From positions 7,980 to 71,979 of IMG/VR virus record IMGVR_UViG_3300037743_000151: DNA of 64,000 bases, one strand, 5' to 3'. The position numbers and the translations under genes are program-made. The notes beneath the pieces were generated by a model. That model was not told the origin of the DNA. It worked only from the letters and a program-made list of their open reading frames with translations, and made no database searches. The number at the start of each line of letters is the position of its first letter. Positions within the stretch are counted from its first letter, which is position 1. Source of the stretch: a virus. This document shows, in pieces, positions 1 through 64,000 of the stretch.

Positions 1-149
1 AAACCTACGAGGTCACCTACCAGGTCCCCGCAACAGAGCACCAGGAGTGCGACCTCTGGTTCGACCAGGAGCAGGTCAAGGCGATCGAGGTCGAGCAGCA
101 GCCGGTGACCGTCATGCAGTGGAAGCCCGTCTTCCCGGCAGCCGACTAG
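1..149 (+). CDS. 3' end of hypothetical protein (start outside window)
   Basis: Open frame from the window edge (codons phased from nt 3) to TAG 147-149; ends ...QQPVTVMQWKPVFPAAD. Confidence 0.4.
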   Translation, partial: TYEVTYQVPATEHQECDLWFDQEQVKAIEVEQQPVTVMQWKPVFPAAD

Positions 150-186
150 CCACCCCTCCCGGCGCCGCCCCAACAAGGAGAACGTG

Positions 187-1659
187 ATGAGTACGAGACT
201 GACGGAACTGTCGCCAGACCAGGTGGCGGCTCTCGCCACTACCCGCGATAAATGGCTCGCCCACGGTCTCGCGACCGGCCCCGCCGACCGTGCGGAGGCG
301 GAGGCGGGGGTGCGTGATGCGTATCGTGCTGCTGGTTTGGAGCCGCCGCAGACTGTGATCTGGCTTGACTCGCCGATGGCTGGCGCGATCGCTGCCTGGA
401 TGTTCACGACTGCTCGGGCTCAGGTCGGGGATCAGGTCGGGGCTCAGGTCCGGGCTCAGGTCTGGGCTCAGGTCCGGGATCAGGTCTGGGATCAGGTCTG
501 GGATCAGGTCGGGGATCAGGTCTGGGCTCAGGTCGGGGATCAGGTCCGGGATCAGGTCTGGGATCAGGTCTGGGATCAGGTCGGGGATCAGGTCGGGGAT
601 CAGGTCGGGGCTCAGGTCCGGGCTCAGGTCCGGGCTCAGGTCGGGGATCAGGTCGGGGATCAGGTCCGGGATCAGGTCGGGGATCAGGTCTGGGCTCAGG
701 TCCGGGATCAGGTCGGGGATCAGGTCTGGGCTCAGGTCGGGGATCAGGTCTGGGCTCAGGTCTGGGCTCAGGTCGGGGATCAGGTCCGGGATCAGGTCCG
801 GGCTCAGGTCTGGGCTCAGGTCTGGGCTCAGGTCTGGGCTCAGGTCGGGGATCAGGTCCGGGCTCAGGTCGGGGATCAGGTCCGGGCTCAGGTCGGGGAT
901 CAGGTCGGGGATCAGGTCTGGGCTCAGGTCGGGGATCAGGTCCGGGCTCAGGTCGGGGATCAGGTCTGGGCTCAGGTCGGGGATCAGGTCGGGGATCAGG
1001 TCTACAAGGCCGTACCCGGACAGCACGACGCCGGATGGCTCTCGTTCTACGACTACTTCCGCACCCACTGCACCATCCAAGAAGCCGACCGGCTCACCGG
1101 CATGATGCGCGTCTCCCAGTCCGCCGGCTGGTGGTGGCCCTTCCAGAACGCCGTCATCCTCACCGAACGTCCCACCAGCCTCCACCGCGACGGCCAAGGC
1201 CGCCTCCACAACGAGACCGGCCCCGCTCTCGCCTACCCCGACGGGTTCGCCATCTGGGCATGGCACGGCACCCGCGTGCCGCGCGACCTCATCGAAACCA
1301 ACTGGAACCTCAAACAGATCTTCGACGAACCCAACGCGGAAATCCGCCGCTGCGCCATCGAAAAAATCGGCTGGGACCAGTTCATCCAAGAGTCCGGCCT
1401 ACGCAAGGTGGCCTCCTGCCCCGACCCCGGGAACGCCCCCTACCACCTCGCCCTCTACGAGCTGCCCGAGCAGCTCGACAACCTCTACGACGAGCCAGCA
1501 CGCATCCTCCTCGCCGTCAACGGCAGCCCGGAACCCGACGGCGAACACCGCCGCTTCGGCCTGCCCGTCCCCGCACACCACACCGACCCCGTCGAAGCCG
1601 CAGCCGAAATGTACGGCTGGCCCGTGGCCGCCTACCAGCAGCTCGAACACCGCCGCTGA
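187..1659 (+). CDS. Tandem-repeat protein: unique N-terminus, about 49 x (G/R/W)(D/A)QV repeats, conserved C-terminal domain with a WWWPF motif (DUF6745-like, from memory)
   Basis: ORF 184..1659. AAGGAG at 175-180 lies 6 nt before ATG 187. The N- and C-terminal parts have normal protein-like composition only in this frame. Confidence 0.75.
415..1002 (+). repeat. Perfect-phase 12-nt tandem repeat CAGGTC[C/T/G]GGG[A/C]T, about 49 units
   Basis: Read directly. Units differ only at unit positions 7 and 11, and no indels were seen. Confidence 0.95.
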
Positions 1660-1696
1660 CCGGCCACCACAACACCCATCACAGAAAGGCACACAC

Positions 1697-2110
1697 ATGA
1701 TCACCCTGTCCCAGCTCGAAACCCTGGCCGCCACCCGCGCCCTGGACCACCTCGACCGCGACGCAGCCCTACCCGTCGTCACCCGCGCCGCCTGCCAGGG
1801 CGACGTATCCGTCCTCCGCGTCACCACCCGGCCCGCCACCACCCCCATCCCGCAGGCCGGCGTCCCCGTCGTCCGCGGCGAGGCCGGAGGCAACACCCAC
1901 TCCCTGCACGCCGCCCCCGCATCGGGCGTGTGCTGGGCCCCGGCCGACGGCCGCGAGGGGGAACTGGCCCTCGGCACGCTCACCGTCCCGGCGGGCGCGG
2001 AGGCGTACCTGCTGCACCCGGAACACGGCGGAATGGCCATCGCCCCGGGCACCTACCGGATCGGCCGGCAGCGTGAGTGGGCTGGTGAGTGGCGTGTCGT
2101 CGCGGACTGA
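1697..2110 (+). CDS. Hypothetical protein
   Basis: ORF with GAAAGG-type SD upstream of ATG 1697; protein-like composition. Confidence 0.6.
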   Translation: MITLSQLETLAATRALDHLDRDAALPVVTRAACQGDVSVLRVTTRPATTPIPQAGVPVVRGEAGGNTHSLHAAPASGVCWAPADGREGELALGTLTVPAGAEAYLLHPEHGGMAIAPGTYRIGRQREWAGEWRVVAD

Positions 2111-2219
2111 CCGTGTGACCACCTGAATCGGCGGCCGCCCCAACGGCCGCCCACCCGGGAGCCCGCCACTTCCCCCGCGGGCTCCCGGGCCCCCAACCAC
2201 CAACAGGAAGAACCCCACC

Positions 2220-2420
2220 ATGACCGGCACCACCACCCGCGGCGACGCCCGCATCCGCCTCCGCGAACACGCCGCCCACCTCTACATCGAAGGCTGCACC
2301 ATCGCGAGCACCGCCCGCCAGATCGGCCGCTCCTACGGCTGCACCCGCACCCTCCTCCTCGAAGCCGGCGTCCGGCTCCGCAAGCCCGGCGGGCACCGCG
2401 GCACCACCTTCCGCAAGTAA
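2220..2420 (+). CDS. Small helix-turn-helix DNA-binding protein
   Basis: 66 aa. The segment CTIASTARQIGRSYGCTRTLLLEAGV looks like an HTH. AGGAAG SD upstream. Confidence 0.55.
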   Translation: MTGTTTRGDARIRLREHAAHLYIEGCTIASTARQIGRSYGCTRTLLLEAGVRLRKPGGHRGTTFRK

Positions 2421-2437
2421 CCGCATTGGAGGCCCCG

Positions 2438-2767
2438 ATGCCCGCCCAACAACCCACCCTCGACGGCACCCTCCCCACCCCGGACGACAGCCTCAGCTAC
2501 CAGGAATGGGCCGACCACATCCGGCCCGCGTTCGTCGAGGCCGCCGAAGCCGGCCGCCGCTTCACCAGCTACGAAATCGCCCGCGACCACGACCTCCCCG
2601 AACCCGCCAACCCCCGTGCCGACTGGGGCAACTTCGTTCAGTCCCTCGTCCGCGACCACGTCATCGAGCACTGCGGCTGGGACGAAACCATCCGCCCCGG
2701 CGGAGAGCACTCCGGGGTGAAGGTTTGGCGCGGCACACGCGCCGCACAAGCCGGACACGCCGCGTAA
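2438..2767 (+). CDS. Hypothetical protein
   Basis: ORF 2426..2767. GGAGG at 2428-2432 favours ATG 2438 as the start. Confidence 0.55.
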   Translation: MPAQQPTLDGTLPTPDDSLSYQEWADHIRPAFVEAAEAGRRFTSYEIARDHDLPEPANPRADWGNFVQSLVRDHVIEHCGWDETIRPGGEHSGVKVWRGTRAAQAGHAA

Positions 2768-2823
2768 CCGCACACGACAACGGCCCCGCACAAGGCGAGG
2801 CCGGAGAGGAGGGAGGGGACGTG

Positions 2824-3162
2824 TCAGGAGTCGACAGCCAGGGCAGCCGAGTGGATCGCCTCGCGGATGATGCGGGACGTCGCCTCGTCGTAGGACTTCG
2901 CGTCAGCCCCCGGCGTCTGGGTGCGTCGGTGCAGCTCGTCGATGATCGCCCGGTCGCGAACCGCCTGTTCGTAGAACTCGGGCGGCACCACCATCGCCAC
3001 CCTCTTGCCGCGCTCCGTGAATGCGCCCGGCCGCTGGCCCCAGCTGACCTCACGGATCAGCGAGGTCAGCGCGGCGCGGGCGTCGGTCATTGCCACGTCG
3101 GCGACGCCGTCGTCCTTGATCTCGATCTTCGGGTGCAGGGCCATGGCCAGAGTGTAAGTCAT
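2824..3162 (-). CDS. Phd/YefM-family antitoxin-like protein (orphan)
   Basis: VAMTDARAALTSLIREV...GKRVAMVVPPEFYEQ matches the Phd/YefM N-terminal pattern. GGAAGGA SD lies before the ATG at 3162. It is the only minus-strand gene in this block. Confidence 0.65.
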   Translation of the reverse strand: MTYTLAMALHPKIEIKDDGVADVAMTDARAALTSLIREVSWGQRPGAFTERGKRVAMVVPPEFYEQAVRDRAIIDELHRRTQTPGADAKSYDEATSRIIREAIHSAALAVDS

Positions 3163-3268
3163 TGCCAATCCTTCCAATATCACCAATCTTTAAAGCAGTA
3201 TGGCAGTGCAAGCCCGACACCGCCAGACCGCAAAACGAGCCATGCCAGATAGACGAAAGGAGGACTGC

Positions 3269-4054
3269 GTGACCGACATCGTGCAGGCACCGAACACCGA
3301 GGAAGCCCGAGCCCGAGCCGACCGCATCCGCTCCGGCATGCGCGTCCTCGCCGCGTGGCAGCAAGACGTAATCGCCGCCTACGCCGCCCGCGACTGGGAC
3401 ACCCTCGGCTACGAGACATGGGACGCGTACATCGACGGCGAGTACGGCGAGCACCGCGTACGACTCCCGCGCGAGCAGCGCCGCGAGATCGTCGCCGGGA
3501 TGTCCGCCGCGGGCATGTCCACCCGAGCTATCGGGGCCGCAGTCGGTGTCCACCACGACACCGTGAACCGCGACGTTCAGGCGACTGTCGGAAATACGAC
3601 AGACGACCAGCCGCGCACGGTGCTGTCCCTCGACGGTCGCGAGCGCCCGGCCACCCGTCCTGCGGTCGACGAGAACGTATGGATCGAGCCCGGCACGGAC
3701 GAGGTGGTCGACGCCGAACTCGTCGACGAGCCCGCGCGCGCCGAGCCCTCCAGGCCGAAGCGTCGCCCCTTCCCCGAGGCGTTCACTGACGCCTCCCATG
3801 ACCTCGCCCGCATCGCGGAACGCCTCGACCGCCTGCGCGACGACGACCGGTTCACCCGCAACCGGCACCAGACCCACCACAGGGCCTCCGACATCGTCCG
3901 AGCCCTGGACTCCGTCACCCAACTCGCCGTCGACATGGACCTGTCCACGGCTGAGACAAGCGAAGAGGCCCGCCGCTGGTGGGCGACGAGCCTCCACAAA
4001 ATCTCCGACGCCCTGCGCGACGTCGCCAACTCCCTCGAACAGGAGCACTCATGA
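3269..4054 (+). CDS. HTH DNA-binding protein (ParB/KorB-like)
   Basis: AAAGGAGGA SD then GTG 3269. The segment AAGMSTRAIGAAVGVHHDTVNRD looks like an HTH. Its stop overlaps the next start (ATGA). Confidence 0.55.
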   Translation: MTDIVQAPNTEEARARADRIRSGMRVLAAWQQDVIAAYAARDWDTLGYETWDAYIDGEYGEHRVRLPREQRREIVAGMSAAGMSTRAIGAAVGVHHDTVNRDVQATVGNTTDDQPRTVLSLDGRERPATRPAVDENVWIEPGTDEVVDAELVDEPARAEPSRPKRRPFPEAFTDASHDLARIAERLDRLRDDDRFTRNRHQTHHRASDIVRALDSVTQLAVDMDLSTAETSEEARRWWATSLHKISDALRDVANSLEQEHS

Positions 4055-4932
4055 ACAACTCCATCGTACCGAGCCCCGCCCACGACGGCCCGATCTACAC
4101 CGTCGTCGACATCACCCCCGACCTCGCCAAGAAGTGGCTCGGCCAGAACACCCACAACCGCAACCTCCGCGAGCGCGTCGTCAACGGCTACGCCGCCGAC
4201 ATGCGCGACGGCAACTGGGTCGAGGACGGCCAGAGCATCAAGTTCGCCAAGGGCGACATCGTCCTCCTCGACAACCCGCCCATCATCGGCGGCGCACTTC
4301 TCGACGGCCAGCACCGTCTCAGCGCCGTCGCCACCGCCGACACCACCATCCGCATGCTCGTCGTCTCCAACCTGCTCGACAGCACGCAAGAGACCATGGA
4401 CACCGGCGCCAAGCGCAGCCTCGGTGACGTCCTCAAGCTCCGCGGCGAGGACCACTATGTCTCGCTGGCCGCCGCTCTTCTCCGCGTCTTCGTGTGGAAG
4501 CACGGAGCCCGCCGGAACCTCAGGCTCGCAGGCGAAGCGCGCCCCACACACCGTCAGCTCCTCAAGGTCCTCGAAGAGCACCCTGAACTGCGACGTTCCG
4601 CCGAGATCTCTGGCCGTGTCAGGAGTTCCGTGCGCCTCACATCCAGCACCGCCGGCCTGTGCCACTGGCTCTTCAACCAGATCGACCAGGGCGACTGTGC
4701 CTTCTTCTTCGCCCGCCTCTGCGACGGCGCTGGCCTGATGCCCGGTGACCCCGTCTACGCCCTGCGCCGGGTGGTGGAGAACCTCGCCAAGGGGCCTGGC
4801 CGCCCCGACGAGGCATACATGACCGCGCTGGTGATCAAGGCGTGGAACCTCTACCGGGCTGGCCAGGAAATCCAGACGCTCGCGTTCAAGTCTGGCGGCG
4901 CCACCCCGGAGGCGTACCCCGAACCCAAGTAG
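4052..4932 (+). CDS. ParB/sulfiredoxin-fold N-terminal domain protein (LLDGQHRL motif)
   Basis: ATG 4052 overlaps the upstream stop. DGQHR-type motif typical of ParB-like nuclease-domain proteins. Confidence 0.6.
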
Positions 4933-5004
4933 CCCCACCGCGGGGCCGTCCACCGCGGCGGCCCCGCTCCTCTCCCCAATCAGCACGGACGGAAGAAGCT
5001 CTTC

Positions 5005-5946
5005 ATGGCCTGGTTCGCCCTCGATGACGGGTTCGACACGCACCCCAAGGTGCGCAAGGCGGGCAACGCCGCCGTCGGTCTCTTCGTGCGCCTCGGCGTC
5101 CACGCCACCAGGCACCTCACCGAGGGCCACCTCGACGGCGACATCGTCCGCCAGTACGGCACCGAGCCCAACGTCCGCAAGCTCATCGCCGTCGGAATGC
5201 TCCACCCGTCCGGGCACACCTGCCCGCGGTGCGAGCAGCCGGCCGACGGCGACTACGTCATCCACGACTACCTCGACTACAACAAGTCCCGCGCGCAGAT
5301 CGAAGCCGCCCGCGAGGCGGCCCGGAAGCGGCAGCAGAAAGGCCGCGACAACGCCCGCTCGAACCGGAATCGCGCTGGAAACGGCTCGGATTCGGGCTCG
5401 ATTCGGAGCGGAAACGGATCCGAATCGGAGCGGAATCGGACCCGAAAAGACCCCCTGTTTGAGGACTCCACCGCAGGTCAGGAAGACCTGTCACGGCGTG
5501 ACACCCATGAGGGTGCAACGGTTGTCCCCTCCCCTCCCCTCCCCTCCCATAACTACGACGGGGCTGAGGTAGATGGGGGATCTACCGGTAGTAGGGCCGC
5601 TGATCTTGACGCTTACGCGCCCACACCCATCGAGGTCGACGGCTTCCAACTGACCGACTCAATGCGCCGCTGGTCCGCCGCCACCTACCCCGGACTCGAC
5701 ATCGACCACGCCACCGCCCAGTTCATCTCCCACTACCGCTCCACCGGCGCCCGCCGGAAGTCGTGGCCCGACGCCTGGCAGAAGTGGATCCGCGACGACG
5801 CCAAAAAGGCCGCCGAGCGCCGCCCATACGGCACGTCGAACGTCATCGCCCTCCCCGGCCAGCACCAGCCCCTCACCGGCACCGACGCGAAAGTCGCCGG
5901 CTGGGCAGCCATCGCCGACCAACTCCGCGAGCAGGGCTCAGCATGA
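5005..5946 (+). CDS. Putative replication or DNA-binding protein (function uncertain)
   Basis: 313 aa. N-terminus MAWFALDDGFDTHPKV..., a CPRC motif, and a basic low-complexity linker. Confidence 0.5.
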   Translation: MAWFALDDGFDTHPKVRKAGNAAVGLFVRLGVHATRHLTEGHLDGDIVRQYGTEPNVRKLIAVGMLHPSGHTCPRCEQPADGDYVIHDYLDYNKSRAQIEAAREAARKRQQKGRDNARSNRNRAGNGSDSGSIRSGNGSESERNRTRKDPLFEDSTAGQEDLSRRDTHEGATVVPSPPLPSHNYDGAEVDGGSTGSRAADLDAYAPTPIEVDGFQLTDSMRRWSAATYPGLDIDHATAQFISHYRSTGARRKSWPDAWQKWIRDDAKKAAERRPYGTSNVIALPGQHQPLTGTDAKVAGWAAIADQLREQGSA

Positions 5947-6101
5947 CCGGCCGCCAGCTCCCCGACGACTGCCCCTGCCCATGGGTGCGACACCCCGACG
6001 GCAACCCCTGGATCCGCTGGCCCCACCCCAACTGCCCGCACCACAGCCCGCCCTTCCGGGCCGGCCCGCCCACCACCTCGATCCGAAAGGCCGAGCGATG
6101 A
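5943..6101 (+). CDS. Small Cys/His-rich hypothetical protein
   Basis: 52 codons with ATGA overlaps at both ends (5943 and 6098). Confidence 0.35.
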   Translation: MTGRQLPDDCPCPWVRHPDGNPWIRWPHPNCPHHSPPFRAGPPTTSIRKAER

Positions 6102-6835
6102 ACCCCACCGAAGCGGCCGAACTCCTCGGCCACTGCTCCTCCTTCGACAACCGCAAGCCGTCCCTTGCCGCCGCCGTCGCGTGGGCATCCGCCCTGCACG
6201 ACATCCCGCTGGATGCCGACGCCAAGGCCGCCGTCGCCAGCTACTACACGACGCCGCCGAGGGATCCGGACGCCAAGTTGTGGATCATGCCGCACCACGT
6301 CCGCACCCTCCGCTCGAAGCTTCGGTCCGTGCGGCTGGAGAACTTCCGGTACGAGCCCATCGCGGGCGAGACCGTCGGCGAGTTCATGGCCCGTTACCGC
6401 GGCCAGGTCCAAGCCATCGCTTCCGGCCGCATCCCGGCCCCGTCCGGCCGGCTCGCGCTGGAGGGCGGACCGACGCGGGAGTTCATGCAGGAGCTGGAGG
6501 CCCGCGGCTGGGACGGCCTCCGCACGGTCCCCGACTCCGACGAGGAAGCCGCCGCCAACACCGTGCGCCGGGCCGGTCCGCTCGGCGTGATCTGCCCCGC
6601 CTGCTCCGCGGCCATAGGACGCCCGTGCAAGACGCCGGGGGGCAACGACCGTCAGCCGCTCGGCAAGCCGCGCCTCAAGCCCCACAGCGCCCGCCTGAGA
6701 GCCGCTCAGGGCGTCCCGGAGGCCACGGAGGCGGAACGGGCCGCACGCGAGCAGCGGATCCGCGAGAGAGCCGCACAGCACCTCGCCCAACACGACGACG
6801 ACATCCCCGACGCCGAGATCGTCGAGACCCCGTGA
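6098..6835 (+). CDS. Hypothetical protein with C-terminal CPxC...C...PH zinc-finger-like motif
   Basis: In-frame ATG 6098 overlaps the upstream stop. C-terminus: CPACSAAIGRPCKTPGG...KPHSARL. Confidence 0.6.
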   Translation: MNPTEAAELLGHCSSFDNRKPSLAAAVAWASALHDIPLDADAKAAVASYYTTPPRDPDAKLWIMPHHVRTLRSKLRSVRLENFRYEPIAGETVGEFMARYRGQVQAIASGRIPAPSGRLALEGGPTREFMQELEARGWDGLRTVPDSDEEAAANTVRRAGPLGVICPACSAAIGRPCKTPGGNDRQPLGKPRLKPHSARLRAAQGVPEATEAERAAREQRIRERAAQHLAQHDDDIPDAEIVETP

Positions 6836-6987
6836 CCCGCCACCCGCCCGCCTGGCAGATCCGCTGCCCCTGGTGCCACGCCCCACCCGGTACCCGCTGC
6901 ACCAGCCCCCGCGGCCGACGACTCGCCATCGACACCCACGACGCACGCACCACCGCATGGACCCGACGACCCCAGGAGACCAAGTGA
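6832..6987 (+). CDS. Small zinc-finger-like protein, paralogous to the C-terminus of the preceding gene
   Basis: GTGA overlap at 6832. CPWCHAPPGTRCTSPRG...THDAR repeats the upstream motif. Confidence 0.45.
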   Translation: MTRHPPAWQIRCPWCHAPPGTRCTSPRGRRLAIDTHDARTTAWTRRPQETK

Positions 6988-7322
6988 CCGCCACGCCCGA
7001 GCCCGTCGTCCGCGCCACGCAGTACGCCGTCAACTGCCTCCCCGAAGACGGCATCGACAGCCACGTCTTCGAGATCACCGTCGAATACCGCGGCAACGAC
7101 CGGTGGGCCGTCAAACGCCACTCCCAATGCCTCGACATCAACGGCGTCTGGGACTGGGAGATGCGCCCCTCCGAACGCGAAGACGACTGGCTCGACACCC
7201 ACCGCTTCGACCTCGACACGGCGCTGCGGCTCGCGAAGGAACAGGCGCCGCTCGTCACCGTGAACGGGCACACCGTCACCGACGCCCTCCGTCTGGCACA
7301 GCAACGACGGGAAGCCCAGTGA
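6984..7322 (+). CDS. Hypothetical protein
   Basis: GTGA overlap at 6984; balanced composition. Confidence 0.55.
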   Translation: MTATPEPVVRATQYAVNCLPEDGIDSHVFEITVEYRGNDRWAVKRHSQCLDINGVWDWEMRPSEREDDWLDTHRFDLDTALRLAKEQAPLVTVNGHTVTDALRLAQQRREAQ

Positions 7323-7546
7323 CCGCGCCCGTGGTCCTGTGTCGCTGCGGTCGCCGTCTTCGTACGCCGGAGTCCCGCGCCGTCGGCATCGGCCCCGTAT
7401 GCGCCAGGAAGCTAGCTGGATTGCCCGCAGACGGCCGCGCAGCCTCTCAGGGCACCCGACTGCCACCCGGACTCTCGCAACGCCCCACGCGCCTTCCTAC
7501 GCCCCCACAGCCCGGACAGACCGAACTCCCCCTGGAGGACACGTGA
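7319..7546 (+). CDS. DUF6011-like small protein
   Basis: GTGA overlap at 7319. CRCGRRLRTPESRAVGIGPVCARK matches the motif as remembered. Confidence 0.55.
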   Translation: MTAPVVLCRCGRRLRTPESRAVGIGPVCARKLAGLPADGRAASQGTRLPPGLSQRPTRLPTPPQPGQTELPLEDT

Positions 7547-7746
7547 CCCCGCTGGAGCGCCTCATGCAGGAAGCCATCCCGGTACGCCCCCCAGCCAAGC
7601 CCGCCTACGAGCCCTGGACCCCCGAGGAACAAGCCCAACACCGCGCCGACCTCGCCGCCGCCGTAGCCGACTGGCACTCCAACGACCACCGCGACATCCG
7701 CAAACGCACCCGCCACCACCGCCTCACCACCCGCACCGCCGCCTGA
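7543..7746 (+). CDS. Hypothetical protein
   Basis: GTGA overlap at 7543. Confidence 0.45.
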   Translation: MTPLERLMQEAIPVRPPAKPAYEPWTPEEQAQHRADLAAAVADWHSNDHRDIRKRTRHHRLTTRTAA

Positions 7747-7771
7747 CGCCGCGACCCGAAAGGCCAACCAC

Positions 7772-8230
7772 ATGACCAGCCCCACCCGCATCCAACGCCG
7801 CACCAAGGGATGGACCCTCGGCAGGGCAGCCGACCCCATCCGAGGCGGCGTCATCGTCAGCCGCCCCTCCCGCTACGGCAACCCCTGCAAGATCGCACTG
7901 ATGCAGGAGATGGGCTACGAAGACCCGCACGCCGCAGCCGCCGACAACTTCCGCATCTGGCTCGCCGGATCCCGCTCCGACGCACCCACCGACGAAGCCG
8001 ACCGCCGCCGCGAACGCATCCTCGCCGGACTCCACCTGCTGCGCGGCAAAGACCTCGCCTGCACCTGCGCCTACGGCAAGGCATGCCACGCCGACGAGTT
8101 GCTGCGCCGCGCCAACATGCCCGCCGCCGAACTCGCCGCCTGGATCAACGTCGTCCGCGCCCGCGTCGACCGCCAGCGGATCGCCTGGGGCGAACAGCCC
8201 ATGTACAGCCCCACCCCCGCCCGCCCGTGA
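7772..8230 (+). CDS. DUF4326-like protein
   Basis: RPSRYGNPC ... LACTCAYGKACHADELL pattern. GAAAGG SD upstream. Confidence 0.6.
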   Translation: MTSPTRIQRRTKGWTLGRAADPIRGGVIVSRPSRYGNPCKIALMQEMGYEDPHAAAADNFRIWLAGSRSDAPTDEADRRRERILAGLHLLRGKDLACTCAYGKACHADELLRRANMPAAELAAWINVVRARVDRQRIAWGEQPMYSPTPARP

Positions 8231-8318
8231 TCACTACCGCGAACCCGCCGACACCCAGACGCCCATCACAACACGCAGCGTCTCGCCACCCGCCCGCCAC
8301 ACACAGCTTGGAGACGAC

Positions 8319-8618
8319 ATGACCACACCCGCCGACGAACTCCGCACCGCCGCCCAGGCGCTGCGTCCATCCTCGCCCGCAGTCGCCGCTCACACCGTGG
8401 CGGTACGGATCACACCCGCTGTCGCGGAGGCCTTCGCCGACTGGCTGGCCGAGACCGCCGAGCACCACGACGCCTCTGTGGTCGCCGCTCGGCAGGTGTG
8501 GGGCAGCGAGGCTGAGGACGAGGCGCATGAGTGGCTCACCACCGGCTACGGCCGCGTGGCCCCGCAGGCGCTTGCCGTCGCTCGCGCGATCAACGCTGCC
8601 GCTTCTCCCGCCCCGTGA
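8319..8618 (+). CDS. Hypothetical protein
   Basis: GGAGAC SD before ATG 8319. Confidence 0.5.
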   Translation: MTTPADELRTAAQALRPSSPAVAAHTVAVRITPAVAEAFADWLAETAEHHDASVVAARQVWGSEAEDEAHEWLTTGYGRVAPQALAVARAINAAASPAP

Positions 8619-8691
8619 CCGCAGAAGGCCGCCCGCTGATCGAAGCAGCGGGCGCCCGGCCCAACCATCCCACACACACCGGAGGACACCC

Positions 8692-8961
8692 GTGCCCACC
8701 CCTGACGACGCCACCGTCGCCCGCATGTACGACGCCATCGAGTACGCCCGGTGGCAGGACCTAGCCGACGCCCTCAACGCGCTCACCGAATGGGGCGCCA
8801 ACCCCCTATTGGCCCTCGCCGACCGTCTCGGCGTGAACGGCATCACTGAGCTGGACCCGGCCGAGGACCACCACACGTACCGGCTGCGGTACCGGGCGCC
8901 ATTCAGCGACGAGCGATCCGACGGCCGTGGTGGCTGGGCTGTCGAGTCCCGCACCCCCTGA
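8692..8961 (+). CDS. Hypothetical protein
   Basis: GGAGGA SD before in-frame GTG 8692 within ORF 8527..8961. Confidence 0.45.
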   Translation: MPTPDDATVARMYDAIEYARWQDLADALNALTEWGANPLLALADRLGVNGITELDPAEDHHTYRLRYRAPFSDERSDGRGGWAVESRTP

Positions 8962-9016
8962 CCACCCGCCCCCTTGCCGGCCGTCTCGTGCGGCCGGCCC
9001 TACCCCTGGAGACCCC

Positions 9017-9994
9017 ATGACCGACCAGACCCGGCACACCCCCGCCGAGGCCGTGCAGTACTGGTACGACGCCGCCGTCGAGCGGCTTGAGGAGCGCGAC
9101 CGGCTGCGTGCCGTCGTCGCGCGGATCCGACAGATGGCCGACTACTGGGAGCAGCAACTCCCGGAGGTGATCCGGACTCCGGCTGTCGTGTCCGCGCTCC
9201 GTGCCGCGATGGAGCCTGTCGTCTCGTCTGTCGGGCAGGCGCCCGCCCCCGACCGCACGGCGCTTGTTGCCCTTGGCGCCGAAGCAATCCGTGCCGCCGC
9301 ATGCCCTGGCTCAGACTGCCCTCACACGGAGGAGGAGTGCGCCGAGCAACGGATCCAGCCTGCGGCTTGGGAGCGGGGCGTGCTTTCCGAGGTGTACGGC
9401 CGCCCGGAGTGGTTTGCTGACGCGGTGCTTGCGGTGCTGCCAGCACCCGCCGACCGGACGGCCGTGCTGCGGGAAGCCGCCGACGCTCTGGACGCGTACA
9501 TCGACCGCTACCGCAGCCCCAGCATCGCCAACTGGACCGGCGCTGTGGCATTCCTGCGCCGCCTGGCCGACGCTGCCGTCGTGTCGGGTCGGACGGCCGA
9601 CGAGACGGGGGACGACCTGACGCCCGTCGGCGGCGCGAAGGGCAACCCGTTCGACTACCACCCCGAGGACGAGGCCGCAGTGCCGGACCAGACCAGCGAG
9701 GCGCCCCGTCGCGGCGACCAGTTCGAGGCGTGGCTGACGATGCAGCGCGACGAACACCGCGACGACGACCGCGGCCAGTGGACCACCCTCGACAACCTCC
9801 TCAACCTGTACCGCCTCCACGCCGACGCGTCTGCCGGTGGCGGGGCGCAGCAGCCGACCGAGGCCCGGACCGTCCTCCCCTGCAACTGGGCCCACACCCG
9901 GACCGAGCACAACTCGCACGACTGGGCGCCGCAGCCCGGCATAGACCCGGTGCACTGCCCCGGGTTCGAGCAGCCGACCGAGGCCCGGCCGTGA
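9017..9994 (+). CDS. Hypothetical protein
   Basis: In-frame ATG 9017 within ORF 8927..9994; 325 aa. Confidence 0.55.
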   Translation: MTDQTRHTPAEAVQYWYDAAVERLEERDRLRAVVARIRQMADYWEQQLPEVIRTPAVVSALRAAMEPVVSSVGQAPAPDRTALVALGAEAIRAAACPGSDCPHTEEECAEQRIQPAAWERGVLSEVYGRPEWFADAVLAVLPAPADRTAVLREAADALDAYIDRYRSPSIANWTGAVAFLRRLADAAVVSGRTADETGDDLTPVGGAKGNPFDYHPEDEAAVPDQTSEAPRRGDQFEAWLTMQRDEHRDDDRGQWTTLDNLLNLYRLHADASAGGGAQQPTEARTVLPCNWAHTRTEHNSHDWAPQPGIDPVHCPGFEQPTEARP

Positions 9995-10881
9995 CGGAGG
10001 CGTGGGAGACCGGCGACCTCGTCATCACCGCGCTCCTCCTGTGGCTGGCCGCGGGCGCGTTCCTCGCCGGGATGCTGTGTGCGGCTGTCGGGAGCGGGGT
10101 GGTGTGGGCGTGGAGGCGGCTGTACGGCCGCTGGAGGCACGCGCAGGCGCGGGACGCACCGCCGGAGCCCCAGCCCCCTGACAGCCCCTCACAGGCCCGC
10201 CTAAGCCACTCGCCGGGGCTCGTACCACCCGAGCCCCGGACTTGGCACCACAAGCCGCCACACGGGTCGCCAGACCCCACGAAGGAGCAACACATGACCA
10301 TCGCCATCGACTTCGACGGCGTCATCCACACCTACGACAAGGGCTGGCACGACGGCACCATCTACGGCGACTTCCTGCCCGACGCGATGCCCGCCATCGA
10401 GACGCTCATGGACCGCGATGCCGTGTTCATCCACACCACCCGCAACCCCCGCCAAGTCGCCCGCTGGATCGAGCGCACCTCCGGCCACAACATCGACTGC
10501 ACCACCCACCTGCCCCGCACCTGGTACGGCCGCCGCAAACCGTTCTGGAACACGCGCGGCCTGCTCCTCGTCACCGACCGGAAACTGCCCGCGACCGTGT
10601 ACATCGACGACCGGGCGCACCACTTCGAGTCCTGGGCACAGACGTTGCCCGCGCTCGGCGTCCCGGACTACCGCAGCGAGCAGGGCGCCCCCGTCGACTG
10701 GCAGGCCATAGCAGGCGAGCGGGAGCAGCAGTTGAAGGCGGCGCTCACCGCCCAGCAGCGGGTGAAAGACGCTCTCAAAGTCATCCACGAGTGGCAGCGG
10801 GACGGCGAGTCGAACGACTACATGACCCGCGTGCACAAGGCCCTCAACCCGCCCGTGTCCGGCACCTCGCAGTCCGCCTGA
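9991..10881 (+). CDS. HAD-superfamily phosphatase-like protein, possibly with an N-terminal transmembrane anchor (alternative start 10294)
   Basis: DFDGV(I)H motif after ATG 10294, which has a GAAGGAG SD. The same frame stays open back to GTG 9991, which forms a GTGA overlap with the upstream gene and encodes a hydrophobic helix plus a Pro-rich linker. Confidence 0.55.
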   Translation: MTEAWETGDLVITALLLWLAAGAFLAGMLCAAVGSGVVWAWRRLYGRWRHAQARDAPPEPQPPDSPSQARLSHSPGLVPPEPRTWHHKPPHGSPDPTKEQHMTIAIDFDGVIHTYDKGWHDGTIYGDFLPDAMPAIETLMDRDAVFIHTTRNPRQVARWIERTSGHNIDCTTHLPRTWYGRRKPFWNTRGLLLVTDRKLPATVYIDDRAHHFESWAQTLPALGVPDYRSEQGAPVDWQAIAGEREQQLKAALTAQQRVKDALKVIHEWQRDGESNDYMTRVHKALNPPVSGTSQSA

Positions 10882-10937
10882 CCCCGCCGCGTCGGCCGCC
10901 CCCACCCCGGGGCGGCCACCACCCCAAAGGACCCCAC

Positions 10938-11168
10938 GTGACCGACACCCCGACCCCCGCCATCGGCCAGATCTGGCAGGACAACGACCCCCGCGCCTAC
11001 GGCCGCAAGCTCCGCATCATCGAAATCACCGACACCCACGCCCTCGTCGAACTCCACCAGCCGAGACTGCCCATCAGCAACGCCAAGCCCGGGCGCCGCA
11101 CCCGCATCCGCCTCGACCGCTTCCGCCCCACCAGCACCGGCTACCGCTACATCGGGACCACCCCATGA
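10938..11168 (+). CDS. Hypothetical small protein
   Basis: In-frame GTG 10938 within ORF 10242..11168. Confidence 0.45.
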   Translation: MTDTPTPAIGQIWQDNDPRAYGRKLRIIEITDTHALVELHQPRLPISNAKPGRRTRIRLDRFRPTSTGYRYIGTTP

Positions 11169-11266
11169 CCCTCGCCACCGCGCTCGGCCTCGCCTGCCCC
11201 GGCATCAGCCTTCTCGCCGCACTCGCACTCGCCATACACGCCATCCGCAACCGGAGGAAACCATGA
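11165..11266 (+). CDS. Small membrane protein (33 aa)
   Basis: MTLATALGLACPGISLLAALALAIHAIRNRRKP. ATGA overlaps at both ends. Confidence 0.35.
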   Translation: MTLATALGLACPGISLLAALALAIHAIRNRRKP

Positions 11267-11628
11267 CCGAACAGCCCTGCCCCTTCTGCGAGATCGTCGC
11301 CAGCCGCGCACCCGCCACCGTCGTGCACGAGTGGTCCGACGTCATCGCCATCGTCCCGCTCAACCCCGTCGTCGACGGCCACACCCTCATCATCCCGAAG
11401 CGCCACGTCCGCGACTTCGCCACCGACCCCGAGGTGTCCGCCGACGCCATGCTGCACGCCGCCCAGCTCATGCGGTGGACCGACCGCCCCATGAACCTGA
11501 TCACCAGTCGGGGGCGCGAGGCGACGCAGTCCGTGATGCATCTTCATCTGCACCTAGTTCCCCGCGCGGCCAACGACGGCCTGGCGCTGCCCTGGCACAG
11601 CGGCCGATCCAAGGCAGGCACCCCGTGA
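11263..11628 (+). CDS. HIT (histidine triad) family nucleotide hydrolase/transferase
   Basis: CPFCEI... and the histidine triad VMHLHLHLVPR. Confidence 0.8.
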   Translation: MTEQPCPFCEIVASRAPATVVHEWSDVIAIVPLNPVVDGHTLIIPKRHVRDFATDPEVSADAMLHAAQLMRWTDRPMNLITSRGREATQSVMHLHLHLVPRAANDGLALPWHSGRSKAGTP

Positions 11629-11846
11629 CCGCCGCCCTGCTCGCCGTCCTCGCCCTGGCCGCCAGCTGGTACATCTGCCACCGCATCGGACGCCACCTCC
11701 AGCGTGCAGCCGTAACCGCCGAACGCCTGACCCGCCCAAGTTCCGACCCCGCACCCATACCCGACCGGGAGCAACTGGACGAGCAGGCCGCCATCGACGA
11801 GACGTTCGACGACATGATCAGCCGCTGGAACGAGGACGCCACATGA
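11625..11846 (+). CDS. Small membrane protein
   Basis: GTGA overlap at 11625. N-terminal hydrophobic helix AALLAVLALAASWYI. Confidence 0.45.
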   Translation: MTAALLAVLALAASWYICHRIGRHLQRAAVTAERLTRPSSDPAPIPDREQLDEQAAIDETFDDMISRWNEDAT

Positions 11847-12046
11847 CCGACCTGTCGTCGTCTCCCCGCGGCGAGCACACGCCTTGGCCGGGCGTCACCT
11901 GGGACACCCGCATTGTTCGCACCGAGCTGACGGTGGATGACGCGGAGGACACCTCCGGCCCCGACATGAATCAGCCACTCCCGCCCCGACCCAACCGGGC
12001 CACCCGCCGCGCACAAGCTCGCGCCAAACGGAAGAAGAACCGTTGA
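11843..12046 (+). CDS. Hypothetical small basic protein
   Basis: ATGA overlap at 11843. Confidence 0.4.
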   Translation: MTDLSSSPRGEHTPWPGVTWDTRIVRTELTVDDAEDTSGPDMNQPLPPRPNRATRRAQARAKRKKNR

Positions 12047-12171
12047 CCGACCGCACCCGCGAGCAGCCCGCGCCCGGCCCGGCTTGACGCCCATGCCACC
12101 ATGGTCCTGCTGTCCGAGTCGCACAAGCTGGCGCGGCCCGGGGACGAATGCGGTACCGGTGATGCAACAGC

Positions 12172-12207
12172 GCGAAGGCCCCGTCGACTTTTCGGCGGGG
12201 CCTTCGC
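12172..12207. terminator. Bidirectional stem-loop between convergent genes
   Basis: GCGAAGGCCCCG (12172-12183) pairs with CGGGGCCTTCGC (12196-12207). Confidence 0.6.
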
Positions 12208-12219
12208 TGCATTCCGGGG

Positions 12220-12666
12220 TCAGGGCCGCCACGACTCCAGGTAGCCGGGCCGGTCCGCGTAGGGCAGCGCGAGCAGGCGCAGCACGTAGTCGCCGTGGAA
12301 CCGGCGCTTGTTTGCCTCCAGGTGCCGCGAGCACGAGTCGTACTCGTCGAAATCCTCGGGGCGTGCGCCCTCGTAATTGATGCAGGGCAGGCCGGGGTGC
12401 GGGTCAGCACCGGGCGGGAGGTAGGCGTCGAGCATCTGCCGTTTCGCGTCGATCTCCCGCAGCACCCGCGCCGGATCATGGCGGACGATGTGCTCAGCGA
12501 CGCCAGCCCAGTTCGCGGAGGCACACTCCTCTGCGCGGTCACCTTCGGTAGCCACGATGACGCCGGTCTCGCCGATCTGCCGGAAGCTGTCGCCTGCTCT
12601 CCGCGCGATCCGCTCATCCTCATCGAGGCAGGCCGTCAGCCACTGCACCAGATCCACGCCGCTCAC
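12220..12666 (-). CDS. DUF6221-like protein
   Basis: HDPARVLREIDAKRQMLD ... LRLLALPYADRPGYLESWRP matches the family as remembered. GTG start overlaps the upstream stop. Confidence 0.6.
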   Translation of the reverse strand: MSGVDLVQWLTACLDEDERIARRAGDSFRQIGETGVIVATEGDRAEECASANWAGVAEHIVRHDPARVLREIDAKRQMLDAYLPPGADPHPGLPCINYEGARPEDFDEYDSCSRHLEANKRRFHGDYVLRLLALPYADRPGYLESWRP

Positions 12667-13208
12667 TCCTCAGCCTCCTCCCGGTCCGCCCACGCCAGCA
12701 GCACCGCCGCCAGATCGCGGGCGTACTGCGGGTCATCCACGACCCGGAGTCGGTTGAACCGGATCGACTGGCCGCGCCCCTGAACGATCACGTAGGCGTC
12801 GCCGCCGCTCGGGTAGTCGGCGATGCTCATGCGGGCGTACTGCCCCGCTTCGGTGCTCGCCAGAAGTGCGGCGAAATCCTGCCGGGTGTACTTCAACGGC
12901 ACCCGCCAGTCGGCGTCGTTGACGGACTCGTTCTCGTCTTGGGCGACGGCAGCCATGGACTCTCCTTGATCGGCTTCCGGGGTGAGGTCGGTCCGCTTGC
13001 CCTGCCGCTTCGGGTTGGCCTCGAACCACGCGGCCACCTCGTCGGCGCGGTAGCGGATTCTCGTGGAGCCCTCCGCCGGAACGGGCTGAGGGAAGGTGGC
13101 GCTGCGCCGGTACGTGTGCACCGACGACCGGCTGACGCCGTGCTCCTCCGCGATCTGCCCGATGGTGATCAAGCGCGGACTCCCCTCGTGTTCAGGGCTT
13201 TTGGGCAC
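12663..13208 (-). CDS. HTH DNA-binding regulator (excisionase/MerR-like N-terminus)
   Basis: ITIGQIAEEHGVSRSSVHTYRR looks like an HTH. GGGAGGA SD lies 7 nt before GTG 13208. The longer ORF runs to 13256. Confidence 0.55.
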   Translation of the reverse strand: MPKSPEHEGSPRLITIGQIAEEHGVSRSSVHTYRRSATFPQPVPAEGSTRIRYRADEVAAWFEANPKRQGKRTDLTPEADQGESMAAVAQDENESVNDADWRVPLKYTRQDFAALLASTEAGQYARMSIADYPSGGDAYVIVQGRGQSIRFNRLRVVDDPQYARDLAAVLLAWADREEAEE

Positions 13209-13279
13209 GGCTACATCCTCCCTGAACATCTGGACAATGTCCAGAAGTTCTGCCACTGTGGAACAGCACCAACGAGTAA

Positions 13280-13322
13280 GCCCCTCGGCCCACTACGGAG
13301 CAGCAACTCCGGGCCGAGGGGC
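13280..13322. other. Extended hairpin in a divergent control region
   Basis: GCCCCTCGGCCC (13280-13291) pairs with GGGCCGAGGGGC (13311-13322). An inner GGAG/CTCC pair extends the stem. Confidence 0.5.
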
Positions 13323-13506
13323 GGACCCACCTCAACCTCTACGAAAAGGCAGGCCCTGACGTGGATCGTATCCACCAGCCCCAAGCCGAACCCACCCCCA
13401 CGCACGAGCGTGCCGGGCACGACCTTCCCCAACGCCTCCCCGTCCCCGCCCCCCGCCCGCACCCCGAGCCCGCCCAGCTCCCCCGCCGCGCCCCCGGGGA
13501 CTCCCT

Positions 13507-13632
13507 GTGAGCGACATCGACGCCGACATCGACGCCGCCTGGGCCCTCACCCAGCAACGCATCGCCGCAGCCGCAGCCGCCGCCGAGGCAGCCGCCCAGG
13601 CCGCACGCGCCGCCGAGGAGGCCACCCGATGA
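13507..13632 (+). CDS. Small Ala-rich protein (41 aa)
   Basis: GTG 13507; its stop overlaps the next ATG (ATGA at 13629). Confidence 0.3.
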   Translation: MSDIDADIDAAWALTQQRIAAAAAAAEAAAQAARAAEEATR

Positions 13633-13733
13633 CCTGCTGCGGACGCCCCATGCAACAAGACGGCAACCAGTACGTCTGCCGCAAATGCGGCGCCTGGACC
13701 GACCCCGGCACACAAGCCGGAGGGCAGCACTGA
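13629..13733 (+). CDS. Small zinc-ribbon-like protein (34 aa)
   Basis: MTCCGRPMQQDGNQYVCRKCGAW; coupled to its neighbours. Confidence 0.4.
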   Translation: MTCCGRPMQQDGNQYVCRKCGAWTDPGTQAGGQH

Positions 13734-13924
13734 TGGGCTGGTTCAACCGCCGCGACCAAACAACCCGCGCCTACCCCGCCGCCGGCACCTCCGTCACCGG
13801 CGACAGCCGCCGCTTCCTTCGGGCCAAGACCGGCGGAGCCCGCCAAGCCGGACGGGGCGCCCAGGCATGGGAGGACGCCGACCGAGCCGACGAGCGCGCC
13901 CGCCGCGGCCGCTGGTCCCGCTAA
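13733..13924 (+). CDS. Small basic protein (63 aa)
   Basis: ATG 13733 overlaps the upstream stop. Confidence 0.4.
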   Translation: MGWFNRRDQTTRAYPAAGTSVTGDSRRFLRAKTGGARQAGRGAQAWEDADRADERARRGRWSR

Positions 13925-14003
13925 CCCACCAGACCGCCGGCCCAGCGCCTACAACCCCCAGAGCGCTGGGCCGGCTTCCGCTCCAGAACAGGACCACACC
14001 GCC

Positions 14004-14162
14004 GTGACCCGCCGCCGCACCACCACCCACCGCATCGGCCTACACAACCCGCTCGGACGCTTGGGCTTCACCGTGCTGGCGGCATTCGCACTCCTCAACG
14101 GACTCCTACTGCCCGGCCTCATCTGCACCGCCATCGCCATCTACGCCTGGAGGAACCGGTGA
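14004..14162 (+). CDS. Small membrane protein (52 aa)
   Basis: VTRRRTTTHRIGLHNPLGRLGFTVLAAFALLNGLLLPGLICTAIAIYAWRNR. GTGA overlap with the next gene. Confidence 0.4.
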   Translation: MTRRRTTTHRIGLHNPLGRLGFTVLAAFALLNGLLLPGLICTAIAIYAWRNR

Positions 14163-15226
14163 AGAAACTCACCGGAGGACAGCGCACCGTCCTCGCCCTC
14201 ACCACGATCCCCATGATCGCGGTCGGGATCGGCGGGGCCATCGGCACCTACGCCAACGCCGCCTCCGTCCTCCACCGCAAAGAGACCGCCCTCGGCGTCG
14301 TCGCGGCCGGCGAAGGCGCCACCCTCGTCGCCGCACTCGTCATGATCGTCGTGACGATGCTCGGGCAGAGCGCACCGGCCGTCGTGCGCGCAGCACTCTG
14401 GCTCCTCCCCGCCACCGCCTCCGTCATGGGCCTCGCCATCGCCCCCACCCTCCGCGAGGCCGTCGTCTTCGCCCTCACCCCCCTCGCCATGACCGCCAGC
14501 GCCGAGGGCGTTTCCTTCCTCGCCCGCCGGATCGTCGTGCACCGCACCGGCGTCGACATCGAGGCGCAGCAGCGGAACGCCTCCACGTTGCGGCAGATCG
14601 CCTACCACCGGGCGCGCGCCGAACGGCACCCGTGGAAGTGGGTACGCAGGCGGTCAACGCTGAAGGTGTGGCGGCTCCTCGGCCACGCGGGCGACGGTGA
14701 CGCGCAGCTGGGCGCCGGGCTCATGGTGGTGCAGCGAGCCCGACTCACCGAGGGCGCCAGCGATGCGCTTGGTGAGCTCCTCAGCGGCAGCCCGGCTCAG
14801 CTTGAGCTCACCGCGGCTCAGCCCCCTGTGAGCCCTGAGCCTGAGCCCACCGACTTCAACGAAGTCGCCGAGACCGCGATCCACGTCGCCACGCCCGAGC
14901 CCCTCAGGGATCCGACACCGGTACCAGTCCTTGACACGGACGTCCTCCGCACCATCTCTGACCTGCCCGTCTCACGTGAGCCCGGCTTGAGCCAGGCTGA
15001 GCCAACCACCGTGAGCCGCGCTGAGCCGAGCCCCGAGCCCGCGCCTGAGCCAGAGATCAACGAGCAGGAACGCCAAGTCCTCGAACTCGCCAACCGGCTC
15101 AGAAACGGTGAGCCGCTCACCAAGACCACCGCCGCCCAGATCCTCGCCGTGAGCCCGGCCACCGCCGGCCGACGACTCAAGGAAGCCCGCGGCCGAATCA
15201 ACGACGGAACGGGGCTGTACCTATGA
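14159..15226 (+). CDS. DUF2637-like polytopic membrane protein with C-terminal HTH (SpdA-like architecture)
   Basis: Four N-terminal hydrophobic segments, then HPWKWVRRRSTLKVWRL, and a C-terminal LTKTTAAQILAVSPATAGRRLKEAR. Confidence 0.6.
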   Translation: MKKLTGGQRTVLALTTIPMIAVGIGGAIGTYANAASVLHRKETALGVVAAGEGATLVAALVMIVVTMLGQSAPAVVRAALWLLPATASVMGLAIAPTLREAVVFALTPLAMTASAEGVSFLARRIVVHRTGVDIEAQQRNASTLRQIAYHRARAERHPWKWVRRRSTLKVWRLLGHAGDGDAQLGAGLMVVQRARLTEGASDALGELLSGSPAQLELTAAQPPVSPEPEPTDFNEVAETAIHVATPEPLRDPTPVPVLDTDVLRTISDLPVSREPGLSQAEPTTVSRAEPSPEPAPEPEINEQERQVLELANRLRNGEPLTKTTAAQILAVSPATAGRRLKEARGRINDGTGLYL

Positions 15227-15843
15227 GCCGCATCCCAGGCGCCGACGAGCTACGTGTGCGCGCCCTCCTCATCGCCCGCCAGGTCGGACCCGACGCCATC
15301 CCGCCGAAGCCCACGACGAGGCCGAAGGACTGGCTCGACGACATCATCACCACCGACATGGCACCCGCCGCCGAGAAGCCGGCGGAGCCCGAGCCGAAGG
15401 AGAAGCCCGCGCCGGCCGCGCCCGCGAAGGCAACCAAGCCGCGCCCCGCCAAGACCGCTACGAAGAAGAAGCCGAAGAAGGCCAAACGGCCCAAGCCCGG
15501 CACCCCCCGCGCGGCGTTCGACGGCCGTCCGCCCGCACCCCGCCAGTCCCTCGCCGACGCCTGGGACCGGGTCCCGTACCGGCTGAAGTGGCTGGCCTAC
15601 CACGCCTCCGCCGCCTATCTCGGCTGGTCAATAGGCCTGGTCGACTGGGCCACCTACGTCACCGCGTGGATCGCCACCACCGGGCTCGTTGGCCCGCAAG
15701 CCCTGTTCTGGTACTGCGCGGCCGGCGGGACCGTCCTCGTCTACCGGCGTACTCGCGGCTGGTGGACGCCCGCCGCGTGGCTTGCTGCCGTCCCTGTTAC
15801 GTCCACTGTCGTCGGCGTGCTCCTGTACGCCCCGCACCCATAA
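15223..15843 (+). CDS. Membrane protein with Lys/Ala/Pro-rich (histone-tail-like) cytoplasmic segment
   Basis: PAKATKPRPAKTATKKKPKKAKRPKP followed by 3-4 hydrophobic helices. ATGA overlap. Confidence 0.55.
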   Translation: MSRIPGADELRVRALLIARQVGPDAIPPKPTTRPKDWLDDIITTDMAPAAEKPAEPEPKEKPAPAAPAKATKPRPAKTATKKKPKKAKRPKPGTPRAAFDGRPPAPRQSLADAWDRVPYRLKWLAYHASAAYLGWSIGLVDWATYVTAWIATTGLVGPQALFWYCAAGGTVLVYRRTRGWWTPAAWLAAVPVTSTVVGVLLYAPHP

Positions 15844-15854
15844 AGGAACCTGTC

Positions 15855-16259
15855 GTGAACAGCGTGTTCGGCAACCTCGGCCCGGTCGGTCTCGCCCTCG
15901 TCCTGACGGTGCTGCTGGTGTTCGGCATCCCCGGCGGCGGGCAGTTGAAGCCGCTCGGCTGGTGGCCGACGCTGCTCCTGTCGATGCTCGCCGGGTCGGC
16001 GTACAAGGCGGCAGGCGGCCTATTCAAGATCGTTCCGGATCTGGTTGGCAGCCTGATCGGCACCGTCAACAGTGTTCTGCCCGGCGCCACGATGCCCGCA
16101 CTCGCCCTCGCGTTGGCGATCTTCATCCTGTTCAAGAAGCTGACCACCAAGCAGGTCGGCCTCCTCGGCATCGCCTTCTGGTACGTCGCTGCAGGCGCGG
16201 GCGGCACGTGGTCGTACCTGTCCGACTCGATCGCTCACCTCGGAACGAGCCTCGCGTGA
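15855..16259 (+). CDS. Polytopic membrane protein (SpdB-like size and topology)
   Basis: In-frame GTG 15855; four hydrophobic segments. Confidence 0.55.
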   Translation: MNSVFGNLGPVGLALVLTVLLVFGIPGGGQLKPLGWWPTLLLSMLAGSAYKAAGGLFKIVPDLVGSLIGTVNSVLPGATMPALALALAIFILFKKLTTKQVGLLGIAFWYVAAGAGGTWSYLSDSIAHLGTSLA

Positions 16260-16975
16260 GCTACTTCAACCTGCGCAAACGCGACACCGAGGCCGAGGTC
16301 GAGCCCGGCGGAGCCGAGGCGGAGGAGCCCGCGGAGACGCCGGAAGAGACCGCCGAGGAGCCGGAAGGGGAACCGGAAGGGGAGCAGCCCGCCAAGCAAC
16401 ACGGGCCGCTCCTCACCGGCATCCTCGGCCCCGGACGGTGGATCGCCGCCCGCCTCGGATCTAGCTGGGCCCTCGGCGTGCACGTCGTGGCCGTGTGGGC
16501 GATCGGCTTCTACGGCGGGTGGATTGCGGCCGGCGTCATCCTCGGATGGCTGGCCGCGGTCCTCGTCTTCGTCCCGCGCGAGTTCAAGGATCGGGTCTCC
16601 GGGTGGATCGAACGGTGGATCAGCGGCCGCTCAGAGCCCGATGAGCAGCCCGAAGAGGAGCGCCCCGCAAGCGCCCCCGAAGAGGTCTACGCCGCCACCC
16701 TCCAATGGGTGCGCGGCCAGGTCGGCGACAGCAACGGAATCCACCTCTCCGACCTCCTGGCCCACGCCCACGCCCACAACCTGCACACCGACCTCGATGT
16801 GACCGCCTTCCGGGCAGTGCTGGAGAGGTGGGGATTCCCCATCCGCCAGCAGCTCAAAGTGGGTGGCAAAAACCGGCCCGGAATCCACCGCGACGACCTT
16901 CCGAAACAGCCCCTTCCGACCCCCTCCCCCGAGGAGACTGGTTCCGCAACTACCACCGCCGTCTACCCGATCTGA
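16256..16975 (+). CDS. Membrane protein with acidic N-terminus and a C-terminal soluble domain
   Basis: GTGA overlap at 16256. A Glu-rich tract is followed by hydrophobic helices (WAIGFYGGWIAAGVILGWLAAVLVFV). Confidence 0.55.
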   Translation: MSYFNLRKRDTEAEVEPGGAEAEEPAETPEETAEEPEGEPEGEQPAKQHGPLLTGILGPGRWIAARLGSSWALGVHVVAVWAIGFYGGWIAAGVILGWLAAVLVFVPREFKDRVSGWIERWISGRSEPDEQPEEERPASAPEEVYAATLQWVRGQVGDSNGIHLSDLLAHAHAHNLHTDLDVTAFRAVLERWGFPIRQQLKVGGKNRPGIHRDDLPKQPLPTPSPEETGSATTTAVYPI

Positions 16976-17022
16976 TCTGCGCAAATACCTTGTCGACTAC
17001 CTGACTTACCTGGACGGTAACC

Positions 17023-17859
17023 GTGCCTACCAAGGGCTCCATCTACACCCTCACCGATCCGCGCGACGGCACCATCAGGTACGTCGGCAAGACCACGAAA
17101 ACCCTGCCAGAACGTCTCGCTGGCCATCTCGCGTCGCCGACCAACCCAGCCATGCGGCTGTGGATCAACACGTTGGCATCGCAGCGGATGCTTCCCCTCA
17201 TCACCCTCGTGACGACCGCGGCGCAAGAGCGGCTCGGAGCCGAAGAAGAGCGACAGATCAGGAGGCACGCCGGGCGAGGGCATCGACTCTTCAACGCGCC
17301 GTACTACCACCAGCATCTGAACGATCTCACCGCCCCGTCCGCAACCCGTAAGCCGAACGTCGCCCTTCTGTCTTCCGAGTTTCCGACCTCGCTGCCCGCC
17401 TTCTATGAGAAGCAGTACGGGGCGCTCGCCCGAGTGCGGATCACGGAGAAGCGGACTGCTGTACTCGTGGCCGCCATCGTCGCTCTCCTGGCCGTCGGAG
17501 TGGTCGCTTACATGCTCCTGAGGCTCCGGCTCGTTCGTTTCGTTGCAGCCGCCAGCATGGTCGGGTTGTACCTCTCCGGCGTCGGTTTCGATCGGCTCGT
17601 GCGGGAACAGTTGCTGCCCCGTCTGCCGGTCGAGCGGATCGTGGCCCTCTGGGACGCATACCTGGCACATCCGCTGATGCTGGTTGCGCTGCACGTTCTG
17701 GCGGCGATGTACTTCCACGCGCTGAGCGTGTACGTCGACATGCGGCGGAGCCTCCCGAAGGCGGTCGATGTGGGCCCCCCGCGCGAGTTTGGCGCCGTGG
17801 AAATTGCTGCGGCAGCGGCCCGTGACCTAGATCTGGCGGTTTTGGAAGCGAGGCCCTGA
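17023..17859 (+). CDS. GIY-YIG nuclease domain fused to a multi-pass membrane domain
   Basis: GSIYTLTDPRDGTIRYVGKTTKTLPERLAGHL...EEERQIR...LFN, then several hydrophobic helices. Confidence 0.65.
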   Translation: MPTKGSIYTLTDPRDGTIRYVGKTTKTLPERLAGHLASPTNPAMRLWINTLASQRMLPLITLVTTAAQERLGAEEERQIRRHAGRGHRLFNAPYYHQHLNDLTAPSATRKPNVALLSSEFPTSLPAFYEKQYGALARVRITEKRTAVLVAAIVALLAVGVVAYMLLRLRLVRFVAAASMVGLYLSGVGFDRLVREQLLPRLPVERIVALWDAYLAHPLMLVALHVLAAMYFHALSVYVDMRRSLPKAVDVGPPREFGAVEIAAAAARDLDLAVLEARP

Positions 17860-18107
17860 TGCCGTGGATCTACGAATGCCGCGCCTGCGACGCCGTGTCA
17901 CCGGACCAGCACGACCGCAGCGAGGACGCCGAAGCGGAGCAGGAACAGCACCGCACGGACGCGCACGGCGAGCTTGCGCCGGCCGCGGGGGACGGGGTAC
18001 GGCGGGTGCACGCGGAGGCCCGCGGTGACGGCTGTCTACCGGCCGGATCGTGGTGGGCTGTGCTGTTCCTGCTGGCGTTGTTCCTGTCGAACTGCTGGGG
18101 CCGCTGA
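17859..18107 (+). CDS. Small protein with C-terminal transmembrane helix
   Basis: TGATG junction at 17859. CRAC motif; C-terminus WWAVLFLLALFLSNCW. Confidence 0.4.
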   Translation: MPWIYECRACDAVSPDQHDRSEDAEAEQEQHRTDAHGELAPAAGDGVRRVHAEARGDGCLPAGSWWAVLFLLALFLSNCWGR

Positions 18108-18162
18108 CCTGTTTGACAGTGCTGGCAGACTGGGTTCACGCGCCGGGACCGCTCGGCAAAAC

Positions 18163-18199
18163 GAAGGCCGCCAGACTTTCCCCCCCATCTGGTGGCCTT
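18163..18199. terminator. Stem-loop between convergent operons
   Basis: GAAGGCCGCC ... GGTGGCCTTC (one G:U pair). A second GC hairpin (CCCGCCC/GGGCGGG) follows at about 18206-18232. Confidence 0.5.
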
Positions 18200-18238
18200 C
18201 GTCATTCCCGCCCCGCTCGATTCCGGGCGGGGCCTTCG

Positions 18239-18697
18239 TCATGCGGTGGGCTCCTCGTCCAGGTTGAGCGACACCTCTGGCCACGCCTTCCCGCCCGAGG
18301 GCATCAGCGTCGCGGCCGCGACCCGCCAGCCGCGCATCACCACGGTCATATCGCTGGGGTCATCAGCGAGCGCGGCCAGCTCGGGCTCGAAGGCTGCGCG
18401 CCCGCGATGCTGGTAATCCATGTCTGCCACGTCTGCGTCGAGCATGCCGACGAGGCGCCCCGTCCGAATCTCGGCCGCGATGCTCTCGGCGTCCGGGTGG
18501 TCGTCGTCCATGATTCCGGCGTAGCGGATCAGGTCGCCGTCGAGCCATACGCGGTCGATGCGGCCGATGCCGGGTTCGCCGGGGCGGATGAGCGGGAGTG
18601 GCAGGGGTCGATGGAGTGCGGGATGTGGGTCGTCAAGTCGGCGCCCGTCGGCCGTGCGGGTGTGGAGGACGGCGAGGACGCCGGTGAAGGTGGTCAT
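18239..18697 (-). CDS. Prohead-protease-like paralog (homologous to polyprotein segment 39401-39900; putative catalytic residues absent)
   Basis: Internal ATG 18697 overlaps the upstream stop. GRIDRVWLDGDLI, LPLPL, LDADVADMD and RVAAATL align to GRIDKIWRDGSLI, LPVPL, IDADSIADAD and RIRAATL. Confidence 0.55.
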   Translation of the reverse strand: MTTFTGVLAVLHTRTADGRRLDDPHPALHRPLPLPLIRPGEPGIGRIDRVWLDGDLIRYAGIMDDDHPDAESIAAEIRTGRLVGMLDADVADMDYQHRGRAAFEPELAALADDPSDMTVVMRGWRVAAATLMPSGGKAWPEVSLNLDEEPTA

Positions 18698-19221
18698 GCG
18701 GTGGGCTCCTTGCTGGCCTTCGGGTCGATCAGGTCGGCGACGCCGCCGTGTTCCCCGCAACAGCCGATGCCGGTGCAATAGTCGTCGCGGCCGGACGCCC
18801 GCTGCTTCTCGGCCAGCTCGTGCGCGTAGTCGTCGAGCGCGTCACCGAACGCCGACGCTGTGTCGGGGTGCTGGTACAGATGCCACAGCCTGTCACGCGC
18901 GCTCATCCGCTCATGCTCCTCGCTACTCACCGGGCGCTCGCGCAGTGCGGCCACCTCAACCCGCAGGTCGTGGATCACCGTGACGAACTGCTCGGTCGTG
19001 TGCGTGGCCAAGTGCTCTCGCGCTGCGGCATCCGTCTGCCGCGCCTCCGTGAGGTAAGCCTGGCGAGCAAACGAGGTCACGTCGTTGACGTCCAGGGCAG
19101 CCGGGTCGATGGCGGCGCCCAGCTCGGCGAGCCGCTCAAGGCTGACTGGTGGGACGTCGTGGTGCCAGCAGCATTCGAGGGGGCACAGGTAGCGGGTCGT
19201 ACCCGGGACGGTCTCGCTCAT
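18694..19221 (-). CDS. Hypothetical protein (Cys-rich; C-terminal AHELAEKQRA...DLIDP module)
   Basis: ATG 19221 overlaps the upstream stop. Confidence 0.55.
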   Translation of the reverse strand: MSETVPGTTRYLCPLECCWHHDVPPVSLERLAELGAAIDPAALDVNDVTSFARQAYLTEARQTDAAAREHLATHTTEQFVTVIHDLRVEVAALRERPVSSEEHERMSARDRLWHLYQHPDTASAFGDALDDYAHELAEKQRASGRDDYCTGIGCCGEHGGVADLIDPKASKEPTA

Positions 19222-19508
19222 CGGGTCTCCTTCTCGCCCGGACGCGCCGCACCCGCGCCGACGGTCGGGTACAGGTCGGGGAAGGCGAAGCACGCGTCGG
19301 CCACCAGAGCCATGACCGCCGAGTCCTTCGGGCATCCCTCCTCCCGGTCACGCATGAGGCCCTGGACGTAGCCCATGACGGCCGCGTCGTGGAAGAGGCC
19401 GCGTTCCCGGTCGGTGAGGCTGGTTAGGAAGGCGTCGACAGCGGTGGCTCGTTCGGCGTCCCGCGCTGCCAGGTAGGTGATCAGGGGGCCGAGCACGGTC
19501 TCGCTCAT
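19218..19508 (-). CDS. Hypothetical protein
   Basis: ATGA coupling at both ends. Confidence 0.5.
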   Translation of the reverse strand: MSETVLGPLITYLAARDAERATAVDAFLTSLTDRERGLFHDAAVMGYVQGLMRDREEGCPKDSAVMALVADACFAFPDLYPTVGAGAARPGEKETR

Positions 19509-19693
19509 GGGGTGTTCTCCTTGCTGCTTACCTCCCACGAGAAGCGGATCACGACCGCGCCGTCCGATCGTCGTTCCATTCGGGTTTCAAGTCTTCCGAT
19601 AGTGAAGGCGTCGTGCTCTTCCGCCAGGGTGAGCGCCTCGCCGTGGGCGTGGTCCAGGTCTTCCCGCAGCTTCTTCTGTGCTCTCGCGCTCAT
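19505..19693 (-). CDS. Hypothetical protein
   Basis: ATGA coupling at both ends. Confidence 0.45.
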   Translation of the reverse strand: MSARAQKKLREDLDHAHGEALTLAEEHDAFTIGRLETRMERRSDGAVVIRFSWEVSSKENTP

Positions 19694-19947
19694 GCGGTCT
19701 GCCCCTCGCTGCCCACCGGGGGCTGGTGGGCAAGCACCGCACTCAGGACCGCATCGGCCAACTCGTAGATGCTCACCTGGCCGTCATACTCCGGCTCGCT
19801 CGCCCAGGGCTGCGGCGGCATCACGCCAGGCATCTGCGCACCCCAGTCCGCTGCGTCCAGTCGTGTGCGGATGGCGTCGGCGATGTCCTGGCGCAGGCGC
19901 TCGTGGGGGTCGATCGTGCCGTCGGCGCGTCGTACTGGCTCGATCAT
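19690..19947 (-). CDS. Hypothetical protein
   Basis: Internal ATG 19947 overlaps the upstream stop. Confidence 0.5.
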   Translation of the reverse strand: MIEPVRRADGTIDPHERLRQDIADAIRTRLDAADWGAQMPGVMPPQPWASEPEYDGQVSIYELADAVLSAVLAHQPPVGSEGQTA

Positions 19948-20402
19948 CCGCTCGTCTCCTCGCTGCCCACCGGGCGCTCCTCGGGGGACAGGTCGAACCC
20001 CGTCGCCTCCCTCAGCCGCGCCTGCTCCTTCTCCAGCCACGCGTCCATACGCTCGGGCGCCACGTCGTCCCTGACGCTGAAGTCCCCGGCAGGCTCGGTG
20101 AACACCGGGCTGGCCGGGCGCCTGAACTCCGACGGGTCCATGTCGGCGAGGAGCAGCAGGCGTTCCCGGCTCCGCTTGTCCCGCTCCCACCCGTCGAGAC
20201 CCGCGCTCACGATCTCGTTCAGCACCCGCTCCGCCGAGTCGTACGGGATGCCCTCGCGCTGCATGGCGGCCTCCATCGCGGCGAGCATGCCGCGCGTCCG
20301 CTCGATGTCGTTGTGCATGGTCGGGTCGTGGTGGTAGGCGTGACGTGCGCCGGGGCGACGCCTGATCTGATCGTCGATGATCCGGTCCGTGAACTCGCTC
20401 AT
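19944..20402 (-). CDS. Hypothetical protein
   Basis: Internal ATG 20402 overlaps the upstream stop. Confidence 0.5.
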   Translation of the reverse strand: MSEFTDRIIDDQIRRRPGARHAYHHDPTMHNDIERTRGMLAAMEAAMQREGIPYDSAERVLNEIVSAGLDGWERDKRSRERLLLLADMDPSEFRRPASPVFTEPAGDFSVRDDVAPERMDAWLEKEQARLREATGFDLSPEERPVGSEETSG

Positions 20403-20989
20403 GCGGTCTGCTCCTCGCTGGCGGCCGGGCGCTCCGGGGCGGTCGTCTTGCGAAGCCGATCGGCGCGGTCCTTGTAACGCGCGTCCGGCTCGATGCGCTG
20501 GGCGGGGACCAGGATCCGATGGGGTCCGAAGCGACGGTTCAGCTCCCCCCACCGCAGATCGGCGCTGCGGTACCCCGCCATGTGCCGCCACTTCTCACCT
20601 TCCCGACGCCAGCGCCGACGGTTCGGCATGACGGTCACCTCGGTCCCGACGGGAGGCTCAGGCTTGATCTCTGGGCTCAGCCCCTGCTCCGCGAGCGACC
20701 TGCGCCACCAGGGGTCACTCATGTACGCATCGAACTCCGGGCTGAAAGACGGCGACACCGTGATGTTGGTGTTGCACGGGGTACAGAGCAAGCCACGCAC
20801 CGCCCACTGCCCCACCGTCGCGTCGTGGTCAACCACCAAGAAGCCGTGCTTCGTGTCTTGCGGAACCGCGCGACAGATCTGGCATCGGCCTTCGGCATGG
20901 GCCAGGAGGCGGTCGTACTCTGCGCAGTCCATCTGGTACACGCGATGGCTGCATGGGCTCTTGGGCGGCTTGATGTGGTTCATCGTCAT
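20399..20989 (-). CDS. Recombination endonuclease VII-like protein
   Basis: CQICRAVPQDTKHGFLVVDHDATVGQWAVRGLLCTPCN matches the Endonuclease_7 pattern (C..C...DHDH-like...RGLLC..CN). Confidence 0.75.
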   Translation of the reverse strand: MTMNHIKPPKSPCSHRVYQMDCAEYDRLLAHAEGRCQICRAVPQDTKHGFLVVDHDATVGQWAVRGLLCTPCNTNITVSPSFSPEFDAYMSDPWWRRSLAEQGLSPEIKPEPPVGTEVTVMPNRRRWRREGEKWRHMAGYRSADLRWGELNRRFGPHRILVPAQRIEPDARYKDRADRLRKTTAPERPAASEEQTA

Positions 20990-21246
20990 CCCAATTCCTG
21001 CTCGGCGCGGACTTTGCGTGCGGCCTCGACGACTTCTCGGTCCGGCCTGTCCGGCAGCTTGGCGCCGGGCTCGCGGATGTACCAGTCGATCAGCTGCCGG
21101 ATCACGGCGGCGCGCTCGGTGCCCATGGCCTTGGCGGCGGCGTCGAAGTCGTACCAGGTGTCGCCAATGCGGATCTGGCGGGCGGGGGTCTTCGGCACGT
21201 TGGGCGACATGCGCCGACTGTATTCGGGTGTAGCTACCTGCGTCAT
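20986..21246 (-). CDS. Ribbon-helix-helix (CopG/Arc-like) regulator
   Basis: RQIRIGDTWYDFDAAAKAMGTERAAVIRQLIDWYI. Paralogous to 58991..59182. It heads the leftward operon next to the operator array. Confidence 0.6.
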   Translation of the reverse strand: MTQVATPEYSRRMSPNVPKTPARQIRIGDTWYDFDAAAKAMGTERAAVIRQLIDWYIREPGAKLPDRPDREVVEAARKVRAEQELG

Positions 21247-21330
21247 CTCTGGGCCTCTCTGGTGTAGCTACAGAATCTCGGTCGAAGTGCTTGCGGTGTA
21301 GCTACACCCAACTGTACGGTGTAGCTACAC
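21228..21330. promoter_or_regulatory. Operator array: four copies of GTGTAGCTAC(AC), two of them perfect 12-bp palindromes
   Basis: Sites at 21228-21237, 21262-21273, 21296-21307 and 21319-21330 (the last two are GTGTAGCTACAC). They lie between divergent genes. Confidence 0.7.
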
Positions 21331-21365
21331 CCCAAGCAAGGGGTCGAACCACCGAGGGGACCCCG

Positions 21366-21749
21366 ATGACTGCCGCCACCCGCACCCGCCGCAACACCCT
21401 CCGCACCGCCACCCGCACCAACCGCGCCCTCGGCTACCGCACCCTCTCCGGCCACATCGCCGCGCTCGTCGACCAGGGCAAGCTGATTCGCACCAGCACC
21501 TTCCTCGACCGCATCGGCGGTGGCGACCTCCCCGACGGCCAGCAGTCCTGGTACGGCCGCCACGCCAAGAAGGCCTACAAGGCACAGCACGGCGCCGACC
21601 CCGTCCGCGTCTGGGCGCAGCACCGCACCACCGGACGCTGGATCCACGTCCACGTCTACGGCCCCATCGACGAAGCCCTGTACGCCGGCCTCCGCTCCTA
21701 CAAGGCCACCCGCCACCTCCTCGCCTCCTCGTACACGGAGGCCGCCTAG
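21366..21749 (+). CDS. Hypothetical basic protein
   Basis: In-frame ATG 21366 downstream of the operator array. Confidence 0.5.
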   Translation: MTAATRTRRNTLRTATRTNRALGYRTLSGHIAALVDQGKLIRTSTFLDRIGGGDLPDGQQSWYGRHAKKAYKAQHGADPVRVWAQHRTTGRWIHVHVYGPIDEALYAGLRSYKATRHLLASSYTEAA

Positions 21750-21803
21750 ACCAACTCCACGACGCAGCAGACGACTCAGATCGCCCCCTCCGAAAGGCCC
21801 GCC

Positions 21804-22247
21804 ATGCGCTTCCAGACCTGCCGCCGCCACCCCAAGTCTGCCCCCTTCATGGCCACCTGCTCCGGCTGCGCCCAGGAGCTGTACGACATCGAGCAGGCCA
21901 ACCGCGCCCGCGCCGAAGCCGGACGCATCGCCAAGGTCGCCCATGCCCTGGGGTTCCGCAACGGCTGGAAGCCGGACCCCCGCCTCGGCGAGACCGCCAC
22001 CAGCCTCACCACGTGGTCCCAGCACGAGCTGAACGACCTGTACGAGCACGTCGGCGGCACGGTCACCGCCCGCGTCGTGCAGCGCACCGGCTCCGACTCG
22101 ACCTGGCAGGCCACCGAGATCACCCTCACCGTCGACGTGCCCGGCGTCGGCCCGGTGACGGTCTCCACCGACTGGTACGAGGAGTACGGCGGCCGCGACC
22201 TGCCGCTGATGCAGGCCATCCCCGACGTCGAGCTGATCGCCGCCTGA
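21804..22247 (+). CDS. Hypothetical protein
   Basis: GAAAGGCCCGCCATG start context. Confidence 0.55.
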   Translation: MRFQTCRRHPKSAPFMATCSGCAQELYDIEQANRARAEAGRIAKVAHALGFRNGWKPDPRLGETATSLTTWSQHELNDLYEHVGGTVTARVVQRTGSDSTWQATEITLTVDVPGVGPVTVSTDWYEEYGGRDLPLMQAIPDVELIAA

Positions 22248-22373
22248 TCCATGCAGCAGAAGGCCCCGGTCCACCGAGCCGGGGCCTCACCACCGTCCTC
22301 TACCCCGTCGATCTCCCCATCGCCGCCCGCGTCCAGCTCCTCGCCGACGCGCTCGCTGCTTGAAAGGCCCGCC

Positions 22374-22562
22374 ATGCTCACCCAGACCACCGCGCTGCCC
22401 ACCGCTCCCGCCAAGCTGGCCGACCTGCTCCTCGCCCCCACCGCCGACACCAACGCCCTTCACCGGCAGCTTGCCGACCAGATCGGCGGCCGGCCCGCCC
22501 GCCAGATCCTGGCCGCCGCCCACCAAATCGCAGCCGACCGACTGTGGAACGCAACCGCCTGA
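22374..22562 (+). CDS. Hypothetical small protein
   Basis: Start context GAAAGGCCCGCCATGC is identical to that of gene 21804. Confidence 0.45.
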   Translation: MLTQTTALPTAPAKLADLLLAPTADTNALHRQLADQIGGRPARQILAAAHQIAADRLWNATA

Positions 22563-22622
22563 CCCCGCTCTACTGGGGCCGTCGACCCGTCGCGGCCCCA
22601 GCCTCGAACAAGGGAGAAACCC

Positions 22623-22895
22623 ATGTACCGCATCGCCATCGTCCGCAAAGGCCAGGCCGCAGACCGCCGCACCTGCGACGGCCGCGGCGAACTCCGCGAC
22701 ATCGTCTGGGAAGTCATCCGCGCCGAAGGCAGCACCATCACCGACGCCGACCATGGTCCGCTCATGCAGCTCATCGGCAACGCCCGCAACCTCGCGGACA
22801 ACGAGGGGTTCGCCGCACTGGAGTTCGGGACCACCGGGATTACCATCCGTCCCGGCCCGATTCCCGCGCCGACGGTCCCCGGCGGCGGATTCTAA
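22623..22895 (+). CDS. Hypothetical protein
   Basis: GGGAGA SD before ATG 22623. Confidence 0.5.
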   Translation: MYRIAIVRKGQAADRRTCDGRGELRDIVWEVIRAEGSTITDADHGPLMQLIGNARNLADNEGFAALEFGTTGITIRPGPIPAPTVPGGGF

Positions 22896-22938
22896 CCAGC
22901 CGCACCCACCACCCGCCCGACCACCAAGGAGAACCCGT

Positions 22939-23829
22939 ATGGGACGCGAAATCCGCCGAGTACCCCTCACCTTCGATTGGCCCCTCAACAAGGTCTGGGA
23001 GGGCTTCCTCAGCCCCGCCTCCCTCGACGGGGAAAAGTGCCCCGACTGCGAGGACGGCTACTCACCCCAAGCCGACAACCTGCACGCCCTCTGGTACGGA
23101 CACATTCCCTTCGACCCCACCAGCACCGGATCCACCCCGTGGCGCGCCGACACCCCGGCAATCCGGGCCCGAGCCGAACGCAACGTGGCCGACGCCCCGG
23201 ACTACTACGGAAGCGGAGAGGGTGCCATCGCCCGCGAGGCGCAGCGGCTGGCCGACCACTTCAACAGCGGATGGCTACACCACATCTCTCAAGACGACGT
23301 TGACGCGCTCATCGCGGCCGGGCGACTCCACGACTTCACCCACACGTGGACCCGCGAGGACGGCTGGCAGCCCGAGGACCCGCCCGTCACGCCCACCGCC
23401 GCCCAGGTCAACGAATGGTCCCTGTCCGGCTTCGGCCACGACGCCATCAACGCGAGCGTTGCGGTCAGCGCCCGCTGCGAGCGTGAGGGCGTCAACCCGA
23501 CCTGCCAGACCTGCGACGGCCACGCCACAATCGAGGCTTACCCCGGCCAGCGCGCCGACGCCGAAGCATGGGAGCCCACCGACCCGCCCGCAGGTGACGG
23601 CTGGCAGCTGTGGGAGACCGTGTCCGAGGGCTCCCCGGTCAGCCCCGTGTTCGCCACCGCCGACGAGCTGGCCGCGTGGATGTCCGACCCGGAGCGCGGC
23701 GACCGCTGGGTCCCGGCTGCCGTGGCCGCGAATTTCATCGCCGACGGCTGGGCGCCAAGCTTTGTAGGAACCGCCAGTGCAGGTTTCGTGTCGGGTGTCG
23801 AGTGGGTCGGCACCCAAGACGACGCCTGA
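22939..23829 (+). CDS. Hypothetical protein (two CxxC pairs)
   Basis: AAGGAGAA SD before ATG 22939; 296 aa. Confidence 0.55.
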   Translation: MGREIRRVPLTFDWPLNKVWEGFLSPASLDGEKCPDCEDGYSPQADNLHALWYGHIPFDPTSTGSTPWRADTPAIRARAERNVADAPDYYGSGEGAIAREAQRLADHFNSGWLHHISQDDVDALIAAGRLHDFTHTWTREDGWQPEDPPVTPTAAQVNEWSLSGFGHDAINASVAVSARCEREGVNPTCQTCDGHATIEAYPGQRADAEAWEPTDPPAGDGWQLWETVSEGSPVSPVFATADELAAWMSDPERGDRWVPAAVAANFIADGWAPSFVGTASAGFVSGVEWVGTQDDA

Positions 23830-23875
23830 CCCCGCCGTACGCTCGAACCGCCACCACGCAACCAGGAGAACCCGC

Positions 23876-24265
23876 ATGACCGACACCCGCTCATTCGCCC
23901 TCGCCGACGTCCTCTCCATCACCACCCCCGCCCTACTCTCCCGCCGCGGCATGGACGGACTCGGCGACCTCCTCAACTACATGACCGGCGACACCCTCAA
24001 GACATGGCAGTTCCTCCGCGCCGCCGACGAATGCACCGCCGCCCTCTGCGCCCAACACCCCTTCCTCGCCGACCTCCAGCCCCCGCAGGGCCTCGACAAG
24101 CCGGACCTCTACGCGTGGCTCGTCGAAGCCGAACGCACCCACGGCGGCCTGATCCGGGTGACGCCACTCGCCGACTGGCAGCACCAGGACCCGAGCACCG
24201 AGCTCCTCGACCGGATCCACCTCGCGCGACTGCGCACCACCGAGTCCGAGCCGCCGCAGGACTGA
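23876..24265 (+). CDS. Hypothetical protein
   Basis: AGGAGAA SD before ATG 23876. Confidence 0.5.
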   Translation: MTDTRSFALADVLSITTPALLSRRGMDGLGDLLNYMTGDTLKTWQFLRAADECTAALCAQHPFLADLQPPQGLDKPDLYAWLVEAERTHGGLIRVTPLADWQHQDPSTELLDRIHLARLRTTESEPPQD

Positions 24266-24280
24266 CCCCGCTACGCCGAA

Positions 24281-24308
24281 GGCCCCGACCCCTCACGAGG
24301 TCGGGGCC
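24281..24308 (+). terminator. Stem-loop terminator
   Basis: GGCCCCGACC - 8-nt loop - GGTCGGGGCC. Confidence 0.6.
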
Positions 24309-24417
24309 TCACCCATTCCGCCCCAGATCCGTAACAGGAACCCACCCTCCCATTCACACCACACCCACATCCGATAACGTGCCCCATCCCACGACACACC
24401 ACACCATGGGGGGATCC

Positions 24418-25026
24418 ATGAGCCAGCCCTACCCGCCCCAACAGCCCTACGGCTACGGCACCCCGCCACCTCCACCGCCGAAGAAGAACAGCACCGGCAA
24501 AATCATCGGCATCGGATGCGGCGGCATCGTCGGCCTCATCGTCGTGATCAGCATCATCGGAGCGCTCGTCAGCAGCGGCGACGACAGCAAGAGCGACACC
24601 GCCTCCACAGCCACGAGCAGCGCACCCGCCGCCCAGAACACGGACCCCGCGCCGGACAAAACCAGCGAGACCCCCGCCGCCGAGGAGCCCAAGGAAGACG
24701 CACCCGTCGCGATCACCGCGAAGAAGACGACGTTCGCAAAGAGCATCCTCGCCGACAGCAGCAAGTACACCAGCGTCCTCGTCACCATCACCAACAACAG
24801 TGACAAGCCGATCAGCGTGAACCCGCTCTGGTTCACCATCACGGACACCGCCGGCACAAAGCACACAGCGGAAATCGGTGTCGACGAGAAGCAGATCGAC
24901 ACCGTAGAGCTGGCCACCGGCGAGAACATCTCCGGCACCATCACCGGGAAGGGCGCCTTCACTGCCAAGTACGTGACCTACGTCGACGGGTTCATCGGCG
25001 ACCCGGTCCGCGCAGACCTGTCCTGA
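24418..25026 (+). CDS. Membrane-anchored DUF4352-like (Ig-like beta-sandwich) protein; moron candidate
   Basis: Pro/Tyr-rich N-terminus, a transmembrane helix (IIGIGCGGIVGLIVVISIIGALV), and VLVTITNNSDKPISVNPLWFTITDTAGTKH. Alternative start 24406. Confidence 0.6.
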   Translation: MSQPYPPQQPYGYGTPPPPPPKKNSTGKIIGIGCGGIVGLIVVISIIGALVSSGDDSKSDTASTATSSAPAAQNTDPAPDKTSETPAAEEPKEDAPVAITAKKTTFAKSILADSSKYTSVLVTITNNSDKPISVNPLWFTITDTAGTKHTAEIGVDEKQIDTVELATGENISGTITGKGAFTAKYVTYVDGFIGDPVRADLS

Positions 25027-25126
25027 CCGTTCCCCACTGGCTGGCCCGACTCGCGCCCACACAGGGCCGGGTCAGCCCGTGCTGTCTCCGGAAGATCACC
25101 ACCGCGTTCCGGGCCACAATCCACCC

Positions 25127-25684
25127 ATGAGCGCCTACCCGGCCCGCTGCCCCGCCCGCAACCTCAACGGCCGCATGTGCGACAAACCCGCCGGCCAAGG
25201 CACCCACCATTTGGGGTACGGAACATGCATCTGGCACCGGGGCGGACACCGCAACGTCGAGGAGGCATGGACCATGGCGCAAGAGATCGCAGCCGAACGC
25301 GACATCACCCCGCACGAAGCGCTACTCGGCCTCGTCCGCACAGCCGCCGCACGAGCAGCATGGACCGACAACATCATTTTCCAGCAGCTCCGCGACCACG
25401 CCGACGGCGGCGGCGACCCGCTGAAACCACCGGACGAACTGGTGCCCTGGCTGCGGCAGTCCCGTGAGGAACGCAGGCTCGCCGCGACCACCGCCAAACT
25501 CGCCGTCGACGCAGGGGTGATGGTCGCATTGGAACGCAGGCTGGACCTGGAAGGCGAGCTGGTGGCCGCGGCCCTGTCCGCTGCGCTGGACGCGGTGGAG
25601 CTGACGCACGAGCAGCGGGTGGCCGCGCTCGGCGCCGCGCAGCAGCACCTGATGCTGGCCGGGGGAGACACGGCCGCAGCCTGA
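25127..25684 (+). CDS. Putative small-terminase-like or DNA-binding protein (uncertain)
   Basis: N-terminal CPARNLNGRMCDKPAGQGTHHLGYGTCIWHRG motif and a helical C-terminus. Confidence 0.35.
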   Translation: MSAYPARCPARNLNGRMCDKPAGQGTHHLGYGTCIWHRGGHRNVEEAWTMAQEIAAERDITPHEALLGLVRTAAARAAWTDNIIFQQLRDHADGGGDPLKPPDELVPWLRQSREERRLAATTAKLAVDAGVMVALERRLDLEGELVAAALSAALDAVELTHEQRVAALGAAQQHLMLAGGDTAAA

Positions 25685-25687
25685 CGG

Positions 25688-25698
25688 CCGGAATGATC
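25688..25698 (+). promoter_or_regulatory. CCGGAATGATC motif, copy 1
   Basis: Exact 11-mer, 30 nt before ATG 25728. A partial second copy, CCGGAATGCGC, follows. Confidence 0.6.
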
Positions 25699-25727
25699 AC
25701 CCGGAATGCGCTGGCACCCTGCCGCGC

Positions 25728-25997
25728 ATGCTCCTCACCCAGGACGGGCTACGCGCCCTCGAAGGCTTCACCCTCTGCGCCGCACCGCTATACGACGAGG
25801 ACTTCAACCGCGTCGAAGGCAACGACGGCATCATGCTCACCTGCCACCACGGGCACGAGCACTTCTGGCAGAAGCACTGGCCCGGACATGTTGCCGCACC
25901 GCGCCTCCGCGACCTGGTCCTCGTAGCGCAGTCGCACTGGGAGCAGGAGCACCGCGAGACGCAGGCTGAGAACGCGGAAGCCGAGGTGGCCAAGTGA
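25728..25997 (+). CDS. Hypothetical protein
   Basis: ORF; its stop overlaps GTG 25994. Confidence 0.5.
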   Translation: MLLTQDGLRALEGFTLCAAPLYDEDFNRVEGNDGIMLTCHHGHEHFWQKHWPGHVAAPRLRDLVLVAQSHWEQEHRETQAENAEAEVAK

Positions 25998-27019
25998 AGC
26001 GCCTGCTCCTCACCGGGGCGTCTGGGTTCGTCGGCGCCACCGTCCTCGCCCACGTCCTCACCCACACGGACTGGCATGTGACGTGTCCGGTGTCGTACCG
26101 GCACCACGGCGACGGCGCCCGCATCAACGCCGTCCTCGACGCCCAGCCCGACGCCCGCGCCCGGGTCGACGTCATCGCCCACGACCTGGCACTCCCGATC
26201 ACGCCGATCCTCGCCGACCGGATCGGCCCGGTCGACTACGTGTGGAACATTGCCTCCGAATCCCACGTCGACCGCAGCCTGTCGGACCCGGTGTCGTTCG
26301 TGCGGAACAACGTCGAACTCCAGCTGAACATGCTGGAGTACGCCCGCCTCGCGAAGCCCCGCATGTTCCTGCACATGTCGACGGATGAAGTGTTCGGGCC
26401 GGCCGAGCCGGGCTACCGGCATCACGAGTGGGACAGCATCCGCCCGTCGAATCCGTACGCGGCCAGCAAGGCGGCGCAGGAAGCGATCGCGTACTCGTAC
26501 TGGCGCGGGATGTCTGTGCCTTTGATCATCACCAACACGATGAACCTTCTTGCACCTGCGCCACAGGCCGCGGAGAAGTTCATTCCGAAGATCGCCCGCG
26601 CCATCTTCGGCGGCGAGAAGCTCACCGTCCACGCCTCCCCGGACGGCGCCTCCGGGTCACGCTGCTGGGTTGATGCCCGCGACTTCGCCGCCGCCTGGCT
26701 GTGGCTCACCGAGCATTTCGACGGCGACGAACGCCTCACCTACTACCCGACGATGCCCACCGGCCCGCTCAGGTACAACATCGTCGGCGAGGAGGCCACC
26801 AACCTCGACGTGGCGCTGCGGATGGCGGAATCGGCCGGCCGCACGCTGGACTACGAGCTGGTCGACTACCACTCGCAGCGGCCGGGCCACGATCACCGGT
26901 ATGCGCTCGACGGGTCGAAGCTCGCCGAACTGGGGTGGCCCGGCCCGCGGCCGCTGGATGACACGCTGTCGGACATCGTGAAGTGGTACGCCGACAACCC
27001 GCAGTGGCTCACCACGTGA
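25994..27019 (+). CDS. NDP-hexose 4,6-dehydratase-like SDR (RmlB-like)
   Basis: TGASGFVG, STDEVFG, YAASK and RPGHDHRYALDGSKL motifs. Confidence 0.8.
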   Translation: MKRLLLTGASGFVGATVLAHVLTHTDWHVTCPVSYRHHGDGARINAVLDAQPDARARVDVIAHDLALPITPILADRIGPVDYVWNIASESHVDRSLSDPVSFVRNNVELQLNMLEYARLAKPRMFLHMSTDEVFGPAEPGYRHHEWDSIRPSNPYAASKAAQEAIAYSYWRGMSVPLIITNTMNLLAPAPQAAEKFIPKIARAIFGGEKLTVHASPDGASGSRCWVDARDFAAAWLWLTEHFDGDERLTYYPTMPTGPLRYNIVGEEATNLDVALRMAESAGRTLDYELVDYHSQRPGHDHRYALDGSKLAELGWPGPRPLDDTLSDIVKWYADNPQWLTT

Positions 27020-27243
27020 GCACGCCAGTCCCCGGAGAGGGGCCCCACCGGCGGGCGGCTAAAGGCTGTCTGAACGACACCGCGAAGTGCCTCGACGAGA
27101 TCCCAATCGGCCGCGTGAACACCGACGTGATGACGGCGCACGCGGCGAAATCCCAAGTCTTCGCCACAGCCGCTGTCGCCCACGCCCTGCTGGAACTCGG
27201 CGATGTCCTGCGCGCCACGCTGCGCGGAGCAGCCGATGAGTGA
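27016..27243 (+). CDS. Hypothetical small protein
   Basis: GTGA overlap at 27016. Confidence 0.35.
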   Translation: MSTPVPGEGPHRRAAKGCLNDTAKCLDEIPIGRVNTDVMTAHAAKSQVFATAAVAHALLELGDVLRATLRGAADE

Positions 27244-27913
27244 CATCTTCCGCGCCGCGGTGATTCCGACGCGGGACCGTCACGACCTGCTCGCCGACTG
27301 CATCAACTCTGTGGTGGATCAGGTTGACCGGGTCATCGTTATCGACAACCTCTCTGATCCGCCGATCGATCCGGAGCCGTGGCACGGCAAGGTCGGCGTG
27401 GTCGCGATCCCGATCGACCCGCCGAACATCAGCACCCTGTGGAACGTCGGCCTTGCGCTCGCCGACGCATCCGCCCACGCCGAGCAGGCCGACCGGTGGG
27501 ACATCGCCGTCCTCAACTCCGACGTCACCGTCCCACCCGGATGGATCGACGGCCTGTCCACCGCGATGCGCTCCACCACCGCGGTCCTCGCCTACCCCGA
27601 CCAGCACGGCGGCCGACACCAGATCCTCCACACGAAGGCCGAGCCGGTGGACCTGCGGACTCGGATCACGGGCTACGCGTACCTGCTGCGCGGCGAGGCA
27701 GGGCTACGCCTCGACGAGACCCTCGCGTGGTGGTACGGCGACGACGACCTCGACTGGCGTGCCCGCGAGCAAGGCGGCGCGCTCCTCGTACCGGGCCTGG
27801 CCGTCGAACACCGCTGCCCGAACGGCTCGATGTACGAACGGCCGGAGCTGAAGACCCAGGCAGGCCGGGACCGCGAGACCTTCAAAGCGAAGTGGGGCCG
27901 CACCCCATGGTGA
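27236..27913 (+). CDS. Family-2-like glycosyltransferase
   Basis: AAVIPTRDR...VIVIDN...NSD...DDDLDWR pattern. Confidence 0.7.
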   Translation: MSDIFRAAVIPTRDRHDLLADCINSVVDQVDRVIVIDNLSDPPIDPEPWHGKVGVVAIPIDPPNISTLWNVGLALADASAHAEQADRWDIAVLNSDVTVPPGWIDGLSTAMRSTTAVLAYPDQHGGRHQILHTKAEPVDLRTRITGYAYLLRGEAGLRLDETLAWWYGDDDLDWRAREQGGALLVPGLAVEHRCPNGSMYERPELKTQAGRDRETFKAKWGRTPW

Positions 27914-27926
27914 ACAGGAGCACAAG

Positions 27927-28733
27927 TTGAAGATTGCAGTAACCGGCGGTAAAGGCCTCCTCGGCCAGGCCACCATCCAAGCAGCCGAAAACGCCGGCCA
28001 CGACGCGTGGGCGTTCGACCGCACCCAAGGCCTCGACATCCTCAGCAGCCTCGACGCACTCGACGGCGCCGACACAGTCATTCACCTGGCCGGGATGCTC
28101 GGCACCTCCGAGCTGTTCGACACCCCAGAGCAGGCAGTCGACGTCAACATCAAGGGCGCGCTACGGATCCTGCAATGGTGCCGAGAACACGACGCCGCAT
28201 ATGTCGGCATCACGATGCCCGACGTGTACCCGTCGGTGTACACCGCGACGAAAGTCTGTGCGCAGCGGCTGGCCACCGCCTGGCATGTGGCCTTTGGGCT
28301 GCCAGTCAGCCATGTACGGGCGTTCAATGCCTACGGTCCCGGGAGTCACATCGGTCCCGGCTATCCGAAGAAGATCGTCCCGACGTTTGCGCGTTCCGCA
28401 TGGGCCGGAAAGCCGCTCCCGGTGGTAGGCAACGGAGAACAAATCGTCGACCTGATCCACGTCGATGACGTGGCCCGGATGCTGATTGACGCGACACAGC
28501 ACGGCGACAACCCAGTGTTCGAAGCCGGCACCGGGCAGCCGGTCACGGTCAGCGAAGTAGCGCACAAGGTCCTCGACATCACCGGCAGCACGGCCGGGAT
28601 CGAGTACCAGCCGATGCGGCGCGGTGAAATCCCGGTGCAGGTCGCTGCGACCGGGGAGGGCTGGGACCGCTTGGACTGGCGGCCGCGCCTGGATTGGGAC
28701 CGGTTCGCGGAGGCCGTGGAGTCGTACCGGTGA
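27927..28733 (+). CDS. NAD-dependent epimerase/reductase (SDR)
   Basis: VTGGKGLLG Rossmann motif and YTATK catalytic motif. TTG start. Confidence 0.7.
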   Translation: MKIAVTGGKGLLGQATIQAAENAGHDAWAFDRTQGLDILSSLDALDGADTVIHLAGMLGTSELFDTPEQAVDVNIKGALRILQWCREHDAAYVGITMPDVYPSVYTATKVCAQRLATAWHVAFGLPVSHVRAFNAYGPGSHIGPGYPKKIVPTFARSAWAGKPLPVVGNGEQIVDLIHVDDVARMLIDATQHGDNPVFEAGTGQPVTVSEVAHKVLDITGSTAGIEYQPMRRGEIPVQVAATGEGWDRLDWRPRLDWDRFAEAVESYR

Positions 28734-29242
28734 CGGAGCGGATCTCCGCTGACTCGTGGCGGAAGCACAAGGGGCACGTAGCCCGCTACCAGTACGCCTC
28801 GCAGCATGTGCGGGCGGGCGAGACAGTAAACGACATCGCGTGCGGGGTCGGCTACGGCTCCGGGTTCTTTCTGCAAGGCCCGTACCGGGGCTACGACCGG
28901 CCCGGCGCGCCCGACCAGAGGTTCCCCGGCTCCTTCCACGCAGCGGACCTCAATGACCCCGGGTGGGAGCCCGCGCCGGCGGATGTGACGGTGTGCTTCG
29001 AGACGCTGGAGCATGTCAAGGATCCGGCCCGGCTGGCGCAGGTGATTTCCCGTACGACACGCAGGTTGATCGTCGTGTCGGTGCCGGTGGTGCCGACCAG
29101 GCACATCAACCCGTACCACTTGCACGACTTCACCGCCGAGGAGATCCCGCCGCTGTTCGACGGGTTTGAGATCGCTGATGAGTGGCCGCAGCCGGAGGAG
29201 CTTGCTCACGTGTGGCTGTTCGAACGGAGTAGCAATGCCTGA
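28730..29242 (+). CDS. Class I SAM-dependent methyltransferase
   Basis: NDIACGVGYGSGF motif I and FETLEHV. GTGA overlap. Confidence 0.7.
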   Translation: MTERISADSWRKHKGHVARYQYASQHVRAGETVNDIACGVGYGSGFFLQGPYRGYDRPGAPDQRFPGSFHAADLNDPGWEPAPADVTVCFETLEHVKDPARLAQVISRTTRRLIVVSVPVVPTRHINPYHLHDFTAEEIPPLFDGFEIADEWPQPEELAHVWLFERSSNA

Positions 29243-29891
29243 CATTGCGATCATCACCGCGGTCTATGACGCTTTCGACACGGTCAAGCCCGTCCTGCCG
29301 CAGACCGGTGCGGATGTGGAGTGGATCCTCGTCACCGACACGCCTCCGGACGCCGAGGCCGCGCAGGGCTGGACGGTGGTGCATGAGGCGCGGCCGGACA
29401 TGCTGCCGGTGCGGGCGGCGAAGGCGGCGAAGTTCGAGCCGTGGAAGTACACGGCCGCGGCCGCGAGTATCTGGGTGGACGCCTCGTTCCGTGTTGTCTC
29501 GCCTCGGTTCGCAGTCGAGGCCATGGAGTATGCGAAGCCGATTGCGCAGTTCGTGCATCCGTGGCGGGACTGCCTGTATGCGGAGGCGATAGAGATTGCT
29601 GCGCTCGGCATGGACCCGGATGGTGTGGCGGCGTGGCAGACGCGCCGGTACCGGGAGGCCGGTCACCCGGCGGGGTGGGGGTTGTGGGCGGCCGGCGTCA
29701 TCGCCCGTCGGCATACGGCCGGGGTGAAGCGGATGGGTGCGGCGTGGGCGCGGGAGGTGGCGGGCGGGTCGGCGCGGGATCAGGTGTCGCAGCCGCACGT
29801 CCTGCGGGAAGCGAGGCTGCGCCCGGCCAGCTTGCCGGGTACGCATCTGGCGAACGCGTGGCTGAAGTACGAGGGGAGCGGACGGCATTGA
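29235..29891 (+). CDS. DUF616-type glycosyltransferase-like protein
   Basis: IAIITAVYDAFD...WILVTD...AAKAAKFEPWKY...IWVDASF pattern. Confidence 0.55.
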   Translation: MPDIAIITAVYDAFDTVKPVLPQTGADVEWILVTDTPPDAEAAQGWTVVHEARPDMLPVRAAKAAKFEPWKYTAAAASIWVDASFRVVSPRFAVEAMEYAKPIAQFVHPWRDCLYAEAIEIAALGMDPDGVAAWQTRRYREAGHPAGWGLWAAGVIARRHTAGVKRMGAAWAREVAGGSARDQVSQPHVLREARLRPASLPGTHLANAWLKYEGSGRH

Positions 29892-30013
29892 GCGGCGGCG
29901 ACGAATGCCCCAAGGGTGGCGAGCATGACTGGGTCAAGCCGCACCCGCTCCCGGCAGATCACAAGTACGAGTGCGCCGCATGCGGGCACTACGACCTCGA
30001 CGACTACATCTAG
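29888..30013 (+). CDS. Small zinc-ribbon-like protein (41 aa)
   Basis: TTG start overlapping the upstream stop. ECPKGGEHDW...YECAACGHY. Confidence 0.3.
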   Translation: MSGGDECPKGGEHDWVKPHPLPADHKYECAACGHYDLDDYI

Positions 30014-30023
30014 TGAGGCACGA

Positions 30024-30269
30024 ATGAGCGAGCAAGTACCGAGCGTTGGCCGAATTGTCCACTACACGAGCTACGGCACACCGGGCGGCGAGTACGGCCA
30101 AGAGTGCCGGGCTGCCATCGTGACTGAGGTCGGGCCCGACAACGGCACCAGCTTCCCGAACCTTGGGCTGTGCGTCCTCAACCCGACCGGCATGTTCTTC
30201 AACCGGGATGTGCCTGCCGGGGGTAACGCCGACGGTGGTACGTGGCACTGGCCGGAGCGTGTCGGATGA
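30024..30269 (+). CDS. Hypothetical small protein
   Basis: In-frame ATG 30024. Confidence 0.5.
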   Translation: MSEQVPSVGRIVHYTSYGTPGGEYGQECRAAIVTEVGPDNGTSFPNLGLCVLNPTGMFFNRDVPAGGNADGGTWHWPERVG

Positions 30270-30703
30270 GACTGGAGATCGGCGGCGGGAAGCTCCTGTC
30301 AGCAGGCTGGACCAACCTCGACCCCAACCACGGCACCGGCGACTGGCGGCGCCTCGCACAAGACACGCCCTGGCCCACCGGCGACCACACGGTAGAGGCC
30401 ATGCGCGCGAGCCACGTCATGGAGCACATCCCCGCCGGGACTGAGCGGATCGCGGTTCTCAACGAAGCCCACCGCGTCCTGCGCCCCGGGGCCGTGTTCG
30501 AGATCCGCGTACCCAACGCCCTGTCCGGAACCTGGCACGCCTACGCCGACCCGACGCACGTCTCCTTCTGGTGCGTGGAGTCGTTCCACTACCTCGACGG
30601 TTCGAAGGCAGCCCACGCCGACTACGGACTCCTGCCGTGGAAGACGATCGAACTCCGCATTCAAGGCGACAACGAGGTCTTGTGGAAGGGGGTGCCGCGA
30701 TGA
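30266..30703 (+). CDS. SAM-dependent methyltransferase-like protein
   Basis: LEIGGG...SHVMEHIP...RVLRPGAVFEIRVPN. ATGA overlap. Confidence 0.6.
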   Translation: MRLEIGGGKLLSAGWTNLDPNHGTGDWRRLAQDTPWPTGDHTVEAMRASHVMEHIPAGTERIAVLNEAHRVLRPGAVFEIRVPNALSGTWHAYADPTHVSFWCVESFHYLDGSKAAHADYGLLPWKTIELRIQGDNEVLWKGVPR

Positions 30704-30915
30704 GCGCCCGCGACGCTCTCATGGGCGCGCTGTGGGACAACTACACCATGGCCGAGAAGAACGCGTTCATCGACGCCTTCGCGCACGAGCTGGCGGAGAA
30801 GCAGCGGGCTGCGGCCAAATCCGAGTTCGACCGGGATGTCTACATCGACGAACTCAGCATGCAGTTCACGGGCAAGGTGATCGACCTCATCGACCCCGAG
30901 GCGCAGAAGCCGTGA
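30700..30915 (+). CDS. Hypothetical protein with AHELAEKQRA...DLIDP module
   Basis: ATGA overlap at 30700. Shares 28 of 29 nt with 18797-18825 on the opposite strand. Confidence 0.5.
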   Translation: MSARDALMGALWDNYTMAEKNAFIDAFAHELAEKQRAAAKSEFDRDVYIDELSMQFTGKVIDLIDPEAQKP

Positions 30916-31481
30916 CCGAACCTGACGTCACGGTCGTCGTCCCCTACCACGCGGCCCGCGTGAAGAACGGCATGCTCAAACGCGCGGCCGACTCCGTCAA
31001 CGCGCAGACCGCACCCCACCACCTGATCGCCGTCGAAGACACCCAACGCCAGGGCGCCGGTGCCACCCGGCAACGCGGCCTCGACCAAGTCGCCACCGAG
31101 TGGACCGCGTTCCTCGACAGCGACGACGAGATGGACCCCACCCACCTGGCGCAGCTCCTCGCCTGCGCCGAGACCACGAGTGCCGACTACGTGTACCCGT
31201 GGTTCCGCGTGAAGGGCGGCCGCGACCCGTTCCCCATGTTCTTCGGCAAACCCTGGGACAACGCCCACCCCCACTCCACCACCATCACCATCCTCGTCCG
31301 CACCGAACTCGCACAGCAGGTCGGCTTCCGGAATGTGGCAGGCGAGGACTTCACGTTCACGAAGGACTGCATCATCGCCGGGGCAAAGATCGTCCACCTA
31401 CCGGTTCGTAGCTGGACGTGGGTCCACCATGGGCGGAACTCCTCCGGCCGACCCGACCGTGGCGACGCCCGCAACCGCTGA
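30912..31481 (+). CDS. Family-2-like glycosyltransferase
   Basis: VTVVVPYH...FLDSDDEM. GTGA overlap. Confidence 0.65.
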   Translation: MTEPDVTVVVPYHAARVKNGMLKRAADSVNAQTAPHHLIAVEDTQRQGAGATRQRGLDQVATEWTAFLDSDDEMDPTHLAQLLACAETTSADYVYPWFRVKGGRDPFPMFFGKPWDNAHPHSTTITILVRTELAQQVGFRNVAGEDFTFTKDCIIAGAKIVHLPVRSWTWVHHGRNSSGRPDRGDARNR

Positions 31482-31561
31482 TACCCAGCATTCGCCGGAC
31501 CGGGCAACGTATCGTGATCCCATACGCGGCGACACTCGCGCCACTGATCGGAGGGCAACGC

Positions 31562-31783
31562 ATGAAGGTCAGACTGTCCGCCTACCTAGACGGTCCGCGA
31601 TCCCTGAACCGCGAGCTGCCCGCGGACTGGTGGTCACGCACCGAGGACCAGCGGGCCGAGTGGATCAACGAGTACAAATCGGATCTGGTTGAAATGCTGC
31701 GCCAGAACACGCTGGCATACGAATGGGAACCCGGGTGGGAAGGGCTGCTACACGGAGAAGGCCCGGACGACCTCGATAACTGA
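31562..31783 (+). CDS. Hypothetical protein
   Basis: GGAGGG SD before ATG 31562. Confidence 0.45.
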   Translation: MKVRLSAYLDGPRSLNRELPADWWSRTEDQRAEWINEYKSDLVEMLRQNTLAYEWEPGWEGLLHGEGPDDLDN

Positions 31784-31939
31784 ACTCGCCGCTGCTGAGT
31801 GGCGCCCCTGTGCGCTTCTTCCCGGGGGCGCCGACGGGTCAATGGGGCATGCACAGCCCTGGAGCACGTCCAGCACACGAGGCACCCACCAGACCACGCT
31901 CCGGAACGCGACAGCCCCCACACCCCCGACAATCCCGGC

Positions 31940-33352
31940 ATGGGCACCAACGACAGGGCGACAGTAGCGGCACGCGCCGCCGCCCTCCTCGGCGCCCAAC
32001 TCACCCCACGCTGGACACCACTACCCCACCAAGTACCGCCCCCCGGCAACTGGTATGGCTGGCTCCTCCTCGCCGGCCGCGGCGCCGGCAAGACCGACGC
32101 CTGCGCCGAATACATCGCCCGCCACATCGCCGGACCACCCTGCCTCCCGGGCCCGGTACCCCACTGGGTCGGCATCATTGCGCCCACCCAGGGCGACGCC
32201 GTCACCGCCTGCGTGTCCGGGCCGTCCGGTATCAAAGCCCATGACCCCACCGCCGTCGGCCCGATCACCACGGCAGGCGGCACCGTCGTCCGCTGGCCCA
32301 ACGGGAGTCAGGCCAAGCTGTACGGGGCGAATAGTCCGGAAGATGTGGAAAGGCTCCGCGCTGGGGGCAATACCTGCGTGGCCTGGTTGGAGGAATTTGC
32401 CGCGTGGCGGCACATGCAGGACGCCTTCGACCAACTCCGCTTCGGCCTCCGCTCCGGTCCGCGCCCACACTGGGTCGCCTCCACCACCCCGAAGCCCAAA
32501 CCCCTACTGAAGCGCCTCATGCAAGGCGAGATCCCGAACGTCGTCACCACCACGGCGACCATGTACGACAACCCACATCTCCCGCAGCACATCCGCGACA
32601 TGCTCGAAGACGCCTACGCGGGAACCGACCTCGGCGAGCAGGAGCTGTACGGCCGACTCCTCGACGAGATCAAGAACGCCCTATGGCGAAGGAAGTTCCT
32701 CGCCGCCGGCCGCATGCGCCTCGACGACCTGCCGGACCTCATCCGCCGAACGGTCGGCGTCGACCCTTCCGGCGGCGCAGGGGAGCAGGGCATCGTCGTC
32801 ACCGCGAAGTCGGGGCTTCTGCTACCCGGACTGCTGCCCGGCCCCGAGCTGGACCCCGACGAACCGGCCCCGGTCGGTGCACCACGCCCGCAGCCGCACG
32901 GCTTTGTCCTGGACGACCGGTCGTGCCAGCTCCCGCCGGAGGGCTGGGGGCAGCGCGCGGTACAGGCCGCGATCGACTGGGAGGCCGAGGACGTGGCGGT
33001 AGAGGTCAACTACGGGGGGGACCAAGCGATCGCCGTGATCCGCACAGCGATGGAGAAACTCGGGGTGGATATCCCGATCCGGAAGGTGCGCGCGTCGCAG
33101 GGCAAGGCGATCCGTGCACAGCCAGTGGCCGCGCTCAGCGCTCAGGGCCGGTGGCATCACGCGGGCACATTCCCGGAATTGGAGGACCAGCTAGCCACGT
33201 GGTACCCGGAGTTGGGCTGGTCGCCCGATCGCCTCGACGCACTCGTATGGGGACCATGGCATATGAAACTCGTGGGCACGATGACGCACGGCCAGGGTTC
33301 GTTGGGCGGGGATCTGGCCAGAAAGCAGATTGTCGGGGGGCGGCTACGGTGA
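31940..33352 (+). CDS. Terminase large subunit
   Basis: Walker A LLAGRGAGKTD, WLEEFA, and a C-terminal nuclease-like VGVDPSGG...VEVNYGGD. Confidence 0.85.
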   Translation: MGTNDRATVAARAAALLGAQLTPRWTPLPHQVPPPGNWYGWLLLAGRGAGKTDACAEYIARHIAGPPCLPGPVPHWVGIIAPTQGDAVTACVSGPSGIKAHDPTAVGPITTAGGTVVRWPNGSQAKLYGANSPEDVERLRAGGNTCVAWLEEFAAWRHMQDAFDQLRFGLRSGPRPHWVASTTPKPKPLLKRLMQGEIPNVVTTTATMYDNPHLPQHIRDMLEDAYAGTDLGEQELYGRLLDEIKNALWRRKFLAAGRMRLDDLPDLIRRTVGVDPSGGAGEQGIVVTAKSGLLLPGLLPGPELDPDEPAPVGAPRPQPHGFVLDDRSCQLPPEGWGQRAVQAAIDWEAEDVAVEVNYGGDQAIAVIRTAMEKLGVDIPIRKVRASQGKAIRAQPVAALSAQGRWHHAGTFPELEDQLATWYPELGWSPDRLDALVWGPWHMKLVGTMTHGQGSLGGDLARKQIVGGRLR

Positions 33353-33606
33353 CGGGCATGAGCATCTGGAGAACGGTCGGCCACGACGGGCCGGAGGTCG
33401 TTGGGATCCCAGACGAGACGGACGCCGTGCACTATCGAGGCGGCGGGGAGGCCACCGCCACCGTCGACGTCGCCGTGACCAGCATGCACGGCGGGGTGCG
33501 CCTCGGTATCGAGTTCGATGGCTCGACGAAGGATGTCCTCCTCGACCGGGAGAACGTGGCGCTGTTGCGTGACCGGCTGACGGTCGTACTGGAGGGTGAG
33601 TCGTGA
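33349..33606 (+). CDS. Hypothetical protein
   Basis: GTGA overlap at 33349 (alternative ATG 33358). Confidence 0.45.
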   Translation: MTGMSIWRTVGHDGPEVVGIPDETDAVHYRGGGEATATVDVAVTSMHGGVRLGIEFDGSTKDVLLDRENVALLRDRLTVVLEGES

Positions 33607-34037
33607 GTCTGTGGTTGCTGCTGCTCGTGATGGCGCTCGCGGTGTACCGGCTTACCCGCTTGGTCGTGGCTGACACGTTCCCGCCGGTGCTGTGGCTGCG
33701 TGACCGGCTTGTCGGTGGGTGGCGTGAGCCGACGATGAAGGAGCAGCATCACGATGCGTTCCCGACCGGGGAGGTCGAGGAGGGCTGCTTCAAGAGCATT
33801 CCAAACCTGGGCATGTTCGGGCTGCTCGACGGTGAGTTGCAGATTTACGGCCGCCGGTGGAAGTGGTCGCCGTTCTGGTTGGCTGATCTGTTGTCGTGTC
33901 CGTTTTGCGCGTCGGGGTGGATTGCTGTCGGGGTGACGGCGGGTGTGTGGGCCACGGTCGGTCTGCCGGTGCCGCTGCTGGTGTGGCTGGCGGTGTGGGC
34001 GGTGGGCGGCCTGTTGGCGTCGCAGGAGTGGGCGTGA
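33603..34037 (+). CDS. DUF1360-like membrane protein
   Basis: Hydrophobic N-terminus, LSCPFCASGWIAVGV, and further transmembrane segments. Confidence 0.6.
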   Translation: MSLWLLLLVMALAVYRLTRLVVADTFPPVLWLRDRLVGGWREPTMKEQHHDAFPTGEVEEGCFKSIPNLGMFGLLDGELQIYGRRWKWSPFWLADLLSCPFCASGWIAVGVTAGVWATVGLPVPLLVWLAVWAVGGLLASQEWA

Positions 34038-34120
34038 CGCCGGAACGCGGGCCGGAGACGGGCCCGTAGCATTCAGGGTGTAGGAGCCGGGCCTTCGGGT
34101 TCCGGGGTGGTGGCGCACAG

Positions 34121-34151
34121 GGGCCGTCCGCAGTGGGCATGCGGACGGCCC
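34121..34151. other. 11-bp stem hairpin
   Basis: GGGCCGTCCGC - 9-nt loop - GCGGACGGCCC. Confidence 0.6.
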
Positions 34152-34197
34152 TCGCTGCTGCTCGGGGTGTGGGAAGGGGCCGCCTCCGTAGAGACGG

Positions 34198-34600
34198 CCC
34201 CACCAAGAAGAGCCACGCCACGCCCTGCCTTGCCTCGCCCTGCCGAGCCATGCGCTGGTCAGCTTAACGGCGAAGGGCTCCACCGAAGTGGAGCCCACCA
34301 AGAAGAGCCTTGCCATACCACGCAATGCCGAGCCGAGCGCTGCCCAACCGAGCGCTGCCTTGCCATGACCAGCCAAGCGGAGGCTAGCCCGAGGGCTTCA
34401 CAGTACCGCCAGAGCCGTCATTCTGAATACATCTCTTCTTTCGGAGTGACACATGACGGTATATATTCGCGTGGTGCCACCGGCACGCTCGGCGTGGCAC
34501 TGCCCGGCAAGCTGAGGCATGGCATGGCCTGGCGGGGCACGGCGGGTCATGGCTAGTCAAGGCCAGGCGGGGTAAGGCACGGCGCGGCTCTTCTTGGCTT
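34198..34600. repeat. Repeat-rich non-coding region with direct and inverted 12-16-mers, degenerate GCCNTGCC/GGCANGGC tracts and an AT-rich core
   Basis: CCCACCAAGAAGAGCC at 34198-34213 and 34294-34309. Inverted GGCTCTTCTTGG at 34586-34597. Hairpin at 34275-34296. AT-rich core at 34421-34470. Confidence 0.8.
34421..34470 (+). promoter_or_regulatory. AT-rich island with a TATATAT element (candidate promoter, or origin/cos core)
   Basis: About 40% GC by hand count in a very GC-rich background. It lies 165 nt upstream of ATG 34635. Confidence 0.4.
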
Positions 34601-34634
34601 GGTTCCCACCACCACACGGCACGGAGGACACCGA

Positions 34635-35207
34635 ATGCAGTTCCGCATCACCATCACTGGCACCGCCGAACTCCTCATGCACAACGCCCGCTTGTCCAAC
34701 CCCATTGACCCCGCAGCCAAAGCGATGAAGGCCGTCACCTCCAAGCGCGTCAAGACCGACGACGACCACGAGGAGTTGGCCCGCCTCGAACACCTCGGCT
34801 CGCTTTACTACGACCCCGAGATCGGACCGTTCGTCCCCGGCCAGAACATCGAACGCGCTCTCGTCGACGCCGCCAAGGTCACCAAGTCCGGCGTCAAGGT
34901 CACACGCGGCGTGTTCATCTCCACCAACGTCAACCCCCTCGCCTACAAGGGGCCGCGCGACATCGACGGCCTGTGGGCAGACGAGAACTTCCGGCACATG
35001 GCATCCGTCAAGGTCCAGCAGAACCGCGTGATGCGCTGCCGCCCCATGTTCCGGACCTGGCGCACCGAGGCGGAAGGCACACTGGACACCCGAGTTCTGT
35101 CCCTCGAAGAACTCCAGGGCATCGCGGACACGGCAGGAGCGATGATCGGTCTCGGTGACTACCGCCCCCGCTACGGCCGCTTCACTGCGGAGGTAACCAA
35201 GCTGTGA
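34635..35207 (+). CDS. Hypothetical protein (190 aa, unknown family)
   Basis: GGAGGA SD before ATG 34635. Composition is protein-like and lower in GC than the neighbours. Confidence 0.6.
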   Translation: MQFRITITGTAELLMHNARLSNPIDPAAKAMKAVTSKRVKTDDDHEELARLEHLGSLYYDPEIGPFVPGQNIERALVDAAKVTKSGVKVTRGVFISTNVNPLAYKGPRDIDGLWADENFRHMASVKVQQNRVMRCRPMFRTWRTEAEGTLDTRVLSLEELQGIADTAGAMIGLGDYRPRYGRFTAEVTKL

Positions 35208-35716
35208 ACGGCGTCAAGACCCGCGTGGACGTCCTGTACGAGCTGTTCCAGCGTGCAGACCTAGTCACTTACGAGCAGGCCGCAGAAGCCCTTGGGCTCG
35301 ACCCGATACAGGACCGGAAAGCCATCCGGGACACCATGGGACGCGTCAGAAGGAAGCTGCTCGCCAGGGATGGGCGGGCGCTCCGTTCCGTCCCAGACGT
35401 CGGCTACCGGATCGCTGAACCGAACGAGCACATCACCCTGTACCGCGAGCGTAAGAAGCGTGGGACAAATCAGCTCGTGACGGGTCGCGACGAGCTGAAA
35501 GGCACTGACCTTTCGAGCCTGACGCAGGAGGGCCGGGATGCTGTCCTGGCGGAGAGTGTCGCGGCATCTCGGATCATCGACTTCATCGTGTCGACGGATC
35601 GTCGCTTGCGGAAGCAGGAGGCGAAGATCGATGAGATCAAGGGTGAAGTGACCCGCAACGCCGAGGAGTCTGCGGAGATCAAGAAACGCCTCACCCAGTT
35701 GGAACAGCCTGGGTAG
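35204..35716 (+). CDS. wHTH-like N-terminus plus coiled-coil protein (unknown; small-terminase-like or regulator)
   Basis: GTGA overlap at 35204. C-terminus: RRLRKQEAKIDEIKGEVTRNAEESAEIKKRLTQLE. Confidence 0.55.
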   Translation: MNGVKTRVDVLYELFQRADLVTYEQAAEALGLDPIQDRKAIRDTMGRVRRKLLARDGRALRSVPDVGYRIAEPNEHITLYRERKKRGTNQLVTGRDELKGTDLSSLTQEGRDAVLAESVAASRIIDFIVSTDRRLRKQEAKIDEIKGEVTRNAEESAEIKKRLTQLEQPG

Positions 35717-35720
35717 AGGT

Positions 35721-35772
35721 TGCGGCCGGACATGGCGTGACGTGTCCTGGCACGGTGCGGCCGGACATGGCG
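35721..35772 (+). repeat. 17-nt direct repeat TGCGGCCGGACATGGCG x2
   Basis: Copies at 35721-35737 and 35756-35772. Confidence 0.85.
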
Positions 35773-35816
35773 GGGCAAGGCCGGGCGGGGCGCGGCGCGG
35801 CGGGGCTTCTCTGGGT

Positions 35817-35842
35817 GGGCCCCCACCTTCGGGTGGGGGCCC
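35817..35842 (+). terminator. Strong stem-loop (11-bp stem, TTCG loop)
   Basis: GGGCCCCCACC TTCG GGTGGGGGCCC. Confidence 0.7.
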
Positions 35843-35852
35843 TTCGCCATGC

Positions 35853-35863
35853 CCGGAATGATC
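35853..35863 (+). promoter_or_regulatory. CCGGAATGATC motif, copy 2
   Basis: Exact 11-mer (13-mer GCCCGGAATGATC shared with copy 4), 54 nt before portal ATG 35917. Confidence 0.6.
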
Positions 35864-35916
35864 TTCTCGGCCGCGCTCTTACCCTCCCCTCGCAGACCGC
35901 GAACAGGGAGACCCGG

Positions 35917-37698
35917 ATGGCCTGGTGGCACACCTTCACCCGACGCGGCACACCCACGCCCACACCCCTCCCCACCCACACCGAACAGCAACCCAACGCA
36001 ATCACCGCCGCCGCAGCACCCGTCTCCAGCCCCCGCACCGACCTCATCCGCAACACCGACGGCTGGCAAGAAGAAGTCTGGGGATTCCACGACACCCTCG
36101 GCGAATTCCGGTACGCCACCGACTGGGAAGCCAAACGCTTCTCCCGCGTCCGCCTCTACGCCGCCAAGCTGGAGCCAGGGGCCGACGAGCCCGTACGCGC
36201 CAAGGCCGGAACCGCCGTCGACCTCATGACGGCGTTCGCTGGTGGCCCCGCCGGACAAGCGCAGATCATGGGCGGCCTCGCCACGCAACTACGGGTCCCC
36301 GGCGAGGGCTACCTCATCGTCGAGAGCGTGAGCGGTATCGAGCAGTGGTCGGTGCGCTCCATCGACGAAGTCCGTGCCGCACGCCAGCGGTACGAGGTCA
36401 TCGACGAGAACAGCCCGCAGTCCGGCAACAACTGGCGCCCCCTCGCCCCCGACTCGATGGCACCGATCCGGGTATGGCGGCCGAACAAGCGCTGGCACCA
36501 CATCGCCGACAGCCCCACCCGCGCCGCGCGTTCCACGATGCGGGAACTGGAGTTGGTGAACCGGCACATCGTTGCCCAGTACCTGTCGCGGCTCGCGTCC
36601 GCCGGTGTCGTCATGTTCCCGTCGGAGGTCACCTTCCCGCAGAAGGAGGAGTTCGCCGACGCGCCGGACCCGTTTGTCGCCGAGTGGATCGAGAACGCGA
36701 GGGTCGCGATCGATCAGCCGGGCACCGCCAGTGCCGTGATCCCGATGCCGATCAAGGTGCCTTCCGAGCTCGTCGAAAAGATCAAGCATCTCGACTTCAC
36801 CCTGAAGATCGACGAGAAGATCATCGAGAAGCGGGACAGCGCCATCAAGCGCCTCGCCTCCCAGCTCAACGTGCCCGCCGAAGTCCTACTCGGCATGGGC
36901 GATTTGAACCACTGGAACGCCTGGAGCAGCGACGAAACCAGCCTCAAAGTCGACGTCGCCCCCGACGCCGAACTCATCTGCCAGGCCATGACCACCGGCT
37001 ACCTCCAGCCCCGCCTCAAAGCATCCGGCGTCGAAGACTGGGCGAACTGGGTCATCTGGTACGACATGTCAGAACTGACCCTGCGCCCCGACCGGTCAGA
37101 CGACGCCATCGCCCTGTACGACCGCCTGGAACTCAACGGCGCAGCCCTCCGCCGCGAAACCGGATTCAACGAAGCCGACAAGCCGACCAACGAGGAACTC
37201 AAAGAGCAGGCCCTCAAGGTCATCATCCACACCCTGCCGTCCGGCGCCGGTAGCGCGCTCACCGAACTCATCGGCGAGCAGGTCACCATCGCCGCGACCG
37301 CACCCATCGCCCCCGGCGAACAACCCGAGCCGGAGCCCCCGCCGGAAGACCGCACACCACCCGACCCCGACATTGCACGCGAGGCGACCGCGCAAGCCCG
37401 CGAGGACCGCATGGTTGCGCAGGCCCGCGAGCTGCACGCCGTCCGGTTCACGGTCGGCCGGCCTACGGAGCTGCTGCACCCGGCGGCGTGTTCGCAGCAC
37501 GCCTACTCCTGCCCGTTCACGCACGCCGCATTGAAGCTCGCCGACCTGCCGAGGCCCGGGACGTCGGGTGTGTATGAGGCGCGCCTGGATCCGTTCGGCC
37601 GGTTCACGATCGGCCGGCATGCGCCGCTGATGGACACGTCCGGCTTCTTCTCGACGATGACTCGGAGCAGTAATGGATTCGCTCGCAGCCGCGGCTGA
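35917..37698 (+). CDS. Portal protein
   Basis: AGGGAGA SD. About 590 aa, positioned before MuF/protease. Typical portal length and composition. Confidence 0.75.
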   Translation: MAWWHTFTRRGTPTPTPLPTHTEQQPNAITAAAAPVSSPRTDLIRNTDGWQEEVWGFHDTLGEFRYATDWEAKRFSRVRLYAAKLEPGADEPVRAKAGTAVDLMTAFAGGPAGQAQIMGGLATQLRVPGEGYLIVESVSGIEQWSVRSIDEVRAARQRYEVIDENSPQSGNNWRPLAPDSMAPIRVWRPNKRWHHIADSPTRAARSTMRELELVNRHIVAQYLSRLASAGVVMFPSEVTFPQKEEFADAPDPFVAEWIENARVAIDQPGTASAVIPMPIKVPSELVEKIKHLDFTLKIDEKIIEKRDSAIKRLASQLNVPAEVLLGMGDLNHWNAWSSDETSLKVDVAPDAELICQAMTTGYLQPRLKASGVEDWANWVIWYDMSELTLRPDRSDDAIALYDRLELNGAALRRETGFNEADKPTNEELKEQALKVIIHTLPSGAGSALTELIGEQVTIAATAPIAPGEQPEPEPPPEDRTPPDPDIAREATAQAREDRMVAQARELHAVRFTVGRPTELLHPAACSQHAYSCPFTHAALKLADLPRPGTSGVYEARLDPFGRFTIGRHAPLMDTSGFFSTMTRSSNGFARSRG

Positions 37699-40600
37699 CG
37701 GCTCGCACATGTCGGGCGCGATGGTGGCGCTGATGCCGACGCCGGAGGATGCGGCCCGGCTGGCGATCGAGGGCGGCGAGGACGCGGAGCAACTGCACCT
37801 GACGCTGTACTTCCTCGGCGACGACGGCGACGCGTGGACCGAGGACCAGCAAGCAGAGCTGATCGGCAGCCTGCGAGCGCTCGCCGCCTCCCAACTATCC
37901 GGGCCCATCACCGGGTTCGCGTTCGGTGCGAACCACTGGAACGCAGGCAGCGACTCCCCGTCGTGGGTGTGGGCCGTCGGCGACGACCGCGACCGGGAGG
38001 CCGACGCACCCTCACTGGCCGCCGCGCGCACGGTCACCACGATGGCGCTGGAGGACATCCACGAGCGGCCGTATCTCCCTGTGCAGCACTCGCCTTGGGT
38101 GCCGCATATCTGTGCCGCGTACTCCGATGAGCTGGACCTCATCATCGCCCTGGAGGAGCGCCTCGGACCGGTCGTCTTCGACCGGATCCGGGTGGCGTTC
38201 GCCGGGGACTACACCGACATCCCCCTCGGCGGCGCGGTGACTGCGGCGGCCGAGTGCACTTGCCCTCCGCAGGCTGCAGCCGAATCGGACAGCGATCCGG
38301 ACTGTCGGCACCATGCGTACAACATCCTGATCGCCGCCGGGGCGTCACTGCGTCGTCAGCCCACCGAGTTGGAGCTCGCCTCCCGCGTCGACTTCGCCGC
38401 CATGGACAAGGCCTGGCACGAAGCCGTCGACAGCACCGTCGAAGCCTGGGCCGACATCCAGACCGCGATGCGAGCCGAGGTCACCGCCAGCATCCAGGCC
38501 GCAGCCGAAGCCGACGACTTGGACAGCCTCGACGGCCTCACCATCGACACCGCTGACGGCGCCGCCCTCCTGATCGCCCGCATGATCGCCTACGCGCGGG
38601 AGGCAGGCGAGCAGCAGCAGGCCGAGGCCGAAGCGCAGGGCGTCAGCGTCCCGGAGTGGTCGCTGGACGATGAGGCGATCACCGCAGCTGCGATCCGGGA
38701 CCGGCTGCGGCAGATCGGCCGGACGGCCGCGCGGGTGCTGGGTGTCGGGCTGGTGCAGTCCGCGGTCCGGCAGGCGATGCGCGTATGGGGCTCCGGGTCG
38801 GCGCAGCAGGTGGCGGCGCAGGTCGACGAGCACCTTGCCGGGCTGTCGGGTGCGGCTGTCGAGGAGCAGGTTGGCGGGGCGATGTCGGCGGCCCAGAACG
38901 AGGGGCGCCTCGCGGTGCTCGCGGTCGCGCCGGCCGCCCTGCACGTGGCCACGGAGGCGCTCGACCTCAACTCATGTAAGCCCTGCCGCGACATCGACGG
39001 CACCGAGTACGACACCCTCACCGCGGCCCGTACCGCTTACCCGTCCGGCGGCTACACGGGCTGTCTCGGCGGCGCGCGCTGTCGGGGCACGCTCGTCACC
39101 GTGTGGCCTCAGGACAGCGAGCAGGCCGCCGCCGGAATGATCTTGGCTGCGAGCGCGGCCACAATACCGCCGACCGACCACGAGCAAGGAGGCGGCAGCG
39201 TGCCGTACAGCATCGTGCAAGACCACCCGGACTGCGGTGCCGACAAGCCGTGGGCCGTCACCAAGGACGCCGACAACAGCCTGATGGGCTGCCACGACAG
39301 CGAGGCCGCAGCCGAGGAGCAGCGCGCCGCCCTGTATGCCGAAGAGGGCGGCATGCCCAACGACATGGACAAGCCCGACGACGAGGACATGGACTACGCA
39401 GGCAAGACCGCCCCCTGGCGTGGCCCCCTCGCCATCGAAGGACAGGTCACCGGCGACGGCCGCGAATTCGCCCCCGAAGCCCTCACCTGGGCCGAACTCC
39501 CCGTACCACTCCGGTGGAACAAGGAAGACTCCCACGGCGGAGAAGCCCGCACCATCGCAGTCAACGTGGGCCGCATCGACAAGATCTGGCGCGACGGCAG
39601 CCTCATCATGGGCGAAGGCGTTCTCGACCTCTCCGACGACGACGGCCGCCGCGTCCACGCCAAGATCGAAGGCAAGTTCCTCCGCGGCGTGTCCATCGAC
39701 GCCGACTCCATCGCCGACGCCGACGTCGAGTTCGTGTGGCCCGAAGACGCCAACGCCGGAACCGAAGAAGGCGAAGAGGGCGACCTGCTGGAGATGCTGT
39801 TCGCCCAGCCGGAGAAAATGATTTTCCACGGCGGACGCATCCGCGCCGCGACCCTCGTCGACATCCCCGCCTTCGCCGAGGCGTACATCGCACTCCTCGA
39901 CGAGGCCGGCGCGGTCGTGGCCGGAGGGCAGCCCATTGGCGAGGCCGCGCTTCAGCTGGCGTTGCAGGAGATGGGTGCGGTAGGCACCCACACCACCGCC
40001 ACCTCCGATGGGCCCTGGGACGCAGGCGTGAACGAGAAGCGCATCGACGGCCCGCTGACGGTCGCGAAGGCGCGGGCGGCGTACGGCTGGTACGACGGCG
40101 CCGCAGTCTCCGACGGCGAACTGCCGAAGTCCGCGGCAAAGTTCCTGCACCACGAGATCAACGCCGACGGAACCGCGGGCGCGGCGAACCTTGCCGCCTG
40201 CTCGGCATCCATCGGCGCCTTGCACGGCGCCCGCGGCGGCACGAGCATCCCGGACGCGGACCGGCGCGGCGTGTACGACCACGTTGCCGGGCACCTGCGG
40301 GACGCGGGGCAGGAGCCGGAGCCGTTCCGTTCCCTGCGTTCCGTCACCGCCAGCGCTCCGGCCTCGCATCCGGCGATGACCGGCATGTGGAAGCCTCCCG
40401 CCGAGTGGTTCAGTGATCCGGATCTGCCGTTCCACTGCGGGATCGTCGTCACCGACCAGGGGCGCCTGTACGGGCATGCGGCGCCGTGGGGCGCCTGCCA
40501 TATCGGGTTCGACGGCGAGTGCGTCACCGTCCCGAGGGAGAGTGAGCACTCGCACTACATGACCGGTGAGACGGTCTGTGACGACGGGTCGCGGGTGGCG

Positions 40601-41044
40601 GTCGGTCAGATCACTGTGGGGACGGGGCATGCGCCGCTGCATTTCGGGGCGCAGCCTGCGGCGGAGCACTACGACAACACGGGCACCGCGGTGGCGGATG
40701 TCGCGGTCGGCAACGACAAGCACGGCATTTGGGTCGCGGGTGCGATCCGTCCGAACGCCGACCCTCTGAGTGTGTACGAGCTGCGGGCATCCGGGCGGGT
40801 GTCGGGTGACTGGCGGCGTATCGGCGGCCAGCTGCGCATGGTCGGACTGCTCGGGGTCAACGTCGCCGGGTTCCTGGAGGAGGCGAAGATGCGGACGTTG
40901 GTTTCCGCTGGGCGGCCTCAGGCGTTGGTGGCGGCGGGTGTTCCGAAGCAGCGGTGGGCCATGTCGAAGGACGAGATGGAGCGTCAGGCCGTGCGGGTCG
41001 TGATGCGGATGCTCAGCCGTCGCGTGCACCCGGGAAGGGGGTGA
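37673..41044 (+). CDS. Polyprotein: 2H-phosphoesterase-like domain + MuF-like minor capsid domain + capsid maturation protease-like region
   Basis: HLTLYF and HICAAY motifs at the N-terminus. MuF signature CKPCRDIDGTEY...GGARCRGTLV. Protease-like segment LPVPLRWNKEDSHGG...LRGVSIDADS. Alternative start ATG 37709. Confidence 0.7.
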   Translation: MDSLAAAADGSHMSGAMVALMPTPEDAARLAIEGGEDAEQLHLTLYFLGDDGDAWTEDQQAELIGSLRALAASQLSGPITGFAFGANHWNAGSDSPSWVWAVGDDRDREADAPSLAAARTVTTMALEDIHERPYLPVQHSPWVPHICAAYSDELDLIIALEERLGPVVFDRIRVAFAGDYTDIPLGGAVTAAAECTCPPQAAAESDSDPDCRHHAYNILIAAGASLRRQPTELELASRVDFAAMDKAWHEAVDSTVEAWADIQTAMRAEVTASIQAAAEADDLDSLDGLTIDTADGAALLIARMIAYAREAGEQQQAEAEAQGVSVPEWSLDDEAITAAAIRDRLRQIGRTAARVLGVGLVQSAVRQAMRVWGSGSAQQVAAQVDEHLAGLSGAAVEEQVGGAMSAAQNEGRLAVLAVAPAALHVATEALDLNSCKPCRDIDGTEYDTLTAARTAYPSGGYTGCLGGARCRGTLVTVWPQDSEQAAAGMILAASAATIPPTDHEQGGGSVPYSIVQDHPDCGADKPWAVTKDADNSLMGCHDSEAAAEEQRAALYAEEGGMPNDMDKPDDEDMDYAGKTAPWRGPLAIEGQVTGDGREFAPEALTWAELPVPLRWNKEDSHGGEARTIAVNVGRIDKIWRDGSLIMGEGVLDLSDDDGRRVHAKIEGKFLRGVSIDADSIADADVEFVWPEDANAGTEEGEEGDLLEMLFAQPEKMIFHGGRIRAATLVDIPAFAEAYIALLDEAGAVVAGGQPIGEAALQLALQEMGAVGTHTTATSDGPWDAGVNEKRIDGPLTVAKARAAYGWYDGAAVSDGELPKSAAKFLHHEINADGTAGAANLAACSASIGALHGARGGTSIPDADRRGVYDHVAGHLRDAGQEPEPFRSLRSVTASAPASHPAMTGMWKPPAEWFSDPDLPFHCGIVVTDQGRLYGHAAPWGACHIGFDGECVTVPRESEHSHYMTGETVCDDGSRVAVGQITVGTGHAPLHFGAQPAAEHYDNTGTAVADVAVGNDKHGIWVAGAIRPNADPLSVYELRASGRVSGDWRRIGGQLRMVGLLGVNVAGFLEEAKMRTLVSAGRPQALVAAGVPKQRWAMSKDEMERQAVRVVMRMLSRRVHPGRG
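39132..39142 (+). promoter_or_regulatory. CCGGAATGATC motif, copy 3 (inside the polyprotein ORF)
   Basis: Exact 11-mer, 58 nt before in-frame GTG 39200, which is preceded by AAGGAGG. Confidence 0.5.
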
Positions 41045-41131
41045 ATGGATCGTGTGCAGTTGCAACAAGAGGCGTCGCCCGACACCTCCTCCGCCACCTC
41101 CTCCGAGCGTCTGACCTTTACAAATGCCGGT

Positions 41132-41158
41132 CCGGCCAACCTAATTGACGTTGGCCGG
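41132..41158 (+). other. Hairpin with AT-rich loop; candidate promoter TTGACG-17-TATGCG
   Basis: CCGGCCAAC - ctaattgac - GTTGGCCGG. TTGACG at 41145-41150 and TATGCG at 41168-41173. Flanked by GGATCGTGTGC direct repeats (41047 and 41157). Confidence 0.4.
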
Positions 41159-41237
41159 ATCGTGTGCTATGCGCTAACCTCGGCGATCAAAGGGCGCCAA
41201 CACCGCAGGCGCACACCCCTTCACGCCGGAGGACAAC

Positions 41238-42998
41238 GTGCCAGCCGAGGAACTCTTCAGCGCCCCCACCGACCTCACCCTCGTCGGCGACGACGAACTC
41301 GCCGCCCTCGAAACACAGGGCATCGCCGAGTTCGAGCGCGTCGAAGTCCTTCAGGACGTCGACCCCGAGACCGTCGGCTACGCGCTGCGCCTCGCCAACG
41401 ACCTCGACCGCGTCCGCGCCGAACTCCGAGTCCGCGAGGTCCGCGCCCAGGCCAACGCCGAACTCCAGAGCACCCGCGTCGGCGAACAGCTCGCCGCACT
41501 CAAGGCCCGCGTCCACGGCGAACCCGCAACCCCCGCCGCCGCCGGCGCAGCCGCCGCGGCCATCGACCCCGAAGCGATCGCCGCCGCCGCCGCACGGGGC
41601 GTCACCGCAGGCATGATCGCCATGATGGGCGAACGCCGCGGCAACCTCGACCCCGAGGCCCTCGCACGGCGGGCCACCGCGTCCCTCGCCGAGACTGCCC
41701 GGCACGCCCCCGCGCCGAAGGTCCCCGCCGCGAAGCTCGCGGTCACCGCATCGGTGGACATCCCCGGCGTCGCCCACGGCGGTGAACTCCCCACCCTGCG
41801 CAGCCTGGCCGAGGTCGTGTCGCGCAAGGCCAAGTCGATGCCGGTCACGCAGGACAACCCGAACCACCAGCTCGTCGCGTCGATCCGCAACGACTTCTCG
41901 CACACCATCGACGACCGCACCAGCCCCGGACAGGTCAAGGACCTCATCGAGTTCCTCACCGGCCCCGACAAGCAGCAGGCGTTGGTGGCCGGCGGCGGAT
42001 GGTGCGCCCCGTCCGAGATCCGCTACGACTTCTTCAACATCGCCTGCGAAGACGGCATGATCGACCTGCCCACCTTCGGCGTCAGCCGCGGCGGCATCCA
42101 GTTCCCCGTCTCCCCGAGCCTCGCCGACGCACTCGGCGGCGGCACCGCCTTCGCCGGATTCGCCGCCACCCTCTCCAACACGTCGACGCCGTTCCTGTGG
42201 ACCGAGGCCGACGACATCGCCGCCGCCACCGGCTCCCCGACGAAGCCGTGCATCCGCGTTCCCTGCCCGGACTTCGACGAAGCGCGCCTTGAGTGCTACG
42301 GCTACTGCCTCACCGCAGGCAACCTCACCGACGACGCCTACCCCGAGGCGACGCAGCACATGCTGCAACTCCTCATGTCCGCGCACGCGCACGTCATCAA
42401 CGCCCAACTGATCGCCCAGATGCTCCTCGCGTCCAGCGCGACCACCACCATCACCGGCGGCGCAGTCACCGACGCAGCAGCCCCCAAGATTTACAACGCG
42501 GTCGGACTGGCCGCCACCGACTACCGTGCCCGCTACGGCATGTGCATCGACGACGTCCTCGAAGTCGTCCTCCCGTACTGGGTCCGCGAAGTCATTCGCG
42601 GCGACCTCGCCTGGAAGGCAGGCGTTGAACTCCAGGCCGTCACCAACGCGGAGGTCGACTCCTACTTCGTCGCCCGCAACGTCCGCCCGCAGTGGGTCAA
42701 CGACTGGCAGGTCCGCGGCGCCTCGCAGTTCGGCAACGCCACCGCGATGACGGCTTGGCCGACGACCGTGGACTTCCTCATCTACGCGGCCGGCACGTTC
42801 ATCCACGGCAACGGCCTGTCCCTGGACCTCGGTGTGATCCGCGACTCGGTTCTCAACGAGACCAACGACCACACCGCGGCCTGGTCCGAGGAGTGCCACC
42901 TTGTGGCCCGGGTCGGCCACGAGTCCCGCCGCTACACGGTCGGCTTCAACGTCAACGGCTCCACGTCGGCGCTCCTCACCGGCACTGTCCGCGTCTGA
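41238..42998 (+). CDS. Major capsid protein with N-terminal scaffold-like (coiled-coil/Ala-rich) region
   Basis: GGAGGA SD and GTG start; 586 aa. GGGWCAPSE motif region typical of actinophage capsid proteins. Lies after the protease. Confidence 0.7.
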   Translation: MPAEELFSAPTDLTLVGDDELAALETQGIAEFERVEVLQDVDPETVGYALRLANDLDRVRAELRVREVRAQANAELQSTRVGEQLAALKARVHGEPATPAAAGAAAAAIDPEAIAAAAARGVTAGMIAMMGERRGNLDPEALARRATASLAETARHAPAPKVPAAKLAVTASVDIPGVAHGGELPTLRSLAEVVSRKAKSMPVTQDNPNHQLVASIRNDFSHTIDDRTSPGQVKDLIEFLTGPDKQQALVAGGGWCAPSEIRYDFFNIACEDGMIDLPTFGVSRGGIQFPVSPSLADALGGGTAFAGFAATLSNTSTPFLWTEADDIAAATGSPTKPCIRVPCPDFDEARLECYGYCLTAGNLTDDAYPEATQHMLQLLMSAHAHVINAQLIAQMLLASSATTTITGGAVTDAAAPKIYNAVGLAATDYRARYGMCIDDVLEVVLPYWVREVIRGDLAWKAGVELQAVTNAEVDSYFVARNVRPQWVNDWQVRGASQFGNATAMTAWPTTVDFLIYAAGTFIHGNGLSLDLGVIRDSVLNETNDHTAAWSEECHLVARVGHESRRYTVGFNVNGSTSALLTGTVRV

Positions 42999-43039
42999 CC
43001 ATCTCAGTGGAACAAGTAGCAGAAGGGTGGTGAGCGCCG

Positions 43040-43921
43040 GTGGCCGGAGCACGCCAGATCATCGCGCCGCCGACGTTCACCGCCCTGTCGTACGGGCTGT
43101 GGGACACCATCCAGCACCCCGCCCCGCCGCCGCACTGGCAGCAGGGCGTCACCTGGATCGAGCACTGCCCCACCGCGGACACGACGTACGACGAATGCCT
43201 CGCCGTCACCGGCACCGGGGGCGCACCGCCCGAACCGCCCGCCAAGACCAGCAACGTCGAGCAGACGTTCCGGGGTGCTACCCCGTTCACGGTGTCCGCC
43301 GAGTTCGAATGCTCTCCGGTGGGTGTGGGCGAGGCAGGGTCGGTTGCCGCTGATGCGCTGGCCCGGGTGGAGCAGCAGCAGGTAGAGGCGGCGTTCTGGA
43401 CGGGCACGGCCGGCGGGCAGCCGGTGGTGTTCCCGCATCTTGCGGCGGACGCCGAGGTGCTGGACTCGCAGGACATTGTGCTTCAGCCCGTCGCCTCCCC
43501 AGTTGTGACGGGCGCTGATGTGGCGCATGCGCTTGGTGAGCTGGAGCAGGATCTCGCCGCCTGCTACGCCGGGCAGGGCCTTATTCACGTCCCGCGTCTG
43601 GCGCTGCCCACCCTCGCTGCCGCCTATCTGGTTGTCGAGCGGGACGGGCTGCTGTACACCCCGGCCGGGAACCGGATCGTGGTCGGCGGCGGCTACACCG
43701 GCACCGGCCCCGACGGCGCCGCGCCAGCCGCCGGAACGGCGTGGATCTATGCGACCGGGAGCGCGTTCGGTTACCGCAGTGACGTGTTCTTCACCGAGGT
43801 CCGCGACTCCCTGGACCGGTCCGCGAACACCATCCGCATGATCGCCGAGCGCACCTACGTACTCGGCTTCGAGTGCTGCTTGCTGGCGGCGCACATCGTC
43901 CTGGGCGTGCCCACCGAGTAG
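43040..43921 (+). CDS. Structural protein, function unknown
   Basis: 293 aa, directly after the capsid gene. Confidence 0.5.
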   Translation: MAGARQIIAPPTFTALSYGLWDTIQHPAPPPHWQQGVTWIEHCPTADTTYDECLAVTGTGGAPPEPPAKTSNVEQTFRGATPFTVSAEFECSPVGVGEAGSVAADALARVEQQQVEAAFWTGTAGGQPVVFPHLAADAEVLDSQDIVLQPVASPVVTGADVAHALGELEQDLAACYAGQGLIHVPRLALPTLAAAYLVVERDGLLYTPAGNRIVVGGGYTGTGPDGAAPAAGTAWIYATGSAFGYRSDVFFTEVRDSLDRSANTIRMIAERTYVLGFECCLLAAHIVLGVPTE

Positions 43922-43933
43922 GAGTAGATCACC

Positions 43934-44611
43934 ATGGCAGCTACGTCGACGTGTGCAACTCCCATCAAGGGCACGCACATGCGGATCATCGAACTCGACG
44001 CGTGCGGGGTGCCGGTCACCGGCACTGACGGGATGGTCGGTGTCTCGTCCGGTTTCGTGCAGGTCGAGATGGAACCCGACTACGAGGACGGCGAAGAGTT
44101 CTTCGAGCGGACCGCCTCCGGGCAGCCGTGCGTAAACCAGAAGGACGACCCCACGTTGAAGCGGATGGGGCTGACGGTGCAGATGTGTGAGGTCAACGTC
44201 TCCCTCATCTCGTACATCATCAGCGCCCGCGAACTGGTCACCGGGACACCGACGACGGGCACCGGCTTCGCTGTGGCGGAGGGCAACTCGACAAACCGGT
44301 TCAGCCTGGAGGTGTGGCAGGAAGTCGCAGGGTCCGGGGCGTGTGACGCGTCGGGGAACCAGCGGTACATCTACCACGCGTGGCCCAACGTCGGCGCCAC
44401 CCAGATCGGCTCCTACACCATCGAGAACGGGCGTAGCACGTTCGAGTTCACCTCCGAAACCAGGGGTGCGGGCGCAACGTGGGACACGCTCGTCGGGGAG
44501 GACTTCCTCCCTGCCGGTGAGTCGGTGGACACCGACGAGCATTGGGTGTGGAACGTGACCACGACCGCACCGCCGACCGTGGCGTGCGACCCGACGACGC
44601 TCGCCGCATAG
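43934..44611 (+). CDS. Putative major tail (tube)-like structural protein
   Basis: 225 aa; beta-rich composition. The assignment is tentative. Confidence 0.4.
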   Translation: MAATSTCATPIKGTHMRIIELDACGVPVTGTDGMVGVSSGFVQVEMEPDYEDGEEFFERTASGQPCVNQKDDPTLKRMGLTVQMCEVNVSLISYIISARELVTGTPTTGTGFAVAEGNSTNRFSLEVWQEVAGSGACDASGNQRYIYHAWPNVGATQIGSYTIENGRSTFEFTSETRGAGATWDTLVGEDFLPAGESVDTDEHWVWNVTTTAPPTVACDPTTLAA

Positions 44612-44621
44612 GCCGCACGCC

Positions 44622-45155
44622 GTGGCAATGACCCTGCTCCAGGCACACAGCGCGGTCCCCGATGCCCACGGAGACCGCGCTTACGCCGACGCGAAATTCG
44701 TACCCCTCGAAGGGGACGTCATCAGCAAGACACGCACCGTGGACAAGCCCACAGACGAACCCAGAACATCGACCACCCTGGAAGACGACACCAGCCTGAC
44801 AGTTGAGGTCGCCGCAAATGCCAGGTACGCCGTGGACGCCTTCCTCATCGTCGACGGTGACCCCGAGGCGGCCATGAGTCTGACGTTCACGGCCCCGTCC
44901 GACGCCTCGGGTTCGTGGACCCCTATGGCACCGACAACGGCCGGGGGGGCGGAAATCCAACTGAAGCCCCTCTCCTTCGGTGAGGGCGCCACCGTCGGCG
45001 TCACCACCGAAGGCGTGATCATTCCCCCGCGGGGCTCCCTCGCCACCGGTGCCACCGCAGGAGCGTTCACACTCCGATGGGCGCCGGCCACCACACCCGC
45101 CGGGCCGCTTACCTTGCAGGCCGGGTCCTGGCTGCTGCTGACACGTACGGGGTGA
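44622..45155 (+). CDS. Structural protein (beta-sandwich-like), function unknown
   Basis: ORF with GTG 44622 or ATG 44628 as start. Confidence 0.5.
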   Translation: MAMTLLQAHSAVPDAHGDRAYADAKFVPLEGDVISKTRTVDKPTDEPRTSTTLEDDTSLTVEVAANARYAVDAFLIVDGDPEAAMSLTFTAPSDASGSWTPMAPTTAGGAEIQLKPLSFGEGATVGVTTEGVIIPPRGSLATGATAGAFTLRWAPATTPAGPLTLQAGSWLLLTRTG

Positions 45156-45161
45156 GGCGGC

Positions 45162-46340
45162 ATGCCTCTGGCGCAGTACACCGACACCTTCTGGTTCCCC
45201 AACGGCAGTCCTGCGGTGAACATTGCTGTCCAGGTGTTTCCGCGCAACTCCAGCATCCCGGCCACTTTGTACACCGACGCCACCGGTACCACCCAGATTG
45301 TCAGCCCTGCCACCTCCGGCACTGGCGGGCTGTCGTTCTGGGCCGAGTCGGGCGACTACTGGGTGCACCTGGACACCGAAACTTTCGATGTCACGGTGGG
45401 TATGTCGCAGGAGCAGGCCGACCTGTCCACTGGTGTTGCGTCCGGCGGTGAGATCTCCGTCAATGCCCTGAACCCGTCTGCGGTGGACATCACTGAGATG
45501 GATGGCTACATCGTCGACTACATCGCAGGCAACCAGGCAGAACCGGTGATCACGCGGGTGAAGACGCCTGCGCAGACGATCCCGATGGATGCTGCCGCAC
45601 TGGCGAGGGCGGTGACGTGGTGGGTTGCCGACAGTGGCGGGAACATCATCCAGCAGGCAGGCAAGCCCGATCCGGTGCAGCGCCGCACGCACATCATGCT
45701 GGGTGTGACCGCGCATACCGGTGGTGTGATCGGTGTGGATCAGACGCTGCCGGTGATCCTGCCGTGGGTGGGTAATCAGCTCGTCGACTTGATGGAGGCG
45801 TTGGGGCCGTTCAGCGTTTCCGGGAACGTGATCACCGCGAACGGTGCGAACCTGATGCTGAACCACAGTGCGGGCACGATGTTCGCCCGTGCTTTCAACC
45901 ACTACTCCAGCGGTGTCCTCACCCGCAACCCGCATATTTCGACGACGCAGGCGCAGACGCCGGCCACTTTCATTCAGATCACCGGTTCGGCGACCACCGC
46001 GCCAGCGTTGACGCAGACGGTCGATGTCGCGAACTGGGACAACGCTGGGGTGATCACTCCAGTGGGTGGGGGTACCAACGCTTCAACCATCCTGCGCGTT
46101 TTCCTGTTCGCCAACAACAACATCAACTTTCAGTTGATCATCCAGTACGGGCAGGCCACCTACAGCAGCCTCTCTGCTGCGGTGAACGCGATCGGCGCGG
46201 CGCCGTTCGTGGTCAACCCGACTTTCAACCCGGGCACCGGCACTTTGATCGCGTGGATTGCCGTGACCCGCACGGCAACCAACCTGTCCGACATCACGCA
46301 GGCCGTGATTGTGACGGCCCCCAAATTCGCGACACCCTAG
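45162..46340 (+). CDS. Fiber or minor-tail-like structural protein
   Basis: 392 aa, Thr/Ala/Gly/Asn-rich, with an N-terminal Ig-like pattern (VNIAVQVFPRNSSIPATLYTDATG). Confidence 0.5.
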   Translation: MPLAQYTDTFWFPNGSPAVNIAVQVFPRNSSIPATLYTDATGTTQIVSPATSGTGGLSFWAESGDYWVHLDTETFDVTVGMSQEQADLSTGVASGGEISVNALNPSAVDITEMDGYIVDYIAGNQAEPVITRVKTPAQTIPMDAAALARAVTWWVADSGGNIIQQAGKPDPVQRRTHIMLGVTAHTGGVIGVDQTLPVILPWVGNQLVDLMEALGPFSVSGNVITANGANLMLNHSAGTMFARAFNHYSSGVLTRNPHISTTQAQTPATFIQITGSATTAPALTQTVDVANWDNAGVITPVGGGTNASTILRVFLFANNNINFQLIIQYGQATYSSLSAAVNAIGAAPFVVNPTFNPGTGTLIAWIAVTRTATNLSDITQAVIVTAPKFATP

Positions 46341-46349
46341 GAGGCTGCG

Positions 46350-47189
46350 ATGCCGGTCATCAACCCGACGCCGCAGGCCACCCCTAGCGGCAGTGGCGGC
46401 ACTACCGGGCCGTGCGCGGACTGGCCGGTGACGTGGACCTGCGACGTGACCACCCTGAATCCGGCCGTGACCGGGCTCGCCGTGTCGATGGCGACGGAAA
46501 CCCTGTGGGCGCTGACCGGAATGCGGTTCGGAACCTGCGAAATCACACTCCGGCCGTGCGCCCGCTCATGCGACGACGGCCGCTTCTATGACGACTTCGG
46601 GCCCCCGTGGGAAGGCGGCCGCTCCTACCCCCAGCCCGCCCTCATCGGCGGCCTCTGGTTCAACCTCACCTGCGGCTCCTGCGGCGGGAACTGCTCCTGC
46701 TCCACCGTGTCCGAGGTGCTGCTGCCGGCGCCGGTCCACACGATCGTGGAAGTGCTGATCGATGGGACGCCGATGGCGAGCGGCGCCTACCGGGTGGACA
46801 ACCACCGGCTGCTGGTGCGCACGGACGGCGGTGTGTGGCCGCGCTGCAACGACCTGTCGAAGGAGGACACGGAGGAAGGGACTTGGAGCGTCACAGCAAC
46901 GTACGGTGAGGCACTACCGGACGGGGCGTCCCTGGCTGTGGGCCAGTTGGCGTGTGAGATCGCGAAGGCTGCGGCGGGTGGGGACTGCAAGCTGCCTGCC
47001 GGTCTTCAGCAGTTGGTGCGGCAGGGTGTGACGATCTCCTATCCGGATGTGGGGGAGTTGTTCCGGCAGGGCCGCACGGGCTTGTATCTGGTGGACATGC
47101 TCGTGTCGACGTGGAATCCGTATGGGTTGCGGCAACGCTCGCGGGTGTACTCCGTGGACCGGCCGTCGGTGCGTAGGGCGGGGACCTGA
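46350..47189 (+). CDS. Head-to-tail adaptor/connector-like protein (Cys-rich)
   Basis: AGGAGG SD; position in the head-tail joining block. Confidence 0.5.
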   Translation: MPVINPTPQATPSGSGGTTGPCADWPVTWTCDVTTLNPAVTGLAVSMATETLWALTGMRFGTCEITLRPCARSCDDGRFYDDFGPPWEGGRSYPQPALIGGLWFNLTCGSCGGNCSCSTVSEVLLPAPVHTIVEVLIDGTPMASGAYRVDNHRLLVRTDGGVWPRCNDLSKEDTEEGTWSVTATYGEALPDGASLAVGQLACEIAKAAAGGDCKLPAGLQQLVRQGVTISYPDVGELFRQGRTGLYLVDMLVSTWNPYGLRQRSRVYSVDRPSVRRAGT

Positions 47190-47191
47190 CC

Positions 47192-47698
47192 ATGCCGATG
47201 ATCTCCGGCCCGTTGAAGTGGTACACCGTCGCCTCCATCATCGAGCAGGCCGTATACGCCAAACTCACCACCAAGCCCGACCGCCACAGCGTGGTGCCGG
47301 GTGCGATCGCCTGGGATGAGTGCGACTGCGGACTCCTCGCCGTCAGCGCGGCCCGGATCTTCCTCAGCGAGACGTTCCCCGACGAACTGTCGCGCCGTAT
47401 CGGCAACGCCTGCGACGCACCCTACGAGGTCGCTGAGGTCGTCATCCAAGTCGTGCGGTGCGCGCCGAACCCGGACGACCCGCTGACCGCTCCCACGACA
47501 GCCGAACTGGACGCCTCCGCACAAGAGGTGCTGCGGGACGCGGACGAGATGCTGAAGGGCACCTCGGTGAATCTGTGCGAGATGAACCGGGACCGGGACA
47601 TCGCCGACTTCATGGTGCGCCCGCTGACCGCGCAGGGCCCGTCGGGTGGCTGCGTCGGCAACGAGCTGCGGGCGTACGTCGCCCTCGGCCGGAACTGA
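47192..47698 (+). CDS. Head-tail joining protein (putative)
   Basis: Position and size. Confidence 0.45.
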   Translation: MPMISGPLKWYTVASIIEQAVYAKLTTKPDRHSVVPGAIAWDECDCGLLAVSAARIFLSETFPDELSRRIGNACDAPYEVAEVVIQVVRCAPNPDDPLTAPTTAELDASAQEVLRDADEMLKGTSVNLCEMNRDRDIADFMVRPLTAQGPSGGCVGNELRAYVALGRN

Positions 47699-47712
47699 CC
47701 GGGAGGCCGCCC

Positions 47713-48105
47713 ATGTTCACGGTGTCCACGAGCTTCAATCTCGACCGCACCCGCATACAGCGGATGCTGCGTCTGCCGGGCGGCATCGTCTACCGCGACA
47801 TGGAACGCAGGCTGCGCCGTGTCGAAACCGAAGCGATCCGCCGCGCGCCCGGAAGCATGGGCTCCACCATCCGGGCGCAGATCCGCCGCGGTCCGGGCGG
47901 CGACTTCCAGGGCGTCATCCGGGTGAACCACCCAGCCGCCATCTTCGTTACTGGAGGAACTCGCCCTCACCGCATCACTCCCCGCAGGCAGGGCGGTGTG
48001 CTGCGGTTCACGGTAAACGGGCAGGTCGTGTACGCGAGGTACGTCAACCACCCTGGTACAAAACCGAACGATTTTTTGAGGCAGGCGCTGAGGGCGGCTC
48101 TCTAA
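47713..48105 (+). CDS. HK97 gp10-like head-tail or tail-completion protein
   Basis: In-frame ATG 47713. HPAAIFVTGGTRPHRITPR...YARYVNHPGTKPNDFL. Confidence 0.55.
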   Translation: MFTVSTSFNLDRTRIQRMLRLPGGIVYRDMERRLRRVETEAIRRAPGSMGSTIRAQIRRGPGGDFQGVIRVNHPAAIFVTGGTRPHRITPRRQGGVLRFTVNGQVVYARYVNHPGTKPNDFLRQALRAAL

Positions 48106-48109
48106 CCGC

Positions 48110-48120
48110 CCGGAATGATC
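48110..48120 (+). promoter_or_regulatory. CCGGAATGATC motif, copy 4
   Basis: Exact 11-mer, 29 nt before ATG 48149. Confidence 0.6.
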
Positions 48121-48148
48121 ATGCCCGGGGGCGACCTACCGTCCCACC

Positions 48149-48598
48149 ATGACCGAGCCCACCACCAGCGAGCCGCCCGTCAAGGACTTCAGCCGCCAAC
48201 GCAAGCGGCTCCAGTTCCGCATCGACGACGACCTGTTCGAAGCCGCCCGCGCACTGCCCGGCAAAACCCTCGCACGATTCGCCGCCCGCTTCGCCGACAT
48301 CGAGAACACCCCCGTCACGCAGCAGCTCGACATCTTCGCCGAAGCCCTCAGCATGGTCCTCCTCCCCGAGTCCAACGCCCGCTTCCAAAAGCGACTGGAC
48401 GACCTGGAACAGCCCATCGAACTGGAGCAGGCCAGCGACGTCATCACCTGGCTCCTGGAGGAGTACGGCCTGCGCCCTACCGAGCCGTCCTCGGAATCGT
48501 CCAGTGGGCCGTCCAGCCCGGCATCTGGCACGAACTCGACGGGCGTGCAGCAGCCGCAGGCTTCGATCCCGGCGACCTTCCAGCCGACCGCTTCCTGA
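48149..48598 (+). CDS. Tail assembly chaperone (G-like)
   Basis: Lies directly upstream of the tape measure gene. The Ser-rich tail suggests the productive frame switches. Confidence 0.65.
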   Translation: MTEPTTSEPPVKDFSRQRKRLQFRIDDDLFEAARALPGKTLARFAARFADIENTPVTQQLDIFAEALSMVLLPESNARFQKRLDDLEQPIELEQASDVITWLLEEYGLRPTEPSSESSSGPSSPASGTNSTGVQQPQASIPATFQPTAS

Positions 48599-48825
48599 AC
48601 TGGATTTACGCCGAAATGGTCCAGCGCCTCAGCGTCCGCGAGAACGAAAAGCCCGAGACCGCCCGCCGGCGGTTCGACGGGCAACTCAGCGTGCGCGCAT
48701 GGACCACCCCCGGCACAGAAGACAAGACGCCTGAGCCGCGTGATTCCAGGGCCCCGTATTGGTGGGACGGCGACGAGGACGCCAGCCAGTCCTTCCTCAC
48801 CGCAATGGGGGTGACCCTCACGTGA
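48149..48825 (+). CDS. Tail assembly chaperone, -1 frameshift-extended isoform (GT-like; candidate)
   Basis: The -1 frame is open through 48825 with protein-like sequence from about 48480 (VLGIVQWAVQPGIWHELDG...). It ends by overlapping the tape measure start. No slippery site was identified. Confidence 0.45.
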
Positions 48826-51602
48826 GCACCCCCGCAGGCGGCGGCCTCCTCGGCGATGCGACTATCCGCGTCGACGCCAACACCGACCCCGCGATCCTCG
48901 CCCTCAACGGTTTCTCCCGCGACGCACAGGGCCGCATCCGAGACGTCCGCGGCCGGTTCGTTGCCGACGGCACCGTCATCACCCGCTCCCTCACCACCGC
49001 GGCCGGAGGCGGCAACCGCTTCAGCGCCAGCCTGCGCGGCCTGACCAGCATCGCCGGGAGCGCCGGCGCGGTCCTCGGCAGGGTGGGTCTCGGTCTTGGG
49101 GCCGTGGGCGCGGCGGCCGGAACAGCGGCGCCCCTGCTCGCCGGGATCGTCACCACCTTGCAGAACGTTGCCCCCGCCGGCGCGGTCGCGGTCACCGGAA
49201 TGCTGGCCGTGACGCAGGCCTCTGCCGCCATCAAGCTGGGCATGGTCGGCGTGCAGGACGCTGTCACCGCCGCGTTCGACACGTCGGAGGACGGGGCGAA
49301 AAAGTTCGACGAGGCTTTGAAGAAGCTCGCGCCCAACGCGCGCGCGTTCGCCGTCCAGGTCCGAGAGTTGCAGCCCGCGTTCCAAAAGTTGCAGCAGGGC
49401 GTTCAGAACCGGCTGTTCGCCGGGTTCGCCACCGAACTTGAGCGACTGTCCACCAGCGCCCTGCCAGTGTTCCGCGCCAACCTCAACAACACCGCCACCA
49501 TCCTCAACAGGATGGCCCTCGGCGCAGGCAGCGCGGCCCGCACGCTGGCCACGAACGGCACCCTCGGCAAAGCCATGGCCGGAGCCAACACCGGTCTGTC
49601 GAACCTGCGGACGATCCCCGGGCAGGTCGTCACCGCGCTCGGCCAGCTCGCTGCGGCGGGCTCTCCGGCATTCGACAGGCTGACTGCCAGGGCTGCGTCG
49701 GCGGCTACGACGATCACCGAGAAGCTGTCGACGGCGTTCAAATCCGGGGCGCTACAGAACGCTGTCGATACGGCGATCGGCCTGCTGAAAGATTTGGGCA
49801 CCGTAGCCGCGAACGTGTTCTCCGCTCTCGGCAACATCATGGCGCCGGTCCAGGCAGCGGGCGGCGGCCTGATCGGCACGCTGGTGCAGATCACGGGCGC
49901 CCTCAAGTCGGCGACGGGCACTGAGCAGTTCCAGGCTGCGATCAGTTCGCTGGCCAACGTCATGGGTACTTTGGCCCGCACCGTGGGTCCGCTACTCGGG
50001 CAGGCGCTGGCCAGCGTCGCCCCGATCTTTATCGCACTCGGTCCACCCGTTCAGCGCTTGATCGAAAACTTGGGGGCCGGGCTTTCACCAATCATCGTCG
50101 GGCTCGGTCCCGTCCTGGCGGCTGCGGCGGATGCCTTCGGGATCCTCATCGACGCCGTGTCACCTTTGCTGCCGATCGCCGGGGATCTGATTGCGTCACT
50201 GCTGCCCCCCCTGGTGCCGCTTCTGACTGCCGTCGGCGACGCCTTCGCCCAGGCCGGGCCTGTCGTTCAAATCCTCGGCAACGCCTTGCAGTCCGCCCTT
50301 CAGCCCGTCCTGGCGAAACTGCCTTCCCTGGTCGCGCCGTTGGCTGAGCACTTCTCGACAATGGCGTCGGAGGTCTTCCCGGTCCTCGCCGAGACCGCTA
50401 TCGCCCTGGCCCCCTCCCTCCTCCAAATAGGGCAGGCGTTCGGGGATGTCCTGGTGGCGTCCGGTCCCCTCATCGCCGCCCTGTCCCAACTCACCGTGCA
50501 ACTCCTGCCCGCGCTCCTGCCGCTGCTCACCCCGCTGATCAACACCGTCGTTGCCCTGGCGTCCGCACTCGCGGGCCAGCTTGCCTCCACCATGACCAAC
50601 CTGGTAGTGCCCGCCCTCCAGCTCGTCACCAATCTCCTGCGCGGCGACTTCTCCGCAGCCTGGACTTCCCTGAAAACGCTGGTCGCCGGCGTCGCGGCAC
50701 ACTTCACTGGCACCCTGTCGAGGATCGCCGGCGTGGTCGGGTCCATCCTGCGCGGCATCGTCGACCGCTTCACGTGGCTGTACAACGTCCTCATCGGGAA
50801 CAGCATCATCCCCGACCTGGTGCGCGGCATCGTGTCCTGGTTCGGCCGTCTGGCCAGCATGATCCTGGCCCCTCTGGAGCGTTTCCGGTCCTTCGTCGTC
50901 GCCAGGTTCACCGCAGTTGTGAACTGGGCTCGCGGGTTCCCCGGCCGCATGGTGTCCGCTCTGGCCGCGCTCGGTGGCCAACTCGCGTCGCTCGCCGGCA
51001 GCGCCCTGTCCCGTTTCCGTAACGCCGTCGTCTCGGGCGGCAACTCGGCAGTCTCGTGGATACGCGGCCTGCCCGGCCGTGCGCTGAGCGCGCTCGGCAA
51101 CCTCAGCGGCTACTTGGTCAGCTCCGGACGTTCACTGATCAGTGGTTTCGTCCAGGGCATCCTGAGCAAGATCGGGGATGTGACGAGCGCGGTCGGCAGC
51201 GTCGTCAGCAAGGCCCGCGATCTTCTTCCCTTCAGCCCCGCGAAGGAAGGCCCCTTCTCGGGACGCGGATGGACGCTCTACTCCGGGCGTGCGATCAGTG
51301 AGTCCATCGCAGAAGGCTTGGTGCAGCGGGCGGCTTTGGTGCAGCGGGCTGCGGCTGCGGTGGCACAGTCGGCGCGGGATGCGGTCGCATTGCCGATGGC
51401 GGGCAGTTCGGCGTTGTCGGGGCGCTCGGCCGGGGCGTCTCTCGGCGTGAACACCGTGCGGACTGCGGCGGGCGGCGCGCCCACAACAGTGATCCTGAAC
51501 GTGAACCTGACCAATGCCGGACTGATCGGTTCGCAGCGGGACCTGAAGAACTGGCTCGTCACCTCAATGGATGAACTGCGCCTGCAAGGACGCCTCCCAT
51601 GA
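48822..51602 (+). CDS. Tape measure protein
   Basis: 926 aa, Ala/Gly/Leu-rich helical repeats. GTGA overlap at 48822. Confidence 0.85.
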   Translation: MSTPAGGGLLGDATIRVDANTDPAILALNGFSRDAQGRIRDVRGRFVADGTVITRSLTTAAGGGNRFSASLRGLTSIAGSAGAVLGRVGLGLGAVGAAAGTAAPLLAGIVTTLQNVAPAGAVAVTGMLAVTQASAAIKLGMVGVQDAVTAAFDTSEDGAKKFDEALKKLAPNARAFAVQVRELQPAFQKLQQGVQNRLFAGFATELERLSTSALPVFRANLNNTATILNRMALGAGSAARTLATNGTLGKAMAGANTGLSNLRTIPGQVVTALGQLAAAGSPAFDRLTARAASAATTITEKLSTAFKSGALQNAVDTAIGLLKDLGTVAANVFSALGNIMAPVQAAGGGLIGTLVQITGALKSATGTEQFQAAISSLANVMGTLARTVGPLLGQALASVAPIFIALGPPVQRLIENLGAGLSPIIVGLGPVLAAAADAFGILIDAVSPLLPIAGDLIASLLPPLVPLLTAVGDAFAQAGPVVQILGNALQSALQPVLAKLPSLVAPLAEHFSTMASEVFPVLAETAIALAPSLLQIGQAFGDVLVASGPLIAALSQLTVQLLPALLPLLTPLINTVVALASALAGQLASTMTNLVVPALQLVTNLLRGDFSAAWTSLKTLVAGVAAHFTGTLSRIAGVVGSILRGIVDRFTWLYNVLIGNSIIPDLVRGIVSWFGRLASMILAPLERFRSFVVARFTAVVNWARGFPGRMVSALAALGGQLASLAGSALSRFRNAVVSGGNSAVSWIRGLPGRALSALGNLSGYLVSSGRSLISGFVQGILSKIGDVTSAVGSVVSKARDLLPFSPAKEGPFSGRGWTLYSGRAISESIAEGLVQRAALVQRAAAAVAQSARDAVALPMAGSSALSGRSAGASLGVNTVRTAAGGAPTTVILNVNLTNAGLIGSQRDLKNWLVTSMDELRLQGRLP

Positions 51603-52381
51603 CCTGGTCCCCGTGCGTCACCGGCACCGCCTACCAGATCGCCGTCGACTGGGCCGCCGACGATGACTTCATCGACCCCTTCGACGACATCACCGCAGAC
51701 ATCCTCGACCGCACCATCAGCATCGCCTACGGCCGCGACCAAAACCGGCAGCTGTCACCCGGCCGCGTCGGTAACGCCGCGTTCGCCCTGTGCAACGTGG
51801 ATCGCCTGTACTCGCCCGAAAACCAGGACAGCAGCCTGTACGGCGACCTCGAACCCGGCCGGGAAACTCGCATCCAGGCCACCTACCAGGGCACCGTCTA
51901 CCCGCTGTTCTACGGGCGCCTCAACGATTTCACCGTCCACCCCGACCGCTCCGACCGCTCCGTTGATTTCACCGCCCTCGACGGCCTGTCCACCCTCCAG
52001 GGCGTCAAAATTTCCACCGCCCTCTACCAGGCCTTGCGCACCGGGGAGATCGTCAACATCATCCTCGACCACGTCGGATGGCCTGCCGGGCGCCGTGACA
52101 TCGACGCCGGCGCCACCTTCACCCACTACTGGTGGGAGGAAGGCACGACCGCCTTCGACGCCATCCAGAACGTGGTCGGCGCCGAGGGGCCGCCGTCGAT
52201 CGCCTACATCGCATCTGACGGCACGTTCACTTTCCGCGACCGGCATCACCGGCTGCTGCGCCCCGCATCGGTGACGTCGCAGGCCACCTTCGCCCAGACA
52301 CCCAGCGCAGCCCAGTGCTGCGACATCACCGGTTACGGCGACGCCGGATACGGCGACTGCGCTTACGGAGGAGGAGCCTGA
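51599..52381 (+). CDS. Distal tail (Dit-like) minor tail protein
   Basis: ATGA overlap after the tape measure gene. Confidence 0.6.
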   Translation: MTWSPCVTGTAYQIAVDWAADDDFIDPFDDITADILDRTISIAYGRDQNRQLSPGRVGNAAFALCNVDRLYSPENQDSSLYGDLEPGRETRIQATYQGTVYPLFYGRLNDFTVHPDRSDRSVDFTALDGLSTLQGVKISTALYQALRTGEIVNIILDHVGWPAGRRDIDAGATFTHYWWEEGTTAFDAIQNVVGAEGPPSIAYIASDGTFTFRDRHHRLLRPASVTSQATFAQTPSAAQCCDITGYGDAGYGDCAYGGGA

Positions 52382-52995
52382 TGATTACGGTGCCCACGAT
52401 TGGGCAATCCGGCTGGGGGCCCGTACTGAACACGGCCCTGACGGACCTGGACACTGCCGCTACGAGCGCGCGTGCCGGATCCAACCCAGCCGATCAGCTG
52501 TTTATCGCCTGGGGCTACGACTCCGAGCACGCCAGTTCCACCAACATCCTCACCTCCGGCACCGTGTACCTGCACAAGCTGTGGCTCCCCGCCGGGTCGA
52601 CGGTGTCCAGCCTCGGCTGGACCATTACTACTGCCGGCGCCACCCTGACCGCCGGGCAGTCGCTGATGGGCCTCTACGACGCTGCCGGAACCCTGCTTGC
52701 GGTCACCGCCGACCAGTCGGGCAGCTGGACTTCCACCGGTTTCAAGAACCCCGCCGTCACTGCTCCACTCGGCATCACCACGTCCGCCTACTACTACGTT
52801 GCGATCCTCTCGGTCGGTACCACGCCACCCACCGGGGCGTCCTCCCCCGGGTTGCAGACCACTTACAACGCGGGCGTGACCGGGGCGGACCTGCGTCACG
52901 CGGTCGGGGCCACCGCGCAGACCACACTGCCCGCGTCGATCACCATGTCAGGCAACACGTCCACCAACGTGTCCACCTGGGCCGTAGCGGTGTAG
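52381..52995 (+). CDS. Minor tail protein
   Basis: In-frame ATG 52381 overlaps the upstream stop by 1 nt. Confidence 0.55.
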   Translation: MITVPTIGQSGWGPVLNTALTDLDTAATSARAGSNPADQLFIAWGYDSEHASSTNILTSGTVYLHKLWLPAGSTVSSLGWTITTAGATLTAGQSLMGLYDAAGTLLAVTADQSGSWTSTGFKNPAVTAPLGITTSAYYYVAILSVGTTPPTGASSPGLQTTYNAGVTGADLRHAVGATAQTTLPASITMSGNTSTNVSTWAVAV

Positions 52996-53007
52996 GGGAG
53001 GCGCCTT

Positions 53008-53883
53008 GTGACGTTCGACTTCACCGCCCCGTTCGAGTACCAGCACGGCTGGCGCGACATCGTCAACGACGTCCTCCAGGACGTCGACCAGCGCGCACAG
53101 AACGCGGACCTGACGTCGGTGTGGAGCACGGAGTCACCGTTCTCGATCCTCACCGGGCAGACGGTGGAGATCAAGGCTGTCGCCTCTGACCCGTTCCTCA
53201 ACGCGGTCGCTCCGACAGCGTCCGGCGACGACCCGGACATCGTGTACACCGGCACCGGAACCGTATCGACCACCCTCACCCGGGACTCGGGGCAGTCGAC
53301 CATCATCCGCATCACCTCTGCGGGCGGACCCGCGACGGTGCTGTCGATGCGGCTGCGTGCCCGCGCGGTGCCGGTCGGACACACCATCCAGATCCGCGAG
53401 CAGGACCCCGGATCAATCACCGTCCACGGGCTGCGCACATATCCGCAGGACATTCCCCTCGCCACCGCCAACGATGTGGAGGCGGTCGCGGAGGTGATCG
53501 TCGCGCAGTACGCGACCCGCCGCCCGATCGTGTCGATGCGGATCGTGGCGCAAGATCCGGCGCACCTGGTGGAAATCTTCACCCGGACTCTGTCGGACCG
53601 AATCCACATCCGTAACACGGAACTCGGTATGGACGCGGACTTCTTCATCGAGCAGCTTGAGCACACCATCACCCGCATCGATCCGGACCGGCCGCCGATC
53701 CACGCCCTTGTCCTGGGCTGCGAGAAAGATCGTGACGCCCCGAACAAGAACCCCTTCACGTTCGACAAGACGGGCGCCGGATTCGACGACGGGTTTTTCG
53801 ACCCGATCGCCGCAGACGACCCGGACACCGTATGGATCTGGGACACCCAGTCGGAGTTCGACACCCACGAGTTCGGAACCTGA
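53008..53883 (+). CDS. Minor tail protein
   Basis: GGGGAGG SD and GTG 53008. Confidence 0.55.
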   Translation: MTFDFTAPFEYQHGWRDIVNDVLQDVDQRAQNADLTSVWSTESPFSILTGQTVEIKAVASDPFLNAVAPTASGDDPDIVYTGTGTVSTTLTRDSGQSTIIRITSAGGPATVLSMRLRARAVPVGHTIQIREQDPGSITVHGLRTYPQDIPLATANDVEAVAEVIVAQYATRRPIVSMRIVAQDPAHLVEIFTRTLSDRIHIRNTELGMDADFFIEQLEHTITRIDPDRPPIHALVLGCEKDRDAPNKNPFTFDKTGAGFDDGFFDPIAADDPDTVWIWDTQSEFDTHEFGT

Positions 53884-53892
53884 GGAGGCGTG

Positions 53893-54264
53893 ATGCAACT
53901 GTTGACGGCCACCGCGCGCGCGTATGTCTACAACGGCATGTGGGTGGCGGACTGCCCGCAGGACTGCGGCGGCGTGGAGCCCCTGTTCGAGGCGAAACGA
54001 CGGGGCGGCCCGCGGGTGATCCGCTGCACGCTGTTCCACTGCTCGTACTGCAAGTTCGCGACGAGCCGCATCGACTGGCCGGACAGCGAGCAGGAGATCA
54101 CGGCCGTCCTCGATTTGCGGCCGATCCCTCACAACCGGAACTGGTATCCGGCCGGTCATCCGACGGCGCTCCGGTTCGGAATCCCGCACGGCCAATCCGT
54201 GAGAGACCTACAGGACGAGAACGCCGAGCACGGCGTGCCCGCATCCCCGAGCGAGGTGGCCTGA
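53893..54264 (+). CDS. Hypothetical Cys-rich protein in the tail module
   Basis: AGGAGG SD before ATG 53893. CPQDCGG...CSYCKF. Confidence 0.5.
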   Translation: MQLLTATARAYVYNGMWVADCPQDCGGVEPLFEAKRRGGPRVIRCTLFHCSYCKFATSRIDWPDSEQEITAVLDLRPIPHNRNWYPAGHPTALRFGIPHGQSVRDLQDENAEHGVPASPSEVA

Positions 54265-54800
54265 TGGCTTGGACAGCGCCAATGACGGCGGTCGCAAATA
54301 CCGTATTCACGGCGGCACAGTTCAATACGCATGTTCGAGACAACCTGAACGAAACCGCTCCCGCGAAGGCCACCGCGGCGGGCAGGATCTTCGTCACCAC
54401 CGGCGCCAACTCGATCGCAGAACGGCCGCTCGAAACCGCTGCGATCTCCACACCACAGACCACGACATCCGTCACCTACGCCGACCTAGGCACGATCGGC
54501 CCGTCGGTGACCATCACCACCGGGCCAGCCGCGATCGTGTGGGTCTCCTCGTTCCTACAGAACGACACGTCGGGTGCTTCGAGTCACGTCAGCTTCGCGG
54601 TCACGGGGGCGACGGCGATCGCCGCCTCCGATGTGGAAGCGATCCGCTTCAACGCGTCTACCGTGAGCGACTTCATGCGGGCCGGGATCACGTCGAAGGT
54701 GGTTCTGACCCCGGGTTCCAACACGTTCACGATGAAGTACCGGGTGTCTGGCGGTACGGGGACGTTCGCAAACCGGTCCATCACCGTCATGTCCCTGTGA
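54264..54800 (+). CDS. Minor tail protein
   Basis: MAWTAPMTAVANTVFTAAQFNTHVRDNLNETAPAKAT resembles the N-terminus of actinophage minor tail proteins. Confidence 0.6.
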   Translation: MAWTAPMTAVANTVFTAAQFNTHVRDNLNETAPAKATAAGRIFVTTGANSIAERPLETAAISTPQTTTSVTYADLGTIGPSVTITTGPAAIVWVSSFLQNDTSGASSHVSFAVTGATAIAASDVEAIRFNASTVSDFMRAGITSKVVLTPGSNTFTMKYRVSGGTGTFANRSITVMSL

Positions 54801-54806
54801 GGAAGC

Positions 54807-55310
54807 ATGTATCCCGCCAAGACGATCTACAACATCGAGTGCCCGACGATCCTCGGCCTGTACACCACGGACGAGGTCACCGCGTCGAAGCTGAACGTCA
54901 ACGGCGGTGACCCCGACCTGTACGCCACCATGCTCCGCGTCGTTGTCCCCGTCGCGGCCGGCGACTTCATACGCGCCGAGGGCTGGGCGCGCGTCACCAA
55001 CGACCTGGGCTACAACGTCGGTGTCGGCTGGCACCTGTGGATGTACGACGCCGACAACGGCCTCGGCGCGTCCGGGGTGTGGGCGCAGATCTCCCCGCTG
55101 TGTGGGGAGAACGTCACCCCGAACATGCACCACATGCCACTCGCGATCAAGGCCACCTACCAGGTTCCCGACGCGTGGCCCGAAGACCACCGCGCCGTCG
55201 TCGTGCTCCGTGCCAGCGCGCACTCCACCGCCTGGCAGCCCGGCCACCAGATCACCGTCGACAAGCCTTACGGCTACCTCGAAGCCGAACGCCTGAGGGA
55301 AGGAGTCTGA
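54807..55310 (+). CDS. Hypothetical tail-associated protein
   Basis: ORF between the minor tail genes and the endolysin. Confidence 0.5.
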   Translation: MYPAKTIYNIECPTILGLYTTDEVTASKLNVNGGDPDLYATMLRVVVPVAAGDFIRAEGWARVTNDLGYNVGVGWHLWMYDADNGLGASGVWAQISPLCGENVTPNMHHMPLAIKATYQVPDAWPEDHRAVVVLRASAHSTAWQPGHQITVDKPYGYLEAERLREGV

Positions 55311-55314
55311 CGCC

Positions 55315-56064
55315 ATGGCCGCACCACTCTCCCCAGACAGACTGATCGCGATCCTCAAGGCCGAGGGCGTGAAGGTCTCCGAGTACTCGGGCTGGCGGAC
55401 GCGCGAGCGTGACGACGAGACCGGCAAAACGTTCGGCCCCGTCCACATGATCCTCAACCACCACACCGCGGGCCGCGACGACCTGCACGTGGTGGCTCGC
55501 AACGGCTACAGCGGACTGCCCGCCCCCCTCGCGCACATCTGGCTCGGCCGAACCGGCGTGGCCTGGCTGTGCAGCGCTGGCCGCGCCAACCACGCCGGCC
55601 TCATGGCGCAGAATGCGTACAACGCGTTCCTCAACGAGGCGACCACGCACCCGGCCCCGGCCAAGTCGTCCGGCACGGTCGACGGCAACGACGTCGCCTA
55701 CGGCATCGAGACGGAAAACCGCGGCGACGACAAGGACATCTACCCGCGCGTCCAGTACGACGCCTGGGTACGGATCAACGCCGCGTTCTGCCGCGAGTAC
55801 GAGTGGACGGCCGAGTCGTGCGGCGCCCACAAGGAAACCTCGATCGAGGGCAAGCCGGACCCGCGCGGCCCGGTCGAGGGCTACGGCACCCGCAGCAAGT
55901 TCGACTTCACCCCGGGCCAGTTCCGCAAGGACGTGGCCGAGCGGCTGAAGCACGCCGCCTCGTGGTCGCCCGGCACCGCGCCGCCGGCGCCGAAGGCGCC
56001 GACCGTTGAGGAGCGGCTGGCCGCTCTGGAGAAGCGCGTCACCGCGCTGGAAAAGGGAGCCTGA
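55315..56064 (+). CDS. Endolysin: N-acetylmuramoyl-L-alanine amidase (PGRP/amidase_2-like) with C-terminal coiled coil
   Basis: ILNHHTAG, RANHAG, GIETENRGD and HKETS motifs. Confidence 0.8.
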   Translation: MAAPLSPDRLIAILKAEGVKVSEYSGWRTRERDDETGKTFGPVHMILNHHTAGRDDLHVVARNGYSGLPAPLAHIWLGRTGVAWLCSAGRANHAGLMAQNAYNAFLNEATTHPAPAKSSGTVDGNDVAYGIETENRGDDKDIYPRVQYDAWVRINAAFCREYEWTAESCGAHKETSIEGKPDPRGPVEGYGTRSKFDFTPGQFRKDVAERLKHAASWSPGTAPPAPKAPTVEERLAALEKRVTALEKGA

Positions 56065-56066
56065 CC

Positions 56067-56261
56067 GTGAAGATCTCGAAGTACTGGAAGGCCGTCGTCG
56101 CCGCGCTCGCGGCCGGAGCCGGAGCCGTGACGACGGCAGCGCAGGACGGCCAGATCACCGGCGAGGAGTGGTGGACCGCAGCTGTCGCTGTCCTCGCCGC
56201 GCTCGGACTGACCTGGGCCGTACCGAACAAGCCGTCAACTGGAGAGGACAAGCAGGCATGA
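56067..56261 (+). CDS. Holin-like protein with two transmembrane helices
   Basis: 64 aa with two hydrophobic helices, directly after the endolysin. Confidence 0.6.
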   Translation: MKISKYWKAVVAALAAGAGAVTTAAQDGQITGEEWWTAAVAVLAALGLTWAVPNKPSTGEDKQA

Positions 56262-56542
56262 GCAGCCCCTTGGAAGGACGTATCCGCGCCCTGGCCCGCG
56301 AGGAAGCCACCGCGCTCCTCGGCGTCGGCCAGCCCAACGAGTCGGCGCACGGGACAGCCGAGTTGCAGCAGCAGATCACCGATCTGCACGAGCACCTCCA
56401 TGTGGCCGCCACCAGCATCAGCAGACTGGAACAGCGCATCGACGCACTGGAGAAGGCGCCCGGGCAGACGGACCAGGAGGAACGCCCGACAGCACGGCGC
56501 ACGCCACGCAAGACGGGCGGGATCACATCCACCCCGGAATGA
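56258..56542 (+). CDS. Coiled-coil lysis-cassette accessory protein (putative)
   Basis: ATGA overlap at 56258. Confidence 0.45.
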   Translation: MSSPLEGRIRALAREEATALLGVGQPNESAHGTAELQQQITDLHEHLHVAATSISRLEQRIDALEKAPGQTDQEERPTARRTPRKTGGITSTPE

Positions 56543-56544
56543 TC
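56534..56544 (+). promoter_or_regulatory. CCGGAATGATC motif, copy 5
   Basis: Exact 11-mer, 30 nt before GTG 56574. Its ATG opens a 12-codon uORF that ends in a GTGA overlap with that start. Confidence 0.6.
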
Positions 56545-56573
56545 TTTGCGGGCGGGCTCGTACTGTCCCGCTC

Positions 56574-57659
56574 GTGAAGGTCCTCGTATACCCCAGCGAC
56601 AACTACGGCTGCGGCTCATTCCGGATGCGGTGGCCTGGTGAGGCTTGCGCCGCGACCGGGCACGACGTCCACGTCGTGAGCCAGGACAAGCGGTCCGTGC
56701 GCCTGGTCATGGAGCGCGACACAGTCCGCGATGTCCTCGTCGACGGCGTGGACGTCGTGGTTCTCCAGCGGGTGACGCACGCCCACATGGCGCAGGCCGT
56801 CGGCGTGCTCCGCGCGAAGGGCGTCACGGTGGTGGTCGACGTAGACGACGACCTGTCCGCGATCCATCCCTCGAACCCGGCATGGGCGATGCACCATCCC
56901 GGCAATGAGGGCCGGCGGATGGTGGGCGGGAAGGTGAACCGGCATTCGTGGCGCAACCTCGCGGCGGCGTGCCGGGACGCGACGCTGGTGACAGTATCGA
57001 CGCCGGCACTGCTGGACGTGTACGCCCGGCACGGGCGAGGGGTGGTGCTGCCGAACTATCTGCCGGATCACTACTACGGGCTGCCGCGTACGGATTCGGA
57101 TGTGGTCGGCTGGCCTGGTTCATTCCACTCGCACCCGAACGATCCGGAGGCGGTGGGCGGTGCGGTTGCGCGTCTCGTCGACGAGGGCGCTCAGTTCGTG
57201 ATGCGTGGGGATCCGTCGGGTGCGGGGAAGGCGTTCGGTCTGGCGGCGGATCCTGCGGGTGGTGGGGTGTCGATCGAGGAGTGGCCGCGGGCGGTTGCCG
57301 AGTTGGGGGTGGGGATCGCGCCGCTGGCGGACACGAAGTTCAATATGTCCAAGTCTTGGTTGAAGTGCGTCGAGATGTCAGCCTGTGGAGTGCCGTGGGT
57401 GGCGTCGCCGCGCGCCGAGTACAAGCGCATTCACGCGATGGGCGCTGGGCTTCTCGCTGACCGGCCGCGGACTTGGTACCGGGAGGTGAAGCGGCTGCGG
57501 GAATCGGCTGCCATGCGTCAGGAGCTGAGCGAGGCGGGGCGCGCGGTAGCCGAGCAGCTCCGGTTGTCTCAGCACGCGTGGAAGTGGATGGAGGCTTGGG
57601 AGAGGGCGTACGAGTTGCAGCAGGCTACTCCGCAGAGAGCGATAGCCCTTCCAGCGTAG
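56574..57659 (+). CDS. Glycosyltransferase (GT-B/GT4-like)
   Basis: VKVLVYPSDNYGCGSFRMRWP... About 360 aa with two Rossmann-like halves. Confidence 0.55.
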   Translation: MKVLVYPSDNYGCGSFRMRWPGEACAATGHDVHVVSQDKRSVRLVMERDTVRDVLVDGVDVVVLQRVTHAHMAQAVGVLRAKGVTVVVDVDDDLSAIHPSNPAWAMHHPGNEGRRMVGGKVNRHSWRNLAAACRDATLVTVSTPALLDVYARHGRGVVLPNYLPDHYYGLPRTDSDVVGWPGSFHSHPNDPEAVGGAVARLVDEGAQFVMRGDPSGAGKAFGLAADPAGGGVSIEEWPRAVAELGVGIAPLADTKFNMSKSWLKCVEMSACGVPWVASPRAEYKRIHAMGAGLLADRPRTWYREVKRLRESAAMRQELSEAGRAVAEQLRLSQHAWKWMEAWERAYELQQATPQRAIALPA

Positions 57660-57867
57660 GTGCAGGGATCGTCCCGTCGGGCACGTCGAGGGTGAGCGTG
57701 ACGGCGGTTCCGTCGTCGGAGACCTCGACAGCAACCACGGTGGCCTCTGCGTCTTCCGATCCTTCGATCCGGAGCGGCACGACGCATCCCACTTGGCTGT
57801 CGAAGGCGTTGTGAGCAAACCGTTCCCCGGGTGCTGCGTGCTGTGAGGTGTTCAGGCGTGGCGTCAT
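57625..57867 (-). CDS. Hypothetical small protein
   Basis: ORF convergent with, and overlapping, the 3' end of the glycosyltransferase gene. Confidence 0.35.
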   Translation of the reverse strand: MTPRLNTSQHAAPGERFAHNAFDSQVGCVVPLRIEGSEDAEATVVAVEVSDDGTAVTLTLDVPDGTIPAPTLEGLSLSAE

Positions 57868-57881
57868 AGCCCGAGTATTGC

Positions 57882-58292
57882 CTACGCCGCGGTCACGGGT
57901 AGCGGTGTAGCGGCGATCGGTTCCTCGCGCACGTCACGGATCCACGAGATGCCGCAGGCCACACAGAGTTCGTGCGGGTCCTCGTACACCAGCGCGGTAC
58001 CCAGGCACAGCGGGCACTTCGCGCGGGTGCGGACGCGCCGGAGCTGGTTGCGCTGGTAGGTGGTGGTGCCAGCCCAGTAGCCCTCCGTGCCGTGGAGCAT
58101 CGCCCACGCCAGGCATTTGGTGCGGACATCGCAGGTGCGGCACCACTGCTGCGCCTGATTCACGCCGTGCTCGGTCTCTACGTCGGGGACGAAGTCGAAG
58201 CCAGCGGACACACAGGGTGCGCCCGCCTGCCATTCGGTGCCTTCGGCGCTGATGGCGGTGAGGATGCGCTTCTCGAAGTCCATGCCAACCAC
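57882..58292 (-). CDS. WhiB-like (Wbl) transcription factor with C-terminal zinc-ribbon extension
   Basis: C...CRTCDVRTKCLAWAM...GYWAGTT followed by CPLC...CVACG. Confidence 0.7.
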   Translation of the reverse strand: MVGMDFEKRILTAISAEGTEWQAGAPCVSAGFDFVPDVETEHGVNQAQQWCRTCDVRTKCLAWAMLHGTEGYWAGTTTYQRNQLRRVRTRAKCPLCLGTALVYEDPHELCVACGISWIRDVREEPIAATPLPVTAA

Positions 58293-58295
58293 CCT

Positions 58296-58550
58296 TCAGG
58301 GGCACGGGGTGTCGTCGGCGACGGACCACACGATCGCCCCACGGTCGAGGCACTGCCGGATACGCCCAGCCCTCTTCAGCCGCTGCACGGACAGGGCGAT
58401 GGTGGGCCGGTCAAGGCCGGTCGCTGTGGCGAGGGCGCTGCGGGATGCGACGCCTTCCGTGATGAGCCGGTAGATGGTTTCGTCGCGGGCGATGACGTCG
58501 GGGTTGCGGGGTCGTCCGGGGCGTCCTGTGCGGTGAGCGGTCTGCTGCAT
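58296..58550 (-). CDS. Winged-helix (MarR-like) regulator
   Basis: Internal ATG 58550. RLITEGVASRSALATATGLDRPTIALSVQRLKRAGRI. Confidence 0.55.
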   Translation of the reverse strand: MQQTAHRTGRPGRPRNPDVIARDETIYRLITEGVASRSALATATGLDRPTIALSVQRLKRAGRIRQCLDRGAIVWSVADDTPCP

Positions 58551-58656
58551 GCGCGGCTCGCATTCACTTGGCCGGGTTGCTGAATACCAGTATGCAGACG
58601 GGTGCAAGTCAGCCACTGATGGCCGGAATATGCCACACGGTTCGAATGCAACACTC

Positions 58657-58668
58657 CCGTTCGAACGG
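58657..58668. promoter_or_regulatory. Perfect 12-bp palindrome CCGTTCGAACGG (operator candidate)
   Basis: Lies in the divergent intergenic region, with a related CGGTTCGAAT 20 nt upstream. Confidence 0.45.
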
Positions 58669-58704
58669 CCCGCACCCTTGGGGCCTTGCACGACGGAGAA
58701 CCCC

Positions 58705-58953
58705 ATGGACCTGATCATCTACCTCGGCGGAGGCTCAGCCGCACTCCTCGCCATCGGCGCACTCGCCCGCGGAATATGGCGCATCAACCGGCGCATCGTG
58801 ACGATCGTGAACGCGGTGCAGGAGCTGTCACCGAACGGCGGCCGGTCCATCAAGGACACGGTGACACGCACGGAACGCAAGGTCGATGACACGGCGCAGG
58901 AACTGTCCCAGCTGAAGCAGCAGTTCGACGAACACCTATCGAGCGGCACCTGA
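58705..58953 (+). CDS. Membrane-anchored coiled-coil protein
   Basis: GGAGAA SD. N-terminal hydrophobic helix LIIYLGGGSAALLAIGALA. Confidence 0.5.
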   Translation: MDLIIYLGGGSAALLAIGALARGIWRINRRIVTIVNAVQELSPNGGRSIKDTVTRTERKVDDTAQELSQLKQQFDEHLSSGT

Positions 58954-58990
58954 GCAGCGCCTCGGCTTCGGCTGGGAGGGGGCCGCTTCG

Positions 58991-59182
58991 TCATGCTCCG
59001 GTCTGGTTGGCCTTCTCGTCGTCCGTCTTGGCGGGGGTGGCAGCGTACCGGTGGAGCGCGGTCACGACGACGTCCGTGATGGTCCTGCCCTCCGCTGCCG
59101 CCTTCGCCTTCACGGCGCTCCAGACACCGTCGGGTACGCGGACGTTGCGGATGGGCGTCTCGCCCGTTTTCGGCCTGGCCAC
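58991..59182 (-). CDS. Ribbon-helix-helix regulator (paralog of 20986..21246)
   Basis: RNVRVPDGVWSAVKAKAAAEGRTITDVVVTALHRY. GTG start with GAAGGGGG SD. Confidence 0.6.
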   Translation of the reverse strand: MARPKTGETPIRNVRVPDGVWSAVKAKAAAEGRTITDVVVTALHRYAATPAKTDDEKANQTGA

Positions 59183-59194
59183 TTGGCTACCCCC

Positions 59195-59280
59195 TTCTGT
59201 GTGTAGGTACAGAAACTAGCATCCATCTTGGAAGACGACTTGACAAGGGTCTCTCATGGGCGCATTCTGTAGGTACACAA
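59195..59280. promoter_or_regulatory. Two TGTAGGTACA operator-like sites flanking a TTGACA -35-like hexamer
   Basis: TGTAGGTACA at 59202-59211 and 59268-59277; TTGACA at 59240-59245. Confidence 0.6.
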
Positions 59281-59304
59281 ACCGGCACCGAACAGGGAGA
59301 TTCA

Positions 59305-60192
59305 GTGAGCGTGATGACCGAGAACAAGACCGAGACGTTCGAGGGCGTCGACCCCAGCAACGTGCGCGAGGGAGACCGCCTCCAGTTCATCACCCGGGAC
59401 ACCGGATTCAACGGACGCGGCCTCTACCCGCGCACCGGTACGGTCACCAAGGTCACCGAGAAGACGATCCATGTCACCTGCGACGCGCCTGAGCTCGCCA
59501 GGCCGGAGGTCGCAGTTCTGCGACGCCACATCCCCACCTGGGTCTCCCGCGCCGTCCGCCGGATCGTCACTGAGCAGCCCACCACCACCCGCACCGCCGC
59601 CGACTTCCCCAAGGGCACCCGCGTCACGTCAGCCGATGGCCAGACGGGGACCGTCAACGGATACGACATCGGCCGCGTCACCAACGCCGAGCACGTCAAC
59701 TACGGCCGCGAGTACATTGGCGTGACGTGGGACCCGACCGAGTCGATCCCTTGGGGAGGGCGCAGCCGCCCCTTCACCGACGAGCTGACCACCGTGGCCG
59801 CCGCCGACGCCGACGAGGCGTCGTTCCAGCCGGGCGAGCGGGTCGTGCACGCGGACGGTCGTAGCTTCAAGTTCGTGAGCGTGAACCCGGAGGACTCCAC
59901 CCGCATCCTCGTCGAGCGGCCCACTGACGGTCGTGTGGTGTCGTGGCGCCTGAGCGAGTGCCGGGCGGAGAGCGAGACCGAGACCGCCGCCGGGCACGGT
60001 GAGACCGACAAGCTCCACCGCGAGCTGTGCGGCGACCAGCCCCGCAAGACCCCGGATCTCCGGCAGCTGGCCAACCCGAAGAAGGCCGACCCCGAGACGA
60101 TCGCCGAGATCCACGCCAGCCGCTGCCAGGACTGCAAGGGCGCCGGGTGCCCGCAGTGCGGCTACAAGGGAGTCCCGCGCACCGTCTGCTGA
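59305..60192 (+). CDS. Hypothetical protein with C-terminal CxxC-x4-CxxC
   Basis: AGGGAGA SD and GTG 59305. Confidence 0.55.
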   Translation: MSVMTENKTETFEGVDPSNVREGDRLQFITRDTGFNGRGLYPRTGTVTKVTEKTIHVTCDAPELARPEVAVLRRHIPTWVSRAVRRIVTEQPTTTRTAADFPKGTRVTSADGQTGTVNGYDIGRVTNAEHVNYGREYIGVTWDPTESIPWGGRSRPFTDELTTVAAADADEASFQPGERVVHADGRSFKFVSVNPEDSTRILVERPTDGRVVSWRLSECRAESETETAAGHGETDKLHRELCGDQPRKTPDLRQLANPKKADPETIAEIHASRCQDCKGAGCPQCGYKGVPRTVC

Positions 60193-60210
60193 CCCTGGTC
60201 ACCAGCCCCC

Positions 60211-60230
60211 GCCCCGCCGTCGCGCGGGGC
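60211..60230. terminator. Stem-loop between convergent genes
   Basis: GCCCCGC - 6-nt loop - GCGGGGC, then TTC. Confidence 0.45.
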
Positions 60231-60240
60231 TTCGGCGCGT

Positions 60241-60432
60241 TCACGCCGCGTCGGCGACCGCCTGTTCAGCCCGCACGGCCGCCGCCCACTCCACCACCAA
60301 CGCCGCGTACACCGCCCGCTCCCCGGCCGACAGCCTGCCGCCCGCCCGCAGCCACAGGGCACGAATCTCGGCATTCACACAGGCAGCAGACCGCACGGAA
60401 CCACAAACGGGAATGGAGGGGGACATACACAC
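60241..60432 (-). CDS. Doubtful small ORF downstream of the integrase
   Basis: 63-aa ORF only; no SD or motif recognised. Confidence 0.2.
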   Translation of the reverse strand: MCMSPSIPVCGSVRSAACVNAEIRALWLRAGGRLSAGERAVYAALVVEWAAAVRAEQAVADAA

Positions 60433-60444
60433 ATCCTACGGCGA

Positions 60445-61338
60445 TCAAAGATCACCCAGATTCAGCCCACGCGCCTCATCAGCAGCACGCCTCGCCGCAG
60501 TCGCCCGCGTATACCGATCAATCATGTCCCGCCGCGACCACCCAGCCACCGCCATCAACCCCCCCTCCGACCCACCCCGCTGAAGCCACCTCCCAGCCGC
60601 CGTATGCCGCAAAACATGAGGATGAAAATCAGGAATGCCAGCCAACGAAGCACGCCGCACGAGACTGTCGTACAGGCCCGAATAGCCGATGGTCTTACCC
60701 CGGTCCCCGAGCCACAGATCCGAAGTGGAAGCCAGCCGGTGGGCCCGACGCAGACGCAGGTACCGGTCGACCGCCCGGCATGTCTGCGGGCCGACGGGTA
60801 TGGTGCGTCCTTTGCCGCCCTTGCCGCGGCGCACGATCGCGGTGCCGGCGGACAGGTCGATGTCGCCTGCTTCCATGGCGACGACTTCGCCGATCCTCGC
60901 CCCCGTCTCCAGCATCAGGCGGATGATCGCCTCGTCGCGGCGTTCCCAGAAGTCCTTGCCGGCGCACGCCTTGATCAACGCGCGAAGCTGGTCGTCGGAT
61001 AGTTCAGGGATAATTTTGCTATCAAGCTTGGGCGGTTTCAGGCCCACCAGGGAGTCACTGTCGAGCTCTCCCTCATCGGCCAGCCATGCGGAGAACCGGC
61101 GCAGGGACAGCTGCCGGGAGCGGGCTGTGGCAGCCTCTGCGCCCTCGTCGAGGAGGTCGGCGACGAAGGCGTTCACTACGGCTCGTGTGAGGTCAGGGCT
61201 GCGGTCGGTGCGCTCGCACCAGGCGATGAAGCGTTTGATGCCGTCGGTGTAGGTCTTCACGGTCTGTGGGCTTTTGCGTTCGGCGCGTAGGTGGAGGGTC
61301 CAGGAGGTGAGGAGACTGTGCATGTCGTCGGTGGTCAT
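60445..61338 (-). CDS. int: Tyrosine recombinase/integrase (XerC/D-like)
   Basis: Core-binding domain plus ARIGEV...HVLRHTAA...GWSRRDMIDRYT catalytic region. ATG 61338 overlaps the upstream stop. Confidence 0.85.
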   Translation of the reverse strand: MTTDDMHSLLTSWTLHLRAERKSPQTVKTYTDGIKRFIAWCERTDRSPDLTRAVVNAFVADLLDEGAEAATARSRQLSLRRFSAWLADEGELDSDSLVGLKPPKLDSKIIPELSDDQLRALIKACAGKDFWERRDEAIIRLMLETGARIGEVVAMEAGDIDLSAGTAIVRRGKGGKGRTIPVGPQTCRAVDRYLRLRRAHRLASTSDLWLGDRGKTIGYSGLYDSLVRRASLAGIPDFHPHVLRHTAAGRWLQRGGSEGGLMAVAGWSRRDMIDRYTRATAARRAADEARGLNLGDL

Positions 61339-61970
61339 ATGATCTCTTCCCCCCACGTCATTCTTCGCGCCTCAGCGAAGGCGCGTTCTTCCAGTTCAGC
61401 CTTGGTGTAGGGGTGCTGTTCGTCACCCGATAGGACGGCCTCGACAGAGCCGGGGCGCCAGTCCAGCGCCGTCTCCACACCCTCCAGGAATGCCTTGGCG
61501 TACCGGTCCCGAATGCCCCTCTCCAGCGCGCGCACGTCCTCGACATCGGCGCCGCACCGCTGCGCGATAACGCGCTGGCTGAGACGCTGCCTGGTGCGCT
61601 CCACCCGGAACCGCCGCCCGAGCCGCTGCCACGCGAGTTCGTCAGGCAGGAACCGCAGTCCCATCTCGTCTGCTTCAATGCGGCGCCAGTTGTGGGTCTC
61701 GTTGTACTTAGGCAGGAGCGCTCTGATCTGGCGTTCTTCAACCTTTTCGGCTATGAGGCGGCTTGGGTATCGCTCCCATGTCACCTTGGCTGCTTCCTTG
61801 ATCCACGCGGATCCGCCGCGTCGGTGGCCCTGAATGCGTTGTGCCAGGTCATCGGTGACGCCTATGTAGAGCAGGTCCCCGGAGGCGTCGTAGCCGTAGT
61901 AGACGAATGAGGCATTGTGGGCGCGCAGGAGGAATTCTCCGGTGGCCTGCGGCGCTGGTGACTGGCGCAT
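61335..61970 (-). CDS. GIY-YIG nuclease domain + XRE-type HTH protein
   Basis: FVYYGYDASGDLLYIGVTDDLAQRIQGH...E...PKYN, then RTRQRLSQRVIAQRCGADVEDVRALERG. Confidence 0.65.
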   Translation of the reverse strand: MRQSPAPQATGEFLLRAHNASFVYYGYDASGDLLYIGVTDDLAQRIQGHRRGGSAWIKEAAKVTWERYPSRLIAEKVEERQIRALLPKYNETHNWRRIEADEMGLRFLPDELAWQRLGRRFRVERTRQRLSQRVIAQRCGADVEDVRALERGIRDRYAKAFLEGVETALDWRPGSVEAVLSGDEQHPYTKAELEERAFAEARRMTWGEEII

Positions 61971-62152
61971 GTCGAGAACCCTAGCGAAATGATCTTGGAA
62001 ATGCTATCTCCACTGGGAGCGCCATGCTTCGGACAGCAAAGCGCCCCCGACCATGTTTGTAAAGGTCAGGGGCACTTTCCGTGCTGCCGATCAGTCGAGG
62101 TAGTCGCGCACTACACCTCTCCCAACGCCATGCTTAACCTCGGAAGATGAGG

Positions 62153-62395
62153 TCACACGCTACCGCCATGCTTTGCAATACCCTCGACTGAACTCATCTG
62201 TAGATCATCCGCCGTACACACCTCCAGCACGTCCGGGCAGCCATCGGCCACCAGCCCGATCACCCGGACCGCATCTGCCTCGCTGATCTGCGCCGGGTCG
62301 TACGACGCATACAGGCCGCAGTTGCCGGGGTGAAGCGCGACAGCTGTGCCGGGCGTATGTTCGCGCGCCTCAAGGCTGAGTGTCAGCGCGCCCAT
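62153..62395 (-). CDS. Hypothetical small protein
   Basis: AAGGGGGA SD before internal ATG 62395. Confidence 0.45.
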   Translation of the reverse strand: MGALTLSLEAREHTPGTAVALHPGNCGLYASYDPAQISEADAVRVIGLVADGCPDVLEVCTADDLQMSSVEGIAKHGGSV

Positions 62396-62557
62396 TTGTC
62401 CCCCTTGTCTCGTGTGTGCTGGCCGCACAACGTTCGAAAGGACCGCACGCACGTCCATCGTCGAGCCAGAAACTGTACGCCGCACCGTCCACCACAGAAC
62501 CCGCGATGCATAAATGCATGCCCTTTCAACACGTATCGGCTGTACGTAAACAAACGG

Positions 62558-62926
62558 TCAGCGCAAGTCGCCATCCCCCTCATCCCGCGCGCGCTCGGCC
62601 TGCCGCTGCACCGCATCCTCGTCCGGAGCACTGGTCCCGGGCGCCGTGAGCGCGATCCCTTCGCCGGTCTGGGTGACGACCAGGCCGAGGAACTGGTAAG
62701 CCGCCGCCGCCTGCACCGGGGCGACGGGGAGGCGTAGGCCGGCGGCGATGGCCCGGATGAGGGGCGGGTCGATGTGTACGTTCTTGCCGTTGGCGATCTT
62801 CCACAGGACTCCTCTGCTGGGCCGGTATCCGGTGCGTTCGTCGATGGCCTGCTCTTCGAACTTGGCGTAGGTGAGTGGTCTGCCTGTGCCGACACGTTCG
62901 GCGACGAGTTCGGTGAGGGTCTGCAT
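62558..62926 (-). CDS. Repressor-like DNA-binding protein (XRE/CI-like position)
   Basis: Divergent from a Cro-like gene. N-terminal part: TYAKFEEQAIDERTGYRPSRGVLWKIANGK. Confidence 0.5.
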   Translation of the reverse strand: MQTLTELVAERVGTGRPLTYAKFEEQAIDERTGYRPSRGVLWKIANGKNVHIDPPLIRAIAAGLRLPVAPVQAAAAYQFLGLVVTQTGEGIALTAPGTSAPDEDAVQRQAERARDEGDGDLR

Positions 62927-63006
62927 GGTGGTGTCCTCGCTTGCGGGGGCTGGCGGTTGGTGGGTGTGGGGGGCGAACCTCCGCCCGAGTCAGCGTCATT
63001 GTCCAC

Positions 63007-63143
63007 GTTCAAGAACACTCACGCGCCCCCGGCCTCGGATGTTCAAGCAGAACGCTACGGAAAACGGGGACAGGATCGGGTGATTCCCGCACAGCACTGG
63101 ACAGCACAGCAACGCCATGCTTAGCTTGTCCATGTTCACGAAC
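63007..63143. promoter_or_regulatory. GTTC-N2-GAAC operator-like sites in a divergent switch region
   Basis: GTTCAAGAAC at 63007-63016 and GTTCACGAAC at 63134-63143. GTTCAAGCAGAAC at 63041-63053 is related. Another GTTCAAGAAC lies at 63414-63423 inside coding sequence. Confidence 0.45.
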
Positions 63144-63165
63144 GTGGACGCCACGGGAGGAACTG

Positions 63166-63447
63166 GTGCCCGACACCGAACCCATCTACCGCCTCACAAA
63201 CGCCCCACTCCTGAAACGGCTCATGCGAGGCCCGACCGAAAACGGCCGCCGCCACACAGCGCGCAGCCTCGCCGACGCAACCGGCATCAGCAAAAGCAAA
63301 ATCTGGCACATGATCCACGGGCGACAGCCCAAGCTCCCCCGGAGCAAAATGCACGCCGTCCTCAACGAAGTCGACGCCGAACAGGGCTGGCTTTTCACGC
63401 CCATCACATACACGTTCAAGAACGCGAACACGGAGGAAGAGAGATGA
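63166..63447 (+). CDS. Cro/XRE-like HTH protein
   Basis: GGGAGGA SD and GTG 63166. RSLADATGISKSKIWHMIHGRQ. Confidence 0.55.
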   Translation: MPDTEPIYRLTNAPLLKRLMRGPTENGRRHTARSLADATGISKSKIWHMIHGRQPKLPRSKMHAVLNEVDAEQGWLFTPITYTFKNANTEEER

Positions 63448-63701
63448 ACGCCGAAGAACGCCGACTCCGCGCCCAGCTCGGCGCAGAGATGAGCTGGGCG
63501 AAAACCCCCGACCGCACCGCCCGTACCGCACCCGGCAGCCGCGCCGCCGAAGCCCGCTTCGAGAAGCAGGCCCGCGAGATGCACCCGGACGCCGGCGACG
63601 AGTTCATTGCGAAGGTCGCCGAAAACCTGCGGCGGGCGCACTTCAGGCGCATGGGGCTGGAGTCGGCGCGTAGGCGCCGGGAGCGCACGTCGGCCGCCTG
63701 A
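63444..63701 (+). CDS. Hypothetical basic protein
   Basis: ATGA overlap at 63444. Confidence 0.5.
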   Translation: MNAEERRLRAQLGAEMSWAKTPDRTARTAPGSRAAEARFEKQAREMHPDAGDEFIAKVAENLRRAHFRRMGLESARRRRERTSAA

Positions 63702-63781
63702 CCAAAAGAAGCGGGGCCGCCCCGGACACGACCCGGATGCGACCCCAGACCCACTGAAGCACGAAGCAAGGAGTGGACCTC

Positions 63782-64000
63782 ATGAACAAGCCTACCGACC
63801 TACCCGGCACCAGCGTCCTCGTGATGACGCTGCCGAAGGCCCCCCTGCCGGATGCGGAGAAGGCTCGCGCGCTGGCTCAGAACCGGAACGCGTTCACGGT
63901 GGACTGCCTGATCGACGGCAGCAACCTGCCGGCGCCGGTGCGGATTCCGCGGGCGGAGTCGGTGCACGTGATGTGCGCGGACGTCGACGACCTCGGTGAG
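63782..64000 (+). CDS. 5' part of hypothetical protein (runs off the window)
   Basis: AAGGAG SD before ATG 63782; the frame is open to the window end. Confidence 0.45.
   Translation, partial: MNKPTDLPGTSVLVMTLPKAPLPDAEKARALAQNRNAFTVDCLIDGSNLPAPVRIPRAESVHVMCADVDDLGE

What the first reader, a model, noticed from the sequence alone, without database searches (positions are those of the whole stretch)
25994..31481. Phage-encoded deoxysugar, methyltransferase and glycosyltransferase cluster immediately upstream of the large terminase
Ten or eleven tightly coupled genes make up the cluster.
- An RmlB-like NDP-hexose 4,6-dehydratase (TGASGFVG, YAASK, RPGHDHRYALD).
- A second SDR epimerase/reductase.
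- Two SAM-dependent methyltransferases.
- Two GT2-like glycosyltransferases and a DUF616-type glycosyltransferase-like protein.
- Small unknown ORFs.

No nucleotidyltransferase (RmlA-like) gene is present, so a host NDP-glucose pool would be the substrate. A further GT-B-type glycosyltransferase lies after the lysis cassette (56574..57659).

The set could make and transfer a (methylated) 6-deoxyhexose.

The cluster sits between a small-terminase-like gene and the large terminase, and it follows copy 1 of the CCGGAATGATC motif. That placement suggests late expression.

Virion glycosylation by phage glycosyltransferases is known in some mycobacteriophages. Other phages use such enzymes to modify host surface polymers or their own DNA. 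Which target applies here cannot be told from the sequence.
Basis: partly seen in the sequence, partly recalled or inferred. Interest (0 to 1): 0.7.

Follow-up and report, generated by a model that had tools for sequence, protein, structure and literature searches.

The report
Phage sugar-attaching gene cluster before terminase
A temperate Streptomyces phage carries, just upstream of its DNA-packaging gene, a conserved set of enzymes that make a deoxy-sugar and attach and methylate sugars, most likely to coat its own particle, though the key enzyme and attachment site differ from the only proven phage example.

Summary
Window 25994-31481 holds 11 same-strand, mostly overlapping ORFs:
- an RmlB-type dTDP-glucose 4,6-dehydratase with intact motifs
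- a second extended SDR
- two class-I SAM methyltransferases
- two GT2 transferases
- a DUF616-like protein with a confidently predicted GT-A fold
- four small ORFs

No RmlA is present, although relatives carry one beside the dehydratase. A weakly supported GT-B lies at 56574-57659.

The window is a temperate, integrase-bearing Streptomyces phage from a large uncultured family. The family's invariant core is GT2a, DUF616-like, MT2 and GT2b. The dehydratase, SDR2, MT1 and RmlA are swappable accessories.

All enzymes are soluble. No maker of hydroxymethyl pyrimidines was found. The cluster follows a motif shared with head and tail genes. Homologues occur in the lytic phage KimJongPhill.

Best reading (about 0.45): late-expressed glycosylation of virion proteins. 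It is not a member of the Che8/Corndog system. It lacks a gp110/gp38 homologue and the (G/D)-S C-termini, and capsid and tail-tube tails do not co-vary with the cluster.

Rivals are envelope glycopolymer modification and DNA glycosylation. I rate it a new variant of a known kind, of moderate interest.

The parts
25688..25698 (+). CCGGAATGATC motif copy 1, 40 nt upstream of gB. It is a candidate late regulatory or promoter element that heads the cluster transcription unit.
   Evidence: There are five exact + strand copies, all in the late half (25688, 35853, 39132, 48110, 56534). At <=1 mismatch there are 8 hits against 1.3 expected. The motif is conserved between gA and the cluster in L005, L008, L009, L012, L016 and L017, and ahead of the portal in most relatives.
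25127..25684 (+). gA, a conserved gene of unknown function that precedes the cluster.
   Evidence: It hits phrog_3678 (unknown function) and no Pfam or NCBIfam family. It has no similarity to KimJongPhill gp7. Homologues precede the cluster in 35 loci.
25728..25997 (+). gB, an 89-aa ORF of unknown function. It is the first gene after the motif and overlaps the SDR1 start by 4 nt.
   Evidence: Coding frame, junction. It has no family hits. Homologues occur only in L013 and L014.
25994..27019 (+). SDR1, an RmlB-type NDP-hexose (probably dTDP-glucose) 4,6-dehydratase. It is an accessory module in the family.
   Evidence: TIGR01181 scores 6e-52 at 177 bits, below the 365 equivalog cutoff. It aligns full-length with solved dTDP-glucose 4,6-dehydratases, for example 2hun at 1e-34. 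T-D-E, YxxxK and RPGHDxRY are invariant in 22 family members. RmlA is adjacent in relatives. It is 55% identical to KimJongPhill gp4 and 50% to Racecar gp163.
27130..27243 (+). Small ORF between SDR1 and GT2a. Its start is uncertain (27004, 27016 or 27130). Its stop overlaps the GT2a start by 8 nt.
   Evidence: Frame signal across 27000-27180. It is conserved at 57-69% in L004, L006, L007 and L010. It has no family hit.
27236..27913 (+). GT2a, a GT2-like (GT-A) glycosyltransferase and a core member of the cluster.
   Evidence: PF00535 scores 25.8 bits, above the 23.3 cutoff, on the N-terminal part only. It is 60% identical to KimJongPhill gp109, annotated 'glycosyltransferase'. N-x-D and D-D motifs are invariant in 27 sequences. 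It is present in nearly all close relatives.
27927..28733 (+). SDR2, a short extended SDR. It is an NDP-sugar 4-epimerase or 4-ketoreductase and the specific activity is unresolved.
   Evidence: PF01370 scores 3e-32. The best solved relatives are Pal, UDP-glucose 4-epimerases and MoeE5. GxxGxxG and YTATK are invariant in 29 sequences. It is present without SDR1 in L009/L153, L018 and L021. It is absent from L142, which has SDR1.
28730..29242 (+). MT1, a class-I SAM-dependent methyltransferase. It is a rare accessory gene.
   Evidence: Methyltransf_23 scores 23.3 bits and Methyltransf_11 20.8 bits, both just under cutoff. Motif I is DIACGVGYG. Homologues occur only in L142, where MT1 takes the place of SDR2, and in L163. 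It has no DNA-methyltransferase family hits.
29235..29891 (+). g6, a DUF616/TOD1_MUCI70-like GT-A-fold glycosyltransferase and a core member.
   Evidence: phrog_26101 'glycosyltransferase' scores 1e-10. Its own PF04765 score is 14.2 bits, below the 21.4 cutoff. Homologues carry PF04765 and are named DUF616 in Streptomyces genomes. The AlphaFold model has pLDDT 88 and pTM 0.87. Foldseek matches ABO GTA/GTB and the WrtF fucosyltransferase at probability 1.0 and TM up to 0.63. D82 and D182 are invariant.
29888..30013 (+). A 41-aa Cys-containing ORF of unknown function. Its TTG start overlaps the g6 stop.
   Evidence: Frame signal. It is conserved at 77-79% in L004, L006 and L010. A 41-aa ORF sits at the same position in L021. 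It has no family hit.
30024..30269 (+). g8, an 81-aa conserved actinophage protein of unknown function. It is an accessory gene.
   Evidence: phrog_2293 scores 1e-26. It shares a 38-nt stretch at 95% identity with Gordonia phages. It is present in about half of the relatives.
30266..30703 (+). MT2, a small class-I SAM-dependent methyltransferase and a core member.
   Evidence: phrog_6636 'methyltransferase' scores 3e-8. Methyltransf_11 and Methyltransf_23 are sub-threshold. E-I-G-G-G and H-V-M-E-H are invariant in 29 sequences. It has weak similarity to KimJongPhill gp5 (E 8e-4).
30700..30915 (+). A 71-aa ORF of unknown function, coupled on both sides by ATGA and GTGA overlaps.
   Evidence: It is partly conserved in L004, L007, L008, L010, L012 and L020. 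It has no family hit.
30912..31481 (+). GT2b, a GT2 (GT-A) glycosyltransferase, a core member and the last enzyme of the cluster.
   Evidence: PF00535 scores 3e-10 at 40.7 bits. phrog_14775 'glycosyltransferase' scores 6e-46. D-x-D-D and E-D are invariant in 38 sequences. It is 60% identical to KimJongPhill gp107 and 39% to Racecar gp177. It has weak similarity to the GT2 domain of Che8 gp108 (E 2e-5).
31562..31783 (+). g12, a 73-aa ORF with a GGAGG ribosome-binding site, between the cluster and TerL. Its function is unknown and it is probably not part of the glycosylation set.
   Evidence: It has no family hits. It is conserved only in L006.
31940..33352 (+). Large terminase subunit, the downstream boundary of the cluster.
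   Evidence: phrog_2 and phrog_979 hits. It is 44% identical to TerL of Streptomyces phage mu1/6.
56574..57659 (+). Remote fourth transferase, probably GT-B/GT4-like. It lies at the end of the rightward late block, between the lysis genes and the leftward lysogeny module.
   Evidence: phrog_7162 'glycosyltransferase' scores 4e-29. Pfam Glyco_trans_1_2 is sub-threshold at E 1e-3, though homologues carry PF13524. It is a full-length homologue of KimJongPhill gp6 (26%, E 1e-19) and Racecar gp174 (34%). Those phages also carry SDR1 and GT2b homologues. The structure model was poor. A motif copy lies 40 nt upstream in the window, but in only 1 of 27 relatives.

Best explanation
The cluster is a phage-borne glycan-building cassette that is expressed with the late (packaging, head and tail) genes and works in the host cytoplasm.

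The conserved core is three soluble GT-A-type transferases (GT2a, the DUF616-like g6 and GT2b) plus the remote GT-B-like enzyme. Together they would assemble a short hetero-oligosaccharide on a cytoplasmic acceptor, and MT2 (with MT1 in this phage) would O-methylate it.

Accessory nucleotide-sugar enzymes set which sugars are available. SDR1 converts host dTDP-glucose to dTDP-4-keto-6-deoxyglucose, which is the entry point to 6-deoxyhexoses. SDR2 either epimerises another NDP-sugar at C4 or reduces the 4-keto intermediate.

The most likely acceptor is one or more virion proteins, giving a glycan-decorated particle. This is the role shown for the glycosyltransferases of mycobacteriophages Che8, Corndog and Myrna, but here it would use an unrelated initiating enzyme and a different attachment site.

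Shown: the enzyme families, intact catalytic motifs, solubility, conservation and modularity, genomic placement and the shared motif.

Inferred: late expression, donor sugars, order of action, O-methylation of sugar rather than another substrate, and the acceptor.
For: **Enzymology.** Catalytic motifs are invariant across 22-38 homologues of each enzyme.

**dTDP branch.** An RmlA-type thymidylyltransferase (TIGR01207, 2.6e-50) lies directly after SDR1 in L005/L135, L150, L137/L138, L017/L148 and L011.

**Cytoplasmic action.** No cluster protein has a transmembrane segment, and there is no flippase or polyprenol-linked transferase.

**Late and packaging context.**
- The genes are translationally coupled and lie directly upstream of TerL in more than 40 relatives.
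- They are headed by the CCGGAATGATC motif. Its five exact copies are all on the + strand in the late half, ahead of the portal, a head gene and the tail chaperone.

**Recurrent placement of MT+GT blocks in packaging and head modules of unrelated phages.**
- KimJongPhill gp4-6 lie upstream of TerL.
- Corndog gp35-38 lie between the portal region and the capsid gene.
- Che8 gp108-110 lie at the genome end next to the terminase end.
- Cellulophaga phi17:1 gp41-42 lie between portal/MuF and protease/capsid.

**Precedent.** Capsid and tail-tube glycosylation by phage GTs is experimentally established in Che8, Corndog and Myrna, as summarised in PMC12363180 and PMC11256854.

**Against lysogenic conversion as the conserved role.** Homologues of SDR1, GT2a, GT2b and GT-B occur in KimJongPhill, which has no annotated integrase or repressor, and in large Arthrobacter phages.

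**Diversification.** The accessory genes (SDR1 in two forms, RmlA, SDR2, MT1) vary around a fixed transferase core. This is the pattern expected for a diversifying surface glycan.
Against: - No direct evidence identifies the acceptor.
- There is no homologue of the essential glycosyltransferases Che8 gp110 or Corndog gp38.
- The capsid and tail-tube proteins lack the (G/D)-S C-termini shared by the Che8 and Corndog subunits.
- The conserved Thr/Pro-rich tail-tube C-terminus and the Ser/Thr/Gly-rich capsid tail also occur in distant relatives that have no cluster within 10 kb of the portal. Capsid tail variants do not track cluster variants. The co-variation test therefore gives no support.
- The motif before GT-B is conserved in only 1 of 27 relatives, and before the cluster in only 6 of 17.
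- In KimJongPhill the GT2a/MT/GT2b genes lie on the minus strand of the right arm, among small genes separated by gaps and next to tRNA genes, not in the structural module.
- That the motif is a late promoter is an inference.
- The phage is temperate, and GT-B lies next to the lysogeny module.
Confidence: 0.45

Rival explanations
1. The enzymes modify host cell-envelope glycopolymers. They would glycosylate and methylate a lipid-linked wall-polymer precursor, such as a teichoic-acid-like or other Streptomyces wall glycopolymer, on the cytoplasmic face of the membrane. This would alter the phage receptor for superinfection exclusion, either in lysogens or during infection. Prophage TarP does this for Staphylococcus wall teichoic acid.
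For: - The phage is temperate: it has a tyrosine integrase at 60445-61338 with WhiB-like and HTH genes beside it.
- Integrated copies lie in large contigs of Streptomyces genomes.
- GT-B lies between the lysis genes and the lysogeny module, which is a classical moron position.
- Soluble GT2 enzymes can act on lipid-linked polymers without a flippase. GT2b's best solved match is PglI, which acts on a lipid-linked oligosaccharide.
- dTDP-6-deoxyhexoses are typical wall-polysaccharide sugars (established knowledge).
Against: - The main cluster is embedded and translationally coupled in the late block between gA and TerL, not next to the integrase.
- It shares the late-gene motif.
- No sigma-70-like promoter was found in 22-36 kb. 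That scan is weak for Streptomyces.
- The same enzyme set occurs in KimJongPhill, which has no annotated lysogeny genes, and in large Arthrobacter phages.
- Four transferases plus methyltransferases and sugar-nucleotide enzymes are more than known seroconversion cassettes carry.
- There is no membrane component.
Confidence: 0.2
2. The transferases hypermodify phage DNA with sugars before packaging, to protect it from host restriction and other nucleases. T-even phages do this, as do the recently described phage clusters that combine a cytosine C5-methyltransferase, a 5mYOX (TET-like dioxygenase) and glycosyltransferases.
For: - The cluster is immediately next to the terminase.
- Known DNA-glycosylating clusters can include GT-A and GT-B enzymes, consecutive GTs and a partner sugar epimerase. 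They are sometimes found near terminase genes (bioRxiv 10.1101/2023.12.21.572611).
- GT2a and SDR2 form an adjacent GT-plus-epimerase-like pair.
- KimJongPhill, which shares four of the enzymes, encodes two thymidylate-synthase homologues, a dCMP deaminase, a dUTPase and its own polymerase.
Against: - Every ORF of 130 aa or more in the early arm, and the larger ORFs elsewhere, were scanned with Pfam and/or PHROGs. None is a thymidylate-synthase-like hydroxymethylase, a C5 or N6 DNA methyltransferase, a TET/JBP dioxygenase or a DNA polymerase. No known route to a 5-hydroxymethyl-pyrimidine acceptor exists here.
- MT1 and MT2 match small-molecule-type class-I methyltransferases, not DNA methyltransferases.
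- The 'DNA methylase' next to the DUF616-like GT in Cellulophaga phages is a generic PF13578 methyltransferase sitting inside the head module.
- About 8 kb of the 71,979-bp source contig is outside the window, and about a dozen proteins have no family assignment, so exclusion is not absolute.
Confidence: 0.08
3. The enzymes act on a small molecule or a non-virion host target. One possibility is glycosylating and methylating a host-made anti-phage metabolite, such as an anthracycline- or aminoglycoside-type compound, to inactivate it. Another is modifying a host protein.
For: - The enzymes are soluble GTs and small-molecule-type methyltransferases.
- MT1's weak solved-structure matches are natural-product methyltransferases such as MitM, at non-significant E-values.
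- The host genus is Streptomyces, which is known to make DNA-intercalating anti-phage metabolites (own knowledge, not tested here).
Against: - A counter-defence would be expected early, not in the late packaging block.
- Homologous sets occur in Arthrobacter phages, and more distantly in cyanobacterial, E. coli and Cellulophaga phages, whose hosts lack such metabolites.
- Four different transferases are unnecessary for inactivating a drug.
- No evidence points specifically to this reading.
Confidence: 0.05

Closest known systems
Virion glycosylation systems of mycobacteriophages Che8 (gp108-110), Corndog (gp35-38) and Myrna (Freeman et al. 2023, Cell Host Microbe 31:1216; not held here, summarised in PMC12363180, PMC11256854 and PMC13313380)
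   Same: - Both occur in actinobacteriophages.
- Both have several soluble phage-encoded glycosyltransferases plus a SAM methyltransferase.
- Both are placed in or beside the packaging and head gene block.
- GT2b is weakly similar to the GT2 domain of Che8 gp108 (E 2e-5).
- The expected outcome is the same: glycans on particle proteins.
   Different: - There is no homologue of the essential GT (Che8 gp110 / Corndog gp38).
- The capsid and tail-tube proteins lack the C-terminal (G/D)-S shared by the Che8 and Corndog subunits.
- This cluster adds nucleotide-sugar enzymes: an RmlB-type dehydratase, a second SDR and, in relatives, RmlA. It also adds a DUF616-like GT and a GT-B.
- The host is Streptomyces and the phage is temperate.
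- Glycosylation is unproven here.
Glycosylation-type genes of Streptomyces phages KimJongPhill and Zuko (Zukovirus) and of Arthrobacter phages Racecar, Mimi, Atuin and Talia1610. These are annotated but uncharacterised.
   Same: These are true homologues.
- KimJongPhill: gp4 = SDR1 (55%), gp109 = GT2a (60%), gp107 = GT2b (60%), gp6 = GT-B (26%, full length), gp5 resembles MT2.
- Racecar: gp163 = SDR1 (50%), gp174 = GT-B (34%), gp177 = GT2b (39%).
- The KimJongPhill block of SDR, MT and GT is also immediately upstream of the terminase.
   Different: - In those phages the set is split between two or more loci.
- No SDR2 or DUF616-like homologue was detected there.
- The phages are unrelated in their structural genes.
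- KimJongPhill has no annotated lysogeny genes and carries nucleotide-metabolism genes that the window phage lacks.
- No experimental data exist for any of them.
Bacterial dTDP-6-deoxyhexose pathway (RmlA and RmlB, followed by RmlC/RmlD or other 4-ketoreductases)
   Same: - SDR1 has the fold, the T-D-E and YxxxK catalytic residues and the RPGHDxRY nucleotide-binding motif of RmlB. It aligns end to end with solved RmlB enzymes.
- Relatives place an RmlA-type gene directly after it.
   Different: - SDR1 scores below the curated equivalog cutoff (177 against 365 bits).
- The window has no RmlA, and no RmlC-type 3,5-epimerase or RmlD was detected.
- SDR2 is not an RmlD equivalog, and it occurs independently of SDR1. 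The final sugar is therefore unknown.
Phage DNA sugar-hypermodification clusters (T4 alpha/beta-GT; C5-MT + 5mYOX + GT clusters, bioRxiv 10.1101/2023.12.21.572611)
   Same: - Both have phage-encoded GT-A and GT-B enzymes.
- Both have consecutive GTs.
- Both pair a GT with a sugar epimerase.
- Such clusters are occasionally found close to a terminase.
   Different: The defining enzyme that makes 5hmC or 5hmU (a ThyS-like hydroxymethylase, or a C5-MT plus TET-like dioxygenase) was not found in the window. The methyltransferases here are not DNA methyltransferases.
Prophage-encoded envelope-glycan modifiers (Staphylococcus TarP; enterobacterial GtrABC seroconversion cassettes)
   Same: A temperate phage carries GT2-type transferases that could change a surface polymer.
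   Different: - There is no GtrA-type flippase or membrane-embedded transferase.
- The main cluster lies in the late packaging block, not at the lysogeny junction.
- It has many more enzymes.
- Homologues occur in a phage without annotated lysogeny genes.

Membership tests
dTDP-glucose 4,6-dehydratase (RmlB; TIGR01181) - SDR1 | Extended-SDR fold with an N-terminal GxxGxxG NAD-binding motif | tested here: met
   PF01370 scores 1.9e-35 and PF16363 4.8e-34. TGASGFVG is present, with its glycines invariant in 22 homologues.
dTDP-glucose 4,6-dehydratase (RmlB; TIGR01181) - SDR1 | Catalytic Thr-Asp-Glu plus Tyr-x-x-x-Lys, and the RPGHDxRY nucleotide-binding motif | tested here: met
   STDEVFG, YAASK and RPGHDHRY align with the same motifs of 2hun. 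T, D, E, Y, K and R-P-G-H-D-x-R-Y are invariant in 22 sequences.
dTDP-glucose 4,6-dehydratase (RmlB; TIGR01181) - SDR1 | Score at or above the curated equivalog cutoff | tested here: not met
   It scores 176.7 bits against a cutoff of 365.1. It is a divergent phage clade, so the exact substrate is inferred.
dTDP-glucose 4,6-dehydratase (RmlB; TIGR01181) - SDR1 | Genomic pairing with a glucose-1-phosphate thymidylyltransferase (RmlA) | tested here: inconclusive
   RmlA is absent from the window. An RmlA-like gene (TIGR01207, 2.6e-50) lies directly after SDR1 in eight relative loci.
dTDP-glucose 4,6-dehydratase (RmlB; TIGR01181) - SDR1 | Conversion of dTDP-glucose to dTDP-4-keto-6-deoxyglucose in vitro | not testable with these tools
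   This needs a biochemical assay.
Glycosyltransferase family 2 (PF00535) - GT2b and GT2a | Pfam score above the gathering threshold | tested here: met
   GT2b scores 40.7 bits and GT2a 25.8 bits against a cutoff of 23.3. The GT2a match covers only residues 20-51.
Glycosyltransferase family 2 (PF00535) - GT2b and GT2a | DxD-type metal and nucleotide-sugar motif, plus a downstream acidic (ED/DD) motif | tested here: met
   GT2b has L-D-S-D-D-E and G-E-D-F. GT2a has N-S-D and G-D-D-D-L-D-W. The key Asp and Glu residues are invariant in 38 and 27 sequences respectively.
DUF616 / TOD1_MUCI70 glycosyltransferase-like (PF04765) - g6 | Pfam score above the gathering threshold | tested here: not met
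   Its own score is 14.2 bits against a cutoff of 21.4, E 0.027. Many homologues at 61-84% identity carry precomputed PF04765, and NCBI names them DUF616 proteins.
DUF616 / TOD1_MUCI70 glycosyltransferase-like (PF04765) - g6 | GT-A (Rossmann-like alpha/beta) glycosyltransferase fold | tested here: met
   The AlphaFold model has pLDDT 88.1 and pTM 0.87. Foldseek against the PDB gives ABO GTA/GTB and the WrtF fucosyltransferase at probability 1.0, E about 2e-5 and TM 0.53-0.63.
GT-B fold / GT4-like glycosyltransferase - 56574-57659 | Profile match to GT-B families, or a confident two-Rossmann-domain model | tested here: inconclusive
   phrog_7162 'glycosyltransferase' scores 4e-29. Pfam Glyco_trans_1_2 is sub-threshold at 19.5 bits against 25, though homologues carry PF13524. 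The AlphaFold model has pLDDT 48.5 and is unusable. The profile against the PDB gives only E 0.27, on the MshA EX7E region.
Class-I SAM-dependent methyltransferases - MT1, MT2 | Profile match and glycine-rich motif I | tested here: inconclusive
   MT1 scores 23.3 bits (cutoff 27) and 20.8 bits (cutoff 21.2). MT2 scores 19.8 and 19.9 bits against the same cutoffs. MT2 hits phrog_6636 at 3e-8. Motif I is DIACGVGYG in MT1 and LEIGGG in MT2, and it is conserved. The substrate is unknown.
Che8/Corndog-type virion glycosylation system | Homologue of the essential glycosyltransferase (Che8 gp110 / Corndog gp38; PMC12363180) | tested here: not met
   blastp of all cluster proteins against Che8 gp108-111 and Corndog gp34-39 gave no hit to gp110 or gp38 better than a 16-residue match at E 0.26. 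There was only a weak match of GT2b to the GT2 domain of gp108.
Che8/Corndog-type virion glycosylation system | Capsid and tail-tube subunits with the C-terminal acceptor. All four Che8 and Corndog subunits end in (G/D)-S; this is my observation from the sequences. | tested here: not met
   The C-termini are Che8 MCP KTGS, Che8 MTP SDGS, Corndog MCP LVGS and Corndog gp49 KGDS. The window MCP ends GTVRV and the MTP ends TTLAA. No structural protein in the window ends in (G/D)-S.
Che8/Corndog-type virion glycosylation system | Phage GT and MT genes placed in or next to the packaging and structural gene block | tested here: met
   The cluster lies between gA and TerL. This placement is conserved in more than 40 relatives.
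Che8/Corndog-type virion glycosylation system | O-linked glycans detectable on virion proteins | not testable with these tools
   This needs glycostaining or mass spectrometry of particles.
Phage DNA sugar hypermodification (hydroxymethyl-pyrimidine plus GT) | An enzyme that makes 5hmC or 5hmU: a ThyS-like hydroxymethylase, or a C5-MT plus TET/JBP-like dioxygenase | tested here: not met
   None was found among the ORFs scanned with Pfam or PHROGs. These include every early-arm ORF of 130 aa or more. About 8 kb of the source contig was not seen.
Phage DNA sugar hypermodification (hydroxymethyl-pyrimidine plus GT) | Glycosylated bases in virion DNA | not testable with these tools
   This needs nucleoside LC-MS.
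Gtr-type seroconversion cassette | Membrane components: a GtrA flippase, a membrane-anchored GtrB and a polytopic GtrC | tested here: not met
   No cluster protein has a transmembrane segment. The highest 19-residue hydropathy is 1.75, and that lies in the Rossmann beta1 strand of SDR1.

The most novel reading that the evidence does not exclude
These temperate Streptomyces phages, abundant in metagenome assemblies, coat their particles with a phage-specified, methylated glycan that contains a 6-deoxyhexose. The donor sugars come partly from the phage's own dTDP-sugar enzymes. The glycan is started by a transferase and attached at a site unrelated to those of the mycobacteriophage system. This would be an independent origin of phage particle glycosylation. 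It would operate in an environmental setting where shielding from antibodies cannot be the selective force. The swappable accessory genes (two dehydratase types, RmlA, SDR2, MT1) would generate glycan diversity between otherwise similar phages.
Probability: 0.35. Interest if true: 0.7.

Novelty: new variant of a known kind. Interest (0 to 1): 0.5.

Why it matters
Particle glycosylation by phage-encoded enzymes has so far been shown only in a few mycobacteriophages, where it is discussed mainly as an antibody shield. This cluster defines a large, conserved family of temperate Streptomyces phages. The family has hundreds to more than a thousand homologues in metagenome assemblies and prophages in sequenced Streptomyces.

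The family carries a richer cassette: its own deoxysugar entry enzyme, up to four transferases and one or two methyltransferases. It lacks the known essential transferase and the known acceptor signature.

If the acceptor is the virion, glycosylation would be broader, and would have evolved more than once, among actinophages. Its function in these phages (stability, avoiding non-productive adsorption, evading host surface defences) would become directly testable. KimJongPhill and Zuko are cultured phages that carry homologues, and the Streptomyces lysogens are available.

If the acceptor is instead the host wall or DNA, that would be a new mechanism for this phage group.

The modular swapping of sugar-nucleotide genes around a fixed transferase core also offers a natural experiment in glycan diversification.

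Tried and rejected
1. **Near-identical phage.** None is in the phage collection at nucleotide level. An exact-protein lookup of SDR1 and of P0001 found no stored contig.
2. **Co-variation test for the acceptor.** I collected about 80 tail-tube loci and 80 portal loci and compared capsid and tail-tube C-termini with cluster content. The Thr/Pro-rich tail-tube end and the Ser/Thr/Gly-rich capsid tail are present whether or not the cluster is detectable, and tail variants do not follow cluster variants. The test gives no support and cannot refute.
3. **GT-B dependence on SDR1.** Rejected. GT-B is present on the contig of L018, which lacks SDR1.
4. **The motif as a conserved signal before GT-B.** Rejected. 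Only 1 of 27 relatives has it.
5. **MT1 as unique to the window.** Rejected. L142 and L163 have it.
6. **SDR1 and SDR2 as an obligate dehydratase/reductase pair.** Rejected as established fact, because the two occur independently.
7. **GT-B fold by structure prediction.** The model was too poor (pLDDT 48). A broadened profile against solved structures gave only E 0.27.
8. **Sequence searches against solved structures.** GT2a, g6, GT-B, MT1 and MT2 gave nothing significant.
9. **'Phosphoheptose isomerase' PHROG hit at 9991-10881 as an extra sugar gene.** Pfam does not confirm it.
10. **The 'DNA methylase' next to the DUF616-like GT in Cellulophaga phages as support for a DNA target.** Rejected. 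It is a generic PF13578 methyltransferase inside the head module.
11. **gA as small terminase.** No profile or homology support.
12. **Literature.** The primary virion-glycosylation paper is not held. No paper describes the Zukovirus or phi92-like homologues functionally.

Full report
**1. What is there**

The window has 68% G+C. It encodes about 101 genes by a position-specific composition model. It is a tailed-phage genome. It carries the following genes:
- a replication initiator
- a large terminase at 31940-33352
- a portal at about 35917-37698
- a 1123-aa MuF/protease-like protein
- a 586-aa major head protein at 41238-42998
- a major tail protein at 43934-44611
- a tape-measure protein and an endolysin
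- a leftward lysogeny module, with a tyrosine integrase at 60445-61338 and WhiB-like and HTH proteins

An identical g6 protein lies on a 71,979-bp JGI contig. Homologues are annotated in Streptomyces chromosomes and large scaffolds. This is therefore a temperate Streptomyces phage from an uncultured family. No close relative exists in the cultured-phage collection at nucleotide level. The closest TerL is that of Streptomyces phage mu1/6, at 44%.

**2.

Between 25994 and 31481 there are 11 + strand ORFs. Eight of their junctions are 4- or 8-nt start/stop overlaps.

- **SDR1.** It is an RmlB-type 4,6-dehydratase. It aligns end to end with solved dTDP-glucose 4,6-dehydratases, with STDEV(F/Y)G, YxxxK and RPGHDxRY in register. 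TIGR01181 is the best NCBIfam hit at 6e-52, although below the equivalog cutoff.
- **SDR2.** It is a short extended SDR. Its nearest solved relatives are Pal, UDP-glucose 4-epimerases and MoeE5.
- **GT2b.** It is a clear GT2 (PF00535 at 40.7 bits; phrog_14775 at 6e-46).
- **GT2a.** It passes PF00535 marginally.
- **MT1 and MT2.** Both are small class-I SAM methyltransferases just under the Pfam cutoffs. Motif I is intact in both.
- **g6.** On its own it is sub-threshold for DUF616/TOD1_MUCI70. Its homologues carry that domain. A confident AlphaFold model (pLDDT 88) matches GT-A transferases such as ABO GTA/GTB and the WrtF fucosyltransferase.
- **Motif conservation.** Catalytic and cofactor motifs of all these proteins are invariant across 22-38 family members.
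- **RmlA.** No RmlA gene is in the window.
- **Remote transferase.** The gene at 56574-57659 is a PHROG glycosyltransferase (4e-29). Its GT-B fold is only weakly supported.
- **gA.** The gene upstream of the cluster has no terminase-family signal.

**3. Comparative anatomy**

Searches with GT2b, GT-B, the tail-tube protein and a portal profile recovered more than 150 related loci from uncultured viral contigs.

- **Order.** In close relatives (portal 55% identity or more) the order is conserved: gA, [SDR1], GT2a, SDR2, g6, [g8], MT2, GT2b, TerL, a DUF1360 membrane protein, portal.
- **Core.** The invariant core is GT2a, g6, MT2 and GT2b.
- **SDR1.** It occurs in a form about 90% identical to the window's and in a form about 50% identical, or it is absent (L009/L153, L018, L021).
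- **RmlA.** An RmlA-type thymidylyltransferase (TIGR01207, 2.6e-50) directly follows or sits beside SDR1 in eight loci, chiefly those with the ~50% form. This fixes the nucleotide as dTDP. It also explains the window's dependence on host dTDP-glucose.
- **SDR2 and MT1.** SDR2 is present without SDR1 in several loci. In L142, which has SDR1, MT1 takes SDR2's place. MT1 is otherwise found only in L163 and the window.
- **Consequence.** The sugar-nucleotide enzymes and MT1 are interchangeable accessories around a fixed transferase core.
- **Distant relatives.** Those with portal identity of 49-54% have no detectable cluster near the portal, even with family HMMs. Four of them keep a lone SDR1 upstream of TerL.

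**4. The same enzymes elsewhere**

- Streptomyces phage KimJongPhill (and Zuko) has homologues of SDR1 (55%), GT2a (60%), GT2b (60%) and GT-B (26%, full length), and a methyltransferase resembling MT2. One block, of SDR, MT and GT-B, is directly upstream of its terminase. The other is on the minus strand of the right arm.
- Large Arthrobacter phages of the Racecar group have SDR1, GT-B and GT2b homologues.
- KimJongPhill has no annotated integrase or repressor.
- More distant DUF616-like transferases in Cellulophaga phages sit with a generic methyltransferase inside the head-morphogenesis module. Corndog's MT+GT block is placed in a similar way.

**5. Clues to mechanism**

- **Solubility.** All cluster proteins are soluble. 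There is no flippase or polyprenol-linked enzyme, so the acceptor is cytoplasmic or on the inner face of the membrane.
- **The motif.** CCGGAATGATC has five exact copies, all on the + strand and all in the late half. At <=1 mismatch there are 8 hits against 1.3 expected. The copies lie ahead of the cluster, the portal, an internal start in the large head gene, the tail chaperone and GT-B.
- **Motif conservation.** The motif is conserved ahead of the cluster in 6 of 17 relatives and ahead of the portal in most of them. It is conserved ahead of GT-B in only 1 of 27.
- **Reading.** Late co-expression with the morphogenesis genes is the most economical reading, but it is an inference.

**6. The acceptor**

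- **DNA.** DNA glycosylation needs a 5-hydroxymethyl-pyrimidine maker. None was found among the ORFs scanned, which include every early-arm ORF of 130 aa or more. The phage has no polymerase or nucleotide-metabolism genes. The two methyltransferases are not of DNA type.
- **Lysogenic conversion.** This is disfavoured by the placement and coupling in the late block, and by homologues in a phage without annotated lysogeny genes. The phage is temperate, though, and GT-B adjoins the lysogeny module.
- **Virion proteins.** This reading has precedent in Che8, Corndog and Myrna. It fits the placement, the timing, the solubility and the diversifying accessories.
- **Limits of that reading.** The cluster is not a member of the Che8/Corndog system. 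The essential transferase (Che8 gp110 / Corndog gp38) has no homologue. The capsid and tail-tube subunits of Che8 and Corndog all end in (G/D)-S, and no structural protein here does.
- **Candidate sites.** The tail tube has a conserved C-terminal W-N-(V/I)-T-T-T-(A/P)-P-P-T motif, and the capsid has a variable Ser/Thr/Gly-rich tail. Both are possible attachment sites. Both also occur in relatives without a detectable cluster, and they do not co-vary with cluster type.

**7. Verdict**

- The best explanation is a late-expressed, cytoplasmic glycan-assembly cassette acting on virion proteins, at confidence about 0.45. Envelope-polymer modification follows at about 0.2, DNA glycosylation at about 0.08, and a small-molecule or other target at about 0.05. 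The remainder is unassigned.
- It is a new variant of a known kind: phage-encoded glycosylation cassettes of actinobacteriophages. It is distinguished by its own deoxysugar entry enzymes, a different transferase set and no known acceptor signature.
- Interest is moderate (0.5). It is not a great surprise to a specialist. It does define a large, tractable family in which the extent and purpose of phage particle glycosylation outside mycobacteriophages can be tested.

Noticed in passing
window 25688, 35853, 39132, 48110, 56534 (+ strand): CCGGAATGATC occurs five times exactly, only on the + strand and only in the late half. Each copy lies shortly upstream of a late gene start. It is conserved at the equivalent positions before the cluster and the portal in relatives, but before GT-B in only 1 of 27. 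It is a candidate late promoter or regulatory element.
   Followed up: partly
window 14159-15226 (+): A 355-aa early-arm protein (phrog_16651, unknown function) has a weak Sigma-70 region 4 match at its C-terminus (E 0.002). It could be a phage transcription factor or sigma-like protein that recognises the late motif.
   Followed up: no
window 37673-41044 (+): This is a single 1123-aa ORF. It combines an N-terminal RNA-ligase-like PHROG match, a MuF/portal-like middle part and a head-maturation-protease-like C-terminal part. A motif copy lies at 39132, and a GGAGG site plus GTG start lies near 39195, which suggests an internal start or nested gene.
   Followed up: no
window 43934-44611 (+), C-terminus; loci L051-L129: The tail-tube C-terminus W-N-(V/I)-T-T-T-(A/P)-P-P-T...T-T-L is conserved across about 75 relatives, down to 56% overall identity. 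These include relatives with no detectable glycosylation cluster.
   Followed up: yes
L217 5051-5872 and 7613-8422 (Che8); L003 20547-21779 and 24316-25131 (Corndog): The capsid and tail-tube subunits of the experimentally glycosylated mycobacteriophages all end in (G/D)-S: KTGS, SDGS, LVGS and KGDS. This is a simple candidate acceptor signature that could be used to screen other phages.
   Followed up: partly
L005 6535-7197 (also L135, L150, L137/L138, L017/L148, L011): Relatives encode an RmlA-type glucose-1-phosphate thymidylyltransferase directly after, or next to, their SDR1. These phages therefore make dTDP-glucose themselves, whereas the window phage does not.
   Followed up: yes
L196, L198, L200, L201 (SDR1 homologue just upstream of TerL): Distant relatives keep only the RmlB-type dehydratase (49-51% identity) before the terminase, with no detectable transferase within 10 kb. 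What a lone dehydratase does there is unexplained.
   Followed up: partly
L219 (KimJongPhill 22000-68000): KimJongPhill encodes two thymidylate-synthase homologues (gp49, gp78), a dCMP deaminase, a dUTPase, a thymidylate kinase and DNA polymerase I, in addition to its transferases. DNA hypermodification cannot be excluded in that phage.
   Followed up: no
L218 6534-8206 (Cellulophaga phage phi17:1 gp41-gp42): A DUF616-like glycosyltransferase and a gene annotated 'DNA methyltransferase' (on the basis of PF13578, a generic class-I methyltransferase family) sit between portal/MuF and prohead protease/capsid. The DNA-methylase label is probably wrong, and the pair resembles a head-module glycosylation cassette.
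   Followed up: partly
window 9991-10881 (+): This ORF hits PHROG 'phosphoheptose isomerase' at 1.7e-14 over residues 186-306 of the longer ORF, but Pfam gives no match. It may be a SIS-like domain, and its significance is unknown.
   Followed up: partly
window 30167-30204 (within g8): A 38-nt stretch is 95% identical to hypothetical genes near the right end of Gordonia phages Valary, Nubi, Savbucketdawg and PinkCoffee. g8 belongs to a widespread small actinophage protein family (phrog_2293) of unknown function.
   Followed up: no
window 45162-46340 (+): A tail-fibre-like protein is encoded between the tail-tube gene and the head-tail adaptor. Its N-terminal 86 residues match a PHROG annotated 'polysaccharide deacetylase', which suggests that the receptor is a glycan.
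   Followed up: no
E. coli phi92-like phages (hits H136-H171) and cyanophages (H15-H46, H130-H132): RmlB-type dehydratases, GT-B relatives (annotated 'putative disaccharide synthase') and DUF616-like transferases also occur in phi92-like coliphages and in T4-like cyanophages. No functional study was found in the library searched.
   Followed up: partly
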